A stretch of DNA of 64,000 bases from Ruditapes philippinarum (lineage: Eukaryota), in assembly GCF_026571515.1 (NCBI RefSeq), contig NW_026866323.1:1-64000 (forward strand), in the 5' to 3' direction. The notes under the pieces are model-generated. The model had not been told where the DNA came from. It worked only from the letters and a program-made list of their open reading frames with translations, and did no database searches. Of the stretch, positions 1-64,000 are shown piece after piece. Position 1 is the stretch's first letter; each line of letters starts with the position of its first letter. Position numbers and translations under genes: made by a program.

Positions 1-1004
1 CATTTTTGAAAAGAAATGAAATTAATATGTAAGTTAATGCATGTCATATACTTTACTGTTTCTCCAAATCAGCTTCGCAATGATGTAACAATTGTATAAC
101 AATTATATGTAATTTGATGCATGTGTGATTTGTATATATATTGTAGTTTGTTAACCTTTGCCAGAGGCATTTTGTATGCTGATTATTGCAAATAAAATAT
201 TGAATTGACTAGTAACCAACTTTCATAATATCCATTTTCTTTTCTTGGCAGCCAATGACTTTCATACAAATACTTGATTTTCGAAAGCAATCATTTTTTA
301 TTTGTTTGGGTCGTCAGACCAAACAAATAATGGTAGCGAAATTTCAGAGTCTAATGTTGTTAATTGCAAATGCCGAAAGTAGTCCACTTTTTTGAAGCGG
401 TTACTTCCCTTTTGTATGTACACTAAAGCCGAAAAATTCAGGGGAGATCACTGCGTAAAGATGGTCAAAGACAGGCGCATCAATTTTCAAGCAAAGTAAT
501 TCCCGAATGGTTGAAGATTTCTAATATTGTTTTATTGTATTTTCTGATCGAAAATAACTAAATACAAAGCGGACATTCAATCTCTGACACAGAAGTTTAC
601 AACAAACCTAACAACAAGTAGTTCTCAAAACAGCTTAAAACTAGCGATTTAAAAGAAAGAAATATTTTATTTTGTTACAAGTATCCAACAAATTACAACG
701 CATTTAAAGTTAAACAATAGCGTTGGCTTATAGAATTGTTAATAAATGCACAATCACAAATTACGCGGATGAATATGATTTTATCAATGAAAATACTATT
801 TATTACCGAATACTACACAAACCGAGTAGTGGAATATATAGATTCTACATGTCGGACTGTTTGGGCGAGAGGATTTTCGCTAAAATATTTACTTCAATTT
901 TAAACAACAGGTTTACCCTGAACAAAATACCTCGAAATTAATAAGGATTACAAACCCGAAATGCAATGGAAGTTCTAAATTTAGAATGACTTGATATTAT
1001 TCAG

Positions 1005-1062
1005 TAGCGTAGTGAGTGAGAGGTCTCGAGTTCGAATCCCAGTCGAGGAAACTTTTTTTTTG
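1005..1062 (+). repeat. tRNA-like SINE head fragment
   Basis: B-box GAGTTCGAATCCC followed by a T-run; similar to 2484-2565. Confidence 0.45.
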
Positions 1063-1448
1063 TTAAATTCTTTTTTTAAGTGTTTTTGTTAAGGAAGTAG
1101 CCATGATATGCAAGGATAAAGTGTGGCTGTCGTAAAAAATGAACATAAATGATTTTTTGATGCAACTCTAATTATGCAGAATTCCGTATGTATCAAACTC
1201 TGGTGCCTTGCAAAATGAATTAAATTACATAAAAATAAACCTATACAGGAAAATGCATACAGATATACAGTACGATTTAGATTGCAAAGATCAGAAAATA
1301 CCACAGAACTTGCAGCCCTTTGATTCTTTATAAATATAAATGCTTATAGTAAGCTCCAGGATTATTTACATCTGTGTTAAACAACAGTTAAAGTCGTTAC
1401 AAGCCCTAATTTAGAATAATATGGTTTTCTTCAGCCCGTTCACATATA

Positions 1449-2470
1449 CTTAAGGACAATGAAAACGCACGCCCGCACTATATGTATTTTATTACATGAA
1501 AAATAAACACTAACGACTCAGTTAGATATATATCATTACTTTAATACAAAACACATTTAACAACTGAAAATAATTTAAAATGTTTGAAATCAAATGGACA
1601 CCAGTAAATCGAAAAACCTAAGGTGAAAATCCCAAAATCACACTTTTTCTTCAGAGGAATGGCAAAAACCAAAATGAAAATCCAATACAAATTCACTCAT
1701 AAATGTCTATTCGTAATGTCACCGTCGGGATCTTGAGAAACGACAATGTCCTCCATCAGCGTCTCTTACAGATGTACATCGTCGCCTCATAGATCTTACG
1801 GCGCGGATAGTCTGACGCCATTTGGCCTGTAGTGTAGTGCAGAAACGCTGGTGAAGCCCATAAATTGTAGACCGATGGACACCAAAACGATTGGCGCTTT
1901 GTTTGTAAGATAGACCAGGCTGAATCTGTCCTGAATAAACCCAGCGGTAATGGTTTCTTTGTAGAACCATTGCATACAATTTGCTAGCAAGTCTTCAGTA
2001 GTGTTTTGAAATTTATCACCGTTTTATAGAGGAAAAGTGAGAATATGCAATTTCCATGTGAGCTTTTACGTTTTCTAAAACTGACCATTGGCATAGTTTA
2101 ATATTAATTTTCATAAAGATTTTAATTGCTCGTTTGTGTCTAACATTTCTAGAAAGGTGTGTAAAACAAGTTTATAATTAACAGTTTAAAAAAATAAATA
2201 ATTTCATTTCAAAAAGTAACCATTATTTTGTTCAATCTGTTTTTCTGTTGTGATCTTATCACAATTAGCCAAAAGTGTTACTTTTGATTCTCCGGGTACT
2301 GTCTTTATTATGCAATAATTTTATTAAAATGCAATCATTTTTCATAATGTTGGTATCTAAATGACCGGAATGCATTCGGTTTTATGAAACTGTGAAAAAA
2401 TATTTAAAAGAAATATATTTTCCTTGTTAAAATGCAATTATCCCGACCGTGCGTTTTCACTGTCCTTAAG
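1449..2470 (-). mobile_element. Internally deleted Tc1/mariner DNA transposon
   Basis: TIRs CTTAAGGACAATGAAAACGCACG / CGTGCGTTTTCACTGTCCTTAAG are flanked by TA on both sides. A degenerate transposase N-terminal HTH (GLSYKQSANRFGVHRSTIYGLHQRF) lies in ORF 1719-1979. No DDE domain is present. Confidence 0.85.
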
Positions 2471-2483
2471 TATATAAATTCAC

Positions 2484-2565
2484 CGTGGCTGAAGGGTTTT
2501 CGGGCTCGCTTAGAAAGTGAGAGGTCTGGAGTTCAAATCCCAGTAAAAGTAACTCATTTTTTTTC
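2484..2565 (+). repeat. tRNA-like SINE head
   Basis: A-box-like TGGCTGAAGGG, stem-loop CTCGC-ttagaaa-GTGAG, B-box GAGTTCAAATCC, then a T-run. The acceptor stem is not intact. Confidence 0.45.
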
Positions 2566-4661
2566 AAATTGTTAAAGTCAAATAAACATTGGAATGAATA
2601 TCAGTGTTGCAATTAGTCTTATAGCCAATTTACTACAATTAAAACGCTGGAAAACATTGGTGGCACTATACATATAATCTCACAACCTGCACCTTTCTTA
2701 CATTCTGAGACCCAAACAAATTCAGCGCCTTCTGTGCTTTGATTAACATGTGCAGTTGTGCACTATTTCAGAATGCAGATATAAACTTTGTGGTATCAGT
2801 TGTAGATTTTCATTCATAGCTAACAATATTTATATTTCTCCCTCATTTTACAATTATAGAGCCTTTATCAGGCCACTTCCTTAAAAAGATCTTTCAAGAT
2901 TATGACAAAGAGCATAAATAAATGTCATACAGTATACATTTAGAGACTTAAACAAGGTTTACAATATATAATAATGAATACACATTTTATGTATTGTTTA
3001 ATTTTAGAAGCAATGTATGTCTTTACATTGATTAGGTCTTTAGTCATTTTCTCAGTACTAGATAGTTAATAAAAACAATTTACAGACAGTCGTTCCCTCA
3101 GACAATTCACCCCAAGCCATTTTTGTTGAAATAAAATCTCCCACAAGTATTGTCCATTCTGGAAGTTATGATGAATAATTTACTTTTTTACTTGAATGCC
3201 AAAAACCGTAACAACCATCACTTGATGGAACTGTATAAAAAGGTCCTACCAAAAGTTCTGTTACAAATGGGCTTCCTTAGTTTTATCTAAAATAAATGAT
3301 GAAAACCCTAAAAGAAGATGGGGTTGCAAAAGCTATAAAAACACTCACTACATTTTGCTTTAAAATATATTGAATTATATGCAGTTATATACAATAACTA
3401 GGTCACATGGTAAAATGACTAGGACTGCAATTCATAGTTATTATAAGGTGAATTGCTTCTGTCTGCAAAACATAAAATAATTATGTTCGTAGTATTTAGT
3501 ATCAGAAACAAAACATTAAAGAATTATATTTGGCAGTTGTTGGCAAGTGTGAGTTTACATGATCCAACATTACATAACAGGAGATAATAACAATCTAAGA
3601 ACTCTGTCTTATATATTTCATCATGTAATAGTAAATCATTTAGAGATTTATTACTTACTCATTTTTCAAGCAATATTTCATAAAAATATCAAAACAAAAC
3701 ATTTCTATTGTTTTTATTGATATTTGAATTTTTTAAGGAAAATGTGCCACTTGTAGATCAATCCGGTTTAAATACCATACTGGGGTATAGATGTTGATTC
3801 AAAACAGAAAATTGTTGAATTTTCCATGAAATATTGACACTGATTTGACACAAATGCTTTCTTCCACATGTGTTGTATTGTTAGGTCATCTCTATCTTTG
3901 AGAAAGGTAGTTAGCTTTAAATTGTCCGTCTTACAGTGCACAAAAGGCTAAAAAAATGCCCTCTGAGATTATGAATCCAAATTATCTCTTAGCCATTTCA
4001 TTTCTCAGTTCCTCAATCAGATACAAAAATAATATTCATCTCTTTACAAAAGCTACAATGATGAGTTTTGGTATTGGGCGACTTGGGAAAAGTTTATAAT
4101 AGAAATAATTTGGATAAAACATAGTATTTTTTTAAGAAAAAACAGACACTAATGACAAGAGTTTTTGTATGACCCTCGTGCAGTTTTTCATAGCAACATT
4201 GATACATTATAAATAACATGTGATTAAAAAATCAATAACAAACACAAATAAAGTCTGTAGAATCCTTCAAATAAATGAAATATATAGAAACTCACAATGT
4301 GATAATTATGTGACAAAATTGTAAGACCATTGATTTATTTTTAAATATTCATTCATATTTATTAACAGATAGCTAAATATAGCTGAACACTGTAGTTATA
4401 ATATTCAAATACTTTACCACATCTTAAAATTTGTAATACATGTACTTGTTCTTAGACTGAATGTTTACATTACAACCACATATTCAATATGTCATCACTT
4501 TTTGTTTTCTCCAATAGTTTATTACAAATAAGCACTAATTTCAACATCAGCCAGAATTATCAATGGAGCACTATCAGTGTTCATAGACCAGCTTTAATCC
4601 TTTAAGTTATGTAACAATAAGCTAATATATCCTGTCATAGATACAGGTCATTAACAGGTTA

Positions 4662-7600
4662 TTATTCCACCTGCCATTCACTAAAGAAGTCATTTCCTTT
4701 GTTATCAACAACAATAAATGCCGGGAAATTCTGAACCTCCACCCTCCATATTGCTTCCATCCCTGAAATGATAATTATAAACTTCTGAATTGGATCACTT
4801 GTTACATATTTACATACACATCATGTGATAAAAAACTCACATCTGAATACTTTGTGATCAGAAGTGCTCAGATGAACTTAAATTCATTTGAATTAATGTT
4901 GGCAGTAAAAACATTCACTAAGTCTTTAAATTGTTTATCAAATATCTAGCACTTTCGTTACAGGATAGTTCTATATATAAAATGTATATAATACATGGGA
5001 GTTAACTTGTGCAACAAGTCATAATTACAAGAAAATTATGTTTTTCCCCAAATTCTTCTGTGCCAATACTGTGTTTATTTAACATTTAAATTTCTCTTCG
5101 GGCACAAGAATCTTTAAATTGAAAATTTAGAGATGTCATGCATTATATAGAGGATATTGAAGTGTATGTTAAATAGAACAAGTTGAATTTTTGAAATAGC
5201 ATTTGAAACAGCAGTTCCTCAGACAATTAAAACAGAGGTCCTTCTTCTGAGATATGTATTCCCCGGATGTTTAGCAAGCAATCACCAGATTCCCCACACA
5301 ATCCTGAATGTCCTGGTCTATAAGACATCAATATAGCTTTACTCAAGTCTTCATTAAATCTTGCAAATTCTTTACCAAGACAATGTACTGGGAAGGTTAG
5401 GGATTGCTTCAGAGTAAAATTTGTACAACTTTTTCATCACAAGAAATACCATCACTATATATGTCTTTCTTTCATACACATTAAATATACAACATTATAA
5501 TGTATTATATTTAAATTATCATGTACACTCACCTAATTCAGGATATTCTAATTGTTCCACTTTGTGTATACAATTTTTGGCTAGAATAGCAGCTGGGCCA
5601 CCAATAGAACCAAGATAAAACCCTCCATGCTTCTTACATGCTTTTGTAACCTGGAGAAAACAGGCACGTATCTTTTAACTTAATCTTCAAAGTTTTATTC
5701 TATTTATTGAAAATTACATCATTCTATTTATAGTGTATAAAATTATTACACTTATTCACTTATTTCTAAATATTTTCGATTAAATTGAAAATATAATCTT
5801 GATAAAAATATAATCTTGATTTACTATATCTTCTTAAATTGACCAGCATTCTTTATCAATTCATATCAATGAACATATTACATTATTATGATAGAGTAAA
5901 AATGCTAAGAATAAAAACTGCTATAAACATCATGTCATAAATGACTGAGTTATTGGAAATTTTAATTTTTTACTACTTTTAGTTTATACTATACTGTGCT
6001 TTTCTTAGTTGATGGTACTTAACGCTTTGAAACAAGAAGGGAAACAAATAATGAAATTATGGTATAACAAAAATTTATAAGCTGAAACATTAAAGTACTT
6101 TCTGCTGTATGACACAAGGAAATATTAATATATTCAATCAAAATCAGATTTAATGGGCCAGACGTAGACCATAGGTCAACCATTATGAAAACACCATGTC
6201 ATCATTTAAATGATGGTTAAAGGGTGTTACACTCTAGTTTTTTCATGTTTCAGTTAAAATTACTAAATTTGCTAAATTTTAAAAATTATAACTATTTTTA
6301 CTTTTTACCTCAATTTTTTTTTTATAATCAGGAACATTAAGAAAATGGATTATGATAATTGTTTCAGACGTATGCATACATTTTAAGGGACTATTGTGAC
6401 TTTTTACAGAAATTTGTAAATTGTTGTTCTGTTCTATGAAAAAATCTATAGATTTAGTATGTTTTGGACAAAAACTTTATTGTTCAGATGTATGACTAAA
6501 ATATGTCAATTTTGACCAATGTTTACACTATTCACATGGAAATATGGCATTACCATGAAGTAAGTGATGACGCAGATTAGTGATGTTGACTATAATTTTA
6601 GTTTGATTATGTAGGAAGCTATAAGTTTATTGAAAAACTCTCGAATCCATTCTTGTGACCAACCGGTACTAAGCAATAAGTGTAATGTTTTTTATTCACA
6701 GAAACAAGGGCTTTTGATTTTTAAGTTTGATTTTGCCATGAACTTATTATCCAGTAAAAATATTGTAAAATTATTAATGAGTTGCTGTGCATTTACCTGT
6801 TTACTTCTGTTTCCTTTAGCTAACATTATCATACTACCACCGGCAGCTTGAAACTTCTCAACATAACTGTCCATACGTCCTGCTGTCGTAGGTCCAAATG
6901 ATCCACTAGCATATCCCTACAAATCATATATACCTCATATATATTTAATCATTCATTTAAGTATATATATTATATATCATTCATTTAAGTATATCAATAT
7001 TACCTTAAACTCTTAATAAATATCTTAATTTATACAACAAATTATCAGATATTAGACTTAGTCTGTTATAAATCCTATCTATTCAAATGATTACATTTGT
7101 AACAATAAACCAAGTGAAATCATGATGTAAAATATAAATCAGGAAAACAGTACATGCAATAATGTCCCAGAATTCAGGTGACTGTCAAAGAGGTGTAGAC
7201 ATAAGTGCATGTACAAAATACACAAATACAGCAAATGCTGTTTATTAGTATACTGTTAAAAATAAATAAACATAAAAGCTAACAGCGAGTGGTAGCCATC
7301 ATTGTAGCCAGTCCATCCGTGAGATGGGGCACTGATTCCAACAGATTGAATAACATTTTAACTTCTGCATATTGAACTTTTTCATTACCTCTTATAAACA
7401 AACAAAATAACAGTCTTTTCTTTTTTCTTTTGTTATACAAAGAACCTCAACTTTTCATATAGTGATATACGTGTTATCATGATTAAAATCATGGCAAAAC
7501 ATAAGAAACATTGATATAATAATTATATTATGTTACCTCAGGTGTTTTAGCAGGACCAGCATAATATACCGGATGTTGTTTAAAATATTCCGGTAAACCC

Positions 7601-10600
7601 TCACCACTGTCTAATCTCTCTTCTAACTTAGCGTGGGCAATATCTCGTGCAACTATCAGCGTACCAGTTAAATTCAGCCTTGTTCTGATTGGATACTGAT
7701 CTAATAAACTGAGAACCTCTGACATTGGTTTGTTCAAATCAACCTATAAAATATAAAGTTGACAATTTACAAAACTTTATCATACCTAGTGATAAGTTCA
7801 AAGTTCTACCTATAGTTTTTGTTACACAAATAATTTGTCCCTTATATATCTTATAATTGACATTATATGATTTGTAACCCCTTGCAATGTTGTACGAAAA
7901 AACCTGCGGATAATAGACAGTTTTTAAAGTAAGTAAACCACTAGAATAGTATATAATTTATGCTGCTTTGGCGACTCTGTAAAAATGGTATTGCACAGCC
8001 ATGCATTTTTTTTATGTGACCTCATTTGCGTAATACAAACATAGTGTAAAGACGGGCTAAATGTTACCATTATTTACTGAAAGGGTGCGCAATAAAAAAA
8101 GGGACTCTTTTTACTTCAACATTTTTAAATTTTTTGATAGGGTTTAAAAAAAAGGAATATCAAATTTGTGTATCTTTTTTACTGAATTTATTGAACTCTT
8201 TGAATAAAATAATATTTTGCTCGGTATACTTACATTTATAACATCGCTTCCTAAATCTTTGTCTTCAACCTCTGGTAGATATTTATCTGGGTTAGTTTCA
8301 AGCTGTTCCAAGAACACTCCCTCCTCACTGATCTTACCTACTATCTAAATATAGAACATACACAAACATAGAGTAACAGCATATATTGCTTCTTTATGTT
8401 AGATTTTAAGTCATATTGACCTTGTTAATTTCTTGTTAAAGAAGACCTCAGGTGCCTTTTCATGCATTATTTGAAGCACAAGCATATGCACCTCAGTAAA
8501 ACCACCGACCCCCTGTAAGATAGCTAGATAGCTTCCCAACCTGCACCTCCTAACACTGAATGATCCTAAGTCCTTTGTGGGGCTTGAATCCATAGCAGTG
8601 TGGGACTGTCTTTATCATTCAGTCAAACTGTTAAATAAAAGCTCTGTGACATTTATTATCAACTTCCTTATCTTATTACATTAAAAAGAACAACTAATGT
8701 TTTATTGTCAAACAAAAACCAGTATCCCTTCAGATCAATAAAATAAGTTTCAAAAAATCATATTTAAGAAAAATTACTATATTAACAGTTTGAAAATGTA
8801 TAAATACAGTTCAAAAGAGCCTCTGTATAATGCAAAATATGACAAAATTTGCCGTTTTACCATCATGTGTCTGGCAGATAACTAATACAGAAGGGATATA
8901 TCTACACAATTAGACAGGTTATAGGCAATTTCTGTTCATATTAAGTACATTTGGCCATGTTAATTAACTCTCTTGTAAACTTGACAAAAGGTTTTCATTT
9001 TTCAATTTTAAATTTTCACAAAAATTGCCATTGACCTGGATGTAAGCTGCTTTCGATAGAAATAAATCTAGAAGGTAAGTAATGTGTTACATATCTATGT
9101 CATACCTGTCTGTCAGCTGAACATGACACACCAATACCGACGGGGCACGATGCTCCGTGACGTGGCAATCTGACCACCCTGACATCATGACAGAAATATT
9201 TACCACCAAACTGGGCACCTATACCCATACGCTGTGTCAACTGATGAATCTCTTTCTCAAGGTTAAGGTCTCTGAAAGCTCGACCATGTTCATTACCTGT
9301 TAATACAAAATGAACCGCGCCGTGACAAAACCAACATAGTGCGTTTATAGACCAGCATGGATCCAGACCAGCCTCACATCCGCGCAGTCTGATCAAGATC
9401 CATGCTGTTCGCTTACAAACCCTATTACAAGTAGAGAAACTGACGGCAAACAGCATGGATCTTGATCAGACTGCGCGGATGCGCAGGCTAGTCTGGATCC
9501 ATGCTGGTCGCAAACACATTATATTGGTTTTGTCATGGGGCGGCTCAAATAGTTTTGTCTTAATATGTAACATTCTAAAAATAGATGACATCAGGTAAAA
9601 TGGATCTATCACTTCTTTAAGAATAACAGTTAGGCTCAGCTGCACAAAGCTTTTTTTTGATGTTAAAAGTTCCATGGATTAATTTGTTGACAGATCCTCA
9701 ATGCTATGGATCACAAATTAATCTAAAGATATCATAATAATGCAGTTCTTTCACTTATCTATGTAAAAAAAAACCCACCAAACAATTTCAACATTTTAAG
9801 TTTAATAATTATTTGAAGAAGACCAAACTGTTATTTTTTTCCAACAGATATTCCTAGTTATGCTGTAATGTTAGGAACAGGTAACTTACCTGATGTAGGT
9901 AATGTATCAAGATATTTAGTTGATGCAAGTTTTACTGTTTTCAGATTAAACTCAGCTGATGTACCGCCCACTACAAATGCCAAGTGATAAGGTGGGCAAG
10001 CAGCGGTGCCAAGGGTCTAGTAAAGTATAAAATGTAAATAATTATACAACATAACATGTTTTTATAATAATAGGTTTAAACAAACAGGCATTTGTTATCT
10101 ATAGTTTAGTTGATGATTCTTTTTAAAAATATTTTTTTGAAACTGCTCATGCCTTTAATATTGGAAAATTTAGCATGGTAACCAAAAGCAAATTATTAAA
10201 CATAAAACCACTTCTTCAATCATTTAGTCAAATCATACAATGATTACCTCCCCTGGACCATATAACATAGAAATACTGAAATCTGTAATGATCTTACACC
10301 TAAATATATGATCATGACTATTGGATAAAATTGATGAAACTGTCCATTACTAAATTTTGTATGGTATAACAAAATTAAACATTATACATGAATCTCTATA
10401 ATTGATACTTAGAAAACATAATCAATATCCATCCAATTACAGTAGAATCCCTACTAAAGACCACCTCGGATTTAAGACCACCCCGCTTTTAAGACCAGTT
10501 TTTAAAAGAACGGAATTTTCTGTTCTTTATGTCAATGGTTACATGATCCAGAATTAAGACCACCTCACTTATCCACATTTAAGAACCAACAAATTCAGAA

Positions 10601-13600
10601 AATTTGATATCAAATTTCTTCAGAAATACTTGTTTCTTCCCATCATGTGATGTAACATTATTAAAATAATCAAATTTCTTTATATTGTATTTGCAGGTTA
10701 AGATATATATTGTTTGTTCATACAAAATGACTAAAATAGGCCCTGGTCATATCGTGTGTAAGCAATGATAAGAATCTCCGCAATTAAGACCACCCCGCAA
10801 TTAAGACCACTTTAGTCCAGACCCGATGGTGGTCTTAATTGAGGGTTTTTACTGTACAGATAAAGCTTATTTAAACTGGACACTTTACCTGTAAAAGCCC
10901 TACAATAATTAAAATTTAATGATAAATTATTGAAAATGACTGGATATAATATACATTGTATGCCAGCTAAAGAAGATAAAGTAATGAATAAAATTGAGTT
11001 AAAGGTTACCCACCTTAACTTTTTCATCAACAAATTTGAGAAGTTTTTCAGGATTCAAGAGTGCTTTTGTTTGTTGATATAAGAATGTTTTGTTGGCTGA
11101 TCCACCTCCTTTAGCAATAAATAAGAAGTCATACTGGTTGCTGTTTGTAGAATAAATCTCAATCTGAGCTGGTAGATTTGTCTTCGTGTTCACCTCTTTA
11201 TACATGTCTAGTGCAGATACCTGTATTATAATATCTTCTCTCAATAAAATCTCATGGGTGAATGTTGTTATTTTAAAAATCAGAGAATTCATTACATAAA
11301 GCACTTTTTTTTCATAGTTTAAAGAGACATGCCTCTAGATATGTAAACTCAATCTTCAAACCTTTTAACTTACGAAAATAAATTCATAGTGTATAAGACA
11401 AATGGTCATTATTGAGGTAAAACTTTGAAAATATAAAGCAAAAAAATACAGAATTTATAAATACAATCTCTAAAATCCTCCCGAGTAAGGGAATTGTTTG
11501 CATAAATTGACAAATTATAAGCGTTTCTGTAGATTGCAAGTGTCTCGGATAAGGCTTAATCACTTTATTAATACATTTGATAACATTTTTTACATTTTAG
11601 CTATGATAAAAATTAACACAAAACTGGAAGTGAACTGCATTAAGAGCTTTTAGGAGTACAAGAATTCTAAAAATAGAAACAATGTTGAAAACTTCCACAA
11701 AAGAAGTCTGTCCTATTCATAAATTTAAATGAGGTGTTATTTTTTATTTGAGGTAGTATTACTTAGATTATGTTAGAAAATAAACAAGTATCCATCAATG
11801 TTACTAGGTATTATTGTGTTTTACTATGGTGAATTAACTTTACTGTTTTAATTCTTATCTAATTTTGACACGTATCAGAAACATAATCTTTCTAACTAGT
11901 AAACATTGTTCTAACAATTTTCATCTGTCTGATTAAGAACTTACAGAAAGAGTATGTATATTTATATGAGCCGCGTCACGACAAAACCAACATAATGAGT
12001 TTGCGACCAGCATGGATCCAGACCAGCCTGCGCATCCGCCCAGTCTGATCAGGATCCATGCTGTCCGCTTACAAACCCTATTACATGTAGAGAAACTGAT
12101 AGCGAACAGCATGCATGGATCCTGATCAGACTGTGCGGATGCGCAGGCTGGTCTGGATCCATGCTGGTCGCAAACCCATTATGTTGGTTTTGTCATGGCA
12201 CGGCTCATATTGTTTAATTATACCTGTGAATATCTGAGATTTCTCTGAGTGTAAGTGTTGTAGATACCTCTAGATATAGCCTCGGCATCATTGCCCTCTG
12301 TCCATACATACTGTCCTTTCTTTCCTACAAACATAAACTAATGTTCAATCATCTACACCTACATAAACTTAAACCTGAAACATTCTGCCTTCAATTTTAT
12401 CATCACTCTTTGGTGCAAAACTATTTTATATCTGTTGTAAGTGATATCTCAACAACTTCATTATAATAACTGACAATGTACAGTTACAGCTAATTCTAAC
12501 TATTGTCAATAATCTCTTCAACTGCTAGGCCAGTTATTTTTGCCTTGAAAAAAGTCTGTATGAAACTTGAGACAGATGTATATAAAAATATATAAAAAAA
12601 ACCTTAATTGAGAGGTATTTCATTATTTCTCAAAAAACAACAACAACAACAACTTCAATACATCATATAATGAAATTTTTTAATTTTACCCGTTTTGTTA
12701 GCAAATATCACCTGGGGAATGGGTAAACCCAAACTGATGGCAGTGAAAGTGATTATCAGATATTAGTTGTTCAGAAAGTAATAAATTCCATATTGATATT
12801 CCTGGAAACGGGTCAGGCACAAATATATGTCACAACTTGGCAACACTTTGTTACAACTTCTGTCAAGATCATATGTGAACTTTCGAGCTTTACTGGTAGA
12901 GAATACCTCCTGTGTCTCAAGAGCATGTATTATCTTAGGCACAAGTTCGGCAGCAGGCTAGCAGCTGGCCTAGTAAACATTATGTGTATTTTTTGTTTTT
13001 AAATGAACATATTTCATATATTGTCATAATATTTACTAAAAATTTCAGCCAAGTCATATAAAGTGCTTCTGAAACAGAATGTTATATCTATCTTACCCAT
13101 ACAAATGGCTGTTCCAGTATCTTGACAGCCAGGAAGTACCATGTTAGCAGCAATACTTGCATTCTTCAGCAACTCTAAAGCCACAAACTTGTCATTACTA
13201 GATGACTCGGGATCTTTCAAAATATTTGACAGTTGCTGTAACAATATAGATTTAAATCTTAACAATGTGTATAATTGCAGTAACAGGGCTAACAAATGTT
13301 TTGATTTACAAATAAAAGTGGCTTGATGAGCTATGCTTCAAAAAGTTTATTACAATTTAGTGTATATATTCATAAACTTTCTGTAAATAAATTTTTTTTT
13401 GTATCCATGCTATTAAAATTATAAAGAGACAAGCACCAACACTTGACATATCAGAACAAACTTTTTTATCACCAATACTAGAGATGTTGTTTACAGAGAT
13501 CTATGGGGGATAATGAGTCAATGACTGATGGCAGATATCATGCTATCTCTGAGCATTTTGAAAAAAATTATCAAGAGTACTGGGTCCAAGGTTATAAAGA

Positions 13601-16600
13601 AACTTTCTTAGTTCAAACTTAGATCTAAAGTATTTGGTTTACAATGTACACTGACAAGTGATAATTCTGAGACTCTAGAGTTCAGAAATTTTATTTTACT
13701 ACCTTAAGGTTAGGTATACATATACATATATATATACATGAGCTGCGTCACGACAAAACCAACATAATGGGTTTGCGACCATCATGGATCCAGACCAGCC
13801 TGCCCATCTGCACAGTCTGATCAGGATCCATGCTGTTCGCTTACCAACCCTACTACAAGTAGAAAAACTGATAGCGAACAGCATGGATCCAGATCAGACT
13901 GTGCAGATGCGCAGGCTGGTCTGGATCTATGCTGGTCGCAAACCCACTATGTTGGTTCTGTCATGACGCGGCTCAATTATATATATCAAGTTATGGTTCA
14001 TTAGTTTATAAACAATACCTGTAGATGAGCTGGTCTAAGAAGATGTGCGATATCTACCATGGCTTGCTCTGCTATCATAGTGAGAGCTTCTGGCTCTACT
14101 TGTAAACATTTCTTTCCCTTCACCTCGAAAGTTGACACATAGTCACCTACACATTATACAAAATATATTTTCTTTTAATACACATGTTACTATAGATAGT
14201 AACAAATTGACAATAATTTCAACTGAATATGAGTGTCAAATGAAGGATTATGTAACTACCACCATGACCCAAGAATATACAACTTAAGGTCACCAGACGT
14301 CATCCAGAAAATGAAAGTGTATTTATCATGGATTGCTTGATTTTTTTATTACGACTTGTAAAATCAAACATAAAAGAAGAAACAACAGTTTTACACAACC
14401 TTGTGACTACTTTAAACCTAAATGGATTATAGTGCTAGCAGCTATTTTTGAGTCTAAAATAATCATAGTGTAGGACCTGCTCAATAATGTATAACCTCTT
14501 TATTTCACACAACCAAATTTTTAATATTTTGACAAAACTTTGTTTCCATTAAAAAAACAAACATTTGGTGCAGACACCATCAATAAGGTGCTTGATGGAC
14601 CGTCTTAAATATGTAAGAGAGTTTACTCTTATAAAATTGTAACAGGCAAAAGTAATACTCAAGTACAATATGAATTGGATATAAATAATGAATCTTTTAG
14701 ATTCAGAAAATGAAAACGAGAAAAGATGAAGTACAATATAATTTGATGTGATATTTTGACTTATAAAATGAAAACTTGGGTATATTGATAGCATTGAATC
14801 AAGATCTGATTTACATTAGAAATCACAATGTGCAAATGATGGTAGTTCATTGCTAATATTCTATATGGTGTGAAATATTTAAGTACACAAACATTTTCAA
14901 ACTTGAGTTTAAAAAACAAATTTGATTACAGCTGTGTTTCAGTCAATACAGTTGATGGTAAGTATTGATATTGCACATTGTTGTGCTTATTTTCTTGAAA
15001 CAGTGATGACAAAATGTTTTTACATAATCAACTGAAAGTAGAAACCTGACTTTATTCTTTCTTACATATTTCCCATGGTGTTTGTATAATTAAAAATTTT
15101 TAAAATGTTAAAATAATTGCATTTTTGGTAAAATCTGTATTGCATATTAAAGTCTAATTAGCCTTCTGTCTGTTTTCATAGGAGATGTGCTGCATTAAGG
15201 GAGAGTGTTTGTACAACTGTAGATGTCATGCCAATCTCATGTGGAGTTCCCTTACTGTGCCTCCAACATTGGACCAGGTATTTGTGCCCATTGTGTTGAG
15301 CTAGAACCACAGAGAAATCCGGAACTGTTAACAAAGTATAGGATTGTACTTCCAGTTTGTGAGAAATGCATCACTGTCCACAAGAAAAACATTCCCCATA
15401 GATGTCCTATAAAAAATGAATAATGTGAACCTAAATTTTGTGGGTATTTCCACAATTAGGACTGTGGCTTAACTGTTTACTTGTCTGAAGTTGCATAGTG
15501 TTTGAAGTTTTTTTCCTGGTTTTGTTACTTTAAATAATACTATTCATTAAGTGAAGATAAAATGTAAGCAGACTTTAAATTGTTGATGTATAATGATGTC
15601 TTTTGTTGTTCAGTAGTTATTTTGCATAATATATTTGAGTGTTCCAGTCATCCACGTATATTTGAGTGTTTTAGTCATCCTCTCACATGTTGGGTAAATG
15701 TTCGAAATTTGCTTTTGTTACATGTATTTTTATTAAAAAGAACTATACTTTTTGTATTGACTAATTGGAAGATCTACAAACTTAAACAAGATTGCATTTG
15801 AGAAAAATGCTATGCCACCGCATTAATACAACACCAAATAGTAGTGTAGGGAACAGATTTTTTTTGTTTCTATACAATTTTGAAGATTGTCATAATACAA
15901 AGATCATTAACCTATCTAATTCTTATTATCAGATTAGTGGTTAAATCTGTTGTTAACTCAATAAAAGATCAGAGTAGGAATATATCAATTCACTCGAGTC
16001 TAGTGAATTTGGTGGTGAAGGTCATATTTCACACAGCCTAAATTTCATGACTACAACACAGTAAGACAAGGACAACACAGTAAGACACTTTGTCGAAATC
16101 TAGGTCAGCTGAAATCAAAGTTCACTATACATCTTAATCTGTGCACATGGTTCAAATTTCATAGCTGTACATCAAAGGACAAGAAAGTAGGTCACTGTCC
16201 CCTTGGGCAAGGCGAAATTTTGGACCCAAGGGTTTAATTCAAAACAATCTTGATACTGGTCCACCAAACAACATTTCAAGTCAAATATCTAAGCTGTAGC
16301 TTTCTCCCAAATAATATTCTCACAAATATTAAAGCTCTAAGCAGACAATAACATTTTTTGATTTTTTACAATATTTATATATTGAAAATCAATGACCCCC
16401 GGGGCGGGGGCAATTTTGATCCCAGGACTATAATTTGAACAATCTTGCTAGAAGTTCACTTCACAATGTTTCAGGCAAAATATCTAACCTGTAGCATTTG
16501 TCAATTGCTAGAAGAAATTTTTTTAAAGTTTTTACTATAAGTTTTTACTATATACATATAAGGAAAACCAATGACCCCCGGGGCTGGGCCCATTTTGACC

Positions 16601-18206
16601 CAAGGGCTATAATTTGAACAATCTTGTTAGAGGTCTACCAGACAATGCCTTATGCAAAATATCTAAGCTCTAGGCCTTTTGGGTCTTTACAAGAAGGTAT
16701 TTTAAGTTTTTACTATATGTACATATAGTGAAAATCAATGACCCCCGGGGCGGGACCGATTTTGACCCCAGGGCTCTATTTTGAACAATCTTGGTAAGGG
16801 TCTACCAGACAATTCCTTATACAAAATATCTAAGCTCTAGGCCTTTTGGGTCTTTACAAGAAGGTATTTTAAGTTTTTACTATATGTACATATAGTGAAA
16901 ATCAATGACCCCCGGGGCGGAGCCGATTTTGACCCCAGGGCAATAATTTGAACAATCTTGGTAGAGGTCTACCAGACAATGCCTTATGCAAAATATCTAA
17001 GCTCTAGGCCTTTTGGGTCTTTACAAGAAGATTTTTTAAATTTATTCTTATAATTCCTTTTGGTTGCCATAGCAACCAGATTTCTGCATGGAATGAAATT
17101 TTTTGAACAACTTTGGAAGCCCTTCACCCAAGGATCAATACTGCCAAGTTTGGTTGAAATTGGACTAGTGGTTTTTCACAAGAAGATTTTTTAAGTTCAC
17201 TATATAATCTATATAACACACAAACAAACAAACACACACACACACAGGTGAATCGCTATATGCCACCGCATCGCAGATGCTGCGGTGGCATAATAAAAAG
17301 TAAGATATATCAATTTTAAAATGTTTATTCACATGCAAAATATATTAAATAGTTTTTTCCAACAGACAGAATCAAACCAAAAAAACATTTATGTATTTCC
17401 AAAAAAAAAAAAAAAAAAAATCCCTACCTACCCAACTCTAAAAAGTAGGGTCGGGAGACAGCAAACAAAGACTTTTTTACATGTGGCCTAGTTACTTAAT
17501 GGTGATCATAAAAGTTTCTTTCATTTTTTCCTAAAATTATGGACAGAATGAAGCTCATACACCTCTGGATGTTTGCTTGGATAGACCGACTGACAATTAA
17601 AAATGCTATACAAGTATGTCCAAAAGTTTCTTCAGGTGTATAAAAAAAACCTTACAATACAAAATTGTTTAATGGAAATTCGCATTCACAATTGTCAAAT
17701 TGTAGTCATTGACAAAATTATAAATGACTAAAAAACATGAGAAACAGAGATATAAAAATTTAACCATGATTATTTATTATGAATCAAGACTTTCAAACAT
17801 AATTTAATCTTTTTAAGTCCATTAAATAGCTAAATTTCAGCAGTATTTCATAGGACTATATTCTGACAAACAATGGCAATATGGCGCTTAATTTCACAGT
17901 CAAAGTGTCCCAAACATTTTCACAAATGACTGAAAGAATATACTGACATGTATGGTAGTACCATGTATTTATGTCTCAGTTTGTGTGACATACTTTACAG
18001 AACAAAACATTATACAAGTTGCTGTGATTTATTAAAGTACCTGTTAACTTTTTCCAAGGTATGTCAGGCTTTTTCTCTGTTTCTAGAATGTCCTGATAGT
18101 AAAATGGATTCACATCGCTAGCTACTGTTGCCTTCAGCTGTTTGTGAATAATAGCCCCAAATCTCTGACCAACACTGTACAACAACCTTGACTTGTGTGA
18201 CAACAT
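4662..18206 (-). CDS. fumA: Class I (Fe-S, FumA/FumB-type) fumarate hydratase, probable mitochondrial precursor, 571 aa, 12 coding exons
   Basis: Exons in transcript order: 18041-18206, 14019-14146, 13097-13235, 12224-12324, 11014-11220, 9890-10016, 9106-9296, 8234-8344, 7537-7743, 6797-6916, 5533-5650, 4662-4762. All introns are GT-AG and the total is 1716 nt in frame. Motifs: [139 protein letters not shown]. The N-terminus [26 protein letters not shown] is basic with no acidic residues. The symbol denotes homology to bacterial fumA. Confidence 0.97.
8440..8612 (-). mobile_element. tRNA-derived SINE (bivalve-type conserved body), degenerate
   Basis: The minus strand shows B-box-like GGATTCAAGCCCC, then GGAAGCTATCTAGCT...GTCGGTGGTTTTACTGAGGTGC...GGCACCTGAGGTCTTC. 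A related GAGGAAGCTATC fragment lies at about 39976-39988. Confidence 0.6.
9312..9546. mobile_element. 235-bp palindromic MITE (Sola-like termini), copy 1
   Basis: About 105-bp arms GAACCGCG...CGGCTC, with a 4-bp AAAT duplication on both sides. Confidence 0.9.
10440..10854. mobile_element. Tc1/mariner (pogo/Tigger-like) MITE
   Basis: TA|CAGTAGAATCCCTACTAAAGACCACC ... GGTGGTCTTAATTGAGGGTTTTTACTG|TA, with repeated subterminal TTAAGACCAC motifs. Confidence 0.75.
11968..12206. mobile_element. 235-bp palindromic MITE, copy 2 (4-bp internal duplication)
   Basis: GAGCCGCGTCACGACAAAACC...GGTTTTGTCATGGCACGGCTC, ATAT target duplication. Confidence 0.9.
13740..13974. mobile_element. 235-bp palindromic MITE, copy 3
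   Basis: Same family and length; flanks ACAT/AATT do not match. Confidence 0.9.
15182..15423 (+). pseudogene. Decayed exon encoding a Cys-rich (CxxC...CxxC) module, probably a transposase C-terminus
   Basis: Acceptor TTTTCATAG, then [24 protein letters not shown]...ICAHC...VLPVCEKC...RCPIKNE*. It has two in-frame stops and is antisense inside a fumarase intron. Confidence 0.5.
15785..17295. mobile_element. Helentron-associated / pearl-like non-autonomous element with internal ~167-bp tandem array
   Basis: Begins AACAAGA with TATGCCACCGCA at 15811-15822. Tandem units start AATGACCCC at 16391, 16570, 16737 and 16904. A CA microsatellite lies at about 17215-17246. The terminal hairpin is TATGCCACCGCA-tcgcagatgc-TGCGGTGGCATA at 17259-17292. 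Confidence 0.75.
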
Positions 18207-18351
18207 TCCAACTGCCTGAAGATAAAATTTATTGATGATATTGTTTAACAATCAAATTTGTGATGAGTTCATTATGCGATGCTTAAGAAATGCTTTTTTA
18301 TTAAAACTTAACATCACTTACACATGGGTATTTGTATAAATAAAGAGTTAA

Positions 18352-19450
18352 AACTAGAAATGTGTGTCCACAGGTCACAGGTGCCCCAACACTTCATTGT
18401 TGTTGTTTTTTGTTTTGACTCTAACTTTTCGAGCTGTGCATGGCCAAGTTGAAAATTGCAAATTTACATAAGTCAAGGGCAATAACTCTAACAAAACTGA
18501 CAAAATCAACACGAAAAACCCCAGGTGCACAGCTTTTCATGTTGATCAATATAATATATTCCTGTAATACTAAAGTTTGTTTTATTCTAGCTCAAGCACT
18601 CAAAGTACACATAACACAACATTTTGGGATGGTTTATACTAAGTCAAGGGCAATTACTCTACATATGATAAATAAATCCACAAGCAAACACAACAAAACA
18701 TGCTGACCAACATTTCTGAAAAGTTTCATGACTCAATGTCAAATATTTTTTGGGGTATGCATGACTCAAGTTGAAAAATTACAAAAATTTACTATGTCAA
18801 GGGCAACAAGCAAATTTGATGAATTTATAACCCCAGCCAATACTTGTTATTACTAACACAACAACTGAAGACATAAGTCTTTATTCAGGATTGACATAGA
18901 TATGCTGAAATCCAGTCAGTTGTTCTGAAAATTCACGATTGACATAAATATGCTGCAATCCCATCAATTGTTGCCAAAAAAAAATTCATACAAAAATATG
19001 ATATTCTTTGTACATGATAAAATTTCAGGGCATAACTCCAAGTTAAATAGTATTATCAGACATGCCAATGAGATGCAAATTTCCTTTTTCAATTTTGTAT
19101 TGATGGTTCCCATGAAGTCTTGTTGAAATCAATCCAGCGGTTGAAAAGAAATAGCAATATTGCTCTATATGCATACTGCACAACTAATCAAGGGCCATAA
19201 CTCTATGTTGAAGGGTCTGACCAGAACAAGACAAGGATATCCTCATCTCCCCCTTGTTATTAATTGTTCCAATAAAGTTCATTGAATTCCAGCCAGCAGT
19301 TGCATAGAAATAGGCAGGAAACCATTAGTGCTCTATATGCATACTGCATACATGTAACTAATCAAGGGCCATAACTCTGTCTTGAAGGGTCTGACCACCT
19401 TAATTGCTTGTTGGTACCCATTTTTTGGCCATATTTATCGCTATATCAAA
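18352..19450. repeat. Degenerate Helentron/pearl-like element(s)
   Basis: AACTAGAAATGTGT...GGTGCCCC head and recurring (TC)AAGGGC(A/C)ATAACTC units at about 18474, 18644, 18797, 19027, 19188 and 19362. Boundaries are approximate. Confidence 0.5.
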
Positions 19451-20051
19451 ATCGGTCATGAAAAGGAAACGGCAGAAAATGAAGATCATGTACCAAACTT
19501 TATTCTGTACTGTAAAAGTTTCATGTTTATATTGTGTTTGTTTATTAGCTACATTATAAAATGATTTCTTTTTGTCCAGTAGATGGTTGGAATTCAGTAA
19601 AGGTTCATCTACAAAAGTAAAGATATTATTAAAAAAAAACAATACTTATTATCTTATAATAAGTCATTAAACAATAATCACACACTTACTTAATTACTAA
19701 TTATGATATTATTTCAGTGATCGTTATCTAGTAGTTATTTTTCCAGCCGATAATCGGTAATAAAGCTAGCAAACTGTTGAAAAAGAAATGTGCACTTGAA
19801 AGACTAGTAACTTAATATGCGTTCTAATGCCATACGGACATTTTCTGACAATGTTTTACAATGCCAGCTTAACCACATTTTCAGTGCAATTACTGAATTA
19901 ATTGTATCCGAAATTATTATATTCCGGTTTCTGTGACATAAACATTTTCACGCAATTTTAATCTGATTCACTTCAGTAATGAGAACAATACAGAAAATAA
20001 AAGGTACTTAAACATTAAAGAAAAAACAACAACAAAACTATCTAATATTAC

Positions 20052-20377
20052 CGGAGAAACAGTTAGTTAAACTTAAAAGGTCAGCGAAACGATTTTCTGT
20101 CTGACAGGTCAAGGTCGGCAACAAATGTCATGGCCTACAAGGGAGGGCACTCTTGTAATTCTAGTTTCACTTTCATTTTACTTCCTAGTTAGTTGTTTAT
20201 TTATTTGATGAATATTGAATACACTCCTCATTACGTGATCCACACCGACAGAACATTATCATTTGTTTACATGATTAGCAAGCTGAATAAAATAGCTGAA
20301 AAGTAAACAAGATTGTTTGAAGTTAAACATAAGTTGTTAAAATTAATGTGAATTGCCAATTCATGAGTGACTGAGAA
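20052..20377. promoter_or_regulatory. Probable bidirectional promoter between fumarase and membrane protein A, including a likely non-coding first exon of the fumarase
   Basis: The fumarase ATG exon has an acceptor at 18216-18217, so an upstream exon is needed. A minus-strand donor CG|GTAATA lies at 20050-20051. Motifs: AAGGTCA 20077-20083, AGGTCAAGGTCG 20106-20117, ISRE AGTTTCACTTTC 20163-20174, CRE-like TTACGTGA about 20231-20238. Confidence 0.55.
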
Positions 20378-23300
20378 ATGGAGGAAAGCGACGGACCTAT
20401 AAGCTTTGCTGATCTTGGAATCAATGTTACAGATTCCACCAAAGATACGTGTTTTGGGAAGGTATAATTAGTTGATGTTTTATCGACATACTTATGATGT
20501 AGCAGAGCTACATGTACTTTGCACTTTATGTAATACGAAAATTGGATCGCTTTAAATATTCTTCAAATATCAGGACAATCATTTACATATATTTTATGAG
20601 TTTTACACAAGATCATAAGTCATTTTAAATTATTTTGTTTCTCGGTTAAGTTTATACTTTTGTATGATTCAACTTATTTTGAAAACATGTAAATACATGT
20701 AAATGTATACATACACTGTACAGTATGCTTTAATATTTTAATTAACGTTGTTGATTTATACATGGGTAATTTTAAATACATTGTGAAATGAGTATTTAAA
20801 TGTTTAAAAAAAATATTATATATTATTTCTTGTTGTTCAATAGATAAACATGCATGTTGAATAAATTGAACGCAGCTTTAAAGTTTATCTAAATCAAGTG
20901 CACACATGCTTTAAGAAATTGACATGCGTTTTATAAGAGAAAGAATGTTGCAGTTTATCTTGACGATTGCAGAATGTAATTTAATCAAATAACCAGTAAA
21001 TCAATAACAATTATTAAAGTACGAAAAATGTACAAATGTAAAATGACAAAATATTTTAGAATGTTTTAGCTACATTGTACACACGAACCCCTGTTAAATC
21101 CTTGTTCCGCATTGAGTTGGGAGCAGTTTACTGTTTACCGTTATTATAAAAAACATTTCATTGGATTTATAATTTGGCCTGGTCGGGATTCGAACCCGGG
21201 ACTCCTTGAACATCTAAGCCTAAATGTCAACAGGTTGGTTTTTTGTACTTTCGGTTTCTACAACCATAATAATAAATATATAAATAATGTATTGTTTGCT
21301 TTTGTTCCTATGAATTCACTCATTTTAGGTGGACTTTTACTACATATATTGGAAATAAACTTGTCAACAACTCCCAGCATTAAATTACTATTTGTTTACA
21401 TGTTTAGTTTCTAAGCGTAGGTTAGACCCGTTCTGTGTATTCATAAGACTGACGGAAAGGGCCGAGTAGTTGCGATTGGTCATTATTGTTGAAAATGTCA
21501 CCCAACTCTGATTTTTCCTATGCCACATATTTATCATCACTTTAATCATTAAAGAAGAGCGGCTCTAAATATCGATTAAAATTTATTAACTATTATAAAT
21601 CAAAATATATCAAAATACTGTAGCTATTTATATTATAACTTCTGTGCGTGACTTATATATTTATCATAATTCACGGCTGCTGCATATTTCTGTGAAGTAC
21701 AATGTTTCCCTATGTTACTCGAAGGAAGCAACTTTTGAATATGATATATTCGTTATCAAGATTTATAGCAGGTTATGTGTGTTTAATCGAATAAGTGCTA
21801 TATTCAATTAAATTCAATTCAATTCAATTCAAACGTTTATTGCAATTAAGTAAATACATTCTTATAGCAAATTACAAATGATATAAACACTTAAGAATGG
21901 GTCATTTGTATTCTGTCCAAAATATGATAATAGGTCAAGCTGGAGCAGTATATTTTATAATTTAAACAAAGACTATTTAATTACCTCTATATCAGATTCA
22001 GAGTTGTGAGAGACTGACGAAGCTTGAGAAAGTTTTTCTGGTTGTGACTTTGTTGTGTTTGGTTGCCTCCCTTGGTATCACAATAGAACGGTTGGTTGTG
22101 TCACCAAAAGATAGCGCAGATTTTACGTTTGCTTTAGTGCTTTTCATTAATATTTGTAAGTATTGGCAATGTTTTTTGAATGGATTTGTTTAAATATATA
22201 GCGGAAGTTGTAATGTGTCTTCTGGTAGAATCAAAAGTTATAAAAATGCATGTTCCCATAAAATAATGTTATAACGTGTTTAATGCGGACACCATCTTCA
22301 TCTGATATAAAGTTTTCTAAAACGGTGTAATTAATCATAACATTCAACGGTGCTAAATAATTGTGGTGTTGATAAAAATGATGATGATAATGATGATGAT
22401 AATGATGATGATAATGATTGGACGTGCTTTTACAGAAGATGATGATGTTAATATGTTGTTGTTTTGGTTGTTTATGATATTGGTAGTGATAGACATTGAT
22501 GCTGGTTGTATAGGTAGGTGATGATGATGATGATTATTATTATTATGATGATGATGATTATCATCATAATTATGCTAATTGTGATTTAGATTGCGAGAAT
22601 GATGATGATGATGATGATAATTTTATTCTACTGCTGCAGCTGATGGTGATGATGATAATTTTTATTATAATATGTTGTTTTTGTAGTTAAACATTCAGTA
22701 ATGTGATGTATAACATATTTATTTTACAGTATTCTGCATTTACTACGTTTTAAACGGCGTCTTCTTTGAGCGGCCTTATGAGATAGGTATACTTGTCCTA
22801 GCTACGGCCGTGGTTTGGTTGTACCTAGTGCTTAATTACGCTATCAGTGCAAAAGGTCCATATAAACTGGTAAGTCAAGATAAAATATGAATCATTATCA
22901 GATACCATATCATTAGTGATGATCAGTATTACAATACAATTGTATTTGTTTTATACACATTTATTAAAATTAATCACATAGTTAAGTATAAATAACATTT
23001 AGAGCGGTACCTATTGTTAACAGAACAGCTTTGCTTACTGTTGTAAAACCATTGTCAGTCAGCGAAAACCAATATGGCCGATTTGTTCCTGGACCATTAT
23101 TTTTGTAGATATTCTCTGACCAAGGTGTCAATTTACTCACTAATGTGTTTTGTGTGATTTAAACTTATTGAAATAGACAAAAAGGGATGTGACTATGCTA
23201 TAGTAGCAAATGATAGATAAATACTCTGACTTTTTATTTGAATATCAATCAATTTAACCACAAACCTTTGTGTTCCAAATATGTTGTGGGAAAATGCTTT

Positions 23301-26300
23301 TTCTAATCCACTAGTCTAATAATTAGAATAAGACATGTTAGGAATCTATGAATAGGTCACAGGTGAAAATAAAACCTTTCAAAGGAACACATGTAAGATG
23401 GACCACTGCATTTAAAATGGATAAAGATGCTGCTATTTTCACTGACTCCTTTCCTTATATATGCCACCGGAAATCAATATTGCCTATGTATGGAACTATT
23501 TTATATCTTTCATTTGTAAGTTGGAGCTGTTATTGATGAAACATTTAATTGATATATTTTTCAGGCTCGACTCATCGTGTCTTCCTCCCTAAGTCCATGT
23601 GTAATCGTCATGGGCGTGTTAATAGCACGGAACTACCATGAGTCGAAAAACCTGATATTTCGAACTGTCGGGGCGCATGGTACTTTGCAAGAATTGTGCA
23701 GAACAATGTTTGTGTTTTTTGATCTTTTAAAAGCTGATTTGCAAGTTTCGGTAAGAACACTTTATTGAGATATAGTTTGCAAAATTCCCCCACGTCAATT
23801 TAATAGTATTCTTTGCTTTATTTATATGTATTCTCAGTCTACGAATGGGTAATATATGAATTGTTATGTAGTTTAGCATTAAATGTTGTTTTAATTGTTA
23901 ACCTTTTTACATGTGAGACATGGTCATGTGATCGGAATGAACAGAGAAGTTGTGTTCATCCTTGAGAGAAGTTGTGTTCATCCTTATAAAAGAACCTCAC
24001 TGCAATTTCATATGTAGCTTAATTACAGGGATAAGACCTTTTGTTCTGATATTATCCTTATCCCCCCTGCCTTCAAGTCCTTGCTGCAGCCCCCCTTAAC
24101 AACAACAAAAAAATAAATATAGATAAAAGTCATTTTCCACATTTAGTCTTCATAGTAACAATAATATAACACTCTTACGCAATTTTCATAATACAGTGTA
24201 CTTCATAATATCTCTAGGTATTATGAAAAATTGCCTTATAGTGTCATATTATTGTTGTTATGAATACTTAATGTGGGAAATTTCTTTTATTTATATTTTT
24301 GAGGGATTGTAGGCAGGGACTGGAAGGCGAGGTGGGGGGGGGGGGGGGGTTAGCGGTAGATCAAAGCGTCTCATCCCTGTGAGCTGAATCACAAATTGAA
24401 TTTCTTTCTTCATTTTTGGCTCACTGAATGCAACGAAAGTTCAAATGTATGGTCCAAAATACATTTCGGAGGAAACGAATCCGTTTAAACTTATTTTGGA
24501 ATAATTAAGATAAAATGGTATTCAAAGAATTATTTGACTGCAATGACCAGGAAAAATACGTAGTAACCTATCCTTGAAGCTGGTTACTTCCTGTTATCAT
24601 TTTACGTCATATGTAATCAGGGATAAAGTTGTTTCCGTTTGAAATAGTAAATAGTAAAAATATACTTTTACTGTACTTATAGTACTTATTAACGGATATA
24701 TAATTTTTAACATTAAATATGTCCTTGATTTCTTATTACAATGTATAATGATACAAAGGCCAACTTTAAACCTTTCCACTTTAAAGAATGCCTGATATAC
24801 AATTAATGTACCACTTTATATTGTCATTTTAAAGAATTTTATTGCAAGTTGACCTTTGTGACGCCGTTCTGTATGATAACATGTGTAAATTTATAATATA
24901 TACGCATGCGAGAATTAGGAGAATAACTGCCTTCACTTTGATTTTATAATTATTCAAGTGTCCTTTAAACTACTCTATAAAAGTGACAAGATTTTTGCTG
25001 GCCGGAATAGGATTCTCTTCGGGCTTAAAGAAATAGACTAGTTATCTCATTGAAAAACATGTTATCAAAATATTACACGTGCTGTTGTTGTTATGTGCGT
25101 TTAAATTTTTGGTGTATACTTAATTTCACTTTATTTCAGTTATCTCTAGCGTTGTTTATTTTGACGTCTGGACAGAAACTGGATCTAGAAGACACTATCT
25201 TACTACCATTATCCCTGGTGTTTGGCCTAGCTTCTTTTGTCACAGGATATCTCTCCGTATGTATATTTTGAATTACCGGCATCGAACGTTATCGAACGAA
25301 TAGTTTTAAAAAACGTCAGAGAAATGACGTCACTGTAACGTTCACAACATCTTGTTGTTTGTAATAATAATTAGAACTAAAGTTAACCAGTGACCTATTT
25401 TATAACTTTTGAGACACGGTAATTATCCAATCGTTAAGCTAATAACCTCAAGGCATGATTAAAAAAAAGAAAAAATACTATACTTTCAGCACGGTCGTGA
25501 TGGGGTCCACATATCATTGAAATAATTTGACGAAATTTCTGATATAGGTGTACTATATTTCCTTATTCGTTAACAGGGACTTCTCGCTTACTATATAAAT
25601 TTCCTCTTTTTTTTAAAAAAAAAAATAACCATTTTTACAAAAGATGTTTTTTTCCGACTGATTTTTATCAACTCTACTGTGTAATTAATGTGGTAAACAT
25701 TACATAATTATAATGAGGTAGTAAGTTTTCATTTTCAATTTTTCATGACATTATATTTTACAATATATATTTTCTTAGATTCTAAATTACAAATCCATTC
25801 ATAATATAAATAGGATACAACCAGTGTGTCAGTGTACGTATCAATGACGTAAACAGTCTAAGCTAGTGAATTATTTTGTTCCGCAACACTTTAGATATAT
25901 GAATGAAAACCGTAATCTCGATTGTCCGTTTCTGACATTCCCTTATTTTTGAGATATAATCTACATGTGTTCAAAGAAACACTCTCCCTTATTTTTGAGA
26001 TATGATCTACTTCCGTTCAATAAATACCGTCTTTTATTTTTGACATATGATCTACATTGTAGCCCTTTTCAATGATTGCTATCTTGACTTTCAGGTGCGG
26101 ATAGAAAATAAACCAGTAGCTATAGCATACGCTGTAATTTGGATCACAATGCCGGCGTATGCTACCTATCTGATAGTGAGGGTAAGAAATCAATGTATTT
26201 ATATTATAGGTGATTTTATATATTGAACATGGTGCTTCACCACGCCAATATTTAACGCCAGTTTTAACAAACCAATGCTGGTTTGATGAGAATTTTTAGC

Positions 26301-27652
26301 ATAACATGATTAGCCAAAGGTGTCTTTCTGTGAATTTTGTTAATGATATTTAATCAAAGGGCAATTTTATGTCCGTTAAGGTGAATTGGTCCACAATGGA
26401 AGGTCTGTCCTACCAGAAATATTTATGTTGTTAGTATTCAAACTACAAAATAATTATATTTAGATGCTGTGTGTTAGTGTTGGATGTAACATATTTATTT
26501 TTATCCGATTAAAATTGTTGTAGAATAAATTGTTATAGAAGAATATCCAAATGATATTTTCTAATGTTTTTGTCAATATTTGAAAAAAAAACTTATGGAA
26601 ATTGCGCCCATTGTAGATCAGTTCAGTTTAATATCTGCTAGCAACTTTATTTTCTTGTTTTGAATAATACTTTACTGGATCTCCTTTAAAAATTTGGACT
26701 CAAATGTTTGGAAAAGATACCCACAACTGTCTTTCAATTTTACGATAAACGCCGGATTCAAGGGGAATCAGTCAGGTTTAAAAATCGATAAACGGTAACA
26801 CGTAAGTTATCCATCTTTCCCTGCAATGACCAGCGAGTCTGTCGAATTACATTGTTTTAGAAAAAAAAACATTTTTTCATTTATCACATATTTAAGGATA
26901 CTGTATTTTTACAGGCAGCTAAAGACTTACAATCTGTAGGCGACAACACGCAGACGAGAACTTCACTGAACGCTGTGATTTTTGTGGCCGCTGTGGCGTG
27001 TTTACTGGTCAGAGCTGCTACTCTTTATTTTGGATTCAAAGCATATTTCAACTTTGGTAAAGGCTTGACACAGAAAGGTTGGGACTGGTTGTTGTTTTAT
27101 TGTTTTTGTTTATTAAATCATATAAAACCATTCTAATAAATTTGCTTCTCCCGATGACATCAGTTTGACATTTTCACAATCTTTTCACAAAATGAATAAA
27201 TACTCCTAGGCTGCCAACCAGAATAACTTTAAACTTGCCAAATGTATATTGGCTCTGTCATGCTTTTTATTTGAACCAATCCATTCAAACGTTTAAGAGA
27301 TATTTATATAAAATCTCAGAAGTTGAGCTACCTACAGTAGAGAGATTAGTCCGACTGTGCAGGCTGGCCTGGCTAGAACTTCCGGTTCAAGCAAGATTAG
27401 ATAAACTTTACATAGTAAAAAACGACTGTCTTGATAAAAATAAAACACAGGCATATATATTCAAGTTGTCCACTTTACTGGGAACGGAATACACTATTAT
27501 ATGCAAAATGTGTTTCAAGTTTTTAAAGAAACTTGTAAAAGTTTAATGTGTAAAGTTATCATGATATTGTCACTGTATTTTCAGTGTATGGAAGATTGAC
27601 AGAGGAAGTGTCGGTTAATTCAACACAACAACCACAACAAGAACAAGCTTGA
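20378..27652 (+). CDS. Uncharacterised multi-pass (about 8 TM) membrane protein, paralog A, 334 aa, 8 exons
   Basis: Exons 20378-20461, 21996-22155, 22730-22869, 23565-23750, 25140-25256, 26095-26181, 26915-27077, 27585-27652. All are GT-AG and in frame (1005 nt). MEESDGPISFADLG...KVFLVVTLLCLVASLGITI...GVFFERPYEIGILV...LIFRTVGA...LLKADLQ...VRIENKPV...AYFNFGKGLTQKVYG...QEQA*. Supported by the colinear paralog downstream. Confidence 0.9.
21172..21226 (-). repeat. tRNA-like B-box fragment
   Basis: The minus strand reads CCCGGGTTCGAATCCCGACCAGGCCAAA; no 5' half of a tRNA is present. Confidence 0.4.
22378..22660. repeat. Imperfect (GAT)n microsatellite region
   Basis: Several ATG/GAT runs in intron 2 of membrane protein A. 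Confidence 0.85.
24025..24380. mobile_element. Fold-back MITE (imperfect long inverted repeat)
   Basis: ACAGGGAT...ATCCCTGT ends. The arms pair inwards to GCAATTTTCATAATAC / GTATTATGAAAAATTGC around a ~23-bp spacer. Confidence 0.75.
26376..26631. mobile_element. TTAA-flanked MITE (Kolobok-like)
   Basis: TTAAGGTGAATTGGTCCACAATGG ... CCATTGTAGATCAGTTCAGTTTAA. A similar right end lies at about 3744-3771. Confidence 0.55.
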
Positions 27653-28051
27653 TTCAAAGGAATTTATTATTTGATCATATGATCCTCGTTCACGAAAACC
27701 TTTTATTTGACTCAAAACGGATTTTGTGTACCAGTTGATCATTGCTAAATGCTCCTCATAATGACACAACTTGGAACTGCGAAATTGTTAATATTCATAT
27801 TTTCATTCAGCTTGTTGTTTATAAACGTTCGGAACACCTCGGGCAACTTGTTACGAACTTGTCGAGAAAGGCGAGTTCGAATTATAGCTGCAGAAATGAA
27901 CGTATGACACTAGTTAGTGTATTTGTCCTAGCTTGAAATACTCTACTCGGCAATCAAACAGAAACCTTTTATATTTGTTAAAAGCCTTATACCTAAGTAA
28001 GATGAAGTAAGATTCTTTATTAGGCATTATTTACATTATGCGATTTGAAAT

Positions 28052-28286
28052 GAGCCGCGTCACGACAAAACCAACATAATGGGTTTGCGACCAGCATGTA
28101 TCTAGACCAGCCTGCGCATCCGGGCAGTCTGATCAGGATCCATGCTGTTCGCTATCAGTTTCTCTACTTGTTATAGGGTTTGTAAGCGAACAGCATGGAT
28201 CCTGATCAGACTGCGCGGATGCGCAGGCTGGTCTGGATCCATGCTGGTCGCAAACCCATTATGTTGGTTTTGTCGTGACGCGGCTC
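28052..28286. mobile_element. 235-bp palindromic MITE, copy 4 (central spacer inverted)
   Basis: Same family, AAAT target duplication. Confidence 0.9.
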
Positions 28287-28719
28287 AAATACTAATCTAC
28301 AAAGATTATCACAGAAATACCCGTCTGTGTAAAGTTATTAAGAGCATTATAGTTTACCGGTATATTAAGTTTATTTTATGTGCATAAAAATAACCTGCCA
28401 TTTATTTGTCTTACACAAAGTTAAGATTGTAGATGTATAATTGAGTATTCCTGCGAAAAATTAGAAAGTTGAACGAGGACACAAGATGAATATTTTCAGC
28501 TACGTCAAATACCCCCTTTAAGCTTGCCCTGCAGTACATTACTTATGCTTTTTATCACATGCTTATTGTGTTGGTGAATTTTTTTATTATGTAGTATAGT
28601 ATGTCATTTCGTAACCTTTTTTTATGTAAATACTTATATGATTTTCTACATCATACTGCTTCAAAATCGTTATGATTACACTAAGCAGGTATGCATTGTA
28701 TACATCGAGTTGAGAAACA

Positions 28720-28945
28720 GCGATGAGATTAAAGGGAATCCGGGAACCAGTCCCTATAGCTCTTATTGAATAAATCCCTTAGTTCTTTTATATGCCCGGT
28801 GTATAGCACTGATACATGCAACGATTACCTGGATTTCTTACCAGGACACCTTTATGTAGGTAGGAAACACTTAAAGTGTCTCTGAAATATTACAAGGGTG
28901 TTGCCCAGGATCGAACCGGGACATCTGGAGTGATAATCAGGGGTA
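28720..28945 (-). mobile_element. tRNA-derived SINE, degenerate
   Basis: The minus strand has B-box CCGGTTCGATCCTGGG (about 28905-28920), followed by a body containing GGGCATATAAAAGAACTAAGGG. Confidence 0.5.
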
Positions 28946-29629
28946 TAATTCTATGTAAGTACATACGTAGATCTACATACATAGCAAACAGAGAATCAAA
29001 CAGTTGAGAACATTTCACATTCATAGTGTTCCCAACATATTTTCATGACCATACATGTACATTTGTATATAATACATTCATATTTTTTACTCAGATGCGT
29101 TTTATTTTTACATAAATGGCAAGATTACGATTAGATATTTCGTTGTGCTTATTCTAAAATGTTTGGACATTTTCTTATCTTATCATATGCTTTGTTAAAT
29201 AATCAAATATCACTTTTTGTATATAACTGATTATGCCATAGTTATGTTGAAAATAAACAATATTACTTATATGAATAAAGTTGGTTTCAGTCTGAATAGT
29301 TATAGTTTGAGGTGACGCTAACCCTACAAGTATTGACATTAAAACAAGAGGTCCGGAATCCCTTCAATGTACAGTCTTAAAACTCGCAAGACTTCTTCAC
29401 AGGTCACGTGGTTTAATATCGAAGTCACTGTGAGCCCCCAAAAAGCGACTGGCCATACATAAAAATAATTCTTCACAATGAAAGAAGTCATGAAAGTGAC
29501 TTGTCTATACAGTAAGACATTTGTTGCATCACGATTATATACAGTGACAGTGATGTTGTTGAATGTTATGTCCTGCAATCGTTGTTTTTAATTTTTACTC
29601 GAATTGTGAATGTGTTCCGAGCTACTCTA

Positions 29630-29769
29630 NNNNNNNNNNNNNNNNNNNNNNNNNNNNNNNNNNNNNNNNNNNNNNNNNNNNNNNNNNNNNNNNNNNNNNN
29701 NNNNNNNNNNNNNNNNNNNNNNNNNNNNNNNNNNNNNNNNNNNNNNNNNNNNNNNNNNNNNNNNNNNNN
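29630..29769. other. Assembly gap (140 N)
   Basis: Run of N. Confidence 1.
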
Positions 29770-30330
29770 GGGCTTAAGTTTATGGGATAACGTTTTCTAT
29801 GTCACAGTGGTGTCACACTAAAAACGCATCGCAGAAACATTTTATGCCGAACTCATAAACACAAAATTCAATATTTAAAATAAAATATCTTCAGCAATAC
29901 CATTTATATAATTTCACACAAACAATCTCATCCCTCATCCCTTCTTTTATGTTGGTGTAGCTTAATCAAAATTTCTATATTTAACAATTATGATAGATTA
30001 TGCTTATCTAATCAGTGTCCTAAATATTTTGAGGACTTTCATAGAAAGATAAACAATTTCGTAAAGACATATTCGTACTATTGTCTTTTGGGTATCATTG
30101 TTAGTGAAAAATTATTTCAGTTTTACAGGTTACATTTTTTTGTTATATAATTTTATGTGGATTTATAGTATACAACGTAGGTAAATAGTTTATTGTTCAT
30201 GTTTGCTACATATGATTTGCCGTGTAATTCATTGTACATCTTCATGATTGAGATTTTAAATTCTCCATTTCTCGTATAACTGTAATTTACTTGTATTCAT
30301 TAAAACAGAGCCTGTTTTCTATGTATCTGA

Positions 30331-30669
30331 CTAAAGCAGCACGCATCCAGATTCATATTAATTTTCATGAAAATTTTGTAAATGTATTTAAAGGTAAAAT
30401 ACTGTGGAATGAATGTAAGAAATGAACTTGTACATTGCAAACAACACTTAAAATCCATGTAAATGACTAAAAGAGGTCAAAATATGCAAAATAGCTCTCT
30501 CTGAGTTAGTCGCGCAATATAAATATGGTGATAATACTACAAAAACAGTGTTTACTCACAAATATCATATAAGTTATAACTTGAATCTTGAATATCTTTT
30601 CTTTTCTTAAAATCATAGGTCATTCTTCTCAAGTTTGATGTTTGCTAATCTGGAGGTATGTAGCTTTAA
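30331..30669. mobile_element. TTAA-flanked MITE, family AGCTGCATGCCTCCAGAT
   Basis: CTAAAGCAGCACGCATCCAGAT ... ATCTGGAGGTATGTAGCTTTAA. Confidence 0.6.
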
Positions 30670-31485
30670 GAAACCGTATTGAATTCAGAATCAGTTTTTT
30701 CCCTTAAGTCCGTTTTTACTGAAACGTTGAAGTAGTTTTGGTAAGCCTGGTTTGGTTTGACTGTACCACATTTTTGACGATTATTTTGGTCGTCCTAGGA
30801 CGGACGAAAGTTTTTGCCAATATCTCTGCATTTGATTGACCACTTATCCCATTTAATTTCTATATCAGCAGTGACATACATATGGTCATTAGATTCGGGA
30901 ACCAGTTTTTCATAGATCACTATAGTGTTTTATTAAAAGTGATTTGACAGAGATGACAAAGCAAAAATATCGATTTGTCATTTTAGACATATTTTGATAG
31001 AAAACCTGTTTATCAAATATTTTGATTGTATGTAATCAGAACATATATTAAACTATTTGTTTATTGTATGATTGTATTTATCGCTTGTTGTTTATTAAAT
31101 AAAATGCGTATCACATGGTTTACTGGAACACCTTGTTGGTTGGCCACAATGTTTGATTAACAATTAATATAGACATGCGAGTTCCTTTTTATGACACTCA
31201 TAATACTCATGCAGTATACATTTAAGCAAGAGTGAACATGAAATTCTTCTCCTAAATCGTTATGGTAGCAAAATGTGCATTTTCTTACTGATCTCACAAA
31301 GATTTTATGTCTCCAAGTTCAAATATTCAGGGTGGAAAGAGGAAAATTATTTTATTTATAAGTACATGTAATATGATGTTTGCTATTAAAGACCTCTAGT
31401 TTGTTAGCATGCAGAATAGCACACCAATCATCCTGTTATTACTGCAGACACCTGTAGCCTCATACGTGATCTTTTCAAACCATTT

Positions 31486-31666
31486 GAGCCGCGTCACGAC
31501 AAAACCCGTAATGCGTTTGCGACCAGCATGGATCCAGACCAGCCTGCGCTTCCGCGAAGTCTGATCAGGATCCATGCTGTTCGCTATCAGTTTCTCTACT
31601 TGTTATAGGGTTTTGTAAGCGAACAGCATGGATCCTGATTAGACTGCGCGGATGCTGGTCGCAAAG
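31486..31666. mobile_element. Truncated palindromic MITE, copy 5
   Basis: Left arm and spacer are present; the right arm is deleted and truncated. Confidence 0.85.
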
Positions 31667-31818
31667 CCTCATACGTGATCTTTTCTGTGATGTGCGGGAA
31701 ACCATTTACTATTTCATATACTTTAGTGTGTGTGTTTTCGTTTTTTGTTTGCAGGACTATGTTTACTTCAGTCATATAATAACTATACAGATGTTTAGAT
31801 TGTGACAATAAGGAAACG

Positions 31819-34117
31819 ATGACACCAGTAAGTATATAATACTTTCATGATGGGGTGATAACCTTGTACGATAATCTGCCTGTCAGTCAAGAGCTTTAAT
31901 TGGTTCGCACCTTTCATTGTTCAGCATAAGGCGCTAGTACTAGTAAGTTCTGGGAAGCGTACTCAAAATATATATTGCAAAGAGTTACTTTTTATGTCAA
32001 AGAAAAAAGGCGCAATATCTAGAATGAGCTAGACGTTGGAATAACCTAAATAAAATTAATATAATTATATAATATAAGTTGCTCTGTTGATGACTGGACA
32101 TTCATGGCGTAAGTAAGAATAAATATAACATTCAAGAAAAAGCTTTCCTTTTTGTTTTTGTTTTTGCGATATTTTGTTTTTTGTTTCTTTCATATGTACA
32201 TGTAGTATTAATCAGTGATAAAGATATATTTAAAGCAATTTTGTAGGAATTTTTAAACAAACATGCATGCAGGATTATGATTCATGGCTTAAAAAAGTTA
32301 CAAAGTTATTATTAGTATCCCCAACAGCTTTATTCACTAGCGATAAAATAGCATATTAATTTCACAAATTTATTAAGAAATGAAAACCGGTAAAGAACAA
32401 ATCGTTTTAAAATGCAGGCAACTAGGTCTTAGTCACATTGATAGTGAAGACTTCATTCTGCATATCTTAAATGACGAAATCTGATGTTTTTATTTTTCAA
32501 ATTCCAAAACACTTGTATGCATTAAATATGCTTAAAATGAATGACGCGTTGGCTAAATGTTTGCTAAATGTTTGCTAAACTACGGTGTTTAAGTTTGGGC
32601 GAGCGCGTGTTCTCTATAGAACTAAAAGCGCGAAGCATGACAGTACGTCGGCGAAGCTGGACAGTACGATGGTGACAATACGATAGTACGATGCCAAAAC
32701 ACGAAAATACGATGATGACAGTCTGTCCATCGTACTGTCGAGTTGTCACTATTGTACTGTCTGTCACCATCATACCGTCATACTGTCTGTCATCATCGTA
32801 CTGTCGTACTGGCATCATCCTACTGTCAAACTGTCATCATCGTACTGTCGTACTGTCACCATCGTACTGCCAAACTGTCATCGTCGTACTGGCATCATCC
32901 TACTGTCAAACTGTCATTATCGTACTGTCGTACTGTCACCATCCTACTGCCAAACTGTCATCGTCTTACTGTCGTACTGTCATTATCGTACTGTCAAACT
33001 GTCATCATCGTTCTGTCGTACTGTCACCATCGTACTGTCAAACTGTCATCATCGTACTGTCACCATCGTACTGTCAAACTGTCATCATATTACTGTCGAG
33101 CTTCACCTTGCTCTATTCTCATCAGTACACAAATTTATGTGTGTAAGGCCATTGTTAAAATGAGACCTTATGACACGGATAACGTTTTCTTCCATGTTTA
33201 TATTCAATTATGCGCATGCCTTACAGGGAGGCGACAGTACGATGGTGACGGTACGACAATACGATGATGACAGTACAAGAGTACGATGGTGACAGTACGG
33301 CAGTATGATGGTGACAGTATCAAAGGTGCTAGTCGCATTGATTTGTCCTAAAATATGTTTAATATTGTAATTCATGTAACATAATAATTATCAATATATG
33401 AAAAAAATAAAAATAGATTTTTTTATATTTGTTATATTTTTTAGACAAGATATGCTACATCTGAGTGCAAAAAGTATGGGTATTTCCGTTCTTGGTGTCA
33501 AAATTTTCCATCCATTGGTAATTATGTCGGATTTTCGCATGGAATCAATGCAATATATATTTTTCTATCAAAACTGACTATAACCAGATCCTTATTTACA
33601 TGCAAACTACCGCAGTAAAGCCCTAAAGTCAGAAATCACCCAGGTCAAAAAGATGAGACCGTCGTGACATGCTCATTGTAATATATTATATTATGATATT
33701 ATGTAACATGAATAACAAGATTAAACATATGTTTGGTCAAATATATGCAACTTGCACCTTTGAACAGTACGACAGGGCGATGGTGACAGTGTGACAGTAC
33801 GATGGTGACAGTACGATGGACTGTAACCATCGTACTGCCGTATTGCCACCAGCGTACTGTGGTCCTTCGCCATCGTATTGTCACCTTCGTAATGTCTCGC
33901 TTTGACATCGTACAGTCGTACTGTCACCAGCGTACTGTCTCGCTTTGCGCTTTTCGTTCTTAGAGAAAACGCACTGTCTCTAACTGGCACCGCACAAAAC
34001 GGTTACAACCACAATCGTTTGTTCCCGTAAATTTTATATACATGTACACTATTCATTCTAATGTTAAAACTGTTTCGACCATAAAATTATGGAAACAACA
34101 AAGTTACTGTTGATATT

Positions 34118-34171
<54 letters not shown>

Positions 34172-37100
34172 TTAATTGTACAATGTAATAATTAAAAAAA
34201 ATATTCTTTCATGCTTTTAATAAATAAACTGTGTGTATTTTTTCAGGGTCGCAATTGTTCACAATGTTCGAGAAAGGAGATATTATATCTCGTCGGTTCA
34301 ATATCCGGGCTTCTGACTGGGCTCGGATTTGCTGTGTATGGTATTATAACAGATCGTTTCCGGTCCGAGGACTCAAGTTTCCTTTTTGTTTTTGCTGTCA
34401 ACTGCTGTACGTTATTTTTCTTTGTTTGATTATTTTATCTCAATTATTTGATTGAGAGTGTGGGCTAGTGATAAGTGGTTTTTATTGCAAAAATGTGTAT
34501 ATTTTTAAGATGTGAGATTTTTTCAATTCTTCATTATTGTCTTTCATGTGTACATGAAGTTTAACAAGTTTATTTATCTTTTCCCAGAAGGTCATAGACC
34601 CATGTGGTACAATATGCAATATATATATAATATGGCAAACAAGCATCAATATTGAATTGACATGATCTCATGCATTATAGTTGCACATTTTACATAAGAA
34701 ATGGAAACAGATATTTTTCACCTATTACATGACGTACATGTTTATAATTATTCACATTTTCGTCGTATGTGTAAATAGTCTATATACAACATAAGATTTA
34801 AAAAATAATAAAGTGTGATAAAAATCCAATTGTAATGATTTAACATTTTAGACTTGATCCATCACTAGTGAAGAGATTAAAAATCTCTCTCAATTGAATA
34901 TTGAATTTAAATCTTGTTGATAACGAAAATGTGAATTTTACATACATTTTTACATGCTGTAACAATAGTAATATTTATTTGATTTTGCACGGGAGATAAT
35001 TGCTACGGTCTTATTGCCCGACCTGTAGTATATCGAGTTATGTAACATCCGCCGCATGTTAAACTTAATGTTGAAACTGTGAATTCGTGAATTTCTGAAA
35101 TTGAAATCGTGAATTCATGAAACGTAAATTAATGAATTCAAAAATGTGAATTCACGAAGATAATATCGGGAACTCGTGAAGTTGAAATGTCTATTCGTAA
35201 ATATATACACAGTAGATGCTTATTCGCGGAAGCTTTGCAAATTATTTGTTACTTTTAATACGAAAAAAAACAGTATTCTATGTAGGACCGCTTTGATATA
35301 TTTTAGGCTTTGCACTGATTTACACGGTGAAAGGTGTCAAGCACGAGGACCCGTATGACCTCATGATTCTCGTGCTCTCTGTGGCGCCGATTGTTTTATA
35401 TGTCACCATCGACTACTCCTCGAACAGACAAACTGAATATAAAGAGGTATCAAAATTTAATTACTCTTGTAATCTAAATGTACGCTTATCTACTTTTTTT
35501 AAAGTTAAAGTTACTCATGAGTGAGTGAATTACGCCAGAAACTGAGTGAGCGAGCGAGTGTGTCTTTGGAGGTGCGAGTGAGTAAATGAATGATTGATTT
35601 TTTGTGTGAGTGAGTGAGTGAGTGAGTCTCGGTCGGTCGGGTTCAATACTTGATTTTATTATACACGGGACACCAGCTTTGATATTACACATTCTGACTC
35701 AAATTCTATGGAAGCACAGAGGGAACATTATTTATCTCATAGCCACGAGATAAGTTATTATCGCACATGTACTTTTCACGCAATTTTAAGCAATAAAAAG
35801 ATTTTTGTTTCAGGTACGGCTGATTCTGTGTCTAATGTTTTCGCTATTCATTGGGAGTTTTGGTATATACTTTTTGGTTCAGTATTTGAAATCCAAGAAT
35901 TTCATAACAAACTATGGTACAAGTTTTGTGCCACCTTCGAGAAGTGATGCTCTTGGACATTCGAACTTTAATGCAGCCCAGAAAAACTATGATAATCTCA
36001 AAGGTTATCTAAGGACGATGCTTCTGTTTTATTTCCTTCTGAGTGTGAACTTGCAATGTGACGTGAGTATATTTAAGAAATAATATTTCCCAAACAGTGA
36101 TTTTATCGCTCAATAACATCACTGTTTGGAGTTCGGATGCGAGGAATTATATCACGAGGGCGTAGCCCGAGTGATATAATGATGCGCATCCGAACGACAA
36201 ACAGTAATGTTATTGATCAAGCGATAAAATCACTGATTTGGATATATTATTTCGATTCTAACACGACATTAACAAATAAATGTTGCGGTCCTTGATAGTT
36301 AAGTAAAATTGCGCCTGCATGATTTGTTTCCGAACTTATTTTCAGCGCGTCGGATTTTTAGTGGTTGCGTCACGTGTATAATGATTACGTCACATGTCTA
36401 AATATAGAACGTCAAACTGTGCATCTGTTGCATAATAACACACACTTTCTGTTCTTCTATGTTCAATAGGGAAAAATGCGGGTCGTGTTAGAATTTAGTA
36501 TTAATTTGACCGAGGTGGTCCCTTTTGACAGTTGCCTTTTATCATTATTTATGAACAAGTCAACCATTACCCCCGGTAATCTAATCAGACCATTTTCCAA
36601 TGGGACAGGGGCTTTACCTTAGCGTTTCAATTGTTATTTTTTATAATCATCTCTACTACGGATTACCAGTCAAAATAAAGCACATTGGTGTTCACAAGTT
36701 GTATGTCGTTTTGTATGGTGGCGGATTTGGAACGCTTTTGTGCGTCGTGTTGGTGCTAGCGACAAAACGCCAAACGGCGTGTTGTCGCACTTTCGTCTTA
36801 TCGGCCTGTCGCTAACGATGCACGCCAAATGGCTCGTTGCCGTGCAGCCTGTTGTCGCGATGTCACATTGTCGCTCGGTTCAAATCGGAAAATTGGCCTA
36901 TAAGCCAAGCGACAGGGCGACATCGCGACAAGGCGCCGCACGACAACGCGCCGTTTGGCGTGCTTCGCTAGAGACAGGACGACAGTGCGACAACGCGCCG
37001 TTTGGCGCTTTGTCGTGTTGTCGCTAGCGACAAGACGAAAAGGCAATAACGATATAGGTTGTGTTGTCGCTATCGACGACGCACCGCGCAGTGTACCAAA

Positions 37101-39585
37101 TCAGCCACTGTAGTTTTGAGTTAAAACAAAAATAAATGTTTAAACGTTTTAGTCTGATGTTTCATTATATGCTTAATATTTAGGCCATATGTAGAAAATA
37201 TTTGTATTTTTGTGATTTTGTTTTGATATGACAACATGTAATTTAAATGATGTATATGTGTCTTTTTATCAATTTTTTTTCCAGCTAAGTGCAGCAGTTT
37301 TTACTCTCACGTCAGGGTACGCCATTCAGTTAAAATCTGGGTTTTTCATTCATAAAGATATGTTTATTCTCTTCTTTGCTGTGATGATTATTGCGGCCTG
37401 CGCATTCATATTTGGTCATATTAGTGTAAGTATATTTAAAATTGATATTTTGCACATAGAAAAAAATATCTAGGTGTTTAATTCGTTTCGTTTCTACCGT
37501 CCGCCCAGTCCCATTCCATTTTTTTTTTAAATATGTACAGATATTAACTTCAAATTTCAAATAATTATTTTGGGTCACAAGAGTGCTAACTATGTTTTTG
37601 AATATATCTGAAACCAGTCCTGGTTTTGACTTGAAACTTGAAATTTATGTACAGGGTCATCATAAAAGACAAATTACAACCCCCCAAAATACTAGTTTTC
37701 ACTAGTTAAGATATTTTAATGTTTTCTCGACATGTTTTGTTTCAATTAAAAAAGTATTTATTGACCATCTATTACTTCGTTTGCTGTCGTTATAATAAGT
37801 ACAGTGATAGTGATTTAATTCAGCTTAAATCAAACACATTGATGGGAGTCTTACAGCAATAGTTCTTAAAATAGACAGAAATAAAGAATCCCCAAAGAAC
37901 GTACAAAACGACAAAATTGACAATGTTGCAGGCTCAGTTTGATCGAGCCTGATCATTGACGGTAATGGAATGTGCAAGTTACCGTCCACGCCCCCTAGCA
38001 CTCTACGTGGAGGTAAGTTCAGGTAACTAGCCCCTCCACGCCTTCTGATACTCCCTTACTCTGTTTAACATACACGTGCTTAATAAAAGAGCTATTATCT
38101 TTCTTTAAAACCTCCAGATATCACTGTAAGAATATGTTACCAACGTTCTTGATTTTTATAGTCAATAATGGCTTAACTTCCTACTGCATTAAAGTTTATT
38201 TGTCATTTCATATTTTAAAGATTTATGTAATAATTGAAATCTGTTTTATTACAGATAAAATACGAGAGTAAACTGTGTGTATTTTTCTTTGGAATGTCAT
38301 CGGTTTTTCTTGTGGCAACAGGAATGTACCTTCTCGTGCAGGTGATAAATCGTTAAAATTATTCTTAACTTAATGAACGATCACTTCATGAAATAAAAGC
38401 CGTTTAAATTAAATGTTATAAAGCTGAAAGATACATACGGAAGTGCAGAGAGGACATGATTAGTTTTTATCATCCCTTGGCTAGCAGTTAACTACTCCGC
38501 CTCTTTTTATTGGCTCGCTCCGCCCTCTTTTTTATTGGCTCGTGGTCAAGAGATATATTCTTGTTTCGTTACATTGTATTTCTAATGGCCGCAAGATAAT
38601 AATGAATTCCCACATGTCCTCTTTGTGCTTCCGTAGGTACATCTCTCTAAAAAAGTGGTAAATGTGAGACAAAATTCTTTTGAAAATGTATAAGGAGTTG
38701 GTGATTTTGAAAAATAAATTATCCATGATTGAAAAATATGGCTATATATGTTTCATATCCGTTACGAAAGGAGAATGATTTATTCTTGCTTAAGTTTCCT
38801 TTCATAAATTTAATTTAAACATAAATGAAAATTGTTTTGCACCGGAATATGTGTCATTTTCAATCATAGGCTGCGGAAGACATCAATAAAACGGAAGTCG
38901 ACCACAAGCTAAGTGTTATTACTTTGTTCACAGCAATCCTTATGGTGTTCCTTAGAATAATCACGTGTACAGGATGTTATCTTGCCTATAATAACTTTGG
39001 GAAAGGTCTAAAACAAGCAGGTACATTTAACCATTTTCACGTAAACTGTTTGTGACGTAGTCTTAAATAAAGACATCCATCTAGCGTCAGTGTTGAGAGG
39101 CGTTCTAACACTTTTTAACTGCTTGTTGTTTTAAGAATATTAAGATTTTCTCTGCTTTGAGTTTGGAACTGCAATATAAAGTTTAGAAAGTTTAATACTA
39201 AAGTTGAGCTACCAACAATATAGAGCCTGGCCAGACTTCAAGTCTAATGTCAAAATCTAATCATGTTTGACTCAAGCACGTTATGATTGAGTATACGTCC
39301 TTCTCGCGATCCTTTTAACTATTCTAAGCTTTCATACTCGGCTTTAGTCGAAAATAATTGTTCACGGTACTGGATGGCTAAATGGATCTCTCCACTAATT
39401 CTTAGCGTTCAGAACTGAGTGAAAATGTACTTCCGACTGAGTTCGAAGCAAATTCAACATTTATATTTAAATATTTCATTACAGTTTACGGCGGGAATAA
39501 TTCGGAACAAAGTGGTCTGATAGAACGAGATTGGAACAATCCACTATACAGTAGCACTGATGTACAAAATAGTTATTCTAGTTAA
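31819..39585 (+). CDS. Uncharacterised multi-pass membrane protein, paralog B (about 345 aa; first coding exon uncertain)
   Basis: Exons 34247-34406, 35307-35446, 35814-36062, 37285-37425, 38255-38341, 38870-39020, 39485-39585. Intron phases match paralog A, and three exon lengths are identical (160, 140, 87 nt). Shared motifs: GVKHEDPYD, RLI, LLSVNLQ, IKYESK, AYNNFGKGLKQAVYG. The start is tentatively ATG ACA CCA|GTAAGT at 31819-31827, inside a candidate exon 31755-31827. Confidence 0.85.
32581..33994. mobile_element. TIR element filled with CATCGTACTGTC minisatellites
   Basis: Imperfect ~60-bp TIRs TACGGTG...GTTCTCTATAGAACTAAAAGCGCGAAGC / GCTTTGCGCTTTTCGTTCTTAGAGAA...CACCGCA. Arrays occur in both orientations (about 32640-33100, 33230-33320, 33765-33940). 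Confidence 0.75.
34120..34170. repeat. (AAT)n microsatellite
   Basis: About 17 perfect AAT units. Confidence 0.95.
35518..35627. repeat. Imperfect (TGAG)n microsatellite
   Basis: TGAG runs. Confidence 0.75.
36079..36494. mobile_element. Non-autonomous element with terminal ~170-bp hairpin and a second inverted-repeat pair
   Basis: Palindrome 36079-36251 centred on GAGGGCGTAGCCCGAG. ATTCTAACACGAC 36255-36267 pairs with GTCGTGTTAGAAT 36482-36494. Confidence 0.65.
36715..37112. mobile_element. GC-rich TA-flanked MITE built from CGAC/GTCG repeats
   Basis: TATGGTGGCGGATTTGGAAC ... GTACCAAATCAGCCACTGTA termini, with internal inverted repeats. Confidence 0.7.
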
Positions 39586-42029
39586 ATGTGTACAACGACG
39601 ATGTATCATGCTGCATGAACAAAGCCCATCTTGATGGAGATGGTGTCAAGGAGTATATCTCATTATATTAGTGTTAGAATGCTCAAACAATGCACTGAAT
39701 AGAGATATCTTTAAAAGTTTTTTTTTATTACTATGATAACAGTTTTAAGTTATAGACCGTTTATCTTAATTATTCTGTGACATTCATTGTGTAATAAATG
39801 TACATGTATAAACTTAAATTAGCAAGACTTTTGTGCCGTGATATATCATATCTCTAACTGAATATGTTTATTTCATATTCAGTGGTGGTAACAATAAGGT
39901 ACTATATGTAGGCAACTTCAATGGCCTTTGAAAGTGTGTGTTTAAATCCCGTCTTTGACACTGGAATTTTCACATGAGGAAGCTATCTATCTCGTAGAAT
40001 AAACAAAAACTAGCTATCGAAGGCACAAACCCTACTCTTGTTACAAAAAAGTTTCTTTTCAGTGACGAGAAGTGGACTCAATCGTGGTTAATCAAAATTA
40101 TGAAGATTGAACAATGGACTATCAACTTATTTTATAAATAAGTAGCCAGTTCTGACTGTAGCATTGTATATGCAAATTTCTCGTCGCTATAAGACCTATT
40201 ACAATTATGAAACCACACTGTAGTTACACAAAATATTCGTAGGGTTAACTTAATAAATGTGATAATTATGTTAAAACTTTCGTTCTGTTAAAAAGTTATT
40301 TCAAAACCTACTCGTTATTTTTGAAATTGTGACGATATTCTTTCTCATTGTTGCAGTTAGACTTAACTGAGTTTTTTTGGTATCACGGGACTGGAATATT
40401 TCCCGTGATTATCTTATCATTTGATGTAGGTCTGGACAAATTATTGTACAAACTTTCAGATCATTACAAGTACTCACGCGTATTTCCAAAATAACCATTT
40501 TCAAAAATGACCCAAAAAAGACAAACATTGCAGCATTTTTCTCGCAGATCGGGTCATGAATCTCACAAAAAAAATCGGTATTCAAAATGATTCTGTGACG
40601 ATTTCTTCACTTTCATTTGCAGAGGTTTTCATTTGAGTGGTGCTTAATCTATGTAGGAATTTCAAGTTTTATGTGTGTTTCTTTTTTTGCTTTTCAGACC
40701 TCAGTGGAACTTCTGTTATACGATTCGATTTTTAGAAACTCTATAATCAATATAGAAGCTTAAGTCACGAAATTTCAATTATATTAAATAATAAGGTTAC
40801 ATTCTCCAATACTAAACCACAGACACTCGGGTATCAGACCCTATCCCACAGCTAGAACGGTCAATAAAACTCTTTTAACACATATGGGGCATCTCTCTTT
40901 ATCATTTAAACCATTCCACAAGATACCGTACGCCAAGTTTTCAAAAGATCTTTGACGGTACATTGTACATGGATTTTTTTATTGATATGGAAATGGTTTA
41001 AAAAAACAATATTAACTTCTTTTCCCGAATCCCATATACTGTACGACAAGTCTGAAAAAGTTTGTTGACGGTACATGAGATTTTTATTGATGATGAAATT
41101 GTTAAAAAAACCAAATATAAATGATTAAGACAGTACCCTGTTTGTGTTAAGTTTTTGACCATTTTGAGGGGTGGTTCAAGCCGCAGGAGAGGGTCTGACA
41201 CCCAAGCGTCTGTGTACTTAACAGTATAGGCAGATGCGTGAAACAGCCAAATTTTGCCAATGAACATCTCATTGTCACGCACGACTTTCATCGTTAAAAA
41301 GCTGTATGCTAACGCATTCTTTCCTGAACTGAAATTCAATATTCATAACATTGAGTTGTCCTTAAATTGATAGACCCCTAACCTGACTTTAACCACAAAT
41401 ATTGGCATGTGCTCTTTAGTTAAAATTAGACAGGCATCAGGCAAACAGTTGATAAAGGAGTATCTTTAGAACCGTAGTTCTGACCCATTGTATACACCGG
41501 TCTAACTGAGAGACCGGTGTGTATACAATGTTTCTGACCAAAATGCATTAAGAAGATTTACGGTGGGGGTGGGGAATATGGCCTTATGGGAGTTTCTAAG
41601 TTGGGTTCTAATTAACTGCATAAATGGACATCTTTTTCTTTTTAAATACCAGTTCACAATGTTTTAACCATGTCAGGTGATAAAACTATCACATCCATAC
41701 GTAACATCAAGCGGATGTTTTATCTTGTAAATATTATGCCACTAGCTCTGTGTTTAGAAACATCAAATGTAATTTATTTAAAATTCACATCAAAGTAAAA
41801 AATGCTCAACAAAGAAATCGCTTAACATTTTAATATTTATCAAAACTAACCGTGTACAAATTTGCCATTCATACAAACATATTTCAACTAATGAATATTT
41901 CACCAACCATGAACACATTGTAAATCAACAAAGTCACAAAATTAGAACTTTTAATTAGAATTAATACTGATAATTGTTCCCTGTTCACTGTCACACTCAC
42001 TTTTAACTAAGGGAGACAACTATATTTTA

Positions 42030-44552
42030 TTATTTATCACCATTGTCTTTAGATTCCAAATGTTCAAATGGAACTAAGTTTTCTTTGGGAGCCTCCTCAA
42101 TAGCTTTTGGTGCCGGGCCTTCAATCTCTAGGACACCGTCTGACGACAGACGAGATTTTAACGCGTTCGGATCCACGTTTTCTGGTAACGTAAACTCCCT
42201 CGTGAATTCTCGGTGCTCTTTACGACCAGGCTCATCAACTACGTGTTTAGCATGAACTTTTAGTGTGTTGTCCAGGGTTTTAACAGTAATCTCCTCGGGT
42301 TTGAAATCACTACAGTCAAATCTCAGTTTAAGTTTTCTGTTACCTGCAGCATCTGAAACATCATTTAAAACAATTATATATTAGGGTCCAAATACTACTT
42401 TCATGTAGCTGATAATTGCATTTCAATATTATTACAAAACCAGATTCTTAAAGGCACAGTATGCCTCAGAAACGAAAAAAAATTTATTCTTGAGAAAGGG
42501 AAACTATGAAATTAATTTGAAATAATCCTTTTAGAGCATGCTTTTCACCTGAATAAATTAAAGTAGCACTGAATTTGAAATTATTTCTCAAAAATGTAGT
42601 GAAAAATAAACAAAGTATTATTTTGACTTCCATACTAAATACTTAACTGTACCATTTGCCAAAATGTATGTCAGGTACATGTATGATAAATGCGGTATGG
42701 GTAACACTTTGGAAACTTTATGGTCAAAAGATCAAAAATAAAAAGCTTTTTTGGGGAAATTAAAATAAGCATTTCTGGGACTTATTTTATTGGCCTTCAA
42801 TAAAGGTTGTTGTTCTTCAAATTTATGAATAAGATTATTTAATTATGTACATATAGTCATGTGATTACCTAAAAGAGCAGTCTATTTAAAGGTTATCTAG
42901 ATTCTATTTAGGTGTTAAAGCTGCATGCCTCCAGATGGGCCAAAATATTTCAAGAATATTAAAGGAGAAAAATGTACTGAGATTAACAAAAAAGGTATTC
43001 AAGGTTTACATGTAATTTACATATCAGTTATACGTGAACTGATTAAGGACTGATTTTGCAGTATTTATCACGCTATCTCTACTGGTTACTAACGCACTAA
43101 GGGCTATTTTTACTGATTTTAAGGGAATTTAACCTCTACTACTTATTTTGACCTCTTTTCGGTTATTTTGATTAAGGTAGATTGCAAGACTTAGTGATGT
43201 TTGCAATGTGAAGATCTAAATTAAGATTTTATTTTTGCTTGCTTTTTTAATATACATCTTCAAAAAATTTCCTGAAAATCTGTCCCAGAGGCATACCGAT
43301 TTAAACCATTAGATCTATATGGTCAAAAACATTTTTGCAAATTCTGGTATCAAATTTGCTACCATTTTGCTCCTGTATACATGTACTGACTGTTTAAAAC
43401 ACTACAGTATGATTAAAATCAGCTCAGAATGAGAACGACTAGCATAGTCTACTTAAACGTTACTGTATTGACTTGGTAACTTGTGTAAATCTTGTAATGC
43501 TATACATGTATATACAAATACGAGTCAAGAGTAAAATAGTGGTAAATTTTGCAAGTGCACTTTGTATTTCCAAACCTATACCAAGCATAGGTGTTCGGCA
43601 CGTTGATATATATGTCACTATCTCCGCCTTCCCCACCCCCCCCCCTACCGACTCTACAACCCTCTTACCTCTCAAAACCATGTAAACTGCAGTATTTATC
43701 ATTTGAAACATGTTTTAATATTTTGGATCATTTTCCTTCATTTCCCACAAAAAAAAACAGAAAAAAAGATACATACTGTACTGTATAGTATATTTAGTAA
43801 ATAGAATCTATACAGTACAGTAAAGTAATGTAGATCTAGATTCTATCATTTTTTTTATTTTTGTGGGAAATGAAGGTAGTTATTTTATTTTAATTACCAA
43901 ATATTAAAACAGGTTTCAAATGAAAAATACTGCAGTTTACATGGTTTTGAGAGGTAGGAGGGTTATAGAATGAGGGGGGGGGGGGGGGGGTTAGTGACCA
44001 ATCAACGCGCCGAACACCTATAATAGATGATACCAAGCCATTCTTTGAATCAAATTTTCTATTTCAAAATTCAATTTTTCTCAGAGTGCTGTACAGTAAA
44101 GCCTACTGGAACTTTTTGAATCCTATCATTATAAATACTGGCTTGTTCTTTGATACACGCCTGATGGAATGGCATGTTTTAAAAGAAAAAAGAAAAAAAA
44201 AGAACTTAACAGCACTGCTATTCAGAGACATTTAATGATAGATATAGTGTTTGTGATAGATCTAATTCAATCGCTTGCATTAGAATTCTAGATCTATAAT
44301 ATTTCTTAACATAAATTCCCACTTACCTGTAACAAAAGGTTGTTTTACACTCAGCAAGGACGGCTCGGCATCCATCTGATGTAGTTCTCGGCGCACTCTA
44401 TCTAGTTCGTCATGGAATCTTCTTTCTGAATCCTCGAAACTTGTAAGTCGCCAGTCGTCTTCAAACTGGTCTAGCCAGTCGGAGAATAAATCTCTCTGGC
44501 GTCCAAAGAAATCAAAATCTCCTCTCCAAACAGGCACTAAATTCCAAGCCAT
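42030..44552 (-). CDS. Small heat shock protein (HSP20 / alpha-crystallin family), 182 aa, 2 exons
   Basis: Exons 44327-44552 (MAWNLVPVWRGDFDFF...QPFVT) and 42030-42352 (DAAGNRKLKLRFDCSDFKPEEITVKTLDNTLKVHAKH...REFTREFTLPENVDPNALKSRLSSDGVLEIEGP...NLVPFEHLESKDNGDK*). This is a canonical alpha-crystallin domain with a phase-1 GT-AG intron. Confidence 0.96.
42915..43304. mobile_element. TTAA-flanked MITE, same family
   Basis: TTAAAGCTGCATGCCTCCAGAT ... AGAGGCATACCGATTTAA, in the sHSP intron. Confidence 0.55.
43587..44021. mobile_element. Fold-back MITE (~200-bp arms) in sHSP intron
   Basis: ATAGGTGTTCGGCACGTTGAT / ATCAACGCGCCGAACACCTAT, C-run / G-run, and CCTCTCAAAACCATGTAAACTGCAGTATT with its reverse complement. 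Confidence 0.85.
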
Positions 44553-44652
44553 GTTACAGTTTATAAAATGTGTAGATTTAAAATCTCTAAAATTGCTTTC
44601 TTGTTCGTTTTTTTTACGTTTTTGATTTGTTTTGAATCTGCCGCGCGAACGC

Positions 44653-44701
44653 TTATATACGGTATCGGACGAGCGTGGCAAAATGTAGAACGTTCGCGAA
44701 T
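44653..44701 (-). promoter_or_regulatory. sHSP promoter: TATA box plus heat-shock element
   Basis: TATATAA on the minus strand at 44653-44659. A perfect three-unit HSE aGAAcgTTCgcGAAt lies at 44687-44701, about 30 bp upstream of the TATA box. Confidence 0.9.
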
Positions 44702-45109
44702 GGTATATTCTCGTGGTTTCCCGATAAATCACGTAAACAACTTTTTGAGGTTAAACGGGGTCAGGTTAAATGAGGTCAAGCTTGTCGTGGCTATAAATAG
44801 TATCTAACTTAAATCATAGTGTTTGGAGAGGATGACCTAAATGCTGATTTAATTATAAAAATTAAATTACTGGTTATCACACTCAGTACCGTGTTCACAT
44901 GTTTATTATTACGTTAACTTTTTAAATAAGATCTATGTAGAGTCTTAATGTATTTATATAATTAGTTACTTAAAGGTGTTTCTATCACATTTTGTTCGTA
45001 TTTTGATGTAACGTTATGTACAACAATGAATCTTACAATATAAATCCGAGTAAGTAATTTCCGCAAGCGGCAAGGACAGTACTGTACACACGATCAGATA
45101 GCATGTGTC

Positions 45110-45836
45110 TGGAGTACAAATCTCGTGCACACTACAGTACTTAATTAACACGCGCACATGACCTAAGTAACCCGTCTCCACGACTTAATAAACTCGCCCC
45201 CACGACTAAGAAACTCGTGCCCGAGACATAGTATCTCCTGCCCACGACTTATTTACCTCGTGCGCACGAGCCACGACATAGTAACTCGTGCACACCACAT
45301 AATTATCTCGTGCGGACGACTTAGTAACTCGTGGCCACGACATAGTTTCTCCTGCGCACGACTTATTTACCTCGTGCGCACGACTTAGAAACTCGTGGCC
45401 AAGACATAGTTTCTCATGCCCACGACTTATTTAGCTCGTGCGCACGATTTAGTAACTCGTGGCCACGACATAGTAACTCGTGCGCACCATATAATTATCT
45501 CGTGCGCACGACTTAGTTACGCGTGGCCACGACATAGTATCTCCTGCGCACGACTTATTTACCACGTGCGCACGACTTAGAAACTCGTGCCCGAGACATA
45601 GTCTCTCCTGCCCACGACTTATTTACCTCGTGCGCACGACTTAAAAACTCGTGGCCAAAACATATCTCCTGCCCACGACTTATTTACCTCGTGCGCACGA
45701 CTGAGTAACTCGTGGCAACGACATTGTAACTCGTGCGCACCACATAATTATCTCGTGCGCACGACTTTGTAACTCGTGGCCACGACATACTATCTCAGAT
45801 AAATAAAAACACGCATGCCACCCCTCTGCCGCCGTA
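45110..45836. repeat. ~21-bp minisatellite (CTCGTGCGCACGACTTAGTAA-like) within a TA-terminated element
   Basis: About 30 variant units with higher-order periodicity, ending CCCCTCTGCCGCCG|TA. Confidence 0.9.
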
Positions 45837-46657
45837 ATTGGCTGAACATTTTTTTCCTCATTTTCACAAGAGTAAAAAATGCAAATTAAAGGTACATTGT
45901 ATAAGTAGTTCACAATACATGAATTCTTACATTTAATTCTGACATTTTATAAATTTATATAGAAACTGGCACCATGGTTTTCACTTTAGCAATATTATGT
46001 CGTTATTGGTCTGCATGCTTCCAGCTAAAATATTTCAAGAAAACAAAACTTGAGTAAAAAGTACTAAGTTTCTAAGAAAGTAAAAATATTCAAGATAAAA
46101 GTAATAATTTCTATGTTATGAGCGATTTATGACCGATTTTGCAGTATTTTCCACATATTTCTCCTGCGTTTCTAACGCAGTAAGGTCTATTTTTGCATAT
46201 TTTGACCTCGTTTTGGCAATTTACATGTGCTGTTTCTGCTGTTTGCAATGTAAAAAATATTATCTTTGTTCACTTCACAATATTTTACTTTTTAATACAT
46301 TTTCAAAATTTTCATGAAAATTAACATGAATTTGGATGCGTGCTGCTTTAATATATCCTTAAACACAAAAAATGCAAAATGCATTGCGCAATTGAGCAAA
46401 TCAATTCAAGGGAGTTAACTTTGAAACGTGTCATTAAAATATACATGTTTGCTTTATTTATTGAGCGTTTATTCAACCAGCCGTGAACTTTTTTACGAAT
46501 ATATGATAGCTCAGTGATTTTAAACCAGGATGTAAGCGTTTAACATGCTTTAGTGTAAACCGACTGTTTTCAAAAAGCGTATTTTTCTGTGACCTAAATA
46601 TTTGTTTCGGATAGCGTCATTTTAAAAATTAAGAACATATTTCCACTAACCTAACTG

Positions 46658-49600
46658 ATGGCTTTAGATCCAATAATCGCGCGTCATAAATTATTACTAA
46701 CAACAATTAAAGACGAGTTTGACACTGACAGTAGCGAATATGCTAGTTTTATAGAACACTTTAAAGGATACGTTCCTCGTGGACAACTTGCTGCAAAGAA
46801 GGAATTACTGGGTAAATTTGATGCATTGGCGTCAAGAGGACATTTGGGACCAGGGAAATATGATGTTTTAAAAAAGATCAGTGAGGATAGCGGCAACAAT
46901 AACATAACTACACTGATTGAAAAAGCAGAAGAAGATATAAGCGTACTTCGTAAAAGTTCAGGTAACTTTATACATGCATTTTTTTCTAAAGCGAACAAAT
47001 TCATGGAAAATAATAAAACAATAGTATTAGATATACATGACATGAAGCTAGGTTAACTTTATACAAACATGTTTATCAGTGAGTCAGATGATATCACTCC
47101 AGTTAAGTACACCGGAATTTAATCTGATTGTTTTATCAATACATGTACTTCTACTTAACATAAATAAGCTCGAAAAAACATGAAATTATGTGACCTTGTA
47201 CGTCGGCTCATTGGGACTCTACTTTAAAATACTAAAATGCTAGATTTTGAGTTACAGTCTCGCTTCATATGGGAGATACTGACCATCGATAAAATAATTG
47301 AGCCGCGTCACGACAAAACCAACGTAATGCGTTTGCGACCAGCATGGATCCAGACCAGCCTGCGCATCCGCGCAGTCTGATCATGATCCATGCTGTTCAC
47401 TTACAAACCCTATTACAAGTAGAGAAACTGATAGCGAACAGCATGGATTCTGATCAGACTGCGCGGATGCGCAGGCTGGTCTGGATCCATGCTGGTCGCA
47501 AACGTATTACGTTGGTTTTGTCGTGACGCGGCTCATAAACACGTTGCAACTCGAATCTACCATTAGTTAGACTATTTATGAGCATGTTTAACCAACAAAG
47601 GTTTATTCTTTTTTACACATATTTATTATCGATTGTGTAAAGAAAGGGTTTGAAATCTCTTTAGAATGCCTTTCCTTGAACTAACAAGAACCAGTGTATT
47701 ATGCGGAAAATTAACAATATTTATTCAAAATTCATTTTTCATTTCTCGTATATCACAGATAGTAATGGCCAGCAGGGCTCAAGCACCGCACCACCGAGGT
47801 CAAGACCGACAGGACGAGATGCTACAAACGGTACGGTATAAGACATTCGTGCTTTCATTAAATATGGTTAAATTTAAATTGCATTATGCATTTTATTAAA
47901 TATATTGAAGTTATTTTAATATTTTTTATCTATTTTCACAAAATTTCCTAAAGGTTTTGGGTTTGGAAGTATAACATTTTCACTGAGACATAACGGAAAT
48001 CTCCCTAAAGATCAAATTGTACGACCATTGATCCCTGTTAAAAATAACAGACCAACATATATAAAGCCTTTATAACAAACAGTATAAAACACAATAACGT
48101 ACTCAGCTATTGAAGTGGTATTGTGTAAAAATAGAAGCCGGTGAATTGTTCAATTTTGTAGTAGTAACTTGATATATAACAATTTTTTTTTTTCTGCTTT
48201 GAGCTAAAGCCTTTGTTCATAAACAAAGAGTTTAGCTGTCAGTCTTAAGTTGTCTTCTGTTCAACTGTTAACATGTCTTTATTAACGTCGTTGAATCATA
48301 TGTTTAGCTAATCTTATAAGGGAATGTATTTCTTTAGAAAATGTATTAGAAATTGTTTTTTAGAAAATGTTTTAAAAAAATGCACTTCTAAAAAAGACGT
48401 ATTCAGAAAGTTTCTATGGTTTTAGTTCGAGGTTTATTATTAAGTGTAAGCTCCTGTCGAGGTCTCAAGAATTAATGATGTTACATTTTTATGTTTACAG
48501 ATGGACCATCATCCAAACGTGCTCGAACAGGTTTGATAATTCAACATCAAATTATACATTAGTACCCTGATAATAGTTTGCCATATATTTACTCTAAACA
48601 TAAATACATGCTTGTCACATGTTCAGGAGTCTATGCAATAACTGGCAATCCAAACGAAAAATAAAGCAAAAATCATATTCACATATTCGTATGCTGACGT
48701 TTAGAGAAACCAAAGTCTTTATCATAGAACGCACGTCCCCTTTAATACGCGTGCTAGTAGTTTTTAGCAGTTTAAATGATTATTTCGTACACACGCCAAA
48801 TTTACAAATATCATGGTTTAAACTGATTTATTATCGTAGGAATTTTATCAAGATAAAAAACAAATATTGTACCGACCACAAGAGATCTTTATGCCCTTTT
48901 AAATGTGCTTAACTTTATAAAAGCTATGTTATAAATTTATTACCAACTTGAATGATAACTCGTATTTTACAATTTTAATTGAAATTGTTACTTTACTTAA
49001 ATGGTTATATCTTGACACATGTAAATTTCTATAATCTTGTTTATATTTTACATAATTTTAACTTTTTGTTTATAAATGTAGAGTTAGATAACCCAGACCC
49101 ACTTTATCGTCGTCATGGCAACCATGGGTATTGGGACAACACAGGGAAAAAAGGTTTATTACTGATTCTTAACTTCAAAGAAAATAGAGCAGGTGAGGAA
49201 GAATTTTATGCGTGTATTATAAATCCTTAAATCTTGATCAGTCTCATTTTCTTATTCCTTTATTTTGACTAAAAACGTTTGTGGAATAAAAAATTACAAC
49301 TGTAAATGTCTCATAAAAAAGTTTGTTTTTTTTGTTTGCTCTAGCCGATGCATTAAAAAACTCGTGATGATTATTTAAATGCATATTTTTTGTAAAAGAT
49401 TGTAAAAGCTATTTTCTTTTGTATTCTTTTTGTCTTTAAAATTTTAATTATAGAAACCGAAGCTCAGTGACTTAAAAGGCAGACTTTTCTTAATATAAAT
49501 AATATTCAGTTTCTTTAACCGTTATGTCTGCAAATATATGATTTTTATGATATATTTTCACGTTTTATCAATGCCATTTTCGTAATTTATATGTTCACAT

Positions 49601-52600
49601 ATGCAGTATTTCTAATCATTATGCTATATTTAGTTCATAAAGTATGCATTTTATAAATGACATTTGTTATGATATTTTACAATAGATGAAACATAAATCA
49701 GTTATACTTATTTCATACTACATGTGAACAAGTATAGGCATTGTATATCTGTATTGTTTAACTTGATACATGAAACTAGAGCATTTACTTAGTCGGCGGT
49801 AGTGTTGAAATATGGAAAGTATATAATAAACTCAGTCAAATTTGCATACACAATATAAGAGAAGTGTCGCATTAATGGTGATAATTCATTAATTTCTTAT
49901 CCTATTAATAACAGGTCTTCACTATTGATTAGTAACGTAAATAAGTACACAAATCTTGACATGTTAATGTCACACTGACAAGCCAGCAGGTTTAATAAAG
50001 TAAAATATTGAAAAAGGATCTTTCTAATTTTATCTTTAAAAAATAGGGACAGATTTGGATGTGGACAGGTTGAAAGATTTTTTTGGTCCAGCTCGACTGA
50101 ATTTTGAAATATTGGATCCAAGGCAAGGAGAACTACATGATTTATCGACAAGCCAAGTGGAAGCAGCTCTAGAGTCTGTTCAAAATAAACTGAATGACAA
50201 ATATCACAAACCTTACTACTGCTTCGTGTGCGTTATTTTGAGCCATGGTGACGAGGTATAACTATTATAATTATTATCAGTCTGTTGAGTGTGTTCTCAA
50301 TTCTTCTAAATATCTTAAATTGGAAAAAAATTCTTTGTATATTTACTTAAAAAAAGTAAAGAATTGCATTTTGGTTTTGAAATTACATGTATATTGTAGT
50401 ATACATACAATTTATGATGATGTAGATATACGTACCATGTTATATAGCTGGCCACTCTGTATAAGCCTCATAAATACCAAGTAGTGTACAATAGTCGCTC
50501 GTAGTGAATAAACGTATAATACATACCCTGTGTTACTTACTGGTTCTCGCCCCCCCAGGGATATATATACAGATGTAACATATATGATTATTTTTCATTA
50601 ATTAAGGTAGGAATAAAGACCAGGGGAGATGGCAGAAAGTCAATAGACGAAATACAGAAAAGTTTCAATAACAAAAATATACCTAACTTTGCAGGTTTGT
50701 TATTTGCTTTATTTGTGATATCATTTTCTGCTCGAAATTAGTCCAATCCTTGATACGTAAGTACACAGAAAAGTTATAGGTATAGACAAGTTTGGTAAAA
50801 CATGGCACTCCCCCTTTGGGTATACAAGTTGAAGTACAATGGTAGCCCATATAGAAATAAATAACTAAATTTCAATTTCGAAATTGATTTAGCATTTTTT
50901 TACAGTTATTCAGACATTGACATGTTTGAGTTATCATTTGTTTCCATTTCAGATTTGATACTTTGTTCTTTGATCATAATGTCTTGTACATTAAATATTT
51001 TCTGTCTGATTGATAGGAAGACATTTATCCACAAATCATTGAAATATTTATGTATACAATGTATATAACATGCAGTGATATGTTTGAAACGTCATAACTA
51101 CCTTCAAGTTGATATTTTAAAACGAAGCGAAATAGTTGTACCAGTATAAAATCTAATTGAATGCTATTAAAGTTTAGATTTGACCGGCATATGTTTTTTT
51201 CTAATATAAAATAACCAGTTTTTGTTTATCCTTAGAAATGAGGGTAAGACATCATTTTCTGGTTAAACATTACCTAAATAGTTTTTATTTCAGGAAGACC
51301 TAAACTGTTTTTCATACAAGCATGTAGGGGACATAGAGATCAAACTGGACAATATGTAGACGACTCAGATGATGCTCAGGAGGATGAAAACAATGCAAAC
51401 AATGGCAAGGACGAGGCTGATGACCTAATACACATTCCTACAGATGCTGACACTCTTACTGCTTTTGCCACCACTTTAGGTAATGTTCTAATTGGAATTG
51501 AGCCGCGCCATGACAAAACCAACATAATGGGTTTGCGACCAGCATGGATCCAGACCAGCCTGCGCATCCGCGCAGTCTGATCAGGATCCATGCTGTTCGC
51601 TTACAAACTCTATAACAAGTAGAGAAACTGATAGCGAACAGCATGGATCCTGATCAGACTGCGCGGATGCGCAGGCTGGTCTGGATCCATGCTGGTCGCA
51701 AACGCATTATGTTGGTTTTGTCATGGCGCGGCTCATATAGAATTCAATTCAACTTTGCTTTAGTTGATTGCTTGGAAACCAAACGTATTCTTTGAGATGC
51801 ATTGTTTGCTATTTTTCAAGTTAGCATACCAATAATTATTTTTAGTTCTTTTTTTATTGATAATTTGGTTATTAATGTAGGTCATTAACATGATCTTTAT
51901 AGATTTAAAATTGACCCTTCCAGACAGGTATTATAATAATAAACCTCGTGAAAATATATTTGTTTCGATAGTTCAAATGCAGAGTTACCTTTAGAGATCC
52001 TGTAACACAATTTTTTATGGTTTTGTATCATAAATATGATGCTCAAATTAAGATTTATCAATTTTGTAAGTTCCAAGAAGCATTATCTATAAAGATATTA
52101 CCGAATTTAACGTTTCATGTAAATAAAGGGAGGTTATCAAAATTTATTTTCTATAAAGTTTTAGTCAATTTTTTTTTTAAATATGAAATGACAATCAAAT
52201 TTTTCAATAAGAAATGGATGAATATATTTTATTGATTACATATAATATATACAAATATTTGCAGTACATATTTTACATATTCTTCGATGTTTGAAAAATG
52301 TTTATTAGCATAATTATATACATATATATATTTTCACTTTAAGTATGGAATACAAACTCAATTTCATTTAATCAAAATTCGTGCCGGAATGGTGAAGTGC
52401 CAGTCTAGAAACGTTTGACTTTAATCTCGTTACTTTCTCCTCATGTTTTGAACGGATGTACTGACTGTCTTTGACTTTATCTCGTTACTTTCTTCTCATG
52501 TTTTGAACGGATGTACTGACTGTCGTTGTATTTCATAAACAGGTCACAGATCATTTAGAAGAAGTGGTATCGGATCATGGTTTATCACAGAGTGTATGAA

Positions 52601-52763
52601 CGTGTTCACAAGAGATCATATACAAGATCATGTCGAGGAGATGCTGATTACAGTTCGAGAGAATGTTGCTTTAAATTGGGTAAAAGATGACGGGAAAACT
52701 AAGCAAATGCCGTGTGTGACTAGCACTTTAACTAAACGGCTTATGTTCACAAAGTCTGAGTAG
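46658..52763 (+). CDS. Caspase (peptidase C14A) with a single DED-like N-terminal domain, 406 aa, 8 exons
   Basis: Exons 46658-46961, 47759-47830, 48501-48530, 49082-49192, 50047-50255, 50607-50694, 51294-51479, 52543-52763 (1221 nt, in frame). Motifs: GLLLILNF..NRAGTDLD, CVILSHG (catalytic His), GRPKLFFIQACRG (catalytic Cys), IPTDADTL, SFRRSGIGSWFI, KQMPCVTSTLTKRL. The small exons 2 and 3 are the least certain. Confidence 0.94.
47300..47534. mobile_element. 235-bp palindromic MITE, copy 6
   Basis: Same family, located in caspase intron 1. Confidence 0.9.
51500..51734. mobile_element. 235-bp palindromic MITE, copy 7
   Basis: Same family, 20 bp into caspase intron 7. Confidence 0.9.
52414..52524. 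repeat. ~56-bp tandem duplication
   Basis: TTTGACTTTA(A)TCTCGTTACTTTCT(C/T)CTCATGTTTTGAACGGATGTACTGACTGTC twice, just upstream of the last caspase acceptor. Confidence 0.9.
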
Positions 52764-52912
52764 CTTTCTCAACATTTGCCTTCTGTTGTACATGTTTTTA
52801 TTGTAATGTCACTTGTACGAGATATGTTTCACTTATTGTTTGATTTCATTTGTGTTGTTTTTGATGATATATATATGATATAAGATGATATCTCTTCATT
52901 ATAATTGTACAT

Positions 52913-53262
52913 TTAAGTATAATGCCTCCAGATTCATGCTAATTTTTATGAAAATTTAAAAACATGATCACATGTATCTAAAAGACAAATATTGTGAAAA
53001 AGACAAAAAATCAATTTACTCATTACTAATGACACTTACATCAGGCAAAAATTGCTGAGAAGAAGTGAAAATATGCAAAAATAACCCTTAATTCGTTAGT
53101 CACGCAGTAGAAATATAGTTTTAAATTCTGAAAAAAAATCCGTCATTAATCGCATAAATAACATGTTTATTTTGTATTACTTTTCCTAAAATCATAGTAC
53201 ATTTTTCTGATGCTGGATTTTATTGAAATATTTTGGCTTATCTGGAGGCATGCAGCTTTTAA
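52913..53262. mobile_element. TTAA-flanked MITE, same family
   Basis: TTAAGTATAATGCCTCCAGAT ... ATCTGGAGGCATGCAGCTTTTAA, 150 bp after the caspase stop codon. Confidence 0.6.
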
Positions 53263-54363
53263 AAAAAACTTTTTGGGCGAGATTACTTCTTCTGAAACAA
53301 AATATACTGATTTTATTGTTTTAAAAATGATATGACTTTGTTCAAACGCATTACGGTTTGAATCATTATTATGTGGTTGTTGTGACATTGATGAACTGAC
53401 CCTTCTATTCTTACACATGTTATGTCTTTAAAACATTGCTTGTCAACAATTTATACTTTTTCTAAGTATTTTGAACTTGGTGTATGGGTATGCTTTGATG
53501 TTTTCTAGGGGATGAAAAAAGTCTAAAAATGTGATTCTAGTCATCTCAATTAAAATAGAACAATATCTTGTACATGTATGTTATAATGATACAATTATGT
53601 TTAATATGCCCTAGACCTTAATAAGGTTCAATCAAAATTATACTCCTCAACTGTAAATTTTCTTCAGAATATGAGATAATATTTTTTACGATGATCGTAA
53701 GTGAAGGTAGAATGGTAAATTGTATAACAAAAACTGTAACTTTTTCACAATCTATATCTAGTTTTGGCCATCACACTGGACTTACAATGTTTAACATTTA
53801 GCTTGACGGAACCGAAAGTGGTTAGTTTTGCAAACAGTATGGAGGCAGGTCAGTATGTCCATCAGTCTTACAAAGCTTTATAAAGTCCAGTGTGTGATAC
53901 AATATTCAGTTTATTTAAAAAACTGTTGAACATCATCTAAATGAAAGACTCTTTATGTCTTTTATCACCTTTCATCTATATATTGGCTACTTAAAAACAT
54001 TTGCGGATTTTAGCTCGTAATTTCCAAAGTATGCATGCGCTATTGTTTTTATCAATTAAGAGATATGTTAATATTCTATGTATCGAAGGTCTAATTAAGA
54101 ATACTTCATTAGCGTTTGGCGTGCAGATTTCACCTTTTTATTTCAAAAGTATTCATATGTTTTTATCCATTTAAAGTTATATAAATATTCAATGTGTCTA
54201 AGGTTTAAGATAAGGCAGCAATTTATATGTGAACATATTGTTGATCTCTGGTCCAGTTTATATTTGACCATCTTACATTTAAATTATGCTTTGATCATAA
54301 AGTTTCAGTCTTTTTTGGGTACATTACGCAATTATGAATATAGAACTGTAGTTGTTAATATTT

Positions 54364-54598
54364 GAGCCGTGTCATGACAAAACCAACATAATGGGTTTGC
54401 GACCAGCATGGATCCAGACCAGCCTGCGCATCCGCGCAGTCTGATCAGGATCCATGCTGTTCGCTTTTCAACCCTATTACAAGTAGAGAAACTGATAGCG
54501 AACAGCATGGATCCTGATCAGACTGCGCTGATGCGCAGGCTGGTCTGGATCCATGCTGGTCGCAAACGCACTATGTTGGTTTTGTCGTGACACGGCTC
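54364..54598. mobile_element. 235-bp palindromic MITE, copy 8
   Basis: Same family, ATTT target duplication. Confidence 0.9.
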
Positions 54599-56867
54599 AT
54601 TTCTTGTTTTGATCATTTTTGAATTACCACACGATGCATACATTTAATCATTTATGCACGTAAAATACTTTCTGACTATTTTGTTTCGATTTAAACTGAA
54701 ATCTATAATTATTTCACTTACAATAAATTTTACTTTTAAGGATCTTTTATTACTTTTTTCAATAATCAAATCAAAAAGTTTTTATTCAATAGACAGCTCG
54801 GGATTTCTTATTCAATTTTTAATTGTCTATATTTTTTCGATAGATATATAAATCTAATTTGATATTTTTACTTTTGTTTTTACTCACTTAATTTAAGTAT
54901 ATTGGTATTGTCTTTGAGTCTCTCCATGTTATTACTTGTAACTATTTCATATGTACATATAATAAAGAACATCTATCATATTTTTGTTTAATTTACTCTT
55001 TCACATAATCTGTTGGATTCATTCTCAAAAAAAAAAGATTTTTTTATTATAAACCTCCAACTTATTATCTTTGTATCGAATGTCGGCTGATGGTCTTTGA
55101 CCTTTGACAATGTCGTTGATTAATTATCTATGGCATGGTAGTGATCCATGATTGTCTGATGTTCTTTGCTTTATGTTAAACTTTTTATCTAATCCGTAGA
55201 AATATCTTTATTTCAATTTTTGGCAAATGAAACAATCAGTAGTTTAGATCATTTCCTCATAAATATGAGGCTCAAATGAAGATTCACAGTATCGGAAGTT
55301 CTAAAAAGCATTATTTAAAAAGATATTACCGAATTTAAATTTCATATAAATAAAGGGAGGTAACGAGAAATTTATTTTCGATAAAGTCTAAGTAAGAAAT
55401 GAATGCATGTATTTCAATATTTTAATGATTACATATATTGCGTATTAACATTGGATTTTCAAGAAATAACATTGTGACTGTCCACTCGAAGTATTTTACA
55501 GTTTTAATATAAATCTATTAAAGTTAGGATAACCTTCGCATAGTTTATATATTGTTTGTGGTATTCAAGTGAGTAAGTAATATTTAATTATAAAACAGAA
55601 CATTATGTCAGTGAATTAATCCACCTCATGATGGCACCATCAGAGGACGGGATAATAATTACATCGATCACATTTTGTTCTAAAGTCAAGTAAGCCGGAT
55701 GAGCCACCGATATTGGTATGAAAATGCTGACGTAATTCAGAAATTGGACCAGAGACAGTTGTGATCTTTTTTTTAAATAAATTATATGTATTCGTACATG
55801 AGAAGTCGCAGTAGCAGCATTTGGAGAGTATGAAATACCTGTGTTGGGTGTTGTAATGGAAATTGTCCGCAGTTTTCATGAATTTTCTGTCAATTGACGT
55901 TGGCATAGTAAATTAACGCACAAAAGAAATATGATTTAAATAAAAGACGAAAGTTTAATACTGTACTGCACGCTATCGTACTTGTATACTTCATTTGTCG
56001 CACCTAAATAATATCAAGACATGCTTTTAGACATTTTTAAACTAGGATATGTATTCTTGCCAATACGATTGGCCTTTGAAAAACTACGCATAACATGTTA
56101 ATAAACAATTTTATTAAAAGTTACATAGAAGTAAAATGTACTTCATTCACTTCATGCTAATTCTTATGTTAATATAGTCTTTTGTAACGACTTAATTATT
56201 TTAAGTAATTAATTACATCAATTTCCCATATGGCTGTTTTCCAAGGACACATAAATTTAGATATTATTTGTAAACCAGTATAAAATATCTCAATTTATAT
56301 CTTATATAGTTCATATAAATTTCGAAACAGATCTAATTTTTATGAGTGAATATAATGGTAGTAGCTCTAATCAAACTTATTGCGTTTGTCTCCCTTTAAC
56401 TGCTGATTTTGTTATAAACACACTATAAAGTTTCAGGGATTTCAATAACAATATACAAAAAAATAGTAATAGGCCGAGGTCAGACTATACGGATTATATC
56501 AATAAAAAGAACAGTTATGAATACATAATTTTAACATTATATAATAACACTTGGTAACTTTGATTCCTTATTGTATTACATTATCGTATTAAATTATGTA
56601 CATTAAAAAAAGTGTTTCATTCAAGCTCAAGTTTACAAATCACTAGTTCCTCTGCATGTTTGTGTACTAGCAAAGTAGCACTTGTAACCAAGACTATTCT
56701 CAACAACTATATAAACTGCATCATTTACTGGATTTACCAGTCGCTGTCTCAATCAAAGGGTTTTGTTACAATTTCTATGCATATGTACATGTACTATATA
56801 TAAAGGCTAGGGTATGACCTTCAAACACACTATGAAATCCAATTTCAATATTGAGTTGTGTTTCCTA

Positions 56868-57521
56868 CGGAAACGTATAGCGACCACCCCTATATGCTAG
56901 TAAAAACAGAATTTTTGACAATTTATTTAATACATATTATTTACCTAACCAATTTTTACAAACTTACTTGATCTGAAATATGTATCTAGTAATATTAACC
57001 GTCTTTGAATGTTAGTGAAACAGAATTTTAGACAATTTATTTAACACATGATATATATTTGACCGATATTTTAATTGTTATTTGATATTGAATATATATT
57101 TTTTACCCGATCTGCTGTTAATATTGCTCGATTAAAATTTATGTGAGTTTTTTTCTGTTCATTTATATGTATTAGTTATATATATTTGAGGTTTTTTTAT
57201 TATAATATAACATATTTTACAGTTTAAATATAATAAGGACAGAAAAATCCCACGCAATTTATAAAGGAAGCAATTAAATCAAGTTATGTTGTAAATCATA
57301 TATAATACGTATTTTTTCGTAATCTATAGTACGTTTTTTATCTTATAATGCAAGATTAACTTCTTTTAACTTTCTGACAAAATGAAAAAATAATACACTT
57401 ACATCTTTTTGAATATGTATTTCTTTCCTCAAATCATATTAACATATAACAAACATACTATAAAACTATAAAGAATGTCATTTGATATATATCATATAGG
57501 GGTGGTCGCTATACGTTTCCG
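56868..57521. mobile_element. TA-flanked MITE with perfect 29-bp TIRs
   Basis: TA|CGGAAACGTATAGCGACCACCCCTATATG ... CATATAGGGGTGGTCGCTATACGTTTCCG|TA around an AT-rich interior. Confidence 0.88.
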
Positions 57522-57977
57522 TAGTTTCCGGACTAAGAACTTTGGCCGCTATAGATTACATAATGTGGGATACCATCATACTGGGACGAGTATCAAGTAT
57601 GGAATCACTATTGAAGATTTATTTTTTTATGACGCTAAAAATGGTCTAAAAGATTACATATCTGGAAATTACAATTTTCAAAAAGTACATGTATTCCACA
57701 TTTTCACAAACTTTAATTGGGAGTGCAAATATTCCATTACGATAGCTAGCTTTTAAATACACACGTGCATTATTTATAAATGCGGATGACGCCATTTGTG
57801 TCAAATTTTCTAGATTTTATAAATACAATATTGTATAAGCAATCTTAATGACTTATGTCATTTAGCAAACCCGAAACTAAAATAGTGAACGTGTTTATGA
57901 AGGATATTCTTATCAAATCTTTTTTGAATATGATAACTACTGTGGAACAAAGGTGACATGTGTGTGTTTTTATTACG

Positions 57978-58117
57978 CTCGTGCGCACGAGATACTTTGT
58001 CGTGGCCACGAGTTGCTAAGTCGTGGCCACTATAGCTAAGTCGTGGCCACGAGATATTATGTCGTAGCCACGAGTTACTAAGTCGTGGCCACGAGATAGC
58101 TAAGTCGTGGCCACGAA
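57978..58117. repeat. Same 21-bp minisatellite family, opposite orientation (also about 58717-58763)
   Basis: TAAGTCGTGGCCACGAG units. Confidence 0.85.
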
Positions 58118-59871
58118 ATAAATAACCAATCAGATTACACCATTTATATGTATTTTCCTATTTAACTAGACATGTGCTATAGTACAAGGATGCCCCTACT
58201 TCACTAGCCTTTAAAATGCCATTATACAACTTATTGACTGGTCAATAATTTTAGCGTCATTGTAACCCTGATTTTTTACCCAATGACCTCAAAATTATTA
58301 GATGTCATCTACTGATCAGGTGCAATGATCTTTCTGGGATATTTAAACAATGGCTTATCCCTTCTAAATTATTCATCAGACAAGAATTTTACCTTATAGG
58401 CTATCTAGTGTCCATGGGCAATGTCCCTCCCAAATAAAATAAACCAGGACTTATATTCCTACTCATGTTATGGTATAAACAATGTTAACAGGTCGTAGTA
58501 CGTACAAACTGACCAATTCGATCACAAAATTGTCCTAAAAAAGAGCTATAGTCAAAATTAATGTCTGATGGGCCTTGAAAGATGACTTTCTAATATGATC
58601 CTAAAGACAAGGTCAAAGTGAATATTTTCAGTATTTTCAAAGATTAATGTTGCATGTAAAAGTAAGTTGTTAAGTTTAAAAAATAATAATATATGGTGTA
58701 TTCTGATTGGTTAATTAACTCGTGACCACGACATTGTATCTCGTGCCCACGACTTAATTATCTCTTGGTTCTTGCCAAACAGTATGGCAAAGCTTTTTGA
58801 GAGCAAATAATTATTTTCTTAAATAACAGCACCCTAAAAAATATTTTCCAATTTACCCGAACATTTGATTCGATAAATTGATTGGTTAGCAGCGCTTTGT
58901 TTTCCTGTGAAGAATTATACATTCATGTAAGATATATATTTAAAAAAATTAAAGGTTGTTTCTCTAAAAATCATCATATAAAAATTTTCATGAAAATAAT
59001 TTGCAATATTTGTTATATTTCATGGTATCTTAAAAGACAGTAATTGCATAACTTAATAATGTAATTTTAAAAGACATAAATGGCATCGGTCATTCAAATG
59101 ATTACATATTACGTAATGAATAGAGTGAAACATAACTTGGTTAAGAAGAAAATAGAGCACTCCTAACGACCCGACACTTACTTTGAAATACTGTATGTCC
59201 ACAACAAAGTTAGCAAAGTTAGCAACGGTGGTAATAAATGTTTTACGTTTCGTTTAAAACCATTTTAAAGATGTTAGAAAATAATATTTTGTTTCATCGT
59301 TTTGGATAAACATAGTCTTAAACGAACTATTGATATCAGCGATATACAGTTTTTAAATAGCAAAGAAGCATAAGCTATTTATATAAATGTTGGTGTGCAT
59401 TATACAGTTAACATTATGATATTTTGTTAAATGTAATTGTACTCTTCACATTGACAGCGGTTTTCTAACATTTTTCATATTTTACATGAATAGAGATTCA
59501 TGTGTTGTGCTATTGTGTTATATTGATCGGTATGAGATAGGCGCTGATTTTGACAATCATTTTATGAACGTTTAAAATCTTAAAAACCACAGGCGAAAAA
59601 TATTTATAATCGGAAAAAAAAACTTGGAACATTAATGCAGCTTATGTCTTACTGTTAGTATTTCTATCTTTTTCGTAGAAATAACAAAAGAAAACACACA
59701 CACAAACTATTTTAAAAAGAAAGAAAGAAATGACAACAACTTGTACTTTCATTATCTTTACTATCGCAATATCAGTTAATTGCATATAAAAGACACACCA
59801 TTAAGGCATTATAATGTCATTAAATATTCCATTATCAAAATGACATTTACCAGCTATAAACATATTACTAC

Positions 59872-61675
59872 TTATACCGTTTTTTCACCTTTTCTGCACA
59901 AGTATTTATAATATTCATCAATATTAGTTTCGTCATTTTTGAAATGGACGCCTTCCTTTGCAAGTTTTTTTGCCCTGAGCGCAAATTTAATTGCATCCTT
60001 TATATTTTCTCTAAGTTCAGAGATACGTGCTTGACAAAGATAGTATATCATTTCTCTCCTAAGTTCGAGTGAGGCAAGTGGTTGAAGACGAGATAACAGC
60101 TGTTCCGCATGTTCAAGGTCACTTCTGTCCACACTTTCATTTACAAGTACTTTAAAATTGCTCCGAATCTTAAGGAGTCCCATTGCGTTTTCAGTAAGAA
60201 ATATTCTATTCCATATTTGGGCTGATGTATCACACTCATCTTGCATGAAAAGTAGACCAAGGTCCCCGCGTGATATTGTGTCTTTTAAATGTTTATCAGC
60301 CGGAGAAGATGAATGACGAATTCTAGACACAAATTGTAAATCATGAAACAAAAAAGTCTTCACGAAAGTTTGGTCACAACCGTCGCATTGTGTAAATGCT
60401 TCGTCCATATAGCGTTCAGCAGAGGCCACGTGGTCCGCATGCATTTCTGTCACCGCCATCTTGCATGCGTAAATAAAATTTGTAAAATTTGGATCAACAT
60501 CAGCTGGTAGCGATTCCTTCATTTTGTCTAATATTTGAACTCTTGTGTCTCTGTCTCTGAAATGTTAATATATTGTAAAGCATTAGAACCTGATGATATA
60601 TATCTGTCGTTTGTTAATATTGTGATGACAATCTCGCATCTGTTACACAATGATTAATCTTTTATTCTTTCTTTTCAATAAGTGTTACTAAGTGTTCCAT
60701 TTTAGACTTAAAATCTTTAAGGTATAACTGTTGAGTACGAACTTGCAAACACAAAGACAATCTACTTCGTTTATAGAGAAATAACTGTTAGGCATTACTC
60801 TACTCTATAGCAATTACAATGTTTACATAAAGCACAAGAGCCTGCTGATGAAATGGTCGAATGTGACAAAAGTTTTGTTAACGAATGTAAAATTCTGCAT
60901 AACTGCTGTTGTTGATTTAAATAAGATTGATAATTTACTAATTTTGCAGCAGTAATGTATGTTAGAATTTAGAAATTAAACGTATTTCATAATGTTTGAT
61001 AAAGGCATTTTGATTTTTTGTTAGATATTTCTTGATGGTAAAGGGAATAAAATCAATATCAGCAGGAAATATAACTTAATTCTGACATTTAATGAACGGG
61101 AAAAAAATGGAAGTCAAATTAAAACAACTGAACCTGTACTGCGCCACTTTCTGGTAGGTGACCACAGCATAACGATTTACAAGGCGCTGTCTTCTTGGAA
61201 AGTTCCGTTCGGTAATAATCTCGTTTCTCAACAATGATGAACGTCTGTCTAGTTCATGTAATCTGCCAAATTCGAAAATATTGTTATCCATTTGAATTTT
61301 CATATTATTATAGTAACGAAATGTCGCACGTGTAACAGCTAAATCTGCCCCTTGTGACGGTATGACGATTCCTGAACCATATCGTTCCAGTTTCAACTCA
61401 TTAGCAAAAGCATGTTGACCAATATCTTGTAAAAAACTTATTATATCCTGAAAGTTAAGAAGTTGAAATATTCTTTTCAAAATCTTTATATAAGTGTCAG
61501 GGCCCGGCAAATGACGAAGTGATAATAAATCGAGTTTTTCTTCTATTGATATAAATCCACGTTCGTGCAACAAAGTAATAGCTTTGTTTATGTCTATATT
61601 ACTAGTTATGTATTTTGGTATTACTTTCTCGAACACTTTCCAATCACGTAAACTCACTACAGTACGATCCCCCAT
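59872..61675 (-). CDS. Uncharacterised protein with CARD-like death-fold N-terminus and TPR-like alpha-helical C-terminus, about 408 aa, 2 coding exons
   Basis: Exons 61134-61675 and 59872-60556 join by a phase-2 GT-AG intron (..VAQY-R-DRDTRVQILDKMKES..), fusing the two longest ORFs of the window. The N-terminus YITSNIDINKAITLLHERGFISIEEKLDL...FQDIISFLQDIGQHAFANELK follows the CARD hydrophobic pattern. The C-terminus has Ala/Tyr/Leu helical pairs (IYYLCQARISELRENIKDAIKFALRAKKLA). Domain calls are by eye. Confidence 0.82.
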
Positions 61676-63112
61676 GATACATGTTATTATCCTACGACAC
61701 AATTCACCCTTTTCACAATCATGCCCCAGTGAATGTGTGTTTAAAACGAAACAAACTATATGTTAAAATAGATCAGATGACTTAATTTGTACATTTTTAT
61801 CCATTTAAGTTCCTTATAGTTTATAATCTGTGCACTAAATTTTATTTAATGGTGCATTGTATTGGTTCTCGCCTATTTAACTCTAAACAATCAATATGTA
61901 ATATGACTACGATGTTGAGATATCTAAAATGACACGACAGGAAGCATTTTCTATACAAATAATGAACAAATAAAAGTATAAATAGTCCATACATACGTAT
62001 ATCAATGTTACATTAGAAGTATAAACTTGATTTCATAGGAATAACCTTTCTACAATTAACTTTGAAATGATTTGTAAGGCAAAACGCAATATTTTGCAAA
62101 TAAACAATATATTGCTGGTATGATTTAATCCCCATTACTTGATAACACTAGTGTGTTAATTTCACGCATGCGCAATCCGTAAATTGGAAAATCACAGACA
62201 TTTTTTTCTCAAACAGACCAATTATAAGCTTCATACATTTTCATACATAATAATCAATATCATTACGCGAATCACGTGATAGATCAAAGGTGATGAAGAA
62301 GTTGTTTGCAGTATAATTCAGATATTTTACACAATTGTTGTTACATGTTACAGATATCAATTTACATGTTTTATAATTATTTGGATGATGACTATTATAA
62401 ATTCTGTAATTGATAGAAGAACACTTCTATGGTATTACACTTGGAACACAGGAAATACTCGAACTTCGTTTTATGACATGCATTAAAGTAACAATATGCT
62501 AAACTTTTGCTGTCAAGTTTATACTGAGTTTATATATCATTTCAAAAGATTGACTTTTTGAAAGGTGACTGATTAATAAATGATTATGAAACATGATCAG
62601 GATAAAATTTAAATATTATCTAAATCATGAGAAGACTGCCCCACTCTGTTAAAAAATGCAAAAATTGGTATCATTCAGAATAAAATTTATAGAAATATCT
62701 GTGGGTCACGTTTTTACTGATCATATTTGCATTATAAGTAATAAATACATTTTACAAATCATACGGCCCTATACAATCATTTGTTTGCATAAAACCGTTT
62801 ATATATGACCATATAACTTGTTAAGAATCTTTATCACGAAGTAATAATACTGTGAACTTCCTTTTTTATAGAAATAAAAATAAAATTACTTCATAAGTTG
62901 ACTACAGACATATAAACGTCACGTTTATCTAATGAAAAGCGACGTTAAGTGCAGTATAATAAAATTAAATGAAAAACGTGTTGTGTATACCATAATTATA
63001 CATGTATAGTCTGTTTAGAAAACTTGTGTTCTGCCATTTTGCTTTTAGTTCACGTATAGCTGTCTTCACTATAAATTGCTCCACACCCCGTAGTACAGCT
63101 GCTGCACGGCTT

Positions 63113-63262
63113 ACTGGTTATTGTTTATCTTTCGATATTAATGTGCTTATCGGCACCTTCTTTCTGTATCGTATATATCTGTTCTATTCGTGGCTACCTA
63201 TTTCTATTTAGCCTGTATATAGCTGCTACTATTTTCCCTGGAAAAATCCATAGGAAGTTTCC
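63113..63262 (-). promoter_or_regulatory. Candidate promoter and non-coding exon 1 of the CARD-TPR gene with two kappaB-like sites
   Basis: On the minus strand, in order: GGAAACTTCC (63253-63262), GGATTTTTCC (63240-63249), TATATA (about 63215-63220), an ATG-free stretch, then donor CCA|GTAAGC at 63113-63114. A possible acceptor CGTAG lies at 61692-61693, just before the ATG. Confidence 0.4.
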
Positions 63263-64000
63263 ATGTATGATATATTTAAAAGCCGTCTAGACGATGAAAA
63301 GATAATATCGATCAGAGGCAACAGCGCGCATTCCATCATGACTTATTTTCTATTCTAATGATGAAAAGGTAATCAATCTGAAAGTTTAGGTGAAATGATG
63401 AATTCTGAATTTTAATGTGCAATCTGATCTGAAATGCGCAGATGGGTTTTATTGTGTAGAGTTTCGGTGATGCATGGGAATGTAAGGCAAGGAGATATGA
63501 TTGTAAAAAAAAAACTGTAAACATCTGAAGAGTTATGTGATTAACTTTAATTTGCTCCTGATTTCTCACCACTTACAATTGATTGAACAAGTCTGAAATA
63601 TGTCAACATTTATTTCGATTAAGGACAATGCGTGGCAATTTAGAAATACCAATTTTTCTAAATATGATTTGTTGGCTGTACTGAGTGTTGCTCCGAAATA
63701 TATAAGAAAAGGGATAGATGAGTTTGAAGCCGCCAGACTGCTTCATTGTCATGCACATATTTCACAAGGTCAGTACAAAAATCTTCTTACTAGATTGCAA
63801 AATTGCAAGGCAAAATGGCGGCCAAATTTAATTTTTGCTGAAATTTTGGCTGTTATGTCATTTGAAGAGTTAATCCAATTTATAAGACGGATGAAACATT
63901 ATGACTTTGCAGCAGAACTATTGACAAAAAGAAATGGTGACAGGGTTTACATAGTCGATGGAGCTGATATCGGTGTTTCAGAGAATATTCTGACGTATTA

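Follow-up and report, generated by a model that had tools for sequence, protein, structure and literature searches.

Among the nearest described relatives of the enzyme reported here are the fumarate hydratase (FH) of Leishmania major (LmFH; PDB 5L2R, with 6MSO as a second isoform) and FumA and FumB of E. coli, single chains that join the Pfam domains PF05681 and PF05683 and are modelled by PRK15390 and PRK15391. In Acanthamoeba the class I enzyme was placed in mitochondria by microscopy, and a class II gene coexists with it that was scored non-mitochondrial, whereas bivalve class II is named 'mitochondrial'; the same study suggested that class I fumarase goes back to LECA (PMC13632651). The class I enzyme of Fasciola hepatica was called Platyhelminthes-specific (PMC5257007), and two further sources report class I fumarases in 81 of 1,277 animal proteomes (PMC13655608) and multicellular eukaryotes with both fumarase classes (10.1101/158956). 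We analysed a window of 64,000 nucleotides from the clam Ruditapes philippinarum (contig NW_026866323.1), which holds a class I fumarase gene that runs along the minus strand (18206→4662) in 12 exons and has a coding sequence of 1716 nt for 571 residues. All 11 introns are GT-AG and 490-3894 nt long. We hold with reasonable confidence that this gene is spliced and expressed and encodes a single-chain class I fumarase, predicted to be mitochondrial, that is likely a 4Fe-4S, general-purpose enzyme vertically inherited from pre-animal times. Its parts are as follows.

Exon 1, 18041..18206, minus strand: residues 1-56; ATG and a basic, acid-free 30-residue leader, a predicted mitochondrial presequence
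Exon 2, 14019..14146, minus strand: residues 56-98
Exon 3, 13097..13235, minus strand: residues 99-145; cluster ligand C135, Q136, D137 (catalytic acid equivalent)
Exon 4, 12224..12324, minus strand: residues 145-178; R175
Exon 5, 11014..11220, minus strand: residues 179-247; KGGGS motif with K215, G218, S219
Exon 6, 9890..10016, minus strand: residues 248-290; cluster ligand C254
Exon 7, 9106..9296, minus strand: residues 290-353; H336, cluster ligand C348
Exon 8, 8234..8344, minus strand: residues 354-390; interdomain linker
Exon 9, 7537..7743, minus strand: residues 391-459; R423 in the C-terminal domain
Exon 10, 6797..6916, minus strand: residues 460-499; T469 (catalytic base equivalent), T470, R473, K493
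Exon 11, 5533..5650, minus strand: residues 500-539
Exon 12, 4662..4762, minus strand: residues 539-571, then stop
3′ UTR, 4177..4661, minus strand: end approximate; the depth of RNA run X23 reaches about 4180

Four splice combinations of the gene were open, and the one listed was accepted because it alone is identical to the RefSeq protein XP_060574472.1 (P0203; 571 of 571 residues); the other three (569, 571 and 573 residues) were dropped, as none equals that protein. The clam gene is already known in this sense, by automatic RefSeq annotation, for which no experimental data were found. The protein from a Logan contig (P0002) agrees with the chosen model at 570 of 571 residues, and the Mercenaria protein is 94% identical to it over the aligned columns. 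Exon reconstruction and RefSeq identity bear out the 12-exon, 571-residue reading frame of the original prediction, and the cysteines named there, C135 (CQDTG), C254 (ACPPY) and C348 (VSCSAD), spaced C-X118-C-X93-C, recur in the reconstructed protein. An Rfam scan of the whole window gave no matches.

Membership in the family was likewise as predicted, a Pfam profile search finding both Fumerase (PF05681) and Fumerase_C (PF05683) in one chain, with nine of the 12 exons matching one of these profiles singly at E<=0.01. Scores for TIGR00722 and TIGR00723 were above cut-off. Against the three full-length NCBIfam models for class I, the protein reached 880 bits for FumA (NF011919, PRK15390), below the curated cut-off of 1105, so that it is not an enterobacterial FumA equivalog; 867 bits for PRK15391, below the cut-off of 1094; and 778 bits, the lowest and again below cut-off, for PRK15392, which we take to be the FumD model. 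The clam protein thus has the single-chain, two-domain architecture of E. coli FumA and FumB and matches nearly the whole of their models, but it falls below the enterobacterial equivalog cut-offs and carries an N-terminal leader. Judging from its sequence, it would work like FumA, yet it is not filed as FumA.

L. major FH (5l2r) aligned ungapped over clam residues 56-567 (E 2.3e-227), which sets its cluster cysteines C133, C252 and C346 against clam C135, C254 and C348 and agrees with the Leishmania-like spacing of the original prediction. The clam protein keeps every one of the 13 residues that 10.1101/2022.09.03.506457 gives for the cluster and active site of the Leishmania enzyme (LmFH D135, H334, T467, T468, R471, Q134, R173, G216, R421, K491 and the KGXGS motif, besides the cysteines), and in our alignment the full set of 13 recurs in 68 of the 69 eukaryote rows. 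The clam gene differs in being an intron-rich animal gene; Leishmania itself stands outside our tree set.

Residues 1-30 hold five K/R and no D/E. Within the mature protein the 95th percentile of the hydrophobic moment is 0.41, and in the leader the moment rises to as much as 0.53. By our own script, used in place of TargetP or MitoFates, the N-terminus is basic, acid-poor and amphipathic as in a presequence, and the basic, acid-free leader noted originally proved to be of mitochondrial type by charge and hydrophobic moment. Of 55 animal rows surveyed three lack a leader of at least 15 residues; in the remainder the leader is basic and acid-poor in 51 of 52 proteins, and mitochondrial-type leaders are also found in the choanoflagellate and Capsaspora proteins. 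The clam class I fumarase is predicted to enter mitochondria; the Acanthamoeba enzyme was localized there under the microscope.

In RNA run X23 all five introns within 4000-9300 were spliced, with 7-26 reads each, and the same five were spliced in contig run X1; loose read ends at 9299 continue into exon 6 (9890..10016). The DNA-like run X15 had none of these five introns spliced, and for RNA run X21, in which exon depth was low, no splice joint was listed for 4000-9300. Nine of the 11 exonic differences listed among sequencing runs are synonymous. The gene model, these spliced transcripts and the kept active-site residues support the claim that the host itself encodes this class I fumarase, in an intact and spliced gene.

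By analogy with the class I fumarases of Leishmania and E. coli, the 30-residue leader would direct import into the matrix, and the protein would dimerise (as in PMC4682846 and LmFH). C135, C254 and C348 would hold three irons, with the fourth acting as a Lewis acid that binds the substrate; T469 with R423 and R473 would serve as the base, and D137 with H336 as the acid. Because the interconversion of fumarate and malate is reversible, the same enzyme would serve the TCA cycle in the forward direction under aerobic conditions and run in reverse during anoxia. A class II fumarase probably works alongside it. Other bivalves (Dreissena, Crassostrea) appear to hold both classes; a 45-kDa Dreissena spot named 'fumarate hydratase, mitochondrial' matches a 50,021-Da Crassostrea protein, which is of class II size. 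Literature searches for assay or hypoxia data on a mollusc class I enzyme found none, the one mollusc match being a row of a Biomphalaria proteomics table.

The original prediction had taken class I fumarase to be patchy in animals, and this did not hold. Named orthologues among the matches listed come from 10 animal phyla (molluscs, annelids, nemerteans, rotifers, flatworms, one priapulid, echinoderms, hemichordates, amphioxus and Trichoplax), and the identical clam protein was already named in RefSeq. Outside animals, the matches listed include named orthologues in five choanoflagellates and Capsaspora. Because the relatives span ten animal phyla and single-celled kin, we regard the enzyme as probably ancient and inherited rather than as a rarity or a speciality for low oxygen. 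Class I fumarase was likely lost in vertebrates, and probably in insects as well. Biomphalaria and Bulinus snails carry class I fumarase, so claims of a 'worm-specific' drug target fail with respect to invertebrates, while they hold with respect to mammalian hosts.

This distribution bears on an alternative that we consider unlikely, namely a division of labour in which malate dismutation in anoxia draws on class I to turn malate into fumarate and the TCA cycle under aerobic conditions relies on class II. A 2017 paper on trematodes put this role forward, so that the hypothesis for flukes is already in print (PMC5257007); three groups that carry the class I gene, the molluscs, annelids and flatworms, are rhodoquinone producers (PMC7434440); the cluster of the E. 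coli class I enzymes is oxygen-sensitive (PMC4682846); and class I has been described as 'associated with anaerobic organisms' (PMC13632651). However, an intact copy is also carried by echinoderms, hemichordates, amphioxus, Trichoplax, choanoflagellates and Capsaspora, beyond the animal phyla known to make rhodoquinone (PMC7434440), and for this reason an anaerobic speciality fits poorly. As a weak point on the same side, the matches listed contain no named nematode protein, although nematodes make rhodoquinone. The kinetics of the E. coli enzymes of the two classes are moreover very similar in both directions, the sea star 'fumA' (of unstated class) goes down under burial (PMC12154441), and of the three full-length class I models of NCBIfam, all under cut-off, it is FumA that scores best.

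One may go further and suppose, tentatively and with more doubt than belief, that most invertebrate phyla have kept a two-fumarase switch since the first mitochondria, like FumA and FumC of E. coli. Class I would then be the main matrix fumarase, damaged by oxidants on reoxygenation or by iron shortage, class II would cover for it, and vertebrates would have lost class I. If this were true, intertidal bivalves would have an oxidant-sensitive TCA step, and for animals both readings now in print, 'Platyhelminthes-specific' and 'multiple HGT', would be overturned. Bivalves offer plentiful tissue for asking why two unrelated fumarases persist.

We find it improbable that class I was retained for a second substrate, through hydration of mesaconate to (S)-citramalate in the handling of C5-dicarboxylates. 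Such a role would explain the keeping of both classes, because only class I hydrates mesaconate: class II cannot, the efficiencies in E. coli being 4% for FumA, 19% for FumB and none for FumC, and class I fumarases have given rise to mesaconases on several occasions (PMC4682846). Against it, PRK15392 gave the weakest of the three full-length scores, the active-site set is that of the Leishmania fumarase, and no evidence of the pathway was found in clams.

The phylogeny was inferred under LG+G4, with no mixture model. For bacteria it drew on three of the 64 parts of GTDB, from whose 599 relatives the best 80 were taken, and its eukaryotes were picked for their resemblance to animal and choanoflagellate query sequences, a choice that left out Leishmania and Plasmodium. 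The animals (55 rows, 10 phyla) all came together in one clade (100/98), which holds the clam as well as the trematodes Paragonimus, Opisthorchis, Trichobilharzia and Calicophoron; the Fasciola sequence lies outside the set, and the other phyla contradict its being Platyhelminthes-specific. Animals, choanoflagellates, Capsaspora, chlorophytes and stramenopiles made up a clade (99/98) with none of 27 bacteria within it, and in FastTree runs none of 80 bacteria nested in the eukaryote clade. Mayorella was placed outside the supported eukaryote clade. As the animals form one clade within the eukaryote clade and no bacterium is nested there, the tree points to vertical inheritance, likely from before animals arose. 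It disagrees with the published 'Platyhelminthes-specific' and 'multiple HGT' readings.

Transfer from a bacterium to the animal stem or to molluscs, followed by intron gain, seems to us very unlikely, and at the level of molluscs it is ruled out by the single clade of the 55 animal rows. PMC13655608 argues that eukaryotic class I is not monophyletic and that multiple transfers took place, and the highest identity reached by any of the sampled bacteria (71.5%) is not far from the animal minimum (72.5%) and overlaps the identities of protists. Monophyly of the holozoans (animals, choanoflagellates and Capsaspora) was neither rejected (p-AU 0.334) nor demonstrated by the tree, which gives transfer some room. 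The supported neighbours of the animal clade are nevertheless unicellular eukaryotes and not bacteria, and the choanoflagellates and Capsaspora share the mitochondrial-type leaders. The breadth and single origin of class I fumarase in animals are a useful by-product of this analysis, and imply that the textbook statement that animals use class II reflects the sampling of vertebrates and model organisms. The Mya and Tegillarca gene models have an exon-sized gap that corresponds to clam exon 10, and the Elysia model one that corresponds to exon 9, all matching clam introns; a 46-residue insertion in Branchiostoma belcheri X1 matches no exon of the clam gene.

Bacterial contamination or a pseudogene, in favour of which we found nothing and whose probability we regard as negligible, were both rejected on the RNA splicing and the RefSeq identity, the frame being intact, the protein close to that of Mercenaria, the GT-AG introns spliced in RNA and the intronic repeats common to neighbouring animal genes, so that the original exclusion of contamination stands. 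Its description of the introns as full of host repeats is correct in the main, with evidence of repeats from elements, arrays or DNA depth in introns 1, 2, 4, 6, 7, 8 and 10 and none in introns 3, 5, 9 and 11. The located repeats are these.

13728..13986, no strand assigned: palindromic MITE-like host repeat of ~250 bp, intron 2
11957-12207 (intron 4) and 9310-9551 (intron 6), no strand assigned: further copies of the palindromic repeat
16370..17049, no strand assigned: 167-bp tandem array, intron 1

Five more copies of the palindromic repeat occur elsewhere in the window, outside the sites in introns 2, 4 and 6, and in introns 7, 8 and 10 repeats are marked by very high DNA depth.

The window encodes on its minus strand a class I (4Fe-4S) fumarase, which we rebuilt in full (RefSeq XP_060574472.1, 571/571 residues). 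The coding sequence of 1716 nt begins with the ATG at 18206 and ends with the stop codon at 4662; its 12 exons, separated by GT-AG introns, translate to a 571-aa protein that has cysteines C135, C254 and C348 and whose first 30 residues include no acidic one. The gene structure, length and cysteines of the original prediction were thereby confirmed. In an exon-by-exon search nine of the 12 exons separately matched Pfam Fumerase/Fumerase_C, and exons 1, 2 and 8 gave no such match on their own. The protein from a 2016-nt Logan contig was the same save one change, E360D. As a pyrimidine tract with an AG lies 9 nt upstream of the ATG (18207-18217), the gene probably has a non-coding first exon. 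A candidate splice donor for this exon was seen by eye near 20050, head-to-head with the neighbouring gene. The other features of the window are:

9310, 11957, 13728, 28050, 31485, 47299, 51499, 54363: eight copies of a palindromic, MITE-like element of ~250 bp, with 80-92% identity to the copy in intron 2
16370-17049: 167-bp tandem array
21981-39052, plus strand: membrane-protein gene of several exons, or a tandem pair of such genes; DUF7789 (PF25044) matches at 21981-22190 and 35297-35521
about 29600-29800: assembly gap (140 N in the window)
32750-33320: 22-bp tandem array
42030-44750, minus strand: small heat-shock (HSP20) gene of two exons (Pfam search)
45270-45797: 64-bp tandem array
46655-52763, plus strand: caspase gene, caspase-8-like, with a weak death-effector-domain match (Pfam search)
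59872-60564 and 61076-61762, minus strand: a pair of open frames, each about 230 aa long, without a Pfam match at E<=0.01, probably a single gene

Expression was examined by mapping reads of four runs to positions 4000-9300. In the RNA run X23 all five introns of this stretch were spliced (770, 1146, 620, 490 and 761 nt, with 26, 17, 17, 8 and 8 reads, respectively), loose read ends extended into exon 6, and read depth covered the 3′ UTR down to about 4180. The contig run X1 had the identical five joints; within the same stretch the DNA-like run X15 had none, and the RNA run X21 had none listed, with low exon depth. The remaining six introns lie outside this stretch and are supported by protein identity. 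Nine of the 11 exonic differences listed among the runs were synonymous; the non-synonymous ones, E360D (window 8324) and R312H (9230), are both distant from catalytic residues. Splicing in RNA reads and the palindromic element, which introns 2, 4 and 6 share with five further sites in the window, excluded a pseudogene and bacterial contamination.

The protein aligned without gaps to Leishmania major fumarate hydratase (5l2r; aa 56-567, E 2.3e-227), and the 13 residues of that enzyme with roles in the cluster, catalysis or binding, as listed in the available text of 10.1101/2022.09.03.506457, all recur in the clam protein (native number +2). All 13 were retained in 68 of 69 eukaryote rows. By homology the enzyme would be a dimer in which three cysteines hold a [4Fe-4S] cluster, its open iron binding substrate, with T469 acting as base and D137 as acid. 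Since its score falls under the enterobacterial FumA equivalog cut-off, the protein is, judged by sequence, a class I fumarase and not "FumA" in the strict sense. Its leader is basic, acid-free and amphipathic by our own script, a pattern found in 51 of the 52 leaders of at least 15 aa among 55 animal rows, and on these grounds we predict import into the mitochondrial matrix.

The original prediction took the enzyme to be rare in animals, which proved wrong. Named orthologues occur in at least 10 animal phyla among the matches listed (three lists, each with 120 of 8000 scored candidates, many unnamed, plus cluster look-ups), in bivalves, gastropods, cephalopods and a chiton as well as in annelids, nemerteans, rotifers, flatworms, Priapulus, echinoderms, hemichordates, amphioxus and Trichoplax; named vertebrates, tunicates, arthropods, nematodes, cnidarians and sponges were missing from these matches. 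Non-animal matches listed included at least five choanoflagellates and Capsaspora, together with chlorophytes, stramenopiles and Mayorella. Animal sequences were 72.5-100% identical to the clam model, those of unicellular eukaryotes 67-75% and those of GTDB bacteria (best 80 of 599) 64-71.5%.

To place the animal copies we built a FastTree of 149 rows (55 animals, 14 other eukaryotes and these 80 bacteria, drawn from 3/64 parts of the collection); eukaryotes were picked for their similarity to queries from animals and choanoflagellates and include no kinetoplastids or apicomplexans. Animals formed a single clade (99) nested in a bacteria-free eukaryote clade (98), and 147 extra rows left this nesting unchanged. 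IQ-TREE (LG+G4) on 64 rows (26 of the 55 animals, 11 of the 14 other eukaryotes, 27 of the 80 bacteria) gave 100/98 for the animal clade and 99/98 for a 36-row eukaryote clade; Mayorella fell among mostly alphaproteobacterial neighbours, e.g., Sneathiella and Kordiimonas, its placement not fixed, and holozoans were not recovered as a clade, nor was such a clade rejected (p-AU 0.334). These data support one origin for all animal class I copies and favour descent from single-celled ancestors, short of proving an origin in LECA. In gene-model alignments Mya and Tegillarca lack the interval of clam exon 10 and Elysia that of exon 9 (three clear cases in 19 models examined); the loss of whole clam exon intervals implies that intron positions are common to molluscs. 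In the available text of PMC13655608 class I was found in 81 of 1,277 animal proteomes, eukaryotic embeddings group mostly with Alphaproteobacteria, and multiple transfers are argued for. PMC13632651 localised the class I enzyme to mitochondria of Acanthamoeba and cites a companion study suggesting that LECA ancestry is possible; PMC13673260 gives apicomplexan context only.

We consider it likely that the clam enzyme was inherited vertically and belongs to a general mitochondrial fumarase type of invertebrates. As the reaction is reversible, it would simply run in reverse in anoxia. A dedicated anaerobic role seems unlikely. The malate-dismutation role raised in the original prediction was already proposed for flukes in PMC5257007, where the fluke enzyme, termed Platyhelminthes-specific, is assigned the reverse step; known animal rhodoquinone is confined to nematodes, flatworms, molluscs and annelids (PMC7434440), and the available text of PMC12154441 reports a "fumA" of unstated class down-regulated in buried sea stars. 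Our literature searches, with subscription papers mostly outside their scope, found neither a published assay nor a hypoxia study of any class I enzyme from a mollusc. A mesaconase role is more doubtful still.

The clam protein is already annotated in RefSeq; what remains of value is the single animal origin and a possible division of labour between both fumarase classes. According to 10.1101/158956, most multicellular eukaryotes having class I have class II too. For bivalves, PMC11036304 reports a 45-kDa Dreissena spot with six peptides matching a Crassostrea gigas protein of 50,021 Da named "fumarate hydratase, mitochondrial". We take this protein as class II by its name and by the class sizes of 50 vs. 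60 kDa (PMC4682846), and on that reading both classes likely coexist in bivalves.
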